This document shows positions 1 to 64,000 of a stretch of DNA of 64,000 nucleotides, one piece after another; positions within the stretch are counted from its first letter, which is position 1, and every line of letters begins with the position of its first letter. The translations under genes were made by a program, and so were the position numbers. The notes under the pieces were generated by a model, which saw only the letters and a program-made list of their open reading frames with translations, did no database searches and had not been told where the DNA came from. This DNA is from Macrostomum lignano (lineage: Eukaryota): positions 62,001-126,000 of the forward strand of contig NIVC01000861.1 in the NCBI GenBank assembly GCA_002269645.1. The letters are read 5' to 3'.

Positions 1-69
1 TCGATTGATAAAATGATGACGGAATAAGCTGGCATTGTTAGTCAGGAGCTTTGCCTAATTGTTAGTTAA

Positions 70-645
70 ATCCGTGATCTGGCCCTGAGTGTTGCATACT
101 TGTCACCACTCGGATCAACCAGTGGGTGGCTTCAAAGCACAGGGAGAGGTGGGCTAACGCCCCCGACTGCCGGCAATCCCGCGCGGCTGTCCCCTGTTCT
201 TCCTCCGCCCTGCGCAGGGCCCTGTTTGGACTCAACCGCAGGGACATCAGGGCGGTGATCATGGCCCTCTCGGGTCATGGCTGTTTTGCCAGGCATCGGC
301 ACCTCCAGGGAAAATCCGCAGTGAGGAATGCCCCTTCTGCCTCTCCGGTGTCGAGAATGCGGAGCACTTCATCTGTGAATGCCCCGCCTTTACTCAGGAC
401 AGGCTCACCTACCTCGGCCCAAACCCGGACCTCTCCGACGTTTTCAGGCCCGAGAATCTCTGCCAGCTCGTCCGCTACCTAAGGGCTCTCCGGAGGGGGA
501 CCACGCTGCGGACACCGGCACCACCGGAACTCCCTGCGCGACACCGCGGCACCAGCTGCCCGTGGTCGCCAGGGGTTAGCGAAATGGGCGGCGGTAAGAG
601 TGTTACACACTATGCACATCGCTAGTATCAGATTATAATAAAATT
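70..645 (+). mobile_element. 5'-truncated 3' end of a non-LTR retrotransposon (RNase H-bearing I/R1/LOA-like LINE), frameshifted
   Basis: ORF 126..482 reads W..KHRERW..APDCRQS...[17 protein letters not shown] shifted frame continues [21 protein letters not shown], the C-terminal CCHC knuckle typical of these LINE ORF2 proteins. AATAAA at 637-642. Boundaries approximate. Confidence 0.7.
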
Positions 646-1088
646 TAATTCGGAATTCTATTCGGAATATTGATTAGTAAGAAAAAAGCAGCACCCATTT
701 TTTTTTTAAATAATGCCCGATAAAATCACCGATATTCTGAAAACTTTTCAGTTTGAGTCTCGTAATAAAATTCACATCCGAAAAGAGAAATTTCAACAAA
801 TGCGACTTCTTTGACTGACAGATTGGCAAATAAAATGGAAATTATTTTTACATTAAGTGGGCATCGTGGGCGCTAAAAAAATCTCGATTTGTTTTTCTTA
901 TCGCGTTGAAGTCAATTCGATTCTGATTGGACAACAAATCGCTGCAAAGCTCTCAACCGGTGCATTCGCCCTCCTCGCACTCCAACCCCCTCCCACTCGC
1001 TCGAGTGGGGAAGATAAGAGCCAGAGATCCCCGCCAGTCTGCTCAGACTCGCAATCCCATTCAAACTGATTTCAATTGAAAATAGACC

Positions 1089-4000
1089 ATGATGGCAAAC
1101 GTGTGCAGCAGCTCGGACCAGTCCTCCAGCCCCTTCAAGGAGCCACTGGTGACCCTCGTCGCCGATTGCCAGTGGCTCGTTGCTAATGGCAACGACAGCG
1201 AGAGACTCGGAGCCACGCATTTCGAATCCTGGCGCGTGCTCAAGCTGCTCCAGTGCGGCCTGAGCGTCTGCGTCGGTTTCGGCGATTTAATGGCCTTCGT
1301 TGTCTACGGAGCGCTGCTCTGGCGCGGTCGGCAACGTCGACGGCGTGGAGCCGGCGTTGGCAGCGACGGCGGAGCTCGGGTGCAGCTGCTGCTGCTGCTG
1401 CTGGCGCTGCTGGAGGCCGCTCTGCAGGTGGCGCTGACGCTGAGCAGGGCGGACGCCATTCTCTCGCGGTCAGCCTTCGGCGTCGACGGCCAGCCTTGGC
1501 AGGCGGCAGCGGCAGCGGCGGCGGAGGCAGAGATCGACAATGAAGGAGGCGAGGTCGGTTCGACAGTGGAATGGCGAGCGCCGTTTCTGCAGGTAAGCAG
1601 GTTGTTTCGGGACTTTGTTATCATTTTCTCAATGCGAATTTTGCTAATTTTTCTATTGCACCTGCCCTGCTATTGCGCGGCGCATCTGAAGGCTGCGTAC
1701 GGCTGTTCAGTCCAAGGATTGGGGGGTCGCCACACACACCCTCAACTACCCCAGCTAATGATGGTACCTAATGATTTTACAGCTGGGTGAACTGTAGCAA
1801 TGCAGAGTTAAGTGTCTTGCTCAAGGACACAACTTCTAGGTTGCAGCCTAGTGATAGGGGCTTGCTACTGGACAAGTTATGCTTTACAAGTTGATTCCCC
1901 AAAATCTATTTTTGGTAACCAAATCTGTTCACCAATATTCAGTTTAGCCCAATTACAAGCATTTAAATTAAAAGTGCATTTAAATAGCAACTCGTGAAAT
2001 AATGGAAATTCAATAGCGGGGGATACGATTAATGCTTGTGCTGCCTTTTCTATTCGATTTCAAAAGTGAAATCTTTGAATGGGTGTTAGCGCAATCAACA
2101 ATCTTGGATAAATTTAGAATTAGAAAAATCAAAAACAGGCTAAATAATTAAAAAACCATCAAAAGAATTTCGCACAAAGAAATGACAGGACCTTTTGTCT
2201 TGGATTATTTGTGAGAAATAAAATAATCCTGATTAAATTTGCTTGTCCGATTCAGAACTGACTCAACTGGCTTCCTAGGGCTGCAGAGACCAAAGTAGCT
2301 CTGGTTTTAGTCACTACTGAGCAATAATTTTCTGGGGTAGTTATCAGCACAGGTAATTATGGTCTGGGGTAGTTATCAGCACAGGTAATTATGGTCTGGG
2401 GTAGTTATCAGCACAGGTAATTATGGTCTGGGGTAGTTATCAGCACAGGTAATTATGGTCTGGGGTAGTTATCAGCACAGGTAATTATGGTCTGGGGTAG
2501 TTATCAGCACAAGTAATTATTGTCTGGGGGTAATTATCGGCACAGGTAATTATGGTCTGGGGGTAATTACCGGCACAGGTAATTATGGTCTGGGGTAGTT
2601 ATCCGCTCAGGTAATTACGGTCTGGGGTAGTTATCGGAGTAATTATGGTCTCATAGGTAATTAACTAAAGACTCAGTTATCAACACAGTTAATTATTTGT
2701 AGTCTCAAGTAGATGCCAGCATAGGTAATTATAATCTCAGATAAACCACCAACCACTGTTCAGGTTCGCAATCTGGCACCCTACCTGGTTTGGGTGCACC
2801 TGGTCCGCCTATCAGAGCTGGCCGTGGCAGCCCTGTTTCCAGCCCGCAACATCTGGCTGATGCTGGCCGTCTGCGATCGCTGCTGCCTGCTTTGGCGCCG
2901 ATCGTCTGGCGCCCGTCTGCGCTACATCGGCGCCGCGGCTGGCGTCAACCTGGCAGCTTGGCTCGCGGCCGCGGCGGCTTGGCAACTGGCCATGGTCCGG
3001 TTCAGCCTCGTGGCCTGCGAGCAAGGACAACAGCTGGAGCTGCTCAGTCCCGCATATTGGAGCTCGGATTCTGTTGTGAACTACAGCCGAATTGCCGTGC
3101 CCGGATCTGAGGCACTCACCCAGGTGAGCAGGAGGCTTGGTTTTGTTGCCTGAGTATATAAGCGCTGAGTTGTTCTGAGTTGCTCTGAGTTGCTCTGAGT
3201 TGCTCTGAGTTGTTCTGAGTTGTTCTGAGTTTTTCTGAGTTGCTTTGAGTTGCTCTGAGTTGCTCTGAGTTGCTCTGAGTTGTTCTGAGTTGTTCTGAGT
3301 TGCTCTGAGTTGCTCTGAGTTGCTCTGAGTTGCTCTGAGTTGCTCTGAGTTGTTCTGAGTTGTTCTGAGTTTTTCTGAGTTGCTCTGAGTTGCTCTGAGT
3401 TGCTCTGAGTTGTTCTGAGTTTTTCGGAGTAGCTCTGAGTTGTTCTGAGTTTTTCGGAGTAGCTCTGAGTTGTTCTGAGTTGCTCTGAGTTGCTCTGATT
3501 TGTTCTGAGTTGTTCTGAGTTGTTCTAAGTTGTTCTAAGTCGGTGTTAGTGTTAGATTAGTTAGCTTGTAAAGGCAGGGTGGCTGTGTGCAGCCTGGCGC
3601 ACTCTAAGCGACATTGTCACACAACCATCGAGAGGCATTGCTGCCAATTCCGCCGACTCCCCTGAGCAGGCACACAAACGCGCGGATACGCACGCAGTCA
3701 TACGCACAGGCACACACTCACACAGGAGTGTACAGCGGCACTAACTTTATTTATCGTTAGGCATGTACACTTCACTGTGCCTTGGGGGTTTGGGCCTCAA
3801 GGGCGTCAATTGCACGAGCAGAGCCAAGCCGAGATTCCAATTCAGCCCCAAATTAATGCGACTGCACTTGGAATCGAGCCTGGGCCGCAGGCACTGTTGG
3901 TGAATTGTTCTGATTCCGAGTCCTGATCTGATCCGTGATCTGTAGGAGTCGAAAAAAAATTAATTCGCTGTTTTGTTTGCGTTTTTGACTCTCCAACTGC

Positions 4001-5459
4001 AGGGTTGGTACTGACAGAAAATCGCTGTTCATCATTCGTTTCTGAATCTTTGCCAATGCCTCTAATTAGTATAGATCTTTGAAGCTTGTATGGGTGATAA
4101 TCGAAGGTTGTTTCTTTTTTACTTAAGCTTGCATTGTACCGACAATAGTCAAATAAATAGGCCTGCTCTCTTCATTGCTAGCTCCCATGCCATCGGAAGG
4201 ATTTGGGAAGGATTTGAGCAGGGTTAGCAGGTTTCTGTTTTCATAAGACAGTCGTGAGCCTAAGCGCCAAAAATGAATTAAATGGATTTGAAGTGCAGGA
4301 GAGATTGACAAAGCGATTCAATTACTTTGGAGAAAATTAATTGTTGGAAATGGGTGCTGCACTATTTAGTGTAAAAAATAAATGGGTTGAATCTATGTAT
4401 CGTGTTGCTTCGGTGTTGCTACGGTATTGCTATAGTGTTGCTATGGTGTTGCTATGGTGTTGCTATGGTGTTGCTATGGTGTGTCTTCTATGTTGTTGTG
4501 GTGTCGCTATAGTGTTGCTATGGTGTTTCTAAGGTGTTGCAATGGTAATGCTACGGTGTTGCTATGGTGTTGTAATGCGATGGGACGATGTCTTTTCTGT
4601 TCAAGCTTGTAAAATATTTAATTAAATGCTCAATTGGTGTCCAAGGTCATTCATTCTGTTTAAACTCTGCCAAATCGCATTCCAGATCAACCGTCTAATC
4701 GAGATCTGCCCACCGTCGGGCGCGTTCATTCGAGCGCTGCACTCGGTGTACTACAAACTTACTGTCTACCTGCCCATGCTGGTCATTGCCGCTGGCTGCG
4801 CGGTCACCTGGCACCGGGTGCGCGGTCATCGGGTCCGCAGTCGACAACGTCGAGTCCGTCGCCAGCTAGTAGCCATCTCGGCCAGCTTCATCCTGTTGGA
4901 GTCGCCGATGCTGCTGGCTCAGTTAATCTACGAGCTGAAATCTAAGGAGCCAGTGGATCTGATTGGCGAGGACAGCCTGCAGCTGTTCCGCCAGCGGACT
5001 CGCTTGACGGAAGCTGTTGAGACCCTCTCGGGCCTGCACTCGCTGGTCATTCTCATGCTCTACCTGTTCGCCGATTCGAAATTTCGAGCCGGCGTCTGCC
5101 GGCTGATTGTTGAATGTCGTCGAGGCTGTCGACGACGACTAGCCCCTGCTACAGCTCGTGCCGTGGTCGGTCGGAGCAATGAACGCGAACGTCGACGAGA
5201 ACAACCAATTCCGCTGCTGCCTTGCAGCTCTGCGGGCGGAGCTGCTGCTGCCGCCGCTGCTACGGAGACAGCCGATGTCACCGGCATCGTCACCGTCAAC
5301 GTCTCGGCCAATGCTGCCGCCGCCGCTGCCGCAACCGACAAGGCTAAAGCCCGACATCAACTCTCGACAATTTTCAGCGACAGCAGCGCAATGTCGCGTA
5401 ACGAGACCTGGCACAAGAGCAGCAGCAGCGATGGCAGCGTGGGTTTTAATTTAGTTTAG
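1089..5459 (+). CDS. Rhodopsin-family (class A) orphan peptide-type GPCR, 3 exons: 1089-1592, 2764-3123, 4686-5459
   Basis: Phase-0 GT-AG junctions (CAG|gtaagc, cag|GTTCGC, CAG|gtgagc, ttccag|ATC) join seven hydrophobic segments. Motifs: TM1 GD (for GN), TM2 LALLE, TM3 end CDRC (DRY-like), TM5 LP, TM6 FILLESP, TM7 LYLFADSKFR. Small extra exons cannot be excluded. Confidence 0.8.
2327..2660. repeat. 32-bp minisatellite (GCACAGGTAATTATGGTCTGGGGTAGTTATCA), about 10 units, GPCR intron 1
   Basis: Period 32 read directly (TTATCAGC at 2341 and 2373); degenerates towards the 3' end. Confidence 0.95.
3165..3540. repeat. 10-bp minisatellite (GAGTTGYTCT)n, GPCR intron 2
   Basis: Direct reading, about 37 units. 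Confidence 0.95.
3565..3885 (-). mobile_element. Dispersed ~280-bp repeat (SINE-like), copy 1
   Basis: Reverse complement aligns to 27798-28075 at high but incomplete identity. B-box-like GGCTCGATTCC at its presumed 5' end. Confidence 0.7.
4420..4570. repeat. 11-bp degenerate repeat (CTATGGTGTTG)n, GPCR intron 2
   Basis: Direct reading; explains ORF 4341..4532. Confidence 0.85.
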
Positions 5460-6703
5460 GGATCAATTAAGAAGATTATGTTTGTTTGACGCGCATGCCT
5501 GACGTTGCAGTATCTGAGCGAATGAATTATCTTTGAATGCTGTCCGTCAGCACACGGCAATTGACCCCAAAAACGTCTATGTACCGCCGTCACTGCACTC
5601 TGTCAATGCTCTGTCCGTTTCCGTTACAGCAATCTCCGTGTTTCTTCTTGTAAATTGTTACAAGAAGTAATTTGCATCATTAAATATAACTTTACTGGCG
5701 TCACCTATCCTACCTGTCGTTTGTCCTATTCCTATTTAAAACAGTTACGAGTACTTTGGTGTAACAATTTTTACCAGCATCTGAAAATTGGTCGATCTTT
5801 GATTGGCTTGTCATTTTTCTATACTTTATATATTGTTTTAATGAATTAGTTTTATAAATGCCTCGCATAATTGTTTCTGTATAATATTTTCCCTTAGAAG
5901 GAAACAATTATCATTGCTTATCTAATTTTATATTATATGCACTAACAAACAGATCTAGACGTGCGAAAGCAAGAAGCGACAGAATTTGAATCCGTTCGAT
6001 GCTAATTTTGTTTTACTTGCCAGTGTATATGCTGTAACTATTGATAATTGTAAAAATATATATGACTTATTATTTCGTCTCTACATGTCAACAATTTCAA
6101 AATTAGTTATGGCAACCATCAGATAACTAAAGATAAATAACTAGAAAAAGTAATTAGCTTAACTAAAACAAAACGCCTCACTTGTGCTTGTAAACGCGAT
6201 TTTAAATTATAACTTTACGTTGTATTTCTGTGCAAAAAATGTTTTTTTATTTGCGAATTCTTAGAGGGTATTTTTATGCCTAGAATTTAAAAATAATCAT
6301 CGTTCTGTAAGTGTAATTGTTAAAACAATGTTTACTAAAATCGATAGCTAAATAACTTCTTTATACAAGCATTCTATATAGCATTACTAACTGTTGATAA
6401 TACATTAATATACAAAATACTATACTTTATACTATTAAAATATACAAAATTTAAAAACTGCTTTTTTCTTCCCTCATCTCATCCTTAATTATGCACGGCC
6501 ATCGAAATTTCAGAGCCTCGAGCAGAATCAGCAGTGAAAAAATGCCTTGTAAAATATGGCCCTTCAAAAAAAGAATTAGTCACGCTAACTTTTGAATTGA
6601 TCGAGAAATGTGGAATTAGAAGTGAGCAAATGCAATCGGAAATAAATAATTTGGGTAATGAAAATTGAGAATTGGAATTGGGAATGATTAAGTAAGCAAA
6701 CAT

Positions 6704-6861
6704 CAGGGGCGTAGCCAAGGGGGGATCAGCCGGCTGATCCAGGCTAAATGCCGCAGCACCCCCCTCCCCCGTCGAAGAGGCCTAGCACCCCTGCCATCGG
6801 TTGCCGCTGTGAGCCTGTGACTGTACCCCCCCCCCCGAAGGAAATCCTGGCTACGCCACTG
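6704..6861. mobile_element. hAT-type MITE, 158 bp
   Basis: TIRs CAGGGGCGTAGCCA / TGGCTACGCCACTG. 8-bp TSD GCAAACAT (6696-6703) / GTAAACAT (6862-6869), one mismatch. Confidence 0.85.
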
Positions 6862-6956
6862 GTAAACATTAGGGAATTTGAGATTGGGACTTTTAGGCGT
6901 AAGTTCAATAAGAAATAGGGAATTACTTGTTCAAAAAGTCCTTTGCAGTTAAAATT

Positions 6957-7504
6957 CCTTTTTACGTTCTATTTGATAAAAACTGCAACCAATTTGGCCA
7001 CGGCTCAGCCTGACGCAGCCGCAGCAATTTTCCATAGACAGCCACCGCTAGCGGCAACCAATTTGGTAAAAACTGCGAGCTATTTTGCCAGCTTGAAGAT
7101 AGCAGCTCAATAGCATAACAATAACGATAAAGAATGTTAACAATACATGCACGAAGTCAGAACATTATGTCCTCAGCATTCAAGCACCGATTGAAGTACG
7201 TCTGGGAATGGTTGATCCAGCGCAGGCACTTGAGAGGCATGATGCCAAGCTGCCAAGCTCTCCCCAGTCGTTGCCACTCCTGTACGCTCTCACAATTCGC
7301 TCTCGATCCAGCTGACTTATCTTTTGGTACGGCCCACGATTCGCCATCAGAGCAGCTGCTATCTTCAAGCCGGCAAAATAGCTCGCAGTTTTTACCAAAT
7401 TGGTTGCCGCTAGCGGTGGCTGTCTATGGAAAATTCTATGTCTATGGTCAGGCTGAGCCGTGGCCAAATTGGTTGCAGTTTTTATCAAATAGAACGTAAA
7501 AAGG
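6957..7504 (-). mobile_element. Internally deleted DNA transposon with ~150-bp TIRs and a transposase N-terminal HTH remnant (IS630/Tc1-like)
   Basis: 6957-7107 is the near-perfect reverse complement of 7352-7504, apart from a small internal substitution block. Minus-strand ATG at 7347 gives MANRGPYQKISQLDRERIVRAYRSGNDW, resembling the first HTH of Tc1/IS630-type transposases. TSD unclear (TAAAATT / TATAATT). Confidence 0.7.
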
Positions 7505-8237
7505 TATAATTAAGTTAGCTCGGCCTCGTACTTGCAAAAAGGTTGCACAGTTTCTTTTCAATTCATGACCTAAATAAGTGGCTATAGTTTTGTTTAAAGC
7601 TTAAAAACAGTCATCGAAAGCAAACACGTGATCACAGAGCTCTAATTATGAAAGAGCTAGGACCTCGAGCAAAACATTGCATGCAGACACTCATGTCAAG
7701 CGATTCTAATCTAAAGCCACTAATCGCCAGTGAGAGAATTAAAGCAACTAGACTGTGAGAATTGTCCAGGATCCCTTACCCCATTTACAGCCTGTAGGCT
7801 GTAAAACGAGAATTATCTATAATTATAATTAACAGATGGGGGGAGGCGTGGCTAAATGAGTTGTTTGCGTCACAGCTTTAGCTATGCGCCTGAAGCGGTA
7901 ATTATAGCTCTGTAATTTGTGAGCTTTGCGTTGATGAAATATTTCGAAACACAATTATTGATCTTATCAATGCATCTCTAATTGTTTAAGTTTAATTAGC
8001 TAATTACATATAACGTATGACATTTTGTGGGTTCGAGTAATTAATTATAATAATAATTTATCATAAATCTAGTGAACTATTTTGTAGATTTATGATAAAT
8101 AAATCAAGCAAGAGAAAGCTAACGCTTTGGGTACATAATTCGCGCCCATGCTTAAAAAGCTTGAAGCAATTTTGAATTCTCCTTCAGCAAGTTCTTCTTT
8201 CGTACATTACCAATTACTATGTACCACAGACACAAAC

Positions 8238-8615
8238 GATGAGAGGAGAGAGGAGAGAGGAGAGAGAGAAGAGAGGAGAGAGGTGAGAAGAGGAGAGGAG
8301 AGATGAGAGAGGAAAGGAGAGGGGAGAGAAGAAAGAGGAGAGGAGAGAGGAGAGGGGAGAGAGGAGAGGAGAGGAGAGAGGAGAGAGGAGAGGGGTGAGA
8401 GGAGAGGAGAGGAGAGAGGAGAGGAGAGAGGAGAGGAGAGAGGAGAGGAGAGAGGAGAGGAGAGCTGAGAGAAGAGAGGGAGAGGAGAGAGGAGAGGGGT
8501 GAGAGGAGAAGAGATCTGAGAGAGGAGAGGAGAGAGGAGAGAGGAGAGAGGAGAGAGGAGAAAGGAGAGAATAGAGAGGGGAGAGGAGATGAGAGAAAGA
8601 GGAGAGAGGAGAGGA
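8238..8615. repeat. Polypurine (GAGAG/GAGAGGA)n microsatellite
   Basis: Direct reading. Confidence 0.95.
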
Positions 8616-9645
8616 AAACTATCTTTGTTCTCTTACTCGTGACCTGGTAAAAATTGCTGTATCATACCCTGGTATATATTGGTCTTCTAAACAATTCCCT
8701 GTGCTATTTTTTCATCTTTAACAAAGTACAAGCGAATCTATAGGTATTGCATGTGGATTGGAAAGCAAGATTGAGCAAGATTGAGTGCTGGAAAAGAACT
8801 CATGACACAAATTATCCGGCAACTCAAGAATTCTTTCATTCTATAACTACGAAGGATTACAGAGAGCTGATATGAACCGTCATGGATTCGGGCTGCACGT
8901 AATGAAGACCTGACAAAATCGATATATCTCAAGACCGGAAGCTGCAAGATCCCCTAGTCCAAAGCCATTTAATCACGTGCGATTATATATAATCCATATT
9001 TCACCAAGCTCCCTTGATCTAAAAAGACAAATTGACGCAATACATGTACATGTATAAGTCTTTTGCGAATGATACAAATCAGGCTAACTGGTTAACAAAA
9101 ATCTTATCTTCATCTAACAAATTAATAGTTCACAGCTCCTTTCGAATTTTCAGTGTTTCGTTGGTTGCATTCCTACATGTATGTTCCTGACAAACAAATC
9201 CAAACTTAATTAAAATATTTGTTGAAAATTTACAATACCACGTTCTCTAAAATTTATATGTAAAAATGCGCAAGCAAAAAACAAATGTATAACAATCTGG
9301 CACTGCATCTGCTTCAAAAAGAGGCAGGATGAAGCAGCAAATAATTAGGAGATGAGCTAGAGAGACGGCTGTAACGAAAATTATAGCTAGCAGACTCAAA
9401 GAAGGCAAATGCAAGCTGCTAGCTAGTGCTGCATTGGGTTGATCAGGCATGGGTGGGGCGTAGCCAGGACTTCTTTTAAAGGGGGCGCCCTCTTCTATGT
9501 TCTATATGCACACGTTCTAGTACATCAGCACACGCAATTTCACTAGGCCTCGGGTAATGTACCAACCAGCATTTTTTCGATTGGAGTAAACGGTGAAACG
9601 GTGCACCCATGCAGCAGTCGATTTCGCTCGAGATACCTTATCCAA

Positions 9646-9994
<349 letters not shown>

Positions 9995-12702
9995 ACATGC
10001 AATCGTCCTTGGGTTAAGGTCGGTCGGAAAGGATTAGATTAACCGAAAGCTGCCTGTACCATGTATACATGTATGTGCATTCACGTACCCAACTGCACAC
10101 AAAGACGCCAAGCTCTCTAATTGCAAAGCTGCTTGTTGGAAGCAATTCAGTTAAAGATGCTGCAGACGATGAAAATGGCTTGATTACTTGCAGCTTTCGT
10201 GTAGCACGTGTACATACTTGTTAAACTGCGTTGCCAACCAATGCTTCGAAGTTTTAAAATCATTTCACTGTTGACATTTTCTTAGAAATCATCATCACTG
10301 AGACCTCACATTATTATTAGAGAACGAGCGATGACAGATACAAACAGTCCGTGCTATTGCTAATGATGGATTTCGGATGGTGCATCTGCTCTAAAACACA
10401 TGCTATCTAGCTCAAACAATAAATCAAGCTCTCTTTATCAAGATTAATATGCTGCTTCTTAAATTGTTTCATATTGTTTCATGCTGTTTTATAATTTTCA
10501 TATTATTAATACTGAATATGAATAAAACGTATGAGCAATTCTAATGATATATGTGCTACAATCTATCATCTAGCCAACCATGGCATTTTGATAAAAATGT
10601 TTGAAAAATAATGAAAATAGGTGGACAATAATGGTCGTGGAAAGAAGCTTCAATCCATCAAATCTTCACCCCCTGCTCATCCCAATCCCTCCTCACCCAG
10701 CCCAAATCTGCATTGTATAGTGCGAATTGTGTCATTCAAAAGTCAATACTGAGCTAGAATTTATTACACACTTAAAAGTAATGACTTTATTATATTGATT
10801 ATATTACCTTTATTATATTAGGCCTATGCTTAAGCAAAAAAGCCAATGGCTATATAACTAGCTATTTAAATGAAAATTTTGTCTAAATCATAGCCTAAAT
10901 TCAATAGTAACCTAAACGATGATTATAATTTAGTATTAAAACAAAATAGAAAATATAAGACTTAGATAATATCTATACAATTCTATAGTCTAGATCATAG
11001 TAAATGTATATTAGAATAGGCCTTGCTTCAAACCAAAATTAAAATAGGCCTAGGCCCTACATGCTATGGCATTTGTGCAATGGACATATACACTTTTTCT
11101 ATTTTCTGTATGCACTCCCTTGTCTGAATCACTGCGTGTCTATCTGGTTCTTCATCTATCTCTCTTTGTTTATTTGTCTATCTGCATGGGACTCATCCTA
11201 TTGTTTGTATCTCTCCCATAGTGTAGATCATGCTAAGTGCACACGAGAAACGACCCAAAGCTAATTCCCAAAAGCACGCTGACGACAAGTGAATGCATGC
11301 CAATGCATGTCGATAAATTAAAATTCAAATTGAAGACAAAAAACATATTTTAAACTGCATTGTGTAAAACAAAGCAACAAACAATGTACAAAAGAAATGA
11401 TATATCTTTAAAAACGTGTATTTCTCATACATTAATTTATTTAACAGTCTTATACACTGTTTATTTACAATAGTTTTTTTCAAAAGTTAAATACAATAAT
11501 ATGTATTTTATGTCTGCTTACCATTGCATTGGCAGCTTTGCCACATCAGGTGCCAGGCACGCGGCACGCGGCGCATGCCAGGCACGCCAGTGTATTTATG
11601 TAGTGTGCATTATGCACGCCAAATGCACGCCACTTACCTAATCGCACGCCGGTGCACACCACTTTTGAAAATGCACGCGGGAAAATTCTTGCGTGCACTA
11701 TATGATCTACACTATGGTATCTCTCCACTGTTTGTGCATTCTATTGCCTTCCCTCTATAAAGCTTGGGGTATATCCACCCCAAATATATTGTCATAAATG
11801 TGCTTCCAACTCTGTTTGGGAAAGGCACCTCTTTTCTGGTATCTCTCTGCAATTCTCAGCTTAGCAAAGCAAACTATTTTGTGCTACAAGCTAGCCTTTG
11901 CCTTTCAAAGTTATTACACACTAATACCAAACAAATCCATAGCATGTGAGCCAATGAACTGGGAGGTAGAGCCAATATGTATAAGCCTATACTAGCATGC
12001 TGTAACATGCATTATGCATACTAATAACCATACATTTTTTCATTTATAGTTTTCACAATTCTAGCATGTACTATATCTTGCAGAGTATAAAATAGAATAA
12101 TATATATGCCTACTTTAAGTTGTATTATTGCTAGCTATACCAATTTTATCACTAAACTAAAAATGGCTTTGTTTAAAAATGCTATATAGAAGGCCAATTG
12201 CAACTTAACCAAAAACAAAGAAATAAACTTAGCATTTCCAGTTAAAGTATAACTCAGGATTGCTATTAACTTTGATAATATAATCTTTTAAAAGTTAGTC
12301 TATAAGAACTATAACTTAACTATTAATATTAATAATTTTAGTACTTAAATAATGAACATTATGTATATAGAATTTTTTATATAATATTTAAAGTGAGCTT
12401 ATTTTAACATAATAAATAGCTAAAACCTATGGTAATTTGACTTAAAAGTTAAACTTGAATATAATGAAAACTAAAAAGATTTTTTAGCTATTGGTATAAC
12501 AAAGAAAGTGTATAATGTTTATAACATAATATTGTATCTATCTATATTAATCATATAATTGTACAATTCATGCCTTACTAGAAGATATGGTAGAAGTTAT
12601 TTACTATTAAAGACTTGCATCAATACTCAAAATTAAAGTGAATCATCTGCTTACTATATCCTGCACTGATTTTTTCTACAACTTAAAATCCAATAAATCA
12701 GT

Positions 12703-15700
12703 ATGAGAAGGAAACAAGTCACCCAGCTGAAGATTCTTGCCCTTGTCATTGGCTGTCTATTTGTCATGCTAGTTGTATTTCATGGCAATAGTGTGCCAAG
12801 CGATTTGGCTGATCAGGGAAGTGAAGGTGGCAACAACATAGCCACTGGCGTGTCCTTTTCCCCACCATTGGGAGCTGGGGATGCCTCTGATCGAACTGAA
12901 GACCCCAATGAGCTGATTGACTGGCATGACTATAAGGTGAGGTTTTGATTGCTTTGTGTTGCTTCCAGTCTATCGAATTGGTATCTTCCTGCTTCCAGTT
13001 TGTATTAAATCTGTATCTTCCCACTTCCGGTCTGTATTGAATCTGTATCTTCCCACTTCCGGTCTGTATTGAATCCGTATCTTCCCACTTCCGGCCTGTA
13101 TTGAATCTGTATCTTCCCACTTCCGGCCTGTATTGAATCTGTATCTTCCCACTTCAGGTGTGTATTGAATCTGTATCTTCCCACTTCCGGTCTGTATTGA
13201 ATCTGTATCTTCCCACTTCCGGTCTGTATTGAATCTGTATCTTCCCACTTCCGGTCTATATTGAATCTGTATCTTCCCACTTCAGGTGTGTATTGAATCT
13301 GTATCTTCCCACTTCCAGTTTGTATTAAATCTGTATCTTCCCACTTCCGGTCTGTATTGAATCTGTATCTTCCCACTTCCGGTCTATATTGAATCCGTAT
13401 CTTCCCACTTCCGGCCTGTATTGAATCTGTATCTTCCCACTTCAGGTGTGTATTGAATCTGTATCTTCCCACTTCCAGTTTGTATTAAATCTGTATCTTC
13501 CCACTTCCGGTCTGTATTGAATCTGTATCTTCCCACTTCCGGTCTGTATTGAATCTGTATCTTCCCACTTCCGGTCTATATTGAATCCGTATCTTCCCAC
13601 TTCCGGCCTGTATTGAATCTGTATCTTCCCACTTCCGGCCTGTATTGAATCTGTATCTTCCCACTTCAGGTGTGTATTGAATCTGTATCTTCCCACTTCC
13701 GGTCTGTATTGAATCTGTATCTTCCCACTTCCGGCCTGTATTGAATCTGTATCTTCCCACTTCCGGTCTATATTGAATCTGTATCTTCCCACTTCAGGTG
13801 TGTATTGAATCTGTATCTTCCCACTTCCGGTCTGTATTGAATCTGTATCTTCCCACTTCCGGTCTGTATTGAATCTGTATCTTCCCATCGATTGTGCATA
13901 TGTATTACTCGCCGCAATTTGAAGGCCATAGAAGCGGAGCGGGCCAGGCAAGGCCCGGGCGAGCAAGGCAAAGGTGTACACCTGGACGCCAGCGAGAACA
14001 AGGCGGCAGATGATCTGTTCAGAGTGAACGGATTCAACGCTCTCGTTAGCGACAAGATGAGCCTGTTCCGATCTCTGGCAGATATTCGACACAGTGCCTG
14101 CCAGGGCGAGCGCTACCGGAGAGGCCTGCCAACAGCTTCCATCATCATACCGTTCCACGAGGAGCATTGGTCTACTCTGTTGCGCACAGTGGTGTCCTGC
14201 ATACATAGAGCGCCTAGGCATCTGGTTAAAGAGGTCATCTTGGTGGACGATTTTAGTAAAAAATCTTTCTTAGGAGACCCTCTGGAGAAGTGAGTTAAAA
14301 TATGGTTTTTTGTTTTATGAGCCGTATATGTTCCACTTCTAAAAAGTGCATGATGCACTTTTAATCACTGTAAAATATTACTGTGCTTAAATGTATCTAG
14401 CAATGAAGCTTTTGACACTAACTTTTTAAAACGCTTAGATGACCTATTCGAAAGGATTCGATTGTTTATTCGAAATGCTTAGATTAACTATTCGAAATGC
14501 TTGGATTAACTATTCGAAATGCTTAGATTAACTATTCGAAAGGATTCGATTGTTTATTCGAAATGCTTAGATTAACTATTCGAAATGCTTAGATTAACTA
14601 TTCGAAATGCTTAGATTAACTATTCGAAATGCTTAGATTAACTATTCGAAATGTTTAGATTAACTATTCGAAATGCTTAGATTAACTATTCGAAATGTTT
14701 AGATTAACTATTCGAAATGCTTAGATTAACTATTCGAAATGTTTAGATTAACTATTCGAAATGCTTAGATTAACTATTCGAAATGCTTAGATTAACTATT
14801 CGAAATGCTTTGATTACCTATTCGAAATGCTTGGATTAACTATTCGAAATGCTTAGATTAACTATTCGAAATGCTTAGATTAACTATTCGAAATGCTTAG
14901 ATTACCTATTCGAAATGCTTGGATTAACTATTCGAAATGCTTAGATTACCTATTCGAAATGCTTGGATTAACTATTCGAAATGCTTAGATTAACTATTCG
15001 AAATGCTTAGATTATCTATTCGAAATGCTTGGATTAACTATTCGAAATGCTTAGATTAACTATTCGAAATGCTTAGATTACCTATTCGAAATGCTTGGAT
15101 TAACTATTCGAAATGCTTAGATTAACTATTCGAAATGCTTTGATTACCTATTCGAAATGCTTGGATTAACTATTCGAAATGCTTAGATTAACTATTCGAA
15201 ATGCTTAGATTAACTATTCGAAATGCTTAGATTACCTATTCGAAATGCTTGGATTAACTATTCGAAATGCTTAGATTACCTATTCGAAATGCTTGGATTA
15301 ACTATTCGAAATGCTTAGATTAACTATTCGAAATGCTTAGATTATCTATTCGAAATGCTTGGATTAACTATTCGAAATGCTTAGATTAACTATTCGAAAT
15401 GCTTAGATTACCTATTCGAAATGCTTGGATTAACTATTCGAAATGCTTAGATTACCTATTCGAAATGCTTGGATTACTTTTGTCGATGCCCCCCCCCCCC
15501 AGATACGTCTCCGCTCATTTCACAAACGTTCGCGTATTGCGCAACGCGAAACGCGAGGGCCTAATTCGGACTCGAATATTTGGCGCCCGAAACGCCACTG
15601 GCGATGTGCTCATATTCCTGGATTCGCACTGCGAGTGCAACATCAACTGGTTGCCACCCCTGCTGCATCCGATCGCTAATAATTATAAAACTGTCGTCTG

Positions 15701-17430
15701 CCCTTTCATTGACGTCATCGATTTTAACACGTTTGCCTATCGAGCTCAAGACGAAGGCGCCAGGGGTGCATTCGACTGGGAGTTCTATTATAAGCGGCTG
15801 CCGTTGCTGCCCGAGGATTTGAAGCATCCGTCGAAGCCGTTCGACAGTCCCGTGATGGCTGGCGGCCTGTTCGCCATCAGCACCAAGTGGTTCTGGGAGC
15901 TGGGCGGCTACGATCCCGGTCTGGATATCTGGGGTGGCGAGCAGTACGAGCTCAGCTTTAAGGTGAGTTACTAATGTCCTTAATTATCAACAGAATTTTG
16001 CTGAATGTCAAAATGAATCTGTAATAATGTGTAATGTAAAAATTATATCTGTAAACAGCGGCTGAGAATATCTGTAAACAGTAGCTGAGAATATCTGTAA
16101 ACAGTAGCTGAGAATATCTGTAAACAGTAGCTGAGAATATCTGTAAACAGCAGCTGAGAATATCTGTAAACAGTAGCTGACAATATCTGTAAACAGTAGC
16201 TGAGAATATCTGTAAACAGTAGCTGAGAATATCTGTAAACAGCAGCTGAGAATATCTGTAAACAGTAGCTGACAATATCTGTAAACAGTAGCTGAGAATA
16301 TCTGTAAACAGTAGCTGACAATATCTGTAAACAGCAGCTGACAATATCTGTAAACAGTAGCTGAGAATATCTGTAAACAGTAGCTGAGAATATCTGTAAA
16401 CAGTAGCTGAGAATGTCTGTAAACAGTAGCTGACAATATCTGTAAACAGCAGCTGAGAATGTCTGTAAACAGCAGCTGACAATATCTGTAAACAGTAGCT
16501 GACAATATCTGTAAACAGTAGCTGACAATATCTGTAAACAGCAGCTGACAATATCTGTAAACAGTAGCTGAGAATATCTGTAAACAGTAGCTGAGAATAT
16601 CTGTAAACAGCAGCTGAGAATATCTGTAAACAGCAGCTGAGAATATCTGTAAACAGTAGCTGAGAATATCTGTAAACAGCAGCTGAGAATATCTGTAAAC
16701 AGTAGCTGAGAATGTCTGTAATCAGTAGCTGAGAATATCTGTAAACAGTAGCTGACAATATCTGTAAACAGCTGACAATATCTGTAAACAGCTGACAATA
16801 TCTGTAAACAGCAGCTGACAATATCTGTAAACAATAGCTCAGAGAGTAAACCATATTATGCTAATCATAAATTGTGCTTTAAATTCATACACGCGCGTGA
16901 CCTAGCAGACTTTGTGTGTAGTTTTTTCTAAAAATATGCCCTTTTTTTCTACCGGGCTCCATAGCGGCTTGTGTAGAGAGTTCTAACTAGGAAATCTTTC
17001 TCAAAGAAAGTAGAGAGAAAATCAATAACCGAACTCCCGACTTTCTTGCCTCAATTCTCCTCAATTCTTTTTGACTTGACTTATTTTTTTCACTGTGGGA
17101 TTTGGAGAGTTTTTTAATGCTAGGTTTATTGGTCCGTTTCTGTTCTCGATAATCCTTGCTGCTGAGTTTTATGCAGTATGCGGTATTACCACTGCTAAAA
17201 TGTTCCTTCATGCTTATTCGTGTGTGTTCTGCGATAGAATATTTCTTTTTCTACTAATCTAAGCCTTCTAAAACATGCATATAAATTATTTAATGACTAT
17301 AGGTTACTATAGTACGCAATTAATGCCTGGGCCTTAATGCATAAATTACCTGGCATTAATGCAGTTCAGACATGTGCTTGTATATAAAGCGTATAATATT
17401 CGACTGAGAGTTAAGTATAAAGATAGATAA

Positions 17431-17479
<49 letters not shown>

Positions 17480-19890
17480 GAGATAGATAGATAGATAGAT
17501 AGATACAGTAGATAGATAGGTAGGTAGGTAAGATCGATAGATATATACATAAATACATACATACATACATACATACATACATACATACATACATACATAC
17601 ATACATACATACATACATACATACCTATAGACAAACATACATACATACATAAATACATACATACATACATACGTACATACATACATACAGACATACATAC
17701 AGACATACATACATACATACATACGTACATACATACATACAGACATACATACAGACATACATACATACAGACATACATAAATACATACATACATACATAC
17801 GTACATACATACATACATACAGACATACAGACATACATACATACATACATACATACATACAAAAATAGTACTACTAAGATCTCCTATCAGTTAAGCACCA
17901 ACAATATGCTCAAAGCTAGTTGTTGAAACTCAATCGCCGCCCAGATCTGGCAGTGCGGCGGCCGCATGGTGGACACGGGCTGCAGCCGGATCGGCCACGT
18001 GTACCGCAAATACGCCCCGTTCCCCAACCCGGGCGTTGGCGATTTCATCGGTCGCAACTATCGCCGCGTAGCCGAAGTGTGGATGGACGAATACGCCGAG
18101 TACATTTACAATCGCCGACCGCATTATAAATCCATACCGGCCGGTGATTTAACTTCTCAACGCGAAATTAGAGAACGATTGCACTGCAAACCGTTTAAAT
18201 GGTTTATGACTAACGTGGCCTTTGATCTGCCGCTCCGCTATCCGCCTGTTGAGCCGCCCAGCGCGGCCAGCGGTGAAATTCGTAGCGCGGCAGACGCCAG
18301 CCTGTGCATCGATACCAGATTCAAAGGCGGCATGCAGAGCTTCGGCTTGGCCAAGTGTATTAAAGGTTTGTGGCCTTATGTTATTATGCTATCCACCGGT
18401 CTCATTTAATTGTCTCCTACAGAGCATTTCTGTCTTGATGAAGCACTCCTGTGTCTTCTCAAAAACCAATCCCCTGTCTTCCACAAAGCACTCTGCTGTG
18501 CTGAGGGAGACCCTCAAAACCCTCCCAAATCGCTGTCAAAACACCCCTGTGCCTGACCACCAAAGCACTCCCCTGTCACCCTCAAAGCACTTCCCTGTCA
18601 CCCTCAAAGCACTTCTCTGTCACCCTCAAAACACACCCCTGTCACCCTCAAATCACCCCTGTCACCCTCAAATCACCCTGTCACCCTCAAAGCACCCCTG
18701 TCACCCTCAAAGCACCCCTGTCACCCTCAAAGCACCCCTGTCACCCTCAAAGCACTCCCCTGTCACCCTCAAAGCACCCCTGTCACCCTCAAAGCACTCC
18801 CCTGTCACCCTTAAAACGCTCCTGTCACCCTTAAAGCACTCCTATGTCACCCTCGAATCACTACTGTCTCTCAAATCACTCCCCTGTCTCTCAAATCACT
18901 CCCCTGTCTCTCAAATCACTCCCCTGTCTCTCAAATCACTCCCCTGTCTCTCAAATCACTCCCCTGTCTCTCAAATCACTCCCCTGTCTCTCAAATCACT
19001 CCCCTGTCTCTCAAATCACTCCCCTGTCTCAAAGCACTCCCCTGTCTGTTAAGCACTCCCCTGTCTCTCAAATCACTCCCCTGTCTCTCAAATCACTCCC
19101 CTGTCTCTCAAATCACTCCCCTGTCTCTCAAATCACTCCCCTGTCTCTCAAATCACTCCCCTGTCTCAAAGCACTCCCCTGTCTGTTAAGCACTCCCCTG
19201 TCTCTCAAATCACTCCCCTGTCTCTCAAATCACTCCCCTGTCTCTCAAATCACTCCCCTGTCTCTCAAATCACTCCCCTGTCTCTCAAATCACTCCCCTG
19301 TCTCAAAGCACTCCCCTGTCTGTTAAGCACTCCCCTGTCTCTGAAATCACTCCCCTGTCTCTGAAATCACTCCCCTGTCTCTCAAACCACTCCCCTGTCT
19401 TTTAAAGCACTCTCCTGTCTGTCAAAGCACTCCCCTGTCTCTCAAATCACTCCCCTGTCTCTCAAATCACTCCCCTGTCTCCCAAATCACTCCCCTGTCC
19501 GCCCCATTCCCAATAGCCTAGACCCTATCTAACCAAGCCAACCCTCACTCAACAGGCGGCGGCGGCCTATCTGGTGAGCAGAATTTCATATTCACATTCC
19601 GCAAAGACATTCACCCAGCCGATCGAGCCTTCTGTTTCGACGTGTCCCAGCACGCTGTGAAAGCTCCGGTGATTCTGTACCAGTGCCATTATCAGAAAGG
19701 CAACCAGCACTGGAAGATCAACCCCAATACTGGTCAGCTGTATCACGTTGCCTCTCGCTTGTGCTTGGATAGCGAGCCGGCCCGACTGGAGATATTCATG
19801 AATTCTTGCAATTCTGCCACGCAAACTCAGCTATGGAAATGGGGCACCACCGATCCGAAGCAGCTGGAAAGAGATTGGGCCAATAACTAG
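12703..19890 (+). CDS. GALNT10: Polypeptide N-acetylgalactosaminyltransferase, GALNT10-like, 604 aa; exons 12703-12936, 13925-14289, 15503-15962, 17945-18365, 19556-19890
   Basis: All junctions are GT-AG with matching phases (0,2,0,1) and total 1815 nt. N-terminal TM anchor; DWHDY..GPGEQG; SIIIPFHEE; VILVDDFS; FLDSHCE; [11 protein letters not shown]; [17 protein letters not shown]; C-terminal ricin-type lectin repeats (QHWK, QLWKW). Confidence 0.93.
12975..13886. repeat. 32-bp minisatellite (TATTGAATCTGTATCTTCCCACTTCCGGTCTG), GALNT intron 1
   Basis: 32-aa periodicity in the minus-strand ORFs equals three 32-nt units. Confidence 0.97.
14440..15477. repeat. 22-bp minisatellite (TTCGAAATGCTTAGATTAACTA), GALNT intron 2
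   Basis: Direct reading; ends about 25 nt before the acceptor. Confidence 0.97.
16047..16840. repeat. 23-bp minisatellite (GAATATCTGTAAACAGTAGCTGA), GALNT intron 3
   Basis: 23-aa periodicity in the minus-strand ORFs. Confidence 0.97.
17420..17860. repeat. Compound (ATAG)n(ATAC)n microsatellite, GALNT intron 3
   Basis: Direct reading. Confidence 0.97.
18575..19500. repeat. 20-21-bp minisatellite (ACTCCCCTGTCTCTCAAATC) with a related CACCCTCAAAG variant at the 5' end, GALNT intron 4
   Basis: Direct reading; gradual 5'-to-3' change of unit type. Confidence 0.95.
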
Positions 19891-21051
19891 ATTGATGTTA
19901 ATTGACCAATGCTTTAGTATAAACCAAATATTATACTTTGCTTTTGTTTTTTATATGTTTATAACTCTCATTTTGTTCACCTGTCGCTTCTTCCAAGTCT
20001 GCCAAAATTGGGTTGGTTAGCTAATCAATATCTATTAATAATAAAATTAATATTAATTCTTGAGAACCAGAATATTTGAAAACTACTCATAAGTAGCATA
20101 AAAAGATTTTATGGTTTCTCATCTAGTCTGATTTCGTTTAGCTAGCCATTGGAATTATTAATTCCAAATGTCCATATTATTAAATTAAGTTGTGCGTACT
20201 CATTTTTTCTTACTGGTGGTTAACTTTTTTACAGGCGAATTGAGGTTTGTCACAGGTTCTTCATTCCAAACAAAAGGATTTTTTACTGCTAAAGTCACAC
20301 ACTGTTGATTTCGTTTTTATAAGCATATCCTATGCATACTACTGGGTAGTAGATGAGTAGTGTCATGATGATTTTCAGGAAATACAGCGACTATAACGTA
20401 AACCGTTTATCACTATTTTTTCTGATTTAGTTTAGTAAAGCTGGTATTAAAGTATGGCTCTGCTGAATAATCATATTTATTTATTTATTGATTTGTAATC
20501 TAGATTAATTCAAATGCCAAATTTGTGTGTGTAAGCCATGGCTGTGTTATTAGCATATTATTGGTATAGGTATATACTTTCATCAAATACTACACTACAC
20601 AATATGTAAATTAGTTATGGTACATTGTAATATCCCTCACACATTTAAAGCATTATGTTATTATTGTGTTCTGATTAATTGATAGAAAATTTCAGTTATG
20701 CACTATTGTTAATTTCAAGTAAGCTTACTGCTATAGAACGTTTACTTTTGATAATTTTGGTCAAATATTTAAATGATTTGAAAATATAAATCTGAATTTC
20801 ATCCGGTCACCTGCTGTCAAATTTATTATAACAAATGCTAACTGCTAGTAGAGTTTTTGTTTTATTTCATGAAAAATGATTTTCAAACTTATGATTTTAG
20901 TTAGTTATGCCACACATTTATTGATTATCAATGACGTAAATGAAAATCAAAAACTCATGTCACGTCTAAAATGCTGTGCCTAACTGATATACTGCTGTAA
21001 ACCTTGCTGTTGTTGTCTTTGCTGTTTTTTAGATAACTTGCAGACTTGAAA

Positions 21052-21102
21052 AAGTAGACAGATAGACAGATAGATAAATAGATAGATGGATAGATAGATA
21101 GG

Positions 21103-21169
<67 letters not shown>

Positions 21170-21385
21170 ATAGGTAGGTAGATAGATAGATAGATAAATA
21201 GGTAGGCAGATAGATAGATAGGTAGATAGGTAGATAGATAGGTAGATAGATATATAGGTAGATAGATGATAGATAGACAGACAGACAAATAGAAATATAG
21301 ATAGGTAAATAGACAGACAGACAGACAGACACACAAACTGGCAGACACACAGACAAACAGGCAGACAGACATTCAGACAGACAGC
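21052..21385. repeat. (ATAG)n/(ACAG)n microsatellite about 60 nt upstream of the GLTP start
   Basis: Direct reading. Confidence 0.95.
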
Positions 21386-21443
21386 CGCCCTCAATACTCC
21401 TGCGCCAGCAGCAGCAGCCAGAACACCTGAAGCAAGCCAAGCA

Positions 21444-23134
21444 ATGACGTCGGCACCGCAGGCTACAAAGCGAACATTTTTCACGTCAATCGACTGGGCG
21501 GCTCTGAGCAGCGCCGGCAGCGACGGCTGCGACATTCGGGTGGCCGGGCTGTGCGCGCTTGGCGAAGCCGTGTCCGAGTTTTTCGACCAGCTCGGCGTGT
21601 CGTTCAAGCCGGCCAGAAACGATGTGGCCGGCAATGTGAGAAAAATGACGGACGCGGCCAAGCAGCTGGACTCGGCGCCCGCTGCCGGGGCTGAGGAGTT
21701 TCAGACTGGCAGCGGTGAGATTCTGAGGCTGATGTTTTGGTCCTGATGGTGCCAGGGTGGATTGAGTAGAGTGACGGGGTAGATGGGACATTTCGGTAGA
21801 TTTTTAGGGATTCAGAGGTAGATAATAGCGTAGATAGTTGTTTGTAGTAGATGGAGTTGTAGTTTAGGGTAGATGGGGTAAGTAGTTTAGGGTAGATGAG
21901 ATAAGGTAGTTTAGGGTAGATGGGATAGGTAGTTTAGGGTAGATGGGGTAGGTAGTTTAGGGTAGATGGGATAGGTAGTTTAGGGTAGATGGAGTAAGTA
22001 GTTTAGGGTAGATGGGGTAAGTAGTTTAGGGTAGATGGGGTAAGTAGTTTAGGGTAGATGAGATAAGGTAGTTTAGGGTAGATAGGGTAAGTAGTTTAGG
22101 GTAGATGGGCTAGGTAGTTTATGGTAGATGGAGTAAGTAGTTTAGGGTAGATGGGGTAAGTAGTTTAGGGTAGATGAGATAAGGTAGTTTAGGGTAGATA
22201 GGGTAAGTAGTTTAGGGTAGATGGGGTAGGTAGTTTAGGGTAGATGGGATAGGTAGTTTAGGGTAGATGGGGTAGGTAGTTTAGGGTAGATGGGGTAAGT
22301 AGTTTATGGTAGATGGAGTAAGTAGTTTAGGGTAGATGGGGTAAGTAGTTTAGGGTAGATGAGATAAGGTAGTTTAGGGTAGATAGGGTAAGTAGTTTAG
22401 GGTAGATAGTGTAAGTAGTTTAGGGTAGATGAGATAAGGTAGTTTAGGGTAGATGTGTTAGTAATTTAGGAAAGATGTGTTAGTAGCTCGTAGTTTAGGG
22501 TAGATAAGTAGTTGTTTAGACGGTAAATAGTATTGGCGTACTCGTTATAACCATGTATACAAAAATATGTAGATATGTACTATCTATATAAAAATATACA
22601 AAGTACATTTTACTAATATTTCTTATCGTATTAAAGCATTATGCCAATATTCCCACAGTTGGCCACATGCTCCAGTCTGAGCAAGCCAGCGGCTTAGCGG
22701 CCAAGGACCCCAGCGGTACAATTGGACTGTTATGGTTCAAACGGGCTCTGGAATACCTGTACGCTATGCTGTGCCTAGTTCACTCTAGCCGGGCTCGAAC
22801 CGGCGACTTTGGCATGGCTGAGCTGTGCAGGCGAGCCTACGAGGCCACTCTGAAGCCGCGGCACTCCTGGCTGGTGCAGAAAACCTTTGGCTTGGTGATT
22901 TCTACTTCACCAAAGCGTAGCCAGTTTCTAGCCAGAGTGACCTACGGAGACGATAGCGTTAACGAGGACGAGCTCTACGAGTCTATGGCCGCTAGTCTGG
23001 TTGCTATGCGTCGCCTATTGGAGTGCTTGAACGCGGCGCTGTGCCGTTACAACGTAGAGTCTCCACCGGTGCCAGATTTGGCGGCTCTATCGCCAGCGGG
23101 TACGGAGTCGCCTGCTGGAGCTGTTGAGCAATAG
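21444..23134 (+). CDS. Glycolipid transfer protein family (GLTP / PLEKHA8 GLTP domain), 248 aa; exons 21444-21714, 22659-23134
   Basis: Phase-1 GT-AG intron (G|gtgaga ... cccacag|TT). Family motifs FKPARNDVAGNVRK, LLWFKRAL and AYEATLKPRHSW match F.PVK.D..GNI.K, LLWLKRGL and AY...LK.YH.W. Confidence 0.88.
21850..22450. repeat. 23-bp minisatellite (GTAGTTTAGGGTAGATGGGGTAA), GLTP intron
   Basis: Direct reading; many units contain GGTAAGT. Confidence 0.95.
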
Positions 23135-23869
23135 GGACTGTTTTTCTTTATAAATTATAATAGACAAATACATTTTAACTACTAAGAGTAGGTGTGCGTT
23201 ATACAAAAGTCCAATTAAGGCAATTATTATACTAACTATAACTAGGTGCACCAAATTGTTTTGCCATAGGACACTTCATGGATCTGCTGAGTTAGAAAAC
23301 GGATATTCAAAGTTGTACGCTTACAGAATAAAAACAGTTTGGGCCATAGACAATGCCCAGAGTTGGACATCAACTCGTTTAAAATGCATTATACCATTGT
23401 ATCTCAGATCTCTCAGTCAGAAACTTTCGTGTCGTCTATGGCCCAACCTATCTCTGTTCTGTAGGCTTTCAAGCATGACAAAAGCTATGTTCTTTTAACT
23501 TTGACCATAGACTATATTGCTTTATATTACTATCAGTAACGTATGATTTATTAAGATTTATAAACTTTATTTGTCTGTCTTGAGGTTTATTTGTTAGTTT
23601 TATTTTATTTATTTTATTTTAATAAATGCAACTTTTCTCTTTTGTTTATATTTTCACACTAACTATTAATAGTATGTGCCAATATTACTACTTTACATGT
23701 TATTCTGCAAATGTGTTATGTATTTTATTTGAATTTTTAGAGTGCAATATTTTTTCCTGAGTTTCAATTATTTACTAGATAATTTATCCTTTATGTCTCT
23801 ATATTGCAATATATTGTCATTTTTTATTATAGCGGTCTGTTAAATTTCCCAGCTAAGCCTGTTAGAATT

Positions 23870-24400
23870 CTTAGCTTAGACTATTAGAATTTCTCGCTTA
23901 GTATATTAATATAGAATTCCTAGCTTAGACTATTAGACTTCCAAGCTTAGACTATTAGACTTCCAAGCTTAGACTATTAGACTTCCAAGCTTAGACTATT
24001 AGACTTCCAAGCTTAGACTATTAGAATTCCAAGCTTAGACTATTAGAATTCCTAGCTGAGTCTATAATTTCTAGCCGAGTCTATTAGAATTCCTAGCTGA
24101 GTCTATTAGAATTCCTAGCTGAGTATATTAGAATTCCTAGCTGAGTCTATTAGAATTCCTAGCTGAGTCTATTAGAATTCCTAGCTGAGTCTATTAGAAT
24201 TCCTAGCTGAGTCTATTAGAATTCCTAGCTGAGTCTATTAGAATTCCTAGCTGAGTCTATTAGAATTTCTAGCTGAGTCAATTAGAATTCCTAGCTGAGT
24301 CTATTAGAATTCTTAGCTGAGTCTATTAGAATTCCTAGCCGAGTCTATTAGAATTTCTAGCTGAGTCTATTAGAATTCGTAGCTGAATCTATTAGAATAG
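23870..24400. repeat. 22-bp minisatellite (GAGTCTATTAGAATTCCTAGCT and variant TTAGACTATTAGACTTCCAAGC)
   Basis: Direct reading. Confidence 0.93.
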
Positions 24401-25184
24401 TCAAGTCTGTATCTAGTCTAAAATGTCTATTATTTTGAGTCAAGTACTAGTAATAAAAGCTTCATTATTTAATTCGCTGTTTTAAAATCCAAAATTTTGT
24501 GTTAGTTATTTTTTCATTTTTCTATAACTAGATTTTTGGTTCGGTAAATTTATCTAGAAATTTTCTCTTAAGATTTTCTTTAATATGATTTATGGTCAGA
24601 GGATTTCTAATCGTCCCACCTGTCAGATTGTCCGTCTTTCTGCCTTTTTAACTACCTGCCTGCCAGTTACCTGTATTATCCAGCACGAAAATTTGTTTGA
24701 TCGGCTATGACATCAATAGATAAATAAATATGAACAAGGTTAGGTCTTCCCTTTTCTCTCAAGAAAATTCTGTCTGAGGTCAGAACTTATTTAAATACGA
24801 TGCGTCTTATTTTATTTTTTAATTTCAATAAATTATTTTCTCATCGAGCTCTAGACTGGGGAGTTTTGCTTACTGACAAATAAAATTTGTTTTTTTAATA
24901 TTCATGCTGGACGAGGTGTAACACTTTGTTTCTTCTATCAAAACGTGATATTATTTAACAGAAACGAGGGCTCCTCTATCGAAAATGCATCAGACGAAGA
25001 TAATGCTGCAGCACTACTAACAAACTGACTTCAGTAGCTCAGCCGACTTTTGTACGAGTAATTTGCACATTGATTCTATGGTCGCACAATCATTTTAGGA
25101 GCGATTCCTGGAATACGTCAATAAAATGACGATTTTTTGGTGTTCAGCTGTTGCAACTTAGATCCTGTGCAGCGTAGATCCTGT

Positions 25185-25495
25185 CCCTTGGTGGGCCCCC
25201 TCTGTCCCTTGGTGGGCACCTCTGTCCCTTGGTGGGCCCCTCTGTCCCTTGGTGGGCCCCCTCTGTCCCTTGGTGGACCCCTCTGTCCCTTGGTGGGCCC
25301 CTCTGTCCCTTGCTGGCTCCCTCTGTTACTTGGTGGCTCCCTCTGTCCCTTGGTGGGCACCTCTGTCCCTTAGTGGCCCCCTCTGTCCCTTGGTGGCCCC
25401 CTCTGTCCCTTGGTGGCCCCCTCTGTCCTTTGATGGGCTCCTTCTGTCTCTTGGTGGGCGCCCCTGTCTCTTAGTGGCCCCATCTCTTAGTGGGT
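25185..25495. repeat. 20-21-bp GC-rich minisatellite (CTCTGTCCCTTGGTGGGCCC)
   Basis: Direct reading. Confidence 0.93.
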
Positions 25496-25929
25496 GCCGG
25501 CCTACCCTTGACTCTTAGGCCGGTGGATGATGTCACGTCCCAGAGGTGATAAAATTTGAAATCAGGTAGAGTTGCTCGCTTCGCAAATAATAGAATAAAA
25601 AACCAACAATCAACATTTGTAAGTCGACGCGTTTCGCACTCCGTGGTGCGAGACTCCGTGGATCGTCTCGGCAGCCAGAAAGGCTTTGATGATGAACACC
25701 ATGTTGACTTGCCGCTTGGCCCATAGAGTGGTTTGACAGGATTGTACCATAGACAAAAGTCAAATTTGTGGCAACTCTTGAGCGTTTGACTGTTTTAAAT
25801 TCAATTCAGACAGAAGGAGTTGCCTAAAAGCAATCAAAGTTAATGCCAATAATTAAATATGTGGGTCTTTTAAACAAAAATCTGTTTTATTTGGAGAGTC
25901 TAGATTAGAGTAGAGTTGTGAGTAGATTA

Positions 25930-26075
25930 GAGAAGAGTAGAGACGAGAGTAAAGTAGAGCATAGCTAGAGCAGAGATTCAGAGACGAGAGTAAAGTAGAG
26001 CATAGCTAGAGCAGAGATTCAGAGACGAGAGTAAAGTAGAGCATAGCTAGAGCAGAGATTCAGAGACGAGAGTAG
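25930..26075. repeat. 41-bp tandem repeat, 3 copies
   Basis: AGACGAGAG at 25941 and 25982 gives period 41. Confidence 0.9.
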
Positions 26076-26250
26076 AGTATATTGGGGCAAACTAGTCGTA
26101 GAGAATAATGGAGTAGAACTTGATTTAGGACAAAAGAACAAAAAAGCGTACATAGTGTTTCAGTATGATCTGTCATTATTATTCCGACGCACAGAGTTCC
26201 TTCGTCTTGAATTCAAGTGAGCTTCAGCTCTCATTTCTTCTTAGTTCTTC

Positions 26251-27177
26251 TTAGCGCACCAGAATAGCAAAGTAATCGGCATCCCGGATGCTAGCAGACA
26301 TGACCTGACTGGGGTCAGGACTGTACACAATTCTCGGCACAGGCGCAGTATATCGATACATTGGACAGACATCGTTCTTTGAGTCCAACACGGCCATAAA
26401 TCCATTGTCAGCTGGGCAGCCTCATTAGTTCATATTGATGAAGAATCGCCTGCAATTACTGCCCCCAGTTTCGCCTTCAATGCTAAAATAGTTCATGGTG
26501 TACCTCGACGCCAGGTCAGTCACCGGCCAGCTGCGGACGAGTCGCTGCTTCCTAAACCAGTTCAGATTGGTTAGAGCGTCAACAGAGGAACCTACATCGA
26601 ATTCTAGTCGAACTACAACGTCAGATCCGTTGTAAATCTGCACAATGAACCGCTTGTAGACGAGACCAGAAATCAGGCGACGTACGTTCTCTAACAGGCT
26701 GGAACGAAAAGCGTTCGGCAGGTTGGCAATGTCCGAGTCCAGAGCTGCTGGTTGCACTACAGAGTCGGAGTTGCCACCAGTACTTCCGGTCATCAGTTCC
26801 CACACTGTATATCCACTGCCGGCTCTCACGCCCAAGATTAGGTGCTCAAGAGCGATGAGACTGACTGGCATGAGCACGATTGAGTCGCAGTCGTCCACAG
26901 AGCACAGTCGGTAGCGAGGGCACAGAGCGGCCGTCACGTGGCAATTGGGCCTGGAGTTTGACGACTGCATGACAACTGCCATGGGGACTGCAGACACGGC
27001 AGCAGCCATGCCGCAGGTGAAAATCTGCTCAGACACAAAAGACAGCGCTTGAGAACAGTTTGGCAGGAAGGAGTAGCGCTTGAACTCCAACCGGTTGATG
27101 CTGCAATCGCCTGTTGTTAATTTTGCTTGTGTTGCTGCTAGAAGCAGTATGCAAACTGATATTAGCTCTTTAGACAT
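26251..27177 (-). pseudogene. Secreted Cys-containing protein (signal peptide, PAN/apple-like region, invertebrate domain of unknown function) interrupted by in-frame TAA TGA at 26427-26422
   Basis: MSKELISVCILLLAATQA signal peptide. After RRFFINMN** the same frame continues GCPADNGFMAVLDSKNDVCP...DADYFAILVR* to 26251. May be an intact gene with a sequencing error. Confidence 0.65.
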
Positions 27178-27797
27178 TTCCGAAGCACACACTGCAAGTG
27201 ACTGCAGACAAGAACAGCTTCTTTATACGAACTGGCTGCTGTCACAACAGGTGTTTTCTATTTGAAATGTTTCCCATCACTCGTCCTCAAGTCTATCAGG
27301 TGATATCTCTGACCTGGACAGTAAATAACTCAGAAAAAATGGCACTTCTCACTGTAAATAATTAATATAATGTCAGTCGACTTGAAAATGTTTGCACAAA
27401 CTCCGGTGAAAGGAATATCCTTCCATTGTATTTTTGATTGACAGATTAATTTTCACAAGTGGCGAAGTTCCACCGTTCCACCCAGTATTACAGTACAAGT
27501 ACTCCAGCTTCATACTGAAGCAGTTCAATAAGCGAACTTTAGTGAGAATCTATCATTGGCACACAACCAAACTCTAAGAGAATTAAAAATGGCTGACATT
27601 TATTTAATACGCATGCATATTATGCTTGAGAAGCAACGATTGTTGAATGAAAGGACAAGCACGATTGTAAGCTAACTACAAACTTGAACAATCGGCAAAA
27701 CTAACCAAATAAAACAGCACGTAAAGCAATAAATTTATTTGACCAATCTATAAACAGATTCGATGTGGGCCGTAGCCTATAGGCCGTGGCCGTAGCC

Positions 27798-28075
27798 GAT
27801 TCCGAGTGTAGTCGCATTAATTTGGGGCTAAATTGGAATCTCGGCTTGGCTCTGCTCGCGCAATTAACGGCCTTGAAGGCCAACCCCCAAGGCACAGTGA
27901 AGTGTACATGCCTAACGATAAATACAGTCAGGACCGCTGTACACTCCTGTGTGTGTGCCTGCGTACGTATCCGCGCGCTTGTATGCCTGCTCAGGGGAGT
28001 CGGCGGAATGGGCAGTAATGCCTCTCGCCGGTTGTGTGACAATGTCGCTTAAAGTGAACCAGGGTGCACACAGCC
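27798..28075 (+). mobile_element. Dispersed ~280-bp repeat (SINE-like), copy 2
   Basis: Homologous to the reverse complement of 3565-3885. A further fragment lies near 31936-31985. Confidence 0.7.
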
Positions 28076-28330
28076 CTTGACTCTACTTAAAAAACGAACA
28101 AATAAATGGACTTAACCAGTATATACATTAGTTTTAAACAATCTATACACTGATTTGAGTAATTTATATACTGGTTTGACCAACCTAAACATTGATTTGA
28201 ACAATCTGTACACTGGTTTGATCGATCTATATACTGGTTTGAGCAACCTATACATTGGTTTGAACAATCTGTAAACTGGTTTCATTCATCAGTTAGAAAC
28301 CATTAGTTAAAACAAAGAGTTGCAAAAATA

Positions 28331-29943
28331 TCACGACGCGCTGTGCAATTCAAATCCGGCGGCAGTGCTCAGCAGTCGATCCTCCGGTCGGTAGGAAATC
28401 GGCGCGTCGCCGAAGGAATTCCAGACGGCGCAATCGCCGGATTCGACGGCTAGAGACACGGAGGGCGAGGATTTCGGCGCCGGGCCGGCGCTAAGACCGA
28501 CAAACTGAGCATCGACTTTGGCGTCGGACAGTGCAACGCGAGAGAACCGGAAGTACAGCCTAGCGCAGCAGGTCATGTCGTCGCGCATGGAATCGCCTGC
28601 CGGAGCGGCGGCAGCGCCCGTCCTGACGAAGCTGACGGTGCCAACGAGGTTCACCGGTGTACCCGGGGACAGTTTTGCCATTCCGGCGGTCAAATTCCAG
28701 ACTAAAATCCGACCAGAAGGAGAAGCCTGCTGCTGCTGCTGCGTGAGCGAGGCTGTGCCTAAGCTGCAAGTCAATTTAGCATCCCGCGGCTGCGGAGCCC
28801 AAGCTGGCAGGTGCAAGTGCACCTCGCAATAGTCGCATTTGGCCGCGCCGCGACACAGAATGTCGGAAAATATTAACTGAAGCCTGACAGCAGCAGACTG
28901 GCGCATGTGCGATGGTTGCTGCTGCTGTTGTTGCTGCTGCTGCTGCAGTCTCACCTGGTAGAAACCTGTGACAAGCGGATGCAACGGCTGCGCCAGCCAG
29001 TAGGTGATCAAACGACTGCCAGCCTGGCGAGGCGGCTGCAGCCGGATCCGAGCCGACTGAGGCGTGGCGTCCCAGTAGGCGCAGCGGGGCGTCACCAGGA
29101 CTCCGTGCAACAGTTGACGCGGACTGTCTAGGCGAATTTCTAAACTGCAGTTCTCCTGCGATTGCGGGGTTTGAGAAGATTTTAGTTAGTATGCATGCAG
29201 TATGGCGACTGATACACTGCTGACAATGAACCCCACCCTCACCCTCGGTCCCTCACCCCCTCACTTTCACCGCTTCACCCTCACCCTCACCCTCACCCTC
29301 ATCCTCCCTCTCACCCTCACCCTCACCCTCACCCTAACCCTCATCCTCCCTCTCACCCTCACCCTCATCCTCACTGTCACTCACCCTCACCCTCACTCTC
29401 ACCCTCATCCTCACCCTCACCCTCATCTTCATCGTCACCTTAACTCTCACCCTCACTCTCACTCACTCTAACCCTCACTCTCACCCTCACTCACCCTCAC
29501 CCTCACTCTCACTCTCACCCTCACCGTCACTCTCACTCACCCTCACTCTTACCCTCACTCTCACTCACCCTAACTCTCACCCTCACTCTCACTAACCCTC
29601 ACCCTCACTCTCACCCTCACTCTCACCCTCACTCTCACTCACCCTCACCCTCACTCTCACCCTCACTCTCACTCACCCTCACTCTCACCCTTACTCTCGC
29701 TCTCACCCTTATCCTCACCCTCTCACCCTCACCTTCATCCTCTTTTCTCAATTCTCACCTTTAACAACGACGCGTCGCAGGTGAGACACCCGAAGCACAG
29801 GTAATTATCGCCCTGCCGCGAATGACAGGAATTCTCGTCCTGGCAAGAATAATAGACCCGCTCTGTCAACTGCAGGGCCACGGAGGAACCCTGCGTTGGA
29901 GATTGAGAAATAAACAGATTTTAAACTCAGCTCCCATAATACC

Positions 29944-30004
<61 letters not shown>

Positions 30005-30733
30005 TAAGTGGCCCATTACTCATGTAGTCGCGCATGGAATCGAGCCCAGGCACTCCAGCGGCACAAAACTAAGACGCAGTAGCCGCTGAGCTACTTTGAT
30101 CCCCGCTCCTATCCTGACCTTCTTCGACTTCTTTTCGGCGGGCGCTCCCACAGTCCAGACTGTGTGCGGCGACTCTGCCGCCTCTCTGCTGCCCGCCGCC
30201 GGCAGGCTTGGCACCTGGCCGAACAGGTGCCGATAGAGAGGCTGCTCCAGAGCCAGCGGGGTGCCGAAAGGACAGGCATAGGACAGGAACAACTGCAGCT
30301 CGGCCAGCCGCGGCTCCTCCGGGCCGAAATCCTTCGACAGAGGGCCGAGAAACTCGCCAACAGCTTCAAGCAAAGCGAACGCGTCCATCACGGCGTCTTC
30401 ATGATCCTCGTTGCCAAGGCACCATAGCAACGCGCCTGGCGGACTATGCTCGGTGACTAGCAACGGCCGTAGTACCCCGCCCGGCACGGGCACTGAGAAC
30501 ACTGGCTTTGTCGGAGACAATCGGCAGGAGTCTCGCTCGGGCACAAACGATTCTGTTGGATAGGCCAAGCCCAGCGCTCTGACAATGCAGGCTGTTAACT
30601 CTTTCTGATCCATGGCGGCCGGTAAACCGGCCAGGCTGGTCGACGTTGCCGAGAACCGGTGCAGTAGCACCGGCTGACCGGAAAAACTGCCGCCAGTGTC
30701 ACGCAGGCGGAACAGACCCAGGCACAGCACAGA
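28331..30733 (-). CDS. AP5M1: AP-5 complex subunit mu-1; exons 30733-30119, 29890-29759, 29155-28331; no ATG in the first exon
   Basis: Matches remembered AP5M1 blocks: FVPERDSC (DFVESRDSC), ACPFGT, LQLTERV (ISITEKV), LVTGFYQV (ILGFYQM), YCEVHL (FCEAHI), LVGTVSF (LSGTVTF), SGDCAVWNS (SSDYYIWNS). Both introns are phase 0 GT-AG. The track start at 30730 is GTG, 3 nt after an in-frame acceptor TTTCTTCAG. Confidence 0.88.
29225..29735. repeat. (CTCACC/CTCACT)n hexamer array, AP5M1 intron 2; reads (GGTGAG/AGTGAG)n on the sense strand
   Basis: Direct reading. Confidence 0.95.
29943..30003. repeat. (CTGT)n microsatellite, AP5M1 intron 1
   Basis: Direct reading, about 15 units. Confidence 0.95.
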
Positions 30734-30774
30734 CTGAAGAAATTAAGAAAATGTGTTAGTGATAGAAATAGAAA

Positions 30775-31168
30775 CCAGTTCAACCCCCTCACTCCCCTGA
30801 TAATAATTGGCCTGCCAGTTCAACCCCCTCACTCCCCTGATAATAATTGGCCTGCCAGTTCAACCCCCTCACTCCCCTGATAATAATTGGCCTGCCAGTT
30901 CAACCCCCTCACTCCCCTGATAATAATTGGCCTGCCAGTTCAACCCCCTCACTCCCCTGATAATAATTGGCCTGCCAGTTCAACCCCCTCACTCCCCTGA
31001 TAATAATTGGCTCGCTAGTTCAACCCCGTCACTCCCCTAATAATAATTGGCTCGCTAGTTCAACCCCCTCACTCCCCTGATAGTAATTGGCTCGCTAGTT
31101 CAACCCCATCACTCCCCTGATAATAATTGGCTCGCTAGTTCAACCCCGTCACTCCCCTGATAATAATT
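30775..31168. repeat. 40-bp minisatellite, about 10 units, between PIGG and AP5M1
   Basis: CCAGTTCAACCCCCTCACTCCCCTGATAATAATTGGCCTG, period 40. Confidence 0.97.
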
Positions 31169-31245
31169 GGCCTGCCAGTTCAATCCTCTCTACCCTTGTT
31201 TTTAGTTATTTTTTATAATTGAAAGTATAAATCGCAAAAAAACTG

Positions 31246-31251
31246 TTTATT
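31246..31251 (-). terminator. Putative polyadenylation signal AATAAA of PIGG
   Basis: TTTATT on + strand, about 175 nt past the PIGG stop. Confidence 0.5.
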
Positions 31252-31424
31252 ACTTAGAACAGTACTAATAGGTGTAATTTATATTAAGAAAAAAAGGAGA
31301 AGGGAAAAAAGTAAATGCAAATAAATTTAGCTGAGCTATAGTCATCTTTTTGTCAGTTTGCTAGGAGCACCAAAGTTTTTTTCAAAAAGAACAGAAACTG
31401 CCTACATGTAACTTGGATTTCAAA

Positions 31425-34400
31425 TCAATCGAAAAGCCGCGCAACAAGATACAGCACAGTTAGCAGAGCCAGGTAAGCGGAGCCATAGCAGTACTTGGGT
31501 GCGTACACTGTCCATACAAACAGATGATGCCGCTGTACAATGCAGAATAGCGCCAGGCTGCACCAGCTGTAACCTGCCAATAGGTGCGCCAGACCAATCA
31601 CAGATGATGCTCGTCTGAACTCTCCACCAGTACAGATGCTTTTATGCCCTTTTAGAAGCAGAATTGCAAGCAATAGATAAAACAATTGGCCAGTCCAAGT
31701 TGACAGGACGAGCAAAGCGCCGCTTAAAATCATCGAATTGAACGGCAGGCCAACGAATGATGCGCCAACATCGGCCGTTGCGAGACTGTTTGACTGGCCC
31801 TGGAATCGGATGCAATCGGCATTGGATGGCATGAAAATCTACCTACAGTAGCATCTATACAGAGCATATTTTATTTTTCGGTATGTTTCTGTAACAGATA
31901 GTGTACATGCTTGACGATTAGAAAGTCACAAACGGCCTCTGTACACCCTGTGTGAGCGTGTGTGTGAGTGCTGTGCCTGTCTGTTTACAGTATTGGCGCT
32001 TGCATTGTGCTCAGAAGTCTGCGGAATGGGCAGAATCTGACGACGATGTTTGAAAGATTTGAATATCTGAAGATCTTCAATCAAAATTGCACATCCCAAC
32101 TGAGGTTGTGAAATTAAGGGAATAATGCGAGAATACGAGTATGAAGTGCCTCTTTTAAACTTATTTTCTCCAGTTAATTCGATATAGTGCAATTTAGCGT
32201 TGTGAAATTTCGGAATTTTGAAATTTTATGTTTGCTAAAATTCGGATTTTTTATTTCGGGTTGTGAACTTTCGTCTTGAGGAAATTTCGGATATTTGAAA
32301 TTTTGGGTTTTTAAAGTTTTGGGATTGTAAAATTTTGGGATTGTAAAATTTCGGGATTGTGAAATTTCGGGATTGTGAAATTTCGGGATTGTAAAAATTT
32401 GGGATTGTGAAATTTGGGATTGAGAAATGTTGGGATTGTAAAATTTCGGGATTGTGAGATTTCGGGATTGTAAAATTTGTGGATTGTGAAATTTCGGAAT
32501 TGTGAGATTTCGGGATTGTGAAAGTGCCCCTTAGAAAGATGTGCCGGAGGGGGGCGGCCAAAACACAATTGATTTTTCAAGCATACAAACCAACAAGGAT
32601 AAAATAAAAAACTGCTGACTTACCAACTGAAAGTAAAGCGCCTGACCCAACCAAACAAAGGTGAGCATCAGAATGAGTCTGTCACGCCTCGCACTGCCAA
32701 GTCCTGGTTTAGCAAACGCTGGTCCAATGGCTACACAGTGCAGACAGAGGACTACACAATTTGCTGGGCAACTGGACAACACAGTCTGACAGAGTACAAT
32801 GCCACCAGCCAATGAGGCAACTGGACAGCCATAATTAGCATTAGTAATAGTCCCAATAACAGTCCATGCCAAAGCCAATAGTAATCCCAAACAGCTAATT
32901 ATAGGATTAATAAAATTTGTCAATACCAGACTACAACGAAACCAAATAGCGCAAAAACAGCAAGCAATTAAAATTAGGCATCGAATTATACTACTGTTTT
33001 CGACTATAATATAAGTAGCATCATTTGAAAATTTACTACTATCAAGGTATTTTTGCAGAAAAACACCAATTAAACAGATGCTACAGAGGAGAATTATTGC
33101 GTAACAGACAGGCCAACCGCGCAGGTGCTGATCTAGATCTGGTAGGTGGGCCCATTTGTCTCCGGTTTGATTGAAATTTCTAGCTAATCGAAATGCTACA
33201 AGAGGAATCAGCGGTTGAATCAGTTGACGAATACATTCCAGCCAAGGTAAATTAGCAGTGCTTAGACTGGCTGATAGGACGCGACAGGCAAACAGGCTGG
33301 TGCAAGCAAAGTACCAAAACTGATGCTCCTCCTCTATCAAACTAGTAGACGCGTGAATTAATATCGGAGCTAGACAGGTGCCCAGAATTAGCAGGTAGAT
33401 CGCCAGGTTGTTTAGCTGGAACAATTATGGGCAATTTATATGAAATTTGGCGCTTTGTGCTCGGTATGAAGTCGAAGCATAGTATGTGAAGGATGATTGG
33501 GTGCGTGCGGAGGATGGGGTGGCTGCGGAGGATGGGGTGGCTGCGGAGGATGGGGTGGCTGCGGAGGATGGGGTGGCTGTGGAGGATGGGGTGGCTGCGG
33601 AAGATGGGGTGGCTGCGGAAGATGGGGTGGCTGTGGAGGATGGGGTGGCTGTGGAGGATGGGGTGACTGTGGAGGATGGGGTGGCTGTGGAGGATAGGGT
33701 GGCTGTGGAGGATAGGGTGGCTGTGGAGGATAGGGTGGCTGCGGAGGATGGGGTGGCTGCGAAGGATGGGGTGGATGTGGAAGATGGGGTGGCTGCAGAG
33801 GATGGGTGGCTGTGGAGGATAAGGTGGCTGTGGAGGATGGGGTGGCTATAGAGGATGGGGTGGCTGTGGAGGATGGGGTGGGCGCGGAGGTTGGGGTGGG
33901 CGTACATTAAGAACAAACAATAAAAATAGCTAACCCTGTCCTCGGCTGATTTGAATTCATTTGGGCCGTTAGATTTTGCTGTCTTCATATCAACAGCTTG
34001 CAGCAAAGTTGGCAAACGAAAAAGACAGCAGAGGCAGCCCAGTCCTAAACCAATGAGCATTCTAGGCAAGCTGTACTCAGCCGATGCGTAAACCAAAGCC
34101 TGTTGAGCTTTTCTGGCCTCAGAGTAGCAATAGTTTAGATTTTCGGCGCAGCGCTTGGATCGTTCGGAGCGATTGAAGGCCTCTATTTTATAGTTTTTTT
34201 TAAATAAAGAAAATTGTGATTTCTTTACTATCAGTAGTGCAGTTAGCGAGTAGTAAAGTAATCAAACAAAAAACTCTCACCAGATTTAGAATTCAATTCG
34301 GCTTCTAATTCCAACAAATCGAGCCAGTTGTTGCTAAGCAACGAGTTGGAGAAGCCGCCGCAGGCGAGTCCGCCTAGAGACGGATGCAGCAGTCCCAAAC

Positions 34401-37400
34401 TGGCCCTGGGAGGCTGAACACCTGTCCAGCTAGTTAGCAAATTAGCCATATCTGTCTGCTCTAGTTCTGGGAGCTCAATCGATGGATCTAGACTGCTGGA
34501 AAGCTGTACACTGCTTAGCAACACGAGAGGAGTTCGCGTCTCGGCGGGGGAGGCGCCTCCGTGACCGCCAAGGTCGCTCATTCCGTGATCGCTGGTTACC
34601 GCTAGGAGCCAGTCGACTGGCTGAAGACAAAAGATGAAGAGTGTGCGTCACTTGATCTTAGCATCCATTGTGCGTCACTTGATCTTAGCATCCATTGTGC
34701 GTCACTTGATCTTAGCATCCGTTGTGCGTCACTTGATCTTAGCATCCGTTGTGCGTCACTTGATCTTAGCATCCATTGTGCGTCACTTGATCTTAGCATC
34801 CATTGTGCGTCACTTGATCTTAGCATCCATTGTGCGTCACTTGATCTTAGCATCCGTTGTGCGTCACTTGATCTTAGCATCCGTTGTGCGTCACTTGATC
34901 TTAGCATCCGTTGTGCGTCACTTGATCTTAGCATCCGTTGTGCGTCACTTGATCTTAGCATCCGTTGTGATCTTAGCATCCGTTGTGCGTCACTTGATCT
35001 TAGCATCCGTTGTGCGTCACTTGATCTTAGCATCCGTTGTGCGTCACTTGATCTTAGCATCCGTTGTGCGTCACTTGATCTTAGCATCCATTGTGCGTCA
35101 CTTGATCTTAGCATCCGTTATGAGTCACTTCCCAAGATCCCTATATTGACTTACTTCTCATTAATCCCATCTTGGCTCACTTCTTATTGATCCAATATTG
35201 ACTTACTTCTCATTAATCCCATATTGGCTCACTTCCCATTGATCCCATATTGAGTCACTTCCCATTGATCCCAAATTGAGTCACTTCTCATTTATCCCAT
35301 ATTGAGTCACTCAGAGATATTTCATATTGAGTCACTCAGATATCGCATAATGAGTCACTCAGATATCCCATTGAGTCACTAACCCCACATATCCCACAGC
35401 ACACAGCCGAGATCTACCTGGCTACTCAAAGCAGTGACAATAGACTCAACAACGGCATCCATTTCCGCAAGTTTATCCGGCACCAATCTACTATTCGGGC
35501 CTTCAATATGGCCGATGTGATCCAGTCCCAGGTAGTGCAGGATGAGCACATCCCAGTTTGATGAGGCGTCCAGAGCGACTCGCAAATTTTCAGTCACATT
35601 TTTGTCTACCTGCAAAATTTAATAGTGGGAAGTAATAATTTAGCATGGTTCAAAGTGTTAAGAGTCCGTGGGAGAGACAGGGTAAGAATTAGAAAAAACA
35701 TTTTTGGGCTCTATGGGTGACTCTATATGGGATCAATGGGAAGTGACTCAATATGGGGATCTGGGAAGTGACTCAATATGGGATCAATGGGAAGTGACTC
35801 AATATGGGGATCTGGGAAGTGACTCAATATGGGATCAATGGGAAGTGACTCAATATGGGGATCTGGGAAGTGACTCAATATGGGGATCCGGGAAGTGACT
35901 CAATATGGGGATCTGGGAAGTAACTCAATATGGGGATCTGGGAAGTGACTCAATATGGGGATCTGGGAAGTGACTCAATAAGGGGATCTGGGAAGTGACT
36001 CAATATGGGGATCTGGGAAGTGACTCAATATGGGGATCTGGGAAGTGACTCAATATGGGGATCTGGGAAGTGACTCAATATGGGGATCTGGAAAGTGACT
36101 CAATATGGGGATCTGGGAAGTGACTCAATATGGGGATCTGGGAAGTGACTCAATATGGGGATCTGGAAAGTGACTCAATATGGGGATCTGGGAAGTGACT
36201 CAATATGGGGATCTGGGAAGTGACTCAATATGGGGATCTGGAAAGTGACTCAATAAGGGGATCTGGGAAGTGACTCAATATGGGGATCTGGGAAGTGACT
36301 CAATATGGGGATCTGGGAAGTGACTCAATATGGGGATCTGGGAAGTGACTCAATATGGGGATCTGGGAAGTGACTCAATATGGGGATCTGGGAAGTGACT
36401 CAATAAGGGGATCTGGGAAGTGACTCAATATGGGGATCTGGGAAGTGACTCAATATGGGGATCTGGGAAGTGACTCAATATGGGGATCTGGAAAGAATGA
36501 TTAGTCAGCCAAAGCCAATTCCTTACCTCGTAGAAGTCGGTAGCAAAAAAGGATGGCAGTCCTTGCGCCTTGGCAAAGCTGCCGGGGAACATCCGGGTCC
36601 AGGTGTCGTCCCCATAGAACTGAACGCTGAAATTGGCTGAATTCCAACGACGCACAATGCTATCTGTGGCCAATTCGGAAGCGAAGAAATTCCACAAAAC
36701 GTCCAGGAATCCCGGAACTCGACCGGTTGTGAGGCACTGCGAAGTAGGCAAAGTGGATTGGTGAGAGGGAGAAGGCAAAAGGAGAAGGAAAGGGCAAGGG
36801 GTAAAAAAGAAAGGGAAGAGAAAGAGAAGAGAAAGATGGAAAAGAGAAAAAGGGAAGAGAAAGATGGGAAGGAGAAAGAGGGGAAGAGAAAGATGGGAAA
36901 GAGAAATATGGGGAAGAGAAAGACAGGAGAAAGCGAGGAAGGTGAATAGTGTAGGACAGAGATAAGAGATCTCAGCCTACCTTAATCCTAGGCAGAGTAA
37001 CAGTAGGCGACTGAACTTTCACCACAGCGCTATAACTGCCGCGAATGCCAGCAATTCTGCTTTTGCCTCTCCTGGCACTGTCCAGAAAGCGCATTTTAGC
37101 AGCAGATTGTCTATCAGATGAGAAAACCATGTCTTGTCGCATGCCATCAATCAATAGTATGACAGTTTTACGACCGAAGCATCGTCTGTCTAAATGCCAG
37201 TCAGAGGACAAATAATGATTATTTTGATTGCTCATTTGTACATCTGCGTCCGTTAATTAGTAGAACTGAGTTCACCATATGTGTCTGCAGAATCTCCAAC
37301 ATTGCTACTATAGAGTGGGGGTGCTACCCTCCCAAGGTCGAGTGCTACCCTCCCAAGGTCGAGTGCTACCCTCCCAAGGTCGAGTGCTACCCTCCCAAGG

Positions 37401-38253
37401 TCGAGTGCTACCCTCCCAAGGTCGAGTGCTACCCTCCCAAGGTCGAGTGCTACCCTCCCAAGGTCGAGTGCTACCCTCCCAAGGTCGAGTGCTACCCTCC
37501 CAAGGTCGAGTGCTACCCTCCCAAGGTCGAGTGCTACCCTCCCAAGGTCGAGTGCTACCCTCCCAAGGTCGAGTGCTACCCTCCCAAGGTCGAGTGCTAC
37601 CCTCCCAAGGTCGAGTGCTACCCTCCCAAGGTCGAGTGCTACCCTCCCAAGGTAGAGTGCTACCCTCCCAAGGTAGAGTGCTACCCTCTGCCAAGGTAGA
37701 GTGCTACCCTCGTCATAGGCAAGGTCGAGTGCTACCCCCTCCCAAGGTCGAGTGCTACCCTCCCAAGGTCGAGTGCTACCCTCCCAAGGTCGAGTGCTAC
37801 CCTCCCAAGGTCGAGTGCTACCCTCCCAAGGTCGAGTGCTACCCTCCCAAGGTCGAGTGCTACCCTCCCAAGGTCGAGTGCTACCCTCCCAAGGTCGAGT
37901 GCTACCCTCCCAAGGTCGAGTGCTACCCTCCCAAGGTCGAGTGCTACCCTCCCAAGGTCGAGTGCTACCCTCCCAAGGTCGAGTGCTACCCTCCCAAGGT
38001 CGAGTGCTACCCTCCCAAGGTCGAGTGCTACCCTCCCAAGGTCGAGTGCTACCCTCTGCCAAGGTCCTACATTAGAAGAGCTACTCGCTGACAAGGTTTA
38101 AAATATATTACCTCTTATGCTACTTTGTCCACCAACAAAGTAAGATGATTTTCCAACATCAAGAAAGAATCCAGTAGTGAAAATGCATGCAGCCAACAAT
38201 GTTGAAAAAGCAAAGAAAAAATCAAATATTGAGCTATTTAGAACAACCATCAT
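31425..38253 (-). CDS. PIGG: GPI ethanolamine phosphate transferase 2, 853 aa; exons 38253-38112, 37243-36981, 36736-36527, 35609-35418, 34620-34281, 34182-33935, 33415-32624, 31799-31425
   Basis: All junctions are GT-AG with consistent phases (1,0,0,0,1,0,0) and total 2562 nt. Motifs: FTTGFF, LIDGMRQD, PTVTLPRIK, TGRVPGFLDV, FYGDDTW, SFFATDFYEVDKNV, ILHYLGLDHIGH, SDHGMSDLGGHGG, QGQSNSLATAD, HHLFVWTVYAPKY. Confidence 0.92.
32290..32525. repeat. 16-bp repeat (CGGGATTGTGAAATTT), PIGG intron 7
   Basis: Direct reading. Confidence 0.9.
33505..33900. repeat. 18-bp minisatellite (GGAGGATGGGGTGGCTGC), PIGG intron 6
   Basis: 6-aa periodicity (EDGVAA). Confidence 0.95.
34640..35120. repeat. 27-bp minisatellite (TGTGCGTCACTTGATCTTAGCATCCRT), PIGG intron 4
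   Basis: 9-aa periodicity (VRHLILASV). Confidence 0.97.
35121..35390. repeat. Degenerate 25-26-bp array (GATCCCATATTGAGTCACTTCCCATT), reverse complement of the intron-3 array, PIGG intron 4
   Basis: Its reverse complement AATGGGAAGTGACTCAATATGGGATC occurs exactly in the 35712-36492 array. Confidence 0.9.
35712..36492. repeat. 25-bp minisatellite (TGGGGATCTGGGAAGTGACTCAATA), PIGG intron 3
   Basis: Direct reading, about 31 units. Confidence 0.97.
37320..38065. repeat. 21-bp minisatellite (GAGTGCTACCCTCCCAAGGTC), PIGG intron 1
   Basis: 7-aa periodicity; source of five artefactual ORFs. Confidence 0.97.
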
Positions 38254-38956
38254 TTCATAATCTGTAAACAATTGAATATATTATCAATTATTATAATATA
38301 TAATAATATAATAATAGGGGGGATAATAAATAATAATTTATGAAACAACTAATTAGGAACAAACTTAATATAAATAAAAAATTCTAAAACTTCTTTCTAT
38401 AGACAATAATCTCTAGGATATTCTTTGATATCTAATTTAGGGATAGGCCCAAAAATAATATATACCATTACCTTTTAGAAAGGAAAAATAATTTAGAATA
38501 CATTTATTGCCTAGTAAAGCAATGCTTTTTAAGGGTATGCTTAAGCCTAGGTAAAGCCTATAAAATTAAGTGAAAGATTACATTTTTATTAAATAAGAAA
38601 AGCTACAAATATTGAAAAGTTACAAATAGCAACTCTGTATTATAAAAGGGAACAGGGTTACCCCTTGATGCCTGCCTGTATTGACCATTAAGTGATAAGA
38701 TAACAAAAAAATTAAAAATATGAGTTTCTGCTCCATAAAATGTAGTTTCCATACTCATGGTCCCTCTAGCTCTATTCTATAGTAGCATACAATATATAAC
38801 AACAACAAAAAACTACAGCAACCCTGGGCAAGCCAATATACAATATACATGATACCTCTAAATAAAACTATTGCAGATTGGTTCTACACTAAAAACATAT
38901 CATTTACTCAAGTAGTACACTTTAAAAAGTAAAAAATAAGCTTTCAGATATGGATT

Positions 38957-39146
38957 CACAAGCGGATCCAGGATTTTTGAAGTAGTCGCGGTCGTCGCGC
39001 CGGTCGGCGTATTGGCCCAGCGGTTTGAATTGGCCCAAAAAAGCCCCCACATAAGCCCAAAATTACAATGTCAGCTTAAATGCAAGTCCAGCCACGGCAA
39101 AAGAGCTGGGACGGGACTAGGATGCCTCCCCTTGGATTTGTCACTG
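38957..39146. mobile_element. Degenerate hAT-type MITE, 190 bp
   Basis: 8-bp TSD TATGGATT (38949-56) / TATAGATT (39147-54). Decayed TIRs CACAAGCGGATCCAGG / CCTTGGATTTGTCACTG. Confidence 0.65.
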
Positions 39147-39697
39147 TATAGATTAACATAAGAAGAATTGTTAGAAAAACGTAAAATCGCAGTTAACTCA
39201 GCTTGAGCTCGTTTCTTAGATTATACGACTTTTAAATTTCCACTAAAGCTCTCTTCGTCTCGAGTCAAATGAAATCATTCCGTGAAGTTGTGTGTAACGT
39301 ACACGCAAAATGAGAAGTGCATTTGATGTCCATTTCATTATAGTTATAACTGTCTTAGTTAATTTCTTAGGTACCCATAGAACCCTAGAAAGAGAGATGT
39401 TCAGTTAGCTGAAGATAATCAGTATATTTATTGCTTTTTAATTCGTTGGAACATGCTGATGTTGCTTGTTGGAACTGCCTTATTTAAGCTTATCAATTAC
39501 TCATAAACGCAGGGACTACTTAAACTTAAACCACTTAATTTTAAGTGGTCCCTGCTTGTATACTTACATTTTTTAAATATTTTATATATGATCATTTCGA
39601 CCTACCTAAATCTTATACGAAGACGACGCGTTTTGTGTATTTACGCAATTTCTCACTCAGCCGTTCTTTTTAGTGGAGTTATAATTTTGTATCGTGA

Positions 39698-40054
39698 CAG
39701 CAGAAGCGTCTCCATAGATTTTGGTGGGGGGTCAAAGGCACAAATTCCACATGTACATGCAGTACATGACAAATTCCTATGTGTACATTAATTTCGTATT
39801 TTGAGAATCTGTGTTAGTCAACGCTCATTTTGGCGCCGCACAGGCACTCATTTTTAGCGACGCAGCTAGCACTCCGGTTTGCTCCGCAGGCACTCATTTT
39901 GATGTTGCAGGCCCTACGTATTGTCGACAGCCTGAAGCAAAATTATTGATTTCCATACCAGCCGGGTCACAATGTATATAGGGTCATTTTGTAATTGTCG
40001 TGGCAATGTCCCATAACTAGCTTTAAACTGGGCGGGGGGCATGCGACGCCCCTG
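39698..40054. mobile_element. Old hAT-type MITE, same family as 42748-43938, with only about 3 degenerate 21-bp units
   Basis: Shares ACATGTACATG..GAC.AAATTCCTA, GCACTCATTTT.GCGCCGCA, GCAAAATTAT.GATTTCCATA and the terminal GCGACGCCCCTG with the 42748 element. TSD only 6/8. Confidence 0.75.
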
Positions 40055-40199
40055 GATCGTCATAATGAGCTGAGTAATTAATCATGAAGTTACATGAAAA
40101 TACTAATCTCGCTCTTATGTATTGCACAGTAGTACACCAATATGCATGCATGTACATCGCGCGCGTAGTTCCAGCACAGTAAGCACCATTGCTTCATCG

Positions 40200-41050
40200 G
40201 CAGGTCACCGCAGGGTCCTTCTAGGCAGAGCCAGGTCCCCAAACTCAATCGCTTTGAGAACTATACGTCTGCTCTGCAACTCTAGCTGGGGTACCAGAAA
40301 GATTTTGCCCTTTTTCCTCGGGCTATATGCTGTCCTCGATCGTCGGATTGGACCGGCTGGAAATCGTTGCGGCGATCGTGTCGGCGGTCAACACGCAGAA
40401 GACTGTCATGCTCTGTGTGTCAGGCGACAAAGAGGCTGCTATATTTTCTGCCGAGGCGAGGACGGGCAGGTGAGGAAGGCGCTGAAGGGCACTGTCAGCA
40501 GTTTATCTACCTCGGCAGTCTATAATACCTGACAGTTCGCAAGGATCTGCGACGTCGCCGCGCGAACTTGCTTGCATGGGCTGCCTAGCCTTCCGTTCCG
40601 TGAGGGCTGTCCTGCAGTCCGAGGCAGCCTGCCTGACCGCCAGAGGGCCGCGCTGTTCCAGGCGGTGATCGAGACCGTCCTGTTGTACAACGCCGAGAAC
40701 TGGACGCTGACGATCGACGGACTCGCTCGAACCGCAGGTCGATGCGGCACACATACGCTGGCCTGCTGCACACCGCCTTCAAGATCGGCTACGAGCACGT
40801 CACCAATGCGGCACTCTAGCGCCGCACCGACCTGTCCCGTACCAGCAAACTGTTGCGACGTCGTCGACTCCCGCTATGCAGGCCATATCATCCGGTGGCT
40901 GCTACTAATGCTGCAGGCATCATACCGGCGAGGACAGTCGCGCACTCGGCGCTTCATCTATCCTGACCGATTGGCTGATGCTGGCGCCATCGGACACTAC
41001 TGCCGGCGGTGCGGCCTACACGTTCGCGCCCAAGCTGATCGAAAAGCGCC
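40200..41050 (+). mobile_element. Decayed non-LTR retrotransposon ORF2 3' fragment (RTE-like)
   Basis: RAALFQAVIETVLLYNAENWTLT, then in shifted frames AFKIGYEHVTNAAL.RRTDL...LLRRRRLRYAGHIIR. This matches the post-RT LLY..E.W ... L...GH region of RTE/L2-type LINEs. Multiple frameshifts and stops. Confidence 0.7.
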
Positions 41051-41626
41051 CTGTGATCGACATTGTCTTGCCTTTCTGACTCGCTTGACTGGCTGAAACG
41101 TAGCTTTTGAATTGTCTTCCTATGATGCGTAGAGAATTGCTTGCCATAGCCTTTCCATGGGGCGCTCCATGCGATGTTGCTACGATTTTTGAACAAATTG
41201 TGACAGCGTAATTTGTTTTAAATTTACTGCAAATGTTTGCCTTAATTTGATTGCCGTCGGTGCTGGGAAATTACAGAAAACTATCAGCTGGTGCTAGCGT
41301 AATGCATGCGTCAAGGAGTATAATAACAAAAATAACATAAATTAACGTTACACCCACATGTAGCTCGTAGTTGAGATGCATACGAAATTCAAGATAATTA
41401 GTCAGCTTTAAAAATCGAAGCTACGAGTCTTATGATCAGTGAAATGAGCTCGCGACTCATGTCAATACAAGAAAATAACTTTTTTCTTTTATTGGAATCG
41501 ATTTATTATGATCCAAAAACAGTTTTCTTGAATAGCATCAAAGTAAAAGGAAAATGGAATGGTTCACAAAATCAAAAACTAAACATGAAAGCCTGTTTTA
41601 TCCGACATTCGTCATGGACTTCTACT

Positions 41627-42226
41627 TCAATTTTTTTTCGCTAGTAGCCTGCGTCTCATTGGCCTCGGCGGCAACCGACGCCAAAACACTCGACGAACGA
41701 GTAAGGTCCGCCGGATAGTGACCCACTTGCACTCGCGCTTGCGACCGCTTTTGGTGACCCAACGCTGAAATGCCGGACAGCCTTTACAGCCGCGTTTCCA
41801 TTCGGAGTTGACGACTTTCACTGACAAATTGCTGGAAACTGAACGCCACATGCCGCTCGATCTGCCTATGGTTAGCCGGTGCCATTCGAAGGAGTTTGGA
41901 TTTCCAGCATGGGGTCGCCCATTGTTTCGAAATTCTTCCCTTTTCTCAAAGTGCTTGTGCCGGCTGGTGCACTCGGACAGTGCGCTGCTGATCTGCTTCA
42001 ACGACTGCACAGTTTGTCCAGCGCCAACGGCAACTGCGATTACTTTCGTCTCTTTGTACGACACGTGAGTTTGCTTCTGTACAACGGTGGTGCTAGTTGT
42101 TTGAATGTAATTCCTCTGACTGCGCGTGATGTTTGAAGCCGGCGGTTCGCCCTCCTTGCGCATTAGCTGATAGTACTGTTTAAGATGGTCTCCAGTCAGT
42201 AGCGCGAATTCGTTCATATTGTGCAA
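41627..42226 (-). CDS. Hypothetical basic 199-aa ORF, unknown
   Basis: ATG-initiated non-repetitive ORF; no recognisable motif. Confidence 0.25.
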   Translation of the reverse strand: MHNMNEFALLTGDHLKQYYQLMRKEGEPPASNITRSQRNYIQTTSTTVVQKQTHVSYKETKVIAVAVGAGQTVQSLKQISSALSECTSRHKHFEKREEFRNNGRPHAGNPNSFEWHRLTIGRSSGMWRSVSSNLSVKVVNSEWKRGCKGCPAFQRWVTKSGRKRECKWVTIRRTLLVRRVFWRRLPPRPMRRRLLAKKN

Positions 42227-42747
42227 GTGAAAGCCGAGGAACTCCCTGCAGACGTATTTTTAATGATAGAAATCAGTCGTCAGATCAATATTTTTCTTGC
42301 CTACATACCTGCGCGCGTACCAAACCCAACCGATCTCAGTAAATTAGATTATGGGCCCGTTCTATTAAGCCATCATAAGATAAGATCGTTCTTAGCTCAT
42401 ATCTCAGCAGTGTAGCTCATTCCAACGCACGATCGAACTTACGCTACGACAGCTTTATAGAACGACCCCTATAGCAGCAGCGAACAGATTTTGATATAGA
42501 GACTATGACGACCTACCGACCTACCGACCGAAATAAACAGTATTTACTTATCCATGTACCATTATATGTGTACCAAGACTTCATAGGGAGTTGCTGAGAT
42601 ACTCTAGATCAATGTAGAATGCTGTTATACTAAGCGTAAGGAACGATAGGGAGGGGGGCAAAGCTCAAGGAAACATTTTAAGTCAGCTGGGATAACAAAG
42701 CTCGAATAGGGTACTAATTTATCGGCTATTAAGATTGATATCAGGGG

Positions 42748-43938
42748 CAGGCGCGTCGCCATGGATTTTATGGTGCGGGGGACAAAGCCAACAATTATGC
42801 ATGTACATGTACATGACTAAATTCCTACATATACATTATTTTCAGAATCGGTGTTGTCAGCACTCATTTTAGCGCCACAAGCATTCATTTTAGCGCCACA
42901 GGCACTCATTTTAGCGCCACAGGCACTCATTTTAGCGCCGCAGGCACCCATTTTAGCGCCGCAGGCACTCATTTTAGCGCCGCAGGCACTCATTTTAGCG
43001 CCACAGGCACTCATTTTAGCGCCACAGGCACTCATTTTAGCGCCGCAGGCACTCATTTTAGCGCCACAGGCACTCATTTTAGCGCCACAGGCACTCATTT
43101 TAGCGCCGCAGGCACTCATTTTAGCGCCGCAGGCACTCATTTTAGCGCCGCAGGCACTCATTTTAGCGCCGCAGGCACTCATTTTAGCGCCGCAGGCACT
43201 CATTTTAGCGCCGCAGGCACTCATTTTAGCGCCGCAGGCACTCATTTTAGCGCCACAGGCACTCATTTTAGCGCCGCAGGCACTCATTTTAGCGCCACAG
43301 GCACTCATTTTAGCGCCACAGGCACTCATTTTAGCGCCGCAGGCACTCATTTTAGCGCCGCAGGCACTCATTTTAGCGCCGCAGGCACTCATTTTAGCGC
43401 CACAGGCACTCATTTTAGCGCCGCAGGCACTCATTTTAGCGCCGCAGGCACTCATTTTAGCGCCGCAGGCACTCATTTTAGCGCCGCAGGCACTCATTTT
43501 AGCGCCGCAGGCACTCATTTTAGCGCCGCAGGCACTCATTTTAGCGCCGCAGGCACTCATTTTAGCGCCGCAGGCACTCATTTTAGCGCCGCAGGCACTC
43601 ATTTTAGCGCCGCAGGCACTCATTTTAGCGCCGCAGGCACTCATTTTAGCGCCGCAGGCACTCATTTTAGCGCCGCAGGCACTCATTTTAGCGCCACAGG
43701 CACTCATTTTAGCGCCGCAGGCACTCATTTTAGCGCCGCAGGCACTCATTTTAGCGCCGCAGGCACTCATTTTAGCGCCACAGGCGCTATGTTTTGTCGC
43801 TCTGCAGCAAAATTATAGATTTCCATAACGGATTACAAGGTATGGGGTGGGGGGGGACAAAGCATTGGCATGTCCCCCCAGATCTTTTACTGGGGGGGGG
43901 ACATGTCCCCCCTGTCCCCCCCGTTGGCGACGCCCCTG
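42748..43938. mobile_element. hAT-type non-autonomous element carrying about 43 copies of a 21-bp unit (GGCACTCATTTTAGCGCCRCA)
   Basis: TIRs CAGGCGCGTCGCCA / TGGCGACGCCCCTG. Perfect 8-bp TSD ATCAGGGG (42740-47, 43939-46). Confidence 0.9.
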
Positions 43939-44069
43939 ATCAGGGGTGATGCTTTCCTGTTTACAACGTCTCATACACTATAGACTAACACTAATTGTAT
44001 AAAGCTATTCTTCTTCTGTTGCTTTCTCTGCAACTGGCGACATTAATTGCTAGTAAAGTCAGGAATCAC

Positions 44070-44825
44070 TCACTGATAGTTCTTTAGAAACTCCTCGGAA
44101 TGCATGTCGGCATCCTTTTCAACCGGTGCTGTAAAGGAAAACTGAGTGAACGGTATTCGACTAGACTCCCACCACTGATCCGTAGGTACAGTCATCTGGA
44201 ACAGATTCGAATAGAAGCTTAGCATCCACGAGTACACAGCCTCCGGGTCGCAAGGTGCGTCGGGATTTAGCAGATCCTTGGATAGCAGGTCCTCTTTGAA
44301 TTGCTGCCAGAGCTCTAGGCAAGACCAGGACTCGCCAAATTTCTTCTCTAACTTGCAGTACTCTGAGTACAGAACGCACAGGATGAAGTGCCCGCAGCCG
44401 AGCACTCGTCTCACAGATAGTCGAGTTCGATTCATAAACGAGTGCGCATCGGCAAACTGTCTCTCCTCGCCTTCATTCTCCATGAAGTCGTGGTAAAACG
44501 GTCGAAAATCGGGGTTATCAGGATCGCGAAAAGAGTTAACCTTAGCGGCAAATGTAGTCATTATGTAGCGTTCCATGGTGTGCAAAGGCACAACTGCGTC
44601 TTGTCCAGTGTGCCAGTTGTGAACATAGTGCATGCACTGCTCGCGGTCTTCTTCGCCCATTCTGACAGCAGTGTATACGCTGAGTGATGTCCAAGATTCG
44701 TTTGATAAAGAAGATCTGCTGCTGCTGCTAGCATGGAAACGAGAACTTGAACGAACGAACAATTGGGGAAGCTTCACGCTCGTATCGATCAGATAGATTT
44801 CTTTCCATCGAGCATTTAGTTCCAT
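44070..44825 (-). CDS. Hypothetical 251-aa ORF of globular composition, unknown; probably part of a decayed larger coding unit
   Basis: Non-repetitive ORF with protein-like composition from about MGEEDREQC onward. Broken frames continue upstream to about 45430. Confidence 0.35.
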   Translation of the reverse strand: MELNARWKEIYLIDTSVKLPQLFVRSSSRFHASSSSRSSLSNESWTSLSVYTAVRMGEEDREQCMHYVHNWHTGQDAVVPLHTMERYIMTTFAAKVNSFRDPDNPDFRPFYHDFMENEGEERQFADAHSFMNRTRLSVRRVLGCGHFILCVLYSEYCKLEKKFGESWSCLELWQQFKEDLLSKDLLNPDAPCDPEAVYSWMLSFYSNLFQMTVPTDQWWESSRIPFTQFSFTAPVEKDADMHSEEFLKNYQ

Positions 44826-45435
44826 GGCAGGCAGAGAAGTGTCCCCAACAGTGCCCTAATTGTCTATGGTACTCCGATAACTCGATTGCAACAAAGAAAG
44901 CTTCTGTATTTCTTTTAGGCAGGATGGTTATAGTTGACAAGATCTAAAGCAATATATTCGGTGCACATGTTTCATGATGTTGATGAGGACGCACTTTTTT
45001 TCCAAATCCCGCGCTAGCACATGGGCTCTAAACTTACTAGCCTACTAACAGTGGGCAATGGGCATTCTTATCCTTTTTCTGCGAATTGTCATAGAATCTA
45101 TACTAGATATAATGTTTGGTCATACTAGTAGTCATAATAACATAGGCGCAGCTTTTGGGTCATAAATCATCGCTTTCGAAGCTGGTCTGACAGCCACCTG
45201 CGCCTCACTCAGTGTTGAGGCGGGCGCCAGATGGTCTGAGGGGATGCGAATGATAGCTTTTTTCTCATCATTTTTGACAGGCCATCAGATTTATGAGGTC
45301 AGAGCCTATTGTTCGGATTCACTCAAGCGTGTGACAGTTTTGACAGCTATGCGTTTTACCCCTAAAAGTACTTTGGGATTAGCGATTAGCGATTTCTCTT
45401 CATTATCTTCACTTTCTATTTTAATAAGAGCTTTG

Positions 45436-45614
45436 CAGGGACTACTCAAACACCGGGACGGGAAACTAAAATTTTTTACGAGGCTGGCTGGCAATTATTT
45501 TCATTAGAGAGATGCTGTGTTACTTTGTTGTCTATGGTTATTTTCTACTGCTGATGATAGACCAGCCTCGTAAAAAATTCCTAGTTTCCCGTCCCGGTGT
45601 TTGAGTAGTCCCTG
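45436..45614. mobile_element. Young hAT-type MITE, 179 bp, ~52-bp TIRs
   Basis: CAGGGACTACTCAAACACCGGGACGGGAAACTA... and its inverse. Perfect 8-bp TSD GAGCTTTG (45428-35, 45615-22). Confidence 0.93.
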
Positions 45615-45782
45615 GAGCTTTGTAATGTATATTTTTTCATTCATTTTTGTCAATTCTACGCGAAAAGTCATAAATCATTTTTTTGCGATTTTGTGTGATT
45701 TATGACCGCACCTGTCATCTTTTTACAACCCTGTGGGAACTGATAGGATCTCCCGGTCACGCGATTCTGGGTGGCAACAAGT

Positions 45783-45888
45783 TCAGCCAATCAGAAAATT
45801 CGACGCTCATTTTAACAAATCGGCTCAGCCAATCAGAATCGACGTGCTCCATTATCACAAACTGCGGTCCAGTTGGCGGCTATTTAAA
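45783..45888 (+). promoter_or_regulatory. Promoter-like module: two TCAGCCAATCAGAA CCAAT boxes 42 bp apart and TATTTAAA
   Basis: Boxes at 45783-96 and 45825-38; TATA-like element at 45881-88. No gene identified downstream. Confidence 0.45.
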
Positions 45889-47728
45889 CCGGTGTTTTTG
45901 GCCCGCTCGGACTTCGACCGGTTCAACCCCTGCAAACCCTTCCTGGAGACCGGCCAGGAACTTGCTCTCTCTCTGACCGTCGTTTCTTGATCCCCGGATT
46001 GCAACTCCCCCACCATCACCAAGGACGAATTACCCCCGGTCATCAACAGTGAACATCAAAGTCGAGAGCATCACCTGCTAGCTATCTGCGAAGGTTGTGA
46101 CATCAGCATCATCCCGGGTCTACAGCTGCGAAGCACTGAGCCGATTCGGTCACTGTGGATTACCTGGTCTCCGGCTGTTGAGTTTCTGATTGGTTGGGTG
46201 AGAGGCTACCTAGACTTGCTTGATTGGGTGATCCCCTATCTGTCCCCTATTTCAGTAGCTGGATTAGGCGCACACTTTTGCTCATTTTGTTCAGTAGTGC
46301 TGTTGCTGAGGCAGAAGTCATTCAATAATACTGCTAGTAGTCTTGAAACTCCAATTCAATCTGAAGTTTGAAGTGATCTAAGGAGCAGGTTAAATCTAAT
46401 AGTTATTCTCATCGGTTTTATTTCTTTGTTCGCCGATGACTCAGATGGATAGCTAAGCTAGTAGGCGCCGGTCACAATGGACCAATGGCAAGGCAGTTCT
46501 CAGTCGATCAATCTATCAAATCAGTTAGCGAAATTGCCAATAGTGCAAAATCGTCGCCAGATATGTACTTTGTGCACTCTAGATTCGCCAAGCGGCTCGG
46601 GTAATGAATCATGCGATCTCTGAAGTTCGAGTTAGTCTATCATCAGCGCTAGGAGAGGCTGGTTGGCGCGTTGAAGGCCAAAAGTACAATTCCTCGTATT
46701 TAGCAATGTAAGTACATACCCCATAGTCTTGCCACTGCAAGAATCCCCTGCACAAGTCCCCTCTGTACCTGCATGGCCAATGCGATCTAGTCCCAGCAGT
46801 GTCCCTTATCATCGGCTATGACTTCGAGATAGACACCAAAAAGACACTAGTTGGCAGGTAAGTGCAAAGCCCCTTCTAGTCGGAAGCCCGATTTCGAGAG
46901 TCCCGGTGTGGTGAGCCAGGGCGTACAGCGAGTGGCAGCGAGTTAGCTAACCTGCGGGTTAACTAATTTCTACCTTCAAAATTCTCCCTGCTTGTCTCTC
47001 GCTGTCCCTCTCTTAGCTATAGGACCTAGACTGCTCGCCACACGATCAAGCTAGTCTGCATCATAAATGCTGCATGCAGCAGATTACCAGGTGCGAAAAT
47101 TTCCACCAACTGATGACAGCGGAAGTGGCCAAACATCAGCTGAAACGCATCGAACATGTAAAGCCTGCTGAGAGAGCACTGTTGTGCGGTGATGGCCGCT
47201 CGAGCAGCAGTCTAAGTGACATCTAATAGCTGGCCTTTCGACATCGAAAGAGCTATATTATGATCAGTTAATTGCAACAGTTTTTCGGACTGTTAATGCC
47301 ATATTAGTTTGATCATTAGTGCATTTATCCTACCAGCAACCCAATTAATCAAAATAGCTGGGATTCCATGCACATGTGCATATGGCAGGACATACCATTT
47401 GGTTAAATACATGTAAATATTTTCGTTCAACACTGCAGATTACTGCATGCAGAAATGTTGCAGAATAAAATCCTACAGTTGGTATACATTTTTATATCAA
47501 CTCATGCAATATATTAAACCGCGTTTAAAATTTCATGACTTCCCATAATTTCTAGACGTGTACAGTAGAAGGTTGGTCATGCATTATGCTCCATAAAATG
47601 ATGACATGGGTTATGACGACGTTCTTTCTCAGGCAATTTTCCCTTTGACATTGCCTCTTAGCGGCCCTGCCTTGTCTTTGCCCATGCATCGATCATGCAT
47701 GTCAATTCGCTACCTATAAAATGGAGTC

Positions 47729-48320
47729 GGGTGGGTTTCACAAACGCGAAATTTCATAACCGCTAAAAGCACTTGCTTTCATAAACGCGAAACTTCACAA
47801 ACGCGAAACTTCACAACCGCTAAATTTTTTGCTGTCACTTTCACAAACGCGAAACTTCACAACCGCGAAACTTCACAAACGCGAAACTTCACAACCGCTA
47901 AATGTCATCTACTTTCACAACCGCGAAACTTCATAACCGCGAAACTTCACAACCGCTAAAAATTTTGCACATACTTTCATATACTGCAGTCTTTTTAGCG
48001 GTTGTGAAGTTTCGCGGTTATGAAGTTTCGCGGTTGTGAAAGTAGATGACATTTAGCGGTTGTGAAGTTTCGCGTTTGTGAAGTTTCGCGCTTATGAAAG
48101 TGGGTGATTTAGCGGTTGTGAAGTTTCGCGTTTGTGAAGTTTCGCGTTTATGAAAGTGACTGCAAAAAAATTAGCGGTTGTGAAGTTTCGCGGTTATGAA
48201 GTTTCGCGGTTGTGAAAGTAGGTGATTTAGCGGTTGTGAAGTTTCGCGGTTATGAAGTTTCGCGGTTGTGAAAGTAAATGATTTAGCGGTTGTGAAATTT
48301 CGCGTTTGTGAAAGCAACCC
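47729..48320. mobile_element. Foldback-type TIR element, 592 bp, built of inverted ~16-bp subrepeats (AACCGCGAAACTTCAC); Merlin-like ends
   Basis: Ends GGGTGGGTTTCACAAACGCGAAATTT / AAATTTCGCGTTTGTGAAAGCAACCC. Perfect 8-bp TSD ATGGAGTC (47721-28, 48321-28). Confidence 0.88.
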
Positions 48321-50599
48321 ATGGAGTCATCCACAGTGCATGGAACCCAGCGGCATGTGTAAAGAATAAAGCACTGGGCACTATCTTTGACCATTCAGCT
48401 CTCTGCAGTTTATCCAGTTCACTCCAGCCTGTATAACTCAGCAGAAGAAAACTCCAGTATCTACGGCTATTTGTTAAAATTGCCTGTATCTACTTCACAG
48501 AAACCTGCACGATTTCAAACAGCACGCTTGATATCAGCAAGTTTAAATTAGCACGGATCACATCACTCACTGAACCCATGGCTATGCAAAAAAATTATCT
48601 CATTTTTAATGGGATCTCAAGAATGTTTCACTTTTGAGTTCGACATGGATGTCAAATCCGATTCCGAATCAAGCCCTGTTTCTAGCGTTTTTATTCACCG
48701 ACTTTTGACTGACTCTGAATTTTGACCAGGCCCCCACTCATGACTCATGTCCTGTCCGATGGGCGATGTCCGTCTCCGAGTCCGATGTGTTACAGGTGTA
48801 GTTGTTGCTAGTTACCATTAACCACTAGCTACTAGTTGCTATTTGACTTACAAAAATGGTAATATTTTCTTAGAACAAAATATGAGCCCTACTGCAGATG
48901 TACATTTGACCATATTGATTATTTACATGGATAGGCAACTGATAAGCCTACATAACTCATGATAACTGAGCTTTTAAATTTAGACTTCATAAAGCGTTAA
49001 AATAGGCTATGTTTGTTAATTTAACGAGGTTTTTGCAACAATCCAATAGCATCACGCATCACTCAAAACTTCAGTTGCTCATTGTCACTGTCTGTAGACT
49101 GTAGCTTAAAAAAGTTCACTAAATCCACATAGGCGCTAGGCCATAGGGGGCACCACCATGCTGCTGTCATGGCATAAATAAAGTTGTATGAAACAGTCAA
49201 TTGAAACTATATTTATTAGGTGTAGGGGACAGCCTATTAAGTTAGGCCCTTATTATTTATTAACCATAGTAAATATTAGCTAGTAAGGCCTAAGCTAGGC
49301 GGCCTAGGCCCAATAAGTTATGTCTCTAAAGGCTATGCAATTTGATTTTTAAATTTATTTAAATATATTTATTTGATTTTACTTAGGCCTAGTTAAAGAA
49401 ACTATGTATAAGCCTATTTATTTTTAAATGAATCAATTGCCAGAAAAAAACTAGGGATATGGAAAGTTTCATTTCTAATACTTGGAATAAAGGTTTTTAA
49501 GAAGGATACTAAGAAATTTATTATCTAATTCTAAACTAGAGTTAACTATTGACTATTCTAGACTATTGTCATTTATTTATATAATGAAAAAGATTCTAAA
49601 TTTTTTTATTCAAATGCAAAAAATCGCAAGAGTAAGCCAACACAAGTTTTTTATTATTAGGCCCTAACTTGATTAGGCTGGGCCTATCTAATCCAATTAT
49701 ACAACTCTATAAAATAGTCTATATATATAATATAGCTAGCTTTAAGCCAGGATAGAATTTTTGTATATAATCCTGCTCCTAAAGGTGGACCCCCCTATCT
49801 ACGCTTTTTGGTGCCCTAGTTTGCATTTTGGTGCCTAGATTTTAAAGCAGAATTTGACAATTAGAATCTATCAATAAGTAAATATAATATTTATACTTCT
49901 ATATTTAAAAAATATTGTATCATTATTATTTATTTTGTTAAGGTGACCTTCTATTTTAATTTAAAAAGTATCTCATTTCATTTAAATTTAAAATGTCTCA
50001 ATTTTTCAAGATAAAAATTATGATCATGCCATGCGGACTTTAGAAATCAATACTAAAATTGATTTGTCACATTTCATAATTTCAATCAAAATTATATATA
50101 TAGCATAATTGATGGATTATATCTTTATCTAACTAAGTCTTCTTAGCACTCATGCTTATTAAGTGCAGCCTTGTAGCCTATACAGAATATGGCAAATGTT
50201 TGCAATTAAATTAAATAGATTATTTAAGATTTAAGAAACATGCCAGTTTCAGGGGAAGTCACCAGGTTGGTACTAGAGACAGTGCTAGAATGTAGTAAGG
50301 GGGAGTGTGCTAGAAGGAGAAAGTGTTCTGCACTAGAAATTCTGCAACATTTTTAATTGGTTGAGCCATTTATTTGGCCCAACTAGATAAACTAAGCATT
50401 GGCTACAAGACCAGGACCTAAAGGGGAATAAGTATAAGTTCTTTCTTTTTCTTACCTTCTCTGGTCTCTGGCGTTGACCTCAGTTCTAGGCCTTGGCATT
50501 TCTTAATCGTTTGGTTGGTCTATTGATTTATCTAGCCTGGATGGTAATTTCTTCGGCTAAGCCAAAGAAACAACAATTGCATTGAACCATAGATGTACA

Positions 50600-53500
50600 T
50601 GTTGGTTTTCTTAGAAATTATTTCTAGTCCTTTAATTATTTTGAGTATCAGCTTTTTTAGCATATGTCAACAGACATTTTTACTCTCATTATATTTCGTG
50701 GCTCTTTCCATACAGTACAAGCTATGCTCACAAACTGAATGTCCATAGACATTTGCAGCTCAGCAGCCATGAATGGCTTGTAAATAAAGTGCATTTGTTA
50801 ACTAAATAAAAGTTCATCACAATGCTAACACTCTTTCCCATTAGTTTACAGTTAGGTAGGCACACCTAGCTTGTGATAATTCAGTCGCACTAGTACTCGT
50901 CGATGGCGCTGACTCCTGCGAAGACTAGATCCTTGTTCAGCAGATTCTTCCATCTCCGTCTCCACCAGGTCATCGGAACTGGAGATCTTTGGTTTTGTTT
51001 GTTCACGATAGTAGCGTCTGCACCTTCTGTCCTCCAGCTCAACGTCAACCACAACATTTCCCTCCGTAGCGACTACTTCACCAGGCTTCCATTTAGTCAT
51101 CTTGTTCTTACCCAGACTGGCTCACGTGCCAGAGAGAATGCTGGAGTGCAGAGCAGATATCCTCTCATCAGCTCAGAGGACGATTTCCCAGTTTTTGAGT
51201 GTTTTGAATTCCTGTATTGCAGTAGAAGCCAGTCAATGCAGCTCTGAAGGTCGCCTTCCCCTGCAGCTCTGATGTGATTTTTTAGGTCTCTCACAAAGCG
51301 CTCGGCCAATCCATTTGACCTTGGATGATAAGGTGGTGTAAGAACATGTCGGCAGTTGATTCCTCTTAGCCAACCTTCCATTTCTTTCGATACGAATTGA
51401 GGTCCATTGTCCGAAACAATAATCACAGGCACGCCTTCTTGAGCGAACGTTCTTCGCAATCGCTTGATGGTCTCAGATGAAGAGGTTCCTTTAGTCACGT
51501 GAACTCAGCCCATTTGCTGAACGCACCAATTAGTACTAACAGGTAGTTTCCTCCCTTCATAGGTCCTGCGTAGTCCATGGGAACTCTCGACCAGCACTGA
51601 GTCTCGTCCGGCCAAGAAGTCCATTGTCGAGTTATTCCGTGATACTTGTTCATCTGACATGAACTGCATCCTTTTGAGTACTTTTCGATGTCTCGATCTA
51701 CATCGGGCCACCAGACACATTGTCTAGCTATAGATGTCATCTTTTAGGTCCGATATGCCCTTCGTGCAGCAATCGCAGAGTTTCGGAAGGCTCCAGCTTT
51801 GGAATAACCAGCCGAATACCTCTGTACAGTAATCCATTCTCAATGACAAACTCGTCCCTGAATCGACTAAAGTGCTGTAGTTCTTGAAATCCTTCTGTCT
51901 TCCAACCATACTTGACTTGAGCGAACAGCTTCCGAAGTTCTGAGTCCTCTTTCGATTTCCTTCTCAAGCTCTCCTTGTTTATAGGAACGTCCAGTAAACA
52001 GTCCTGCACTGAGCTAATATCAAACTGTTTACCTTCAGATGTGTTGTTGCTTAGTCTTGACAGTGCGTCGGCTACAGGAATCTCGGAGGATCTTTTGCAC
52101 CCAACAACATATTCGTAACTCATCAGAGTGATTGCCCAGCGTTGCACCCGGGCTGCAGCTACAGTTGACAGAGATCTCCCCGGATCGAAGATGAACTTCA
52201 GTGGCTGATGGTCTGTTCGGATGATGAACTTCTGGCCTAGCAAATACTTGTGTAAGCGCTTCACAGCCCATACGATAGCAAGAGCCTCGCGCTCGATTTG
52301 AGCATAGTTACGCTCCGCTTGAGCAAAATTACTGGTCCAGTTGATTGCTCTAGAACTGCACCAAGTCCAGAGGGTGATGCATCAGTTGTGAGAATGATCT
52401 TGTCGGCTGGATTAAAAGGTTGAAGAGCGACTGCGTTGTACAGCTGATCTTTTATGCTCTTGAACGCTCTCTGCTCTACTGAGCCCCAGGTCCATTTTGT
52501 CCCTGTCCTGGTCAGTCTCGTTAGAGGTTCCTTCAAACTCGCGAGATTCTTGATGCACCGTCCATAAAAATCGACCATTCCAATGAAAGACTGCAACTGT
52601 TAAGGATTTTTTGGCTCCTCTATTCCTGCAATTTCCTTGGCTTTCTTCGGTGGTGGGCGAATGCCACTTTCACTGATTTCGTATCCCAGGAACATGATTG
52701 ATGGCTTGTCAAAGTTGCACTTATCCTTGTTAATGCTCAGTCCATTATCTTTTATGATTTGAAGAACTTTGGACAGCCTTTTGTCATGACTGTTTGTCAA
52801 AGCCCCACACTAGAATGTCGTCCTAGTACGAAATTACGCCTTCTGCATTTAGTAGCAGTTGGGTCCATGAATGACTGGAAAATTGCCGGTGCTTGCTTGA
52901 CTCCGTATGCCAATGCAGTGGGCCTGCACAGGCCGAACGGAGTGCTCCACGTCAGCATCGCGCTACTGTCTTCGTCCACCGGTACTTGGAGGTAGGCATT
53001 TGATAGGTCCAATGTAGAGAATCGACGGGCACAACCCAGTTTCGATAGCACTTCGTCAATCGTAGGCGTTGTAGACACCATGTCTTTCAACAGTGGGTTG
53101 AGGGCAACCTTGTAGTCACCATAAATCCGAACCTTTCCAGACTGTTTCCGAACACAGACGATAGGTGTGGCTCACTCGCTAGATTCCACCTTCTGGAGCT
53201 GCCCAGCCTCTTCCATTCTCTTTAACTCGGCTTTGACATCGTCCTGAATCCCATATGGACTGGTTTAAAAAAGATGGGCTTTGTTCCCGATTCAATAGCC
53301 AATGACGCAGAAAATTTTCTCACTGAGCAAGCTGCTGCCGAGTTAGAACTGTCTTCTTCCAGCACCGTGCATTTTGTGATAGAAGTGTAGAGATCTGGCT
53401 TAAGGACAGCAATCCCAGTCTAGGCCATAGATAGATCTGCATCCGGGTTGTCCACCACAAATAGCGTTAGGTCAAAACTCACAGAGTTCAGCTTAGCGTT

Positions 53501-54837
53501 CACAGTAGCTTCACCATTTACTCACACAGGGTCTCCTTGGTACGCAGCGAATCGTCTAGTTGTGGGCCTCACCTCTGCTGGTTTAGATAGGCTCTGAAAC
53601 ACCGTGCTTGACACAAACGTTGAGCACGACCCGGTATCCAGTATCATCTTGATTTTTGTCCCATTGACTTCTAAATATCGAGTTATCCTGCCGCTTACAC
53701 GATCTTCTTGCGTCATCATCGAGAATATATGCCCCACTTGGTCAGCTGCTTCGTCGATAGCTCTTACGCTACCTCTTGGATTCGATCCACTTCCCTTTGA
53801 CCATTTGCTGCTCGGTACAGGCCGTTGTCCACCTTTGCTCGGTCCACTTCTGCAAACTGACTTCAGATGACCAACTTTACCACACTGTAGACATGTTTTA
53901 GTCCTGTGGTTACACTGGTCCTTTGAGTGCCCCTCCTTCCCGCAGCAAAAGCACTTGACAGGACGCAACGGGCCGTTTTTTGGTCGCATTTTTGGTACGA
54001 TGGCTTCTGGGCTTTTGATGTTGAATGGGGGGCTGGCTTGACGTGCAGAATTTCTCCTCCTGAGATCTGTCTCTCGCCGCGACTAACTGCCTCACATGCG
54101 CTGGCCACCGTAGTCACTTTTTCCCACGTCAGATCCTGTAGTTTCTCCCTGAGCAACTTTCTGACGATTTCCTTATTCCACAGGCCGAAGATAAATTGGT
54201 CACATAGGCGGTCATTAAGTTCGGCACTTGTGAAACCGCAGTTCTCCGCACCTAACCGCAGCCTTCTCTCGTAGGCAGAAATGTCTTCGCCGTCGTCCTG
54301 CTTGAGGTGATGGAACGTGTAACGGTATGCGATCTCGGATTTTGCCGCTTTCGTCTCCTTGATCAGCAGGGTTTTCAGATCTCCAGATCAGATCTCAGAT
54401 CTTTCAGATTGTTTTCTGGCTTCTCCGGTAGGAGTGCGTCCGCCAGCAGTCCGAAGGCCTTCTTGCCGAGGTGTGCGATAAGGGCAAAGTTCTGAGTCGT
54501 GTCATCCCACTTGCTCAGTTTGGAAACTGCTTTGAAACCAGCGTTCGATTTCCGCTGGGGCTTCTGTCTCCAGTGGTTCGATAAGACCAGCCGTCGTCGC
54601 CAGTGTTGGTTTTCTTAGAAATGATTTCCAGTCCTTTAATTATTTTGAGTATCAGTTTTTTTAGCTCATGTCAACAGACAATTTTATTCTTTCATTATAT
54701 TTCGTGGCTCTTTCCGTACAGTACAAGCTATGCTTACGAACTGAATGTCCATAAGACATTTGCAGTTCAGCAGCCATGAACGGCTTGTAAATAAAGTGCA
54801 TTTGTTAACTAAATAAGAGTTCATCACAATGCTAACA
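50600..54837 (-). mobile_element. Ty3/Gypsy LTR retrotransposon, structurally complete but decayed
   Basis: LTRs 54604-54837 and 50600-50830 (TG...CA, roughly 7% diverged by eye). PBS TGGCGACGACGG next to the 5' LTR; PPT TGGGAAAGAG. Order gag (two CCHC), protease ILDTGS, RT (LDLSNAYLQ; YxDD is Y*DD at 52828-17), RNase H (TDAS, TDHQPL), integrase (HHCC, SDNGPQF, SNGLAERFV). Several frameshifts. No TSD seen. Confidence 0.95.
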
Positions 54838-54930
54838 ATAATGCAGCGGCCAAATGGGGAAGAAATTACCATAGAAATTTATGAAAAAGTCCCGATGCAT
54901 AATGCTAAATTGACTGTTTGCTCATCTGCA

Positions 54931-55002
54931 GGCCAAGTGGTCTAGGGGTATGATTCTCGCTTCGGGTGCGAGAGGTCCCGGGTTCGAATCCCGGCTTGGC
55001 CC
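54931..55002 (+). tRNA. tRNA-Pro(CGG)
   Basis: Cloverleaf with acceptor stem GGCCAAG/CTTGGCC; D, anticodon and T arms match eukaryotic tRNA-Pro (CTCGC-TTCGGGT-GCGAG; GGTTCGAATCC). T-run terminator at 55008-55013. Confidence 0.95.
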
Positions 55003-55206
55003 CTCACTTTTTTATCTGTTACGATTAACTACCAAATTCCAAGGGAAACATTAAATTCCTCTCATAATTTTTAACTACTTCTACTCGAATTTTAAGCAAA
55101 ATTCACATCACCTTGTAATAAATAAATTTTCCAGATATGTATCGAAATAATTAAAGCTAAGCCAAAATTTACGTTAATTGTCATTGCATGCCATTGAAGC
55201 CAAACA

Positions 55207-55545
55207 ATGACCGCCGCAAAGAAAGCAAGCAAAAAGCAGCAGGAGAATATCAACTCTCGCCTGGCGCTTGTTATGAAGTCCGGCAAAGTTGTTCTGGGAC
55301 TGCGTCAGACTCTAAAAAGTTTGCGCCAAGGCAAGGCCAAGTTGGTCATATTGGCTAGCAACACGCCCGCGCTGCGCAAATCAACAATTGAATATTATTC
55401 GATGCTGTCTAAATCGGGCGTTCACCATTATGGCGGCAACAATATTGAATTGGGCACCGCTTGCGGCCGGCACTTCAAGATCTGTTCAATGGCAGTTCTC
55501 GATGCTGGCGACTCCGACATTGTTCGGGAAACGGCTAAGGCTTAA
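55207..55545 (+). CDS. RPL30: 60S ribosomal protein L30 (eL30), intronless, somewhat divergent
   Basis: [62 protein letters not shown]. Confidence 0.95.
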
Positions 55546-55801
55546 AGCAATTAAGAGTTAGCTGCTTCTCTCTTAAAAACAATTGGCCCCCTACTTGCTT
55601 TGTGTCAATTCTTCATAAAAGCGAAATAAAAAACTTTAGAGCTTGGAGACTTGGAGAAAAGTTTGTATTGTCGTGTATTGTATTTATTTTTTCCGATAGA
55701 AAATAGTGCAAACGCACTTTAGCTACTTTAAGTAGAATATCAAAAGTTAAAATTTGAAAATTACCGTATAATTTTACTTTCAGTAGTGCGAAACACTCGT
55801 C

Positions 55802-56992
55802 ATGCTTGTACTCGTAATTGGAGATTTCCATGTGCCTTATCGAGCGTCCAGCATACCCGCGAAATTCCGGCGCCTGCTAGTGCCTGGCAAAATTCAGCAC
55901 GTGCTTTGCACCGGCAATTTGATTGGCCGGGATTCTTTAGACTATTTAAAAAGTCTCACCTCCGATGTCCACGTTGTTCGAGGCGAGTTCGACGACGCTT
56001 CGTGGCCTGAGACTAAGGTGCGTTGACTGAGAGAAGTGAGATTCACTGTGGGTATCTGTACTGTAGGCATGGTGTGATTGGACAAACAAAGTGAGGTGGG
56101 TGCACAGGGAGTGATTTGGGTGCACAAGGAGTGAGTTGGGTGCACAGGAAGTGAGGTAGGTGCACAAGGAGTGAGGTGGGTGCACAGGGAGTGAGGTGGG
56201 TGCACAGGGAGTGAGATGGGTGCACAGGAAGTGAGGTGGGTGCACAAGGAGTGAGGTGGGTGCACAAGGAGTGAGGTGGATGCACAGGGAGTGAGGTGGA
56301 TGCACAGGGAGTGAGGTGGGTGCACAAGTAGTGAGGTGGATGCACAGGGAGTGAGGTGGGTGCACAAGGAGTGAGGTGGGTGCATAAGGAGTGAGGTGTG
56401 TGTATAAGGAGTGATGTGGGTGCATAGGGAGTCAAGCTGGTGCACAGGGAGAGAGGTTGGTGCACAGGGAGTGATGTTGGTGCACAGGGAGTGAGGTTAG
56501 TGCACAGCGAGTGAGGTTGGTGCACAGGGAGTGAGGTTGGTGCACAGGGAGTGAGGTTGGTGCACAGGGAGTGATGTTGGTGCACAGGGAGTGGGGTGGG
56601 ATGCCTTGAAGCGCCCTAATAAAGTATTCCTCCTGTAGGTGGTCACTGTAGGCCAGTTACGGATCGGTTTGACCCACGGCCACCAGCTGCTGCCCTGGGG
56701 CGATCCGGCCTCTTTATCCGAGCTTCGCCGTCGCCTCGGCGTCGACCTGTTAATCAGCGGTCACACGCGTCGATTCGAAGCGTTTGAACGGGACGGCGGA
56801 TTTTTCTTGAATCCCGGCTCGGCCACGGGTGCCTTCAGTCCAGCTGAGGCTGGCGAGACGCCGGTGCCTTCGTTCGCCCTGCTAGACGTGCAGGCATCCA
56901 GCGTTGTGTGCTACATCTATCGGTTCATTGACGGCGACGTGGCTGTTGAACGAGTCGAATTTAAAATTCCGCGAGCCAATTCGCGGGGCTAG
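55802..56992 (+). CDS. VPS29: Retromer subunit VPS29, 189 aa; exons 55802-56017, 56639-56992
   Basis: [76 protein letters not shown]. Phase-0 GT-AG intron. Confidence 0.95.
56085..56595. repeat. 20-bp minisatellite (GTGCACAGGGAGTGAGGTGG), VPS29 intron
   Basis: Direct reading. Confidence 0.95.
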
Positions 56993-57139
56993 CAACTTGA
57001 AATAATATGCTTAACTAGTTTCTTCTGACAGTTGGGCAAGAATAAAAATGAAAACTTGCTATTAAGTTGATTTATTACCTATTTCAAACCGTTTTTTAAC
57101 CATTACTTAAGACGCACAATTCTCTTTATTGATAATCGC

Positions 57140-58275
57140 CCATTAACTACCCTGAGATTCGCCTAACAACTACCCTAAAAATTGCTCATTAGCTACCCTG
57201 AGAATCGCTCATTAGCTACCGTGAGAATTGCTCATTAGCTACCGTGAGAATTGCTCATTAGCTACCCTGAGAATTGCTCATTAGCTACCCTGAGAATTGC
57301 TCATTAGCTACCCTGAGAATTGCTCATTAGCTACCCTGAGAATTGCTCATTAGCTACCTTGAGAATCGCCCATTAGCTACCTTGAGAATTGCCAATTAGT
57401 CACCTTGAGAATCGCTCATTAGCTACCTTGAGAATCGCCCATTAGCTACCCTGAGAATTGCTCATTAGCTACCTTGAGAATCGCCCATTAGCTACCTTGA
57501 GAATTGCCAATTAGTCACCTTGAGAATCGCTCATTAGCTACCTTGAGAATCGCCCATTAGCTACCCTGAGAATTGCTCATTAGCTACCTTGAGAATCGCC
57601 CATTAGCTACCTTGAGAATTGCCAATTAGTCACCTTGAGAATCGCTCATTAGCTACCTTGAGAATCGCTCATTAGCTACCTTGAGAATCGCTCATTAGCT
57701 ACCTTGAGAATCGCTCATTAGCTACCTTGAGAATCGCTCATTAGCTACCTTGAGAATCGCCCATTAGCTACCCTGAGAATTGCTCATTAGCTACCTTGAG
57801 AATCGCCCATTAGCTACCTTGAGAATTGCCAATTAGTCACCTTGAGAATCGCTCATTAGCTACCCTGAGAATTGCTCATTAGCTACCGTGAGAATTGCTC
57901 ATTAGCTACCTTGAGAATCGCCCATTAGGTCATTAGCTCACTTGAGAATTGCCAATTAGCCACCTTGAGAATCGCTCATTAGCCACCGTGAGAATTGCTC
58001 ATTAGCTACCCTGAGAATTGCTCATTAGCTACCGTGAGAATTGCTCATTAGCTACCTTGAGAATCGCCCATTAGCTACCCTGAGAATTGCTCATTAGCTA
58101 CCTTGAGAATTGCTCATTAGCCACCTTGAGAGTCGCCCATTAGCCGCCTTGAGAATCGCCCATTAGCTACCTTGAGAATTGCCTATTAGCCACCTTGAGA
58201 ATCGCCCATTAGCTACCTTGAGAATCGCTCATTAGCTACCCTGAGAATTGCTCATTAGCCACCTTGAGAATCGCC
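57140..58275. repeat. 23-bp minisatellite (CTCATTAGCTACCTTGAGAATYG) downstream of VPS29
   Basis: Direct reading; includes recurring 3-4-unit higher-order blocks. Confidence 0.95.
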
Positions 58276-58719
58276 TGTTACGATCGTAGTGTCACCCAGA
58301 TTTTCACCCAAAATGTTTGTATTATCAGTCTATAAGTTTTTTTCAATTGAATTGAGTCTAAATAATTACACAATAATTACATGCGCCTGATTGCCACATT
58401 CCTTTATAAATTTAGTTTGTATCGATAGGATAGATGTTTAACTATTATTTGCCAGATTTTACGGTATGAAGATCTTGATTTGTGTGCTTTTTTAATTGAA
58501 ATTGTGAAAATAAAAAGCATGTAATGATCGCCTGGTTGTTTTTGACTCAGTATTTTTTAAAATAATTCTATTTTATTTTAAGCTATCAAAACTTTTCCTG
58601 AGAATTTCTTACTTTTTAATTTTATTTCTGTCTTTTACAATTAAAGAATCAAACCAATTACTCAATTTACTCAATTATCTGAGTCATCCTTTGGGATGAA
58701 AAAAATATCGGTCGGGCAA

Positions 58720-58749
58720 ATAGACACACAGACAGACAGACAGATAAAC

Positions 58750-58800
<51 letters not shown>

Positions 58801-58805
58801 TAAAC

Positions 58806-58872
<67 letters not shown>

Positions 58873-58905
58873 TAAACAGATAGATAGACAGACAGACAGT
58901 CAGTC

Positions 58906-58948
<43 letters not shown>

Positions 58949-59300
58949 TAAACAGACAGATAAACAGATAGATGGATAGATAGAAAGATAGATAGATAAA
59001 GACAGACAGACAGGCAGGCAGACAGACGACACACAGACAGACAGAAAGACACACAGACAGACAGACAGACAGACAGACACACAGACAGACACAAAGACAG
59101 AAAGACAGACAGACAGACAGACAGACACACAGACAGACACAAAGACAGAAAGACACACAGACAGACACACAGACAGACACAAAGACAGAAAGACACACAG
59201 ACAGACACACAGACAGACACAAAGACAGAAAGACAGACAGACAGACAGACAGACACACAGACAGACACAAAGACAGAAAGACACACAGACAGACACACAT
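58720..59300. repeat. (GACA)n/(GATA)n microsatellite
   Basis: Direct reading. Confidence 0.97.
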
Positions 59301-59754
59301 GCACCAGGGCAAGACTAAGAATCCAGCTCTTTGAGCTTAACAGGTGGAGCAGTACTGGAAGTAATTTTCATGCTACACCAAATTTGCACGTTACGAACCA
59401 ACTCTTGATGTCTTCTAATGCCAGCAGGTCTTCAGTGAATAATTGTAATTTTTTGAGTATTTGCGCGAACCCGCCTTCCTCCCACTGTTGACTGCAGCTG
59501 CAGGGTAACTTCTTCGGTAAAATTGCAGCTAATGCATGCTAGATAGACAACCATCCGTTGCTGCTTTTAGCTTGAAGCACGAAATAGCACTGATCAAACA
59601 CAGATCACAGAAGTGTAGCAGAGGAGTGCCATTGACATCCAGAATCGTAATTAATCGACCAAGATAAATATGCTTGAACTGTCATGGACTTCTAGAGTCA
59701 GCTGTCTAGCTTGGTAATTAGTTATGACTGCATTCGTTCAGTGAGTAGTAGGCG

Positions 59755-60755
59755 CCGCCTCTATAGCTGGCGCCCCCTGTAGCTGGCGCCCTCCTGTAGC
59801 TGGCGCCCCCTCTGTAGTTGGCGCCCCCTCTGTAGTTGACGCCCCCTCTGTAGCTGGCGCGCACTCTGTAGCTGGCGCCCCTCTGTAGCTGGCGCGCACT
59901 CTGTAGCTGGCGCGCCCTCTGTAGTTGGCGCCCCCTCTGTAGCTGGCGCGCCCTCTGTAGTTGGCGCCCCTCTGTAGCTTGCGCGCACTCTGTAGCTGGC
60001 GCCCCCTCTGTAGCTGGCGCCCCCTCTGTAGCTGGCGCCCCCTCTGTAGTTGGCCCCCCCTTCTGTAGTTGGCGCCCCCTCTGTAGCTGGCGCCCCCTCT
60101 GTAGCTGGCGCCCCCTCTGTAGCTGGCGATCCCTCTGTAGCTGGCGCCCCCTCTGTAGTTGACGCCCCCTCTGTAGTTGACGCCCCCTCTGTAGCTGGCG
60201 CGCACTCTGTAGCTGGCGCCCCTCTGTAGCTGGCGCGCACTCTGTAGCTGGCGCCCCTCTGTAGCTGGCGCGCACTCTGTAGCTGGCGCGCCCTCTGTAG
60301 TTGGCGCCCCCTCTGTAGCTGGCGCACCCTCTGTAGTTGGCGCCCCTCTGTAGCTTGCGCGCACTCTGTAGCTGGCGCCCCCTCTGTAGCTGGCGCCCCC
60401 TCTGTAGCTGGCGCCCCTCTGTAGTTGGCGCCCCCTCTGTAGTTGGCGCCCCCTCTGTAGCTGGCGCCCCCTCTGTAGCTGGCGCCCCCTCTGTAGCTGG
60501 CGCCCCCTCTGTAGTTGACGCCCCCTCTGTAGTTGACGCCCCCTCTGTAGCTGGCGCGCACTCTGTAGCTGGCGCCCCTCTGTAGCTGGCGCGCACTCTG
60601 TAGCTGGCGCCTCTCTGTAGCTGGCGCGCACTCTGTAGCTGGCGCGCCCTCTGTAGTTGGCGCCCCCTCTGTAGCTGGCGCGCCCTCTGTAGTTGGCGCC
60701 CCCTCTGTAGCTGGCGCCCCCTCTGTAGCTGGCGCGCCCTCTGTAGCTGGCGTCC
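59755..60755. repeat. 17-18-bp GC-rich minisatellite (GGCGCCCCCTCTGTAGCT)
   Basis: Direct reading; 6-aa periodicity in ORFs. Confidence 0.95.
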
Positions 60756-60894
60756 CATGTGTTAGAATCAGATGTCCATGGCCTGAAAATGATTGCAGTT
60801 GCTATATATATGCGGCCTTATCCAGCTGTCTTCTCATGCAACACTCACTGCATGCATGGGGTCCTCAGCTCAGTTTATTGTAGTCAAGCGTCTA

Positions 60895-63539
60895 ATGCAG
60901 CTGCAGTTAGTGCTGCTGCTAACTGCTTTACCAATTGGCTCATCAGAGAATGATGCTACTGCTGCAGTCAATCCGTATCGCTGGTGGCTGGTTGGCAACT
61001 GCACAGATCTTGGCGTGGAGGAAAGCGAGCGGTACTGGTTCGATACGTGCTGGATAGTGAGCTCAGTTATCCAGGTTAGTTTCTATTCAAACGTTGTGGA
61101 TGTATGTAGTAGTGTACATGCCGGATGCTTTAGCACCAAGGACGCCAGCACCGGAAAAAGGACTCCAAGCCCTTCTTTGCTCTCATGCTTCGCCCCAGGT
61201 GAAGTGTCATAATCACCTCATCGAGGCAATCACCGTGATCGAGAGGGGAAACTAGTGAAGTTTCTGAGATGAAGTAAATAAACATGTGTACAAACGTGTA
61301 CAAACTTAAGTAGAAGGACGTTACACTCAGCTTTCGTGGAAATTTTTAGACGGCCGATTTTCACCGTAAAATGCATTGGCGAGATAGGAAATTTTCACGT
61401 TTTTCATCCTAAATTAACTGCTGTGCTTGATTGCGGCCTTGCTTTAAAAAATACCGTCAATATGTGAATACAAATATCATATTGTATTACTTTTTATTTC
61501 GACTGGGTCCATGCCATTTGTATTTAGGCTCTTTTTATGACTTTTTCTTCAGTAAAAATTAATGAGAAAATTTTACTCTTTTTGTAATGATAGACAAAGA
61601 GAAGGTAGCCACCAAAACAGTTTTTTCTTTCACTAATATACTTAAAATAAAAACAATAAATCAGATAGCGTGCTTCAATTATAAATTTAGCTTTTATAAA
61701 TAATTTTGATTTTTATATGTAGAGATAAGGTACATGTACTTTACTGTACTTTGCTTCCGCCCTCGTACCGATACAACCGTAAATGTAGCATTATTTTAAA
61801 GAGGAATAAATTCTGAACAAATCAGCGAAAGAACTAGCCCCCTACATGCAATACTTAAAAAGTTACAGCACTTTAAACAATCGGCCACCAAAAAATTTAC
61901 ACGATAACTGGAGTGTAACGTCCTTCTACTTGAGAAGTCCTTGGTCTCTAAACCTCCAAGGATTTTTCAGTTATATTCCTTTTGATTGGCGATTCACTTA
62001 AACAGGCTTGTCTGCTTCTACTTGGCCTGAGCAACAATGCGCTCAACATAATCTGTTTCCTTAGCGACAAGGCTCGGCCGGTGCAGAATGAACTACTGAT
62101 CAGCTTGTCTGCCTGCGACTGGCTGATTGTGCTCATCATGAGCACGGACTCGGTGTGCCATATAGTGGCCAATGTTGATGGCGTGCCAATGGTAGGCTGG
62201 TTATACCATTGGGGTTGGAGAAACTGGTATCAGTTTGGTGGGGAAATCGGTTGTCAGCGGGTTAGGGAAATCGGTGTCAGTAGGGTGGGGAAATCGGTGT
62301 CAGTGGATTAGGGAGATCGGTGTCAGTGGATTAGGGAAATCGGTGTCAGTGGATTAGGGAGATCGGTGTCAGTGGATTAGGGAAATCGGTGTCAGTAGGG
62401 TGGGGAAATCGGTGTCAGTAGGGTGGGGAAATCGGTGTCAGTGGATTAGGGAAATCGGTGTCAGTGGATTAGGGAAATCGGTGTCAGTGGATTAGGGAAA
62501 TCGGTGTCAGTAGGGTGGGGAAATCGGTGTCAGTGGATTAGGGAAATCGGTGTCAGTGGATTAGGGAAATCGGTGTCAGTGGATTAGGGAAATCGGTGTC
62601 AGTGGATTAGGGAAATCGGTGTCAGTGGATTAGGGAAATCGGTGTCAGTAGGGTGGGGAAATCGGTGTCAGTAGGGTGGGGAAATCGGTGTCAGTGGATT
62701 AGGGAAATCGGTGTCAGTAGGGTGGGGAAATCGGTGTCAGTGGATTAGGGAAATCGGTGTCAGTGGATTAGGGAAATCGGTGTCAGTGGATTAGGGAAAT
62801 CGGTGTCAGTGGATTAGGGAAATCGGTGTCAGTAGGGTGGGGAAATCGGTGTCAGTAGGGTGGGGAAATCGGTGTCAGTGGATTAGGGAAATCGGTGTCA
62901 GTAGGGTGGGGAAATCGGTGTCAGTGGATTAGGGAAATCGGTGTCAGTGGATTAGGGAAATCGGTGTCAGTGGATTAGGGAAATCGGTGTCAGTAGGGTG
63001 GGGAAATCGGTGTCAGTAGGGTGGGGAAATCGGTGTCAGTGGATTAGGGAGATCGGTGTCAGTGGATTAGGGAAATCGGTGTCAGTGGATTAGGGAAATC
63101 GGTGTCAGTGGATTAGGGAAATCGGTGTCAGTGGATTAGGGAAATTGGTGTCAGTAGGGTGGGGAAATCGGTGTCAGTAGGGTGGGGAAAGCCCATGTAC
63201 ACAAGTACAACCTGTTTGTGTGACTAAGTAGTCACGTGACACTCCAGTCAGTTGAAACACAGCCTCCTCATTGCACTGCAGGCCGTACACTGGAGCTGCG
63301 TGTACTTGCACCCGTTCCCTATCACGGGCCTGCAGTTTGCTCTGCTCACAGTTCACGGCTGGACCACCGTAGCCCTGACTTTCGTGCGTTTCATTGCTGT
63401 CCGATTTCCGTTGAAGTCTCGAGCTTGGCTGACAAGGCGCAGAATGAGAATGGCGGCGGGTTGCGTCTGGGTGGCTGGACTGGCTGCTGGCTTGCCCAGA
63501 CTGACTGACACCTTTGCAGTGGTCTGCAGTGATCGACAG
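60895..63539 (+). CDS. Class A orphan peptide-type GPCR, 5' part (N-terminus to TM4); exons about 60895-61074, 62006-62191, 63282-63539; continues beyond the window
   Basis: Phase-0 GT-AG junctions. TM1 LGLSNNALNIICF, TM2 LLISLSACDWL, ECL1 Cys, TM3 end LTFVRFIAVRFPLK (DRY-like), TM4 W..G...GLP. Start could be 60793 or 60895; the latter gives a signal-peptide-like stretch. Confidence 0.8.
62240..63190. repeat. 23-bp minisatellite with two interspersed variants (GGAAATCGGTGTCAG-TGGATTAG or -TAGGGTGG), GPCR intron 2
   Basis: Direct reading. Confidence 0.97.
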
Positions 63540-63731
63540 GTGCGAGTCAGGAGTCAGGACATTCTTTACTTTTTAGATGATGACTCCTTACTGAGTACAC
63601 AACCGGCAATTGAATTTTAGGGCTCTTTTCTGGTGGGTCGAAGTCAGTACCCTTTGTACAGCACTGTGCACTCCTGGGTACTCCAGTTAGCACTGCCTGT
63701 TGGCCTCTGCGTACTATTTAATGTGCAGGTA

Positions 63732-64000
<269 letters not shown>

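What the first reader, a model, noticed from the sequence alone, without database searches (positions are those of the whole stretch)
30690..31430. PIGG-AP5M1 candidate operon in which AP5M1 has no start codon and would take its AUG from the spliced leader
Seen: the AP5M1 frame begins right after a strong acceptor (TTTCTTAATTTCTTCAG|TCT GTG CTG TGC, AG at 30735-34) in phase 0. There is no ATG at the 5' end of the exon, and I found no convincing ATG-bearing exon with a donor in the ~690 nt up to the PIGG stop. PIGG has AATAAA at 31251-46. About 360-400 of the ~490 nt to the acceptor is a 40-bp array, leaving an operon-like spacer of roughly 100 nt. Known: flatworm spliced leaders end in AUG, which can serve as the initiator. 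Inference: SL trans-splicing yields M-S-V-L-C-L-G-L-F, of similar N-terminal length to human AP5M1, making expression strictly dependent on trans-splicing.
Basis: partly seen in the sequence, partly recalled or inferred. Interest (0 to 1): 0.8.

Follow-up and report, generated by a model that had tools for sequence, protein, structure and literature searches.

The report
AP5M1 start codon supplied by spliced leader
In the flatworm Macrostomum lignano, the AP5M1 gene begins directly after a trans-splice acceptor with no ATG of its own, so its start codon most likely comes from the spliced leader; this mechanism has been known in flatworms since 2006, so the case is tidy but ordinary.

Summary
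The window is Macrostomum lignano scaffold NIVC01000861.1 (window coordinate + 62000). On the minus strand, PIGG ends at 31425 with AATAAA at 31251-31246. A 40-bp x 10.4 array fills 31190-30775. The AP5M1 frame opens at 30733, right after ttcttCAG, with an in-frame TAA four codons upstream.

The 691-nt spacer has only three ATGs. None has a phase-0 GT donor.

The deposited annotation (PAA75795.1, "partial", 523 aa) starts its CDS at exactly 30733 with Ser. The annotation pipeline sets 5' ends from SL-containing reads. The species' SL ends in ATG.

With that Met, the protein reads M-S-V-L, matching the M-[S/A]-[L/I/V] start of ten of 11 orthologues. Codon usage, a shuffle test (p about 0.02) and an AlphaFold model (beta1-beta2 of the mu longin domain) suggest the 40 codons before the first genomic ATG are coding.

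Caveats:
- I saw no reads.
- Met41 sits in a perfect Kozak context and HMM-detectable homology starts only there, so "strictly dependent" is unproven.
- The operon meets the published distance criterion, but co-transcription is not shown.

SL-AUG initiation is an established flatworm mechanism (Cheng et al. 2006). This is a new member of a known kind, of low to moderate interest.

The parts
31425..31799 (-). Last coding exon of PIGG (GPI ethanolamine phosphate transferase 2). The stop TGA is at 31427-31425; the 5' boundary is approximate (TTCCAG acceptor motif at 31805-31800).
   Evidence: Pfam PIGO_PIGG E=1.2e-15 on ORF 31425-31832. tblastn of PIGG orthologues, residues ~780-896 of ~910, maps to 31805-31464, collinear with upstream exons back to 37235. 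The top hits carrying a functional name are almost all called PIGG.
31246..31251 (-). AATAAA poly(A) signal of PIGG, 174 nt after the stop and followed by a T-run.
   Evidence: Read directly from the sequence. Function is inferred; no poly(A)-site data were available here.
30775..31190 (-). 40-bp tandem array, 10.4 copies, filling most of the intergenic spacer. On the transcribed strand the unit is GAGGGGGTTGAACTGGCAGGCCAATTATTATCAGGGGAGT.
   Evidence: TRF score 699, 95% matches. The array occurs only here in the window. It carries 7 GT[GA]AG donor-like motifs and 1 ATG on the transcribed strand. Predicted RNA structure is no better than shuffles, z=+0.87.
30734..30754 (-). Trans-splice acceptor: pyrimidine-rich tract plus CTTCAG, with AG at 30735-30734. 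The in-frame TAA at 30745-30743 lies inside this tract.
   Evidence: It matches the published M. lignano trans-acceptor motif [T/C]TNCAG. It is the only such match on this strand in the 691-nt spacer. The annotated CDS starts at the next base.
30614..30733 (-). First 40 genomic codons of AP5M1 (SVLCLGLFRLRDTGGSFSGQPVLLHRFSATSTSLAGLPAA). They contain no ATG and would be residues 2-41 after an SL-donated Met.
   Evidence: Codon-usage frame test: margin 8.4 nats for this frame, exceeded by 0 of 121 non-coding windows. Shuffle test against orthologue N-termini: z=2.3, 97 of 5000 shuffles as good. AlphaFold: residues 3-14 and 17-27 are beta strands, pLDDT about 70-81. The alignment puts orthologue Met1 immediately before S. 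Against: no significant HMM local match to this stretch.
30611..30613 (-). First genomic in-frame ATG (Met41 of the exon, Met42 of the SL-initiated protein), in the context gccgccATGg. It is the alternative initiation site.
   Evidence: Sequence. The HMM-detectable homology to orthologues starts at the next residue.
30119..30733 (-). AP5M1 exon 1 (205 codons, phase 0 at both ends, donor AAG|gtcagg).
   Evidence: Reconstruction is identical to PAA75795.1 / P0002. The junction is confirmed by UniRef A0A1I8J532 / P0001.
29759..29890 (-). AP5M1 exon 2 (acceptor ...aacgcag|GGT, donor AAG|gtgaga).
28331..29155 (-). AP5M1 exon 3 through the stop TGA (28333-28331). It encodes the mu-homology region and a poly-Q tract.
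   Evidence: The PDB 8yab_E alignment runs to query residue 505.

Best explanation
AP5M1 (AP-5 adaptor mu subunit) of Macrostomum lignano is a trans-spliced gene whose first exon starts at codon 2.

The pre-mRNA is cut at the CTTCAG acceptor (AG 30735-30734) and joined to the 35-nt spliced leader, whose last three bases are AUG. This creates ...UUGCAUG|UCU GUG CUG..., an ORF that begins M-S-V-L-C-L-G-L-F and runs through three exons to 28331 (524 aa). The SL AUG is the first AUG of the mature mRNA and is in frame. It restores the conserved M-S-[LIV] N-terminus and the first two beta strands of the mu longin-type domain.

The pre-mRNA most likely arises by read-through from PIGG. PIGG ends 691 nt upstream on the same strand, and only about 96 nt between its AATAAA and the acceptor is non-repeat. 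That is the operon geometry already described for this species.

What is shown:
- the sequence anatomy;
- identity with the deposited 5'-partial CDS;
- an SL ending in ATG;
- a coding-like signal in the first 40 codons, with weak homology and a supporting fold prediction.

What is inferred:
- that the annotated 5' boundary reflects SL-containing reads;
- that ribosomes start at the SL AUG rather than at Met41;
- that PIGG and AP5M1 share one primary transcript.
For: 1. Species and SL. The window is 100% identical over 22,403 bp to GCA_002269645.1 NIVC01000861.1. The M. lignano SL ends in ATG, followed by GTAAG in the SL RNA gene (PMC8629364).

2. Annotation. PAA75795.1, 'partial', 523 aa, begins SVLCLG and is identical to my three-exon reconstruction. 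Its CDS range is 30733-28331. Because a TAA lies four codons upstream, a 5'-partial ORF starting with Ser requires a transcript model whose 5' end is at 30733-30735, which is at the AG. The annotation pipeline (TBONE) cuts transcripts at peaks of SL-trimmed reads (PMC5730564).

3. Acceptor. CTTCAG matches the published trans-acceptor motif and is the only such match in the spacer.

4. No cis alternative in the spacer. There are three ATGs, all followed by early stops, and none has a phase-0 GT donor.

5. N-terminus. All 11 orthologues begin with Met. Ten begin M-[S/A]-[L/I/V/F/Q]-[R/L/Q]-[G/A]-[L/I/V]-W; the eleventh (MSVAIRHVW) carries two extra residues. The M. lignano S-V-L-C-L-G-L-F aligns from position 2. 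The RDSC motif offset gives an N-terminal length within about 5 residues of vertebrate AP5M1.

6. The 40 codons before Met41 behave as coding. The codon-usage margin is 8.4 nats, above the 95th percentile of held-out coding windows and above all 121 non-coding windows. The shuffle test gives p about 0.02. AlphaFold places residues 3-27 as the beta1-beta2 hairpin of a longin-type domain whose best PDB match is AP-5 mu, 8yab_E, E=2e-7.

7. Operon geometry. Same strand, 96 nt non-repeat between AATAAA and acceptor. The published mode is about 100 bp after repeat subtraction, with a 1-kb criterion.

8. Precedent. The SL 3' AUG is used as initiator Met in Schistosoma (Cheng et al. 2006, as summarised in PMC9851317). 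The Macrostomum SL ATG is described as a start codon in PMC10468722.
Against: - No SL-containing read, 5' RACE product or peptide was seen here. Trans-splicing at 30733 is deduced from the deposited CDS boundary plus the pipeline description.
- An HMM built from the orthologues aligns significantly only from residue 42 onward (just after Met41), and finds nothing in the first 45 residues alone.
- The shuffle test is only z=2.3, whereas orthologues score z=12-18 against each other.
- The SL AUG context (uugcAUGu) is weak by vertebrate rules, whereas Met41 sits in gccgccATGg. Leaky scanning to Met41 is plausible.
- The AlphaFold model rests on a 12-sequence alignment in which I supplied the N-terminal Met.
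- The codon test uses a small local training set (about 1,200 codons).
- For the operon: PIGG has no CDS in the NCBI record within 10 kb upstream, and its C-terminal exon has no match in the protein database. No shared transcription-unit name could be checked, and the seven GT[GA]AG motifs in the array are unusual for an outron.
Confidence: 0.75

Rival explanations
1. The mRNA is trans-spliced at 30733, but translation starts mainly or only at Met41 (30613-30611). The 40 upstream codons would then be an in-frame leader, and the SL AUG would be skipped by leaky scanning or would give only a minor long isoform.
For: Met41 lies in a textbook Kozak context, gccgccATGg, whereas the SL AUG has U at -3 and U at +4. 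HMM-detectable homology to orthologues begins at residue 42, and the first 45 residues give no HMM hit. A second reading frame is also open across this stretch (ORF 30595-30792), so openness alone is uninformative.
Against: A protein starting at Met41 would lack the region that in every orthologue holds M-S-L-R-G-V-W-V-I...V-L-F-S-R-x-Y-P-T-V-E. It would also lack the predicted beta1 and beta2 strands of the longin-type sheet. The 40 codons show a coding-frame codon-usage signal stronger than all 121 non-coding windows and weak but significant order-dependent similarity to orthologue N-termini. The SL AUG is the 5'-most AUG and is in frame. Flatworm SL AUGs have been shown to initiate (Cheng et al. 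2006).
Confidence: 0.17
2. AP5M1 is trans-spliced and uses the SL AUG, but it is not in an operon with PIGG. It would have its own promoter in or near the spacer, and the sequence upstream of 30734 would be a conventional outron.
For: Most trans-spliced M. lignano genes (about 60%) are not in operons (PMC8629364). The raw distance from the PIGG stop to the acceptor is 691 nt. No precursor spanning both genes was seen here. The NCBI record has no PIGG CDS with which to compare transcription-unit names.
Against: The genes are on the same strand, and only 96 nt between the PIGG AATAAA and the acceptor is non-repeat. This matches the roughly 100-bp mode of repeat-adjusted distances between trans-spliced operon genes, and lies well under the 1-kb criterion. 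The spacer is mostly a simple 40-bp array with no obvious promoter content.
Confidence: 0.35
3. A cis-spliced upstream exon, missed by the annotation, supplies the ATG. It could lie beyond the spacer, or use a non-GT donor or one of the GT[GA]AG motifs in the array.
For: The array carries seven donor-like GT[GA]AG motifs on the transcribed strand. Sequence alone cannot exclude exons further upstream, for example within PIGG.
Against: None of the three spacer ATGs can be joined in frame to the phase-0 acceptor. The transcript-based annotation ends the CDS at 30733 and flags it partial rather than extending it. The orthologue Met1 aligns exactly at the junction, so there is no room for extra N-terminal residues.
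Confidence: 0.04
4. This AP5M1 copy is a decaying duplicate in a polyploid genome that has lost its start codon, and the 'partial' CDS is an annotation artefact.
For: M. lignano is a hidden polyploid with many duplicated genes (PMC10468722). The protein is very divergent, at about 25% identity to orthologues, and gets no Pfam hit.
Against: The 523-codon ORF is intact across three exons with canonical GT-AG sites. The fold prediction and PDB matches are to AP-5 mu. Codon usage is coding-like. The ATG-less start coincides to the base with a consensus trans-acceptor.
Confidence: 0.03

Closest known systems
[quoted passage not shown]
   Same: The SL ends in AUG. The acceptor is in phase so that the AUG is in frame. 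There is no genomic ATG at the conserved N-terminus, and conserved N-terminal residues lie upstream of the first genomic ATG.
   Different: It was documented experimentally in Schistosoma mansoni (SL AUG in frame in 28% of trans-spliced transcripts; more than 40 cDNAs require it). Here the species is the free-living Macrostomum lignano, the gene is AP5M1, and initiation at the SL AUG is inferred, not measured. A Kozak-optimal Met41 offers an alternative start.
Macrostomum lignano operons as defined by Ustyantsev & Berezikov 2021 (PMC8629364)
   Same: Adjacent same-strand genes with a trans-spliced downstream gene. The intergenic distance is dominated by repeats, with about 100 nt left after subtracting them. 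Two-gene operons are the commonest class (75%).
   Different: Membership here rests on geometry alone. I could not see the authors' operon list, SL read track or poly(A) (T-fill) track for this locus.
Caenorhabditis elegans SL2-type operons with roughly 100-nt intercistronic regions
   Same: Poly(A) signal of the upstream gene, a short spacer, then the trans-splice acceptor of the downstream gene.
   Different: M. lignano has a single SL with no SL1/SL2 specialisation. Nematode SLs do not end in AUG and do not donate the start codon. The spacer here is inflated by a 416-nt tandem array.
AP5M1 / MUDENG, the mu subunit of adaptor protein complex 5 (PDB 8yab chain E)
   Same: An N-terminal longin-type domain followed by a mu-homology domain. 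Sequence match to 8yab_E over residues 114-505, and a fold match of the N-terminal domain.
   Different: Very divergent (about 25% identity, no Pfam hit), with a poly-Q insertion. The start codon is not encoded in the gene.

Membership tests
SL-AUG-initiated flatworm mRNA (Cheng et al. 2006 type) | The species' spliced leader ends in AUG immediately before its donor site | tested here: met
   The M. lignano SL is CGGTCTCTTACTGCGAAGACTCAATTTATTGCATG, followed by GTAAG in the SL RNA gene (PMC8629364). The species was identified by 100% identity to NIVC01000861.1. No SL RNA gene lies in the window itself.
SL-AUG-initiated flatworm mRNA (Cheng et al. 2006 type) | [quoted passage not shown] | tested here: met
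   CTTCAG| matches [T/C]TNCAG and is unique in the spacer. The PAA75795.1 CDS starts at 30733, the first base after the AG.
SL-AUG-initiated flatworm mRNA (Cheng et al. 2006 type) | SL-containing cDNA or reads are joined at that acceptor | not testable with these tools
   No RNA-seq data were reachable. Exact-protein look-ups in assemblies found only the genome scaffold, and the SL-initiated protein could not be queried. The feature is inferred from the TBONE pipeline description.
SL-AUG-initiated flatworm mRNA (Cheng et al. 2006 type) | The SL AUG is in frame with the main ORF, with no intervening stop | tested here: met
   The acceptor is in phase 0. ATG|TCT GTG CTG... stays open for 523 codons across three exons.
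SL-AUG-initiated flatworm mRNA (Cheng et al. 2006 type) | Conserved N-terminal coding sequence lies upstream of the first genomic in-frame ATG, so the SL AUG is required | tested here: met
   The first genomic ATG is codon 41. Orthologue Met1 aligns one position before the first genomic codon. Supporting tests are the codon-usage frame test, the shuffle test at p about 0.02 and the AF2 beta1-beta2 prediction. Weakness: there is no significant HMM local match in residues 1-45.
SL-AUG-initiated flatworm mRNA (Cheng et al. 2006 type) | Translation actually initiates at the SL AUG | not testable with these tools
   This needs Ribo-seq, N-terminal proteomics or reporters. Met41 in a gccgccATGg context remains an alternative.
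M. lignano operon (Ustyantsev & Berezikov 2021 criterion) | Immediately adjacent genes in the same orientation, with the downstream one SL trans-spliced | tested here: met
   PIGG exons run 37235 to 31425 and AP5M1 runs 30733 to 28331, both on the minus strand, with nothing recognisable between them. The trans-spliced status of AP5M1 is indirect (see the rows above).
M. lignano operon (Ustyantsev & Berezikov 2021 criterion) | Repeat-adjusted intergenic distance below 1 kb (mode about 100 bp) | tested here: met
   There are 512 nt from the end of AATAAA to the acceptor, 416 nt of it tandem array, leaving 96 nt.
M. lignano operon (Ustyantsev & Berezikov 2021 criterion) | Both genes are carried on one primary transcript (co-transcription), with no internal promoter | not testable with these tools
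   No RNA or RAMPAGE data were available. The NCBI record has no PIGG CDS with which to compare names.
AP5M1 (AP-5 mu subunit) | Best sequence and fold matches are to AP-5 mu, with an N-terminal longin-type domain plus a C-terminal mu-homology domain | tested here: met
   phmmer against the PDB gives a single hit, 8yab_E 'AP-5 complex subunit mu-1', E=1.1e-3 over residues 114-505. Foldseek of the N-terminal model gives 8yab_E at E=2e-7, followed by other AP mu/sigma and COPI longin domains. 21 homologues were found by HMMER. Pfam gives no hit.
PIGG (GPI ethanolamine phosphate transferase 2) | A phosphodiesterase-type catalytic domain plus the PIGO_PIGG membrane region, with closest named relatives being PIGG rather than PIGO or PIGN | tested here: met
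   Pfam PF01663 and PF19316 on the exon ORFs. There are 697 hits, and the best-scoring ones that carry a functional name are almost all named GPI ethanolamine phosphate transferase 2 / PIGG, including three M. lignano UniRef entries. The exons are collinear with orthologues.

The most novel reading that the evidence does not exclude
The 40-bp array between PIGG and AP5M1 may not be inert filler. It could be a functional intercistronic element. On the transcribed strand its units carry a 5'-splice-site-like GT[GA]AG in seven of about ten copies, flanked by G-tracts. These could recruit U1 or SL snRNPs to promote 3'-end formation of PIGG and SL addition at the single downstream acceptor, analogous to the Ur element of C. 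elegans operons. Combined with a weak-context SL AUG and a Kozak-optimal Met41, this could set the ratio of full-length to N-terminally truncated mu5.
Probability: 0.06. Interest if true: 0.6.

Novelty: new member of a known kind. Interest (0 to 1): 0.22.

Why it matters
For genome annotation, this is a clean worked example of why many M. lignano proteins are deposited as "partial". The CDS is complete once the SL's AUG is added. Pipelines that trim the whole SL, or that insist on a genomic ATG, will truncate such proteins. UniRef A0A1I8J532 starts this protein at an internal Met116 and carries a name that does not fit its AP-5 mu matches.

Biologically, production of full-length AP-5 mu in this flatworm would be hard-wired to trans-splicing, as already described for dozens of Schistosoma genes. 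The case adds an instance in a free-living, genetically tractable flatworm where the dependence could be tested by transgenesis. It does not reveal a new mechanism.

Tried and rejected
- Direct RNA evidence. Exact-protein look-ups for the UniRef fragment and for the unspliced exon-1 ORFs starting at GTG or at Met41 found nothing. The homology search with exon 1 returned only the M. lignano cluster, so no transcript-derived 'MSVLC...' protein exists in the databases.
- Gene-level literature. 'Mlig017254', 'AP5M1' and 'PIGG' are absent from the held supplements of PMC5816591 and PMC5730564. PMC8629364 has no held supplement. There is no full-text hit for Mlig017254. Cheng et al. 2006 itself is not held, so it is cited through papers that summarise it.
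- Shared transcription-unit name. I tried to show that PIGG and AP5M1 share a transcription-unit name. The PIGG C-terminal exon has no database match. The M. lignano PIGG entries are UniRef fragments without Mlig_3_7 names. The NCBI record shows no CDS in the 10 kb upstream of AP5M1. The meaning of the '.g3' suffix could not be resolved, because name prefixes come from 95% clustering.
- SL RNA gene in the window: none.
- Structured RNA element in the spacer: MFE z=+0.87 against shuffles, so no signal.
- Pfam on AP5M1: no family. Identity therefore rests on PDB, Foldseek and HMMER hits.
- HMM-based proof that residues 1-40 are homologous: failed. It was replaced by weaker global-alignment, codon-usage and fold evidence.
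- An open reading frame as evidence for coding: rejected, because a second frame is also open across the same 120 nt.

Full report
**What the window is.** A protein search with the translated exon returned a single cluster from Macrostomum lignano. Its members are UniRef A0A1I8J532 (203 aa) and NCBI PAA75795.1, 'hypothetical protein BOX15_Mlig017254g3, partial' (523 aa). Looking up PAA75795.1 returned scaffold NIVC01000861.1 of assembly GCA_002269645.1 (Mlig_3_7). The 22,403 bases fetched are identical to window 18331-40733. Record coordinate therefore equals window coordinate + 62000.

**Checking the observation.** All statements are on the minus strand.
- The sequence reads ...cattttcttaatttcttCAG|TCT GTG CTG TGC CTG GGT CTG TTC..., with AG at 30735-30734 and the exon starting at 30733.
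- The frame is closed four codons upstream by TAA at 30745-30743. The first in-frame ATG is 40 codons downstream, at 30613-30611.
- The PIGG ORF ends with TGA at 31427-31425, and AATAAA is at 31251-31246.
- Tandem Repeats Finder reports a 40-bp unit, 10.4 copies, 95% matches, at 30775-31190. The unit occurs nowhere else in the window.
- From the end of AATAAA to the acceptor is 512 nt, of which 96 nt is not array.
- The 691-nt spacer contains only three ATGs on this strand: 31407 (ATG TAG), 31345 (26 codons then stop, inside the PIGG 3' UTR) and 31109 (4 codons then stop, in a variant repeat unit). None has a GT in phase 0 that could be spliced in frame to the phase-0 acceptor.

**Gene identities.**
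- *AP5M1.* Exon 1 (30733-30119), exon 2 (29890-29759) and exon 3 (29155-28331) have canonical GT-AG boundaries. They give a 523-codon ORF that is letter-for-letter PAA75795.1. phmmer against the PDB finds one chain, 8yab_E 'AP-5 complex subunit mu-1' (E=1.1e-3, query 114-505). HMMER against 1.8 billion representatives finds 21 homologues of about 450-570 aa. Pfam finds nothing, so this is a divergent AP5M1.
- *PIGG.* The upstream ORFs carry Pfam PIGO_PIGG and Phosphodiest domains. A search with them returns 697 proteins, and the best-scoring hits that carry a functional name are almost all called GPI ethanolamine phosphate transferase 2 / PIGG. tblastn shows the exons are collinear with orthologues from 37235 down to 31464, reaching residue ~896 of ~910.

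**Is 30734 a trans-splice acceptor?** M. lignano has one 35-nt SL, CGGTCTCTTACTGCGAAGACTCAATTTATTGCATG. The enriched motif at its trans-acceptors is [T/C]TNCAG, sitting exactly at the junction (PMC8629364).
- CTTCAG at 30739-30734 fits this motif and is the only minus-strand match in the whole spacer.
- The deposited CDS starts at 30733 and is flagged partial. With a TAA four codons upstream, a 5'-open ORF that begins with this Ser can only be called on a transcript model whose 5' end lies at 30733-30735.
- The Mlig_3_7 annotation defined such ends by trimming the SL from reads, mapping them, and cutting transcription units at the resulting peaks (TBONE; PMC5730564).

I take this as strong indirect evidence for SL addition at 30733. 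I could not see the reads themselves.

**Is the SL AUG the start codon?** After trans-splicing the junction reads ...UUGCAUG|UCUGUG..., so the AUG is in frame and is the first AUG of the mRNA.

Evidence for:
- All 11 full-length orthologues begin with Met. Ten begin M-[S/A]-[L/I/V/F/Q]-[R/L/Q]-[G/A]-[L/I/V]-W-[V/I/L]; the eleventh (MSVAIRHVW) has two extra residues. Examples are MSVRGVWVI, MSLRGVWIY and MALRGVWLI. In the MAFFT alignment the genomic S-V-L-C-L-G-L-F aligns from position 2, so the family's Met1 falls exactly on the residue the SL would supply. I added that Met myself, so only the S/V match and the register are evidence.
- A global-alignment shuffle test of the 40 residues against the orthologue N-termini gives z=2.3 (97 of 5000 shuffles as good). 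The other two frames score far worse.
- In a codon-usage frame test trained on the rest of AP5M1 and the PIGG exons, the AP5M1 frame wins by 8.4 nats over these 120 nt. That is above the 95th percentile of held-out coding windows and above all 121 non-coding windows.
- AlphaFold2 on the 12-sequence alignment predicts residues 3-14 and 17-27 as a beta hairpin (block pLDDT 81, 75, 70) within a beta-beta-alpha-beta-beta-beta-alpha fold. Its best PDB match is AP-5 mu (8yab_E, E=2e-7, 205 aligned columns), followed by other adaptor mu/sigma longin domains. A protein starting at Met41 would lack both strands.

Evidence against:
- An HMM built from the orthologues gives a significant local alignment only from residue 42, directly after the internal Met. 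It finds nothing in the first 45 residues alone.
- The shuffle-test z of 2.3 compares with z=12-18 for orthologues against each other.
- Met41 lies in gccgccATGg, an ideal Kozak context, while the SL AUG context is poor. Some initiation at Met41, by leaky scanning or on non-trans-spliced RNA, cannot be excluded. 'Strictly dependent on trans-splicing' applies at most to the full-length protein.

**Operon.** The two genes are adjacent on the same strand. After subtracting the array, only about 96 nt separate the PIGG poly(A) signal from the acceptor. Ustyantsev & Berezikov found that repeats inflate intergenic distances in M. lignano operons. After subtraction the distribution peaks near 100 bp. 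They called pairs under 1 kb with a trans-spliced downstream gene operons (15% of genes; 75% of operons have two genes). This pair meets that definition.

Co-transcription itself is not shown:
- I could not retrieve a precursor transcript.
- PIGG has no CDS in the NCBI record near AP5M1, and its C-terminal exon matches nothing in the protein database.
- The only M. lignano PIGG entries are UniRef fragments from an older annotation.
- Seven GT[GA]AG donor-like motifs in the array are an oddity for a region that should lack donors.
- The spacer RNA shows no unusual folding.

**Comparison with what is known.** All reported flatworm SLs end in AUG, and this AUG can serve as initiator. In Schistosoma mansoni it is in frame in 28% of trans-spliced transcripts, and more than 40 cDNAs need it (Cheng et al. 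2006, summarised in PMC9851317, PMC12582326 and PMC5832876). [quoted passage not shown] The mechanism is therefore established, and the locus is already in GenBank as a 5'-partial CDS. What is new is only the explicit reading of this gene, AP5M1, as an SL-AUG-dependent ORF in M. lignano. No paper in the library mentions the gene.

**Verdict.**
- Observation: confirmed.
- Interpretation: supported for the SL-donated start (about 0.75). The operon is plausible by criterion (about 0.6). 'Strict dependence' is unproven.
- Novelty: new member of a known kind.
- Interest: low to moderate.

Noticed in passing
window 30610-30620 (minus strand): The first genomic in-frame ATG of AP5M1 (Met41) sits in a perfect Kozak consensus, gccgccATGg, exactly where HMM-detectable homology to orthologues begins. 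It is a possible second initiation site that would give a mu5 lacking the first two beta strands.
   Followed up: partly
window 29156-29758 (minus strand, AP5M1 intron 2): Intron 2 is almost entirely a hexamer array (TRF: ACCCTC x 87 on the + strand). On the transcribed strand it reads GGTGAG/GGGTGA repeats and contains 64 copies of the species' donor motif GT[GA]AG directly downstream of the real donor AAG|GTGAGA. It is not clear how the spliceosome picks the first one.
   Followed up: partly
window 30775-31190 (minus strand): The units of the 40-bp intergenic array carry a donor-like GTGAG (7 of about 10 copies; the variants are GTGAC and GTGAT) between G4-G5 tracts. The array has only one ATG, in a variant unit. 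It is unusual content for an outron or intercistronic region, and it shows no stable predicted RNA fold.
   Followed up: partly
window 37235-38280 (minus strand): All three M. lignano PIGG UniRef models start at MSNQNN (37235) and lack the N-terminal transmembrane segment that orthologues have. A candidate upstream exon encoding MMVVLNSSIFDFFFAFSTLLAACIFTTGFFL lies within 38280-38101. It is separated from 37235 by a tandem-repeat-filled stretch of about 0.85 kb (37253-38100), so the PIGG 5' end is probably mis-annotated. An acceptor, cggacgcag|ATGTAC, sits just upstream of 37235.
   Followed up: partly
window 30734-40733 (= L001 1-10000): The NCBI record lists no CDS for PIGG, although the exons are collinear and open against orthologues. 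The PIGG C-terminal exon (31428-31832) has no match at all among 5.8 billion proteins. PIGG at this locus appears to have been dropped from the deposited annotation.
   Followed up: partly
P0001 / UniRef A0A1I8J532 (window ~30388-28950): This UniRef entry is named 'Type I inositol 3,4-bisphosphate 4-phosphatase' but is a fragment of AP5M1. It starts at internal Met116 and ends at FYQVR, just before the poly-Q tract. The name looks like an annotation error.
   Followed up: yes
window 28915-28960 (minus strand, AP5M1 exon 3): A poly-Q run (LQQQQQQQQQQ) is inserted in the mu-homology region. It is immediately preceded by CAG|GTGAGA, a consensus donor inside the exon, so an alternative splice or the truncated UniRef model may originate here.
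   Followed up: no
window 29943-30004, 32200-32523, 33491-33899, 34602-35149, 35704-35898, 37253-38100, 16019-16830: The window is dense with tandem arrays: (CTGT)n in AP5M1 intron 1; 16/32/48-bp and 18-bp arrays inside PIGG; long arrays giving open frames on both strands; and a 23-bp array repeating TTACAG 36 times at 16019-16830. Several create long spurious ORFs.
   Followed up: no
window ~15399-19890 (+ strand): A polypeptide GalNAc-transferase-like gene (Glycos_transf_2, Glyco_transf_7C, Ricin_B_lectin; 604-aa product in the NCBI record) lies convergent to AP5M1. About 8.4 kb separate their 3' ends.
   Followed up: no
window 42817-43770 (minus strand): A 317-aa ORF matches Pfam DUF6944 (E=7e-18), with a weak match to male-specific sperm protein. 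It lies upstream of PIGG on the same strand, and its relation to the PIGG/AP5M1 transcription unit is unknown.
   Followed up: no
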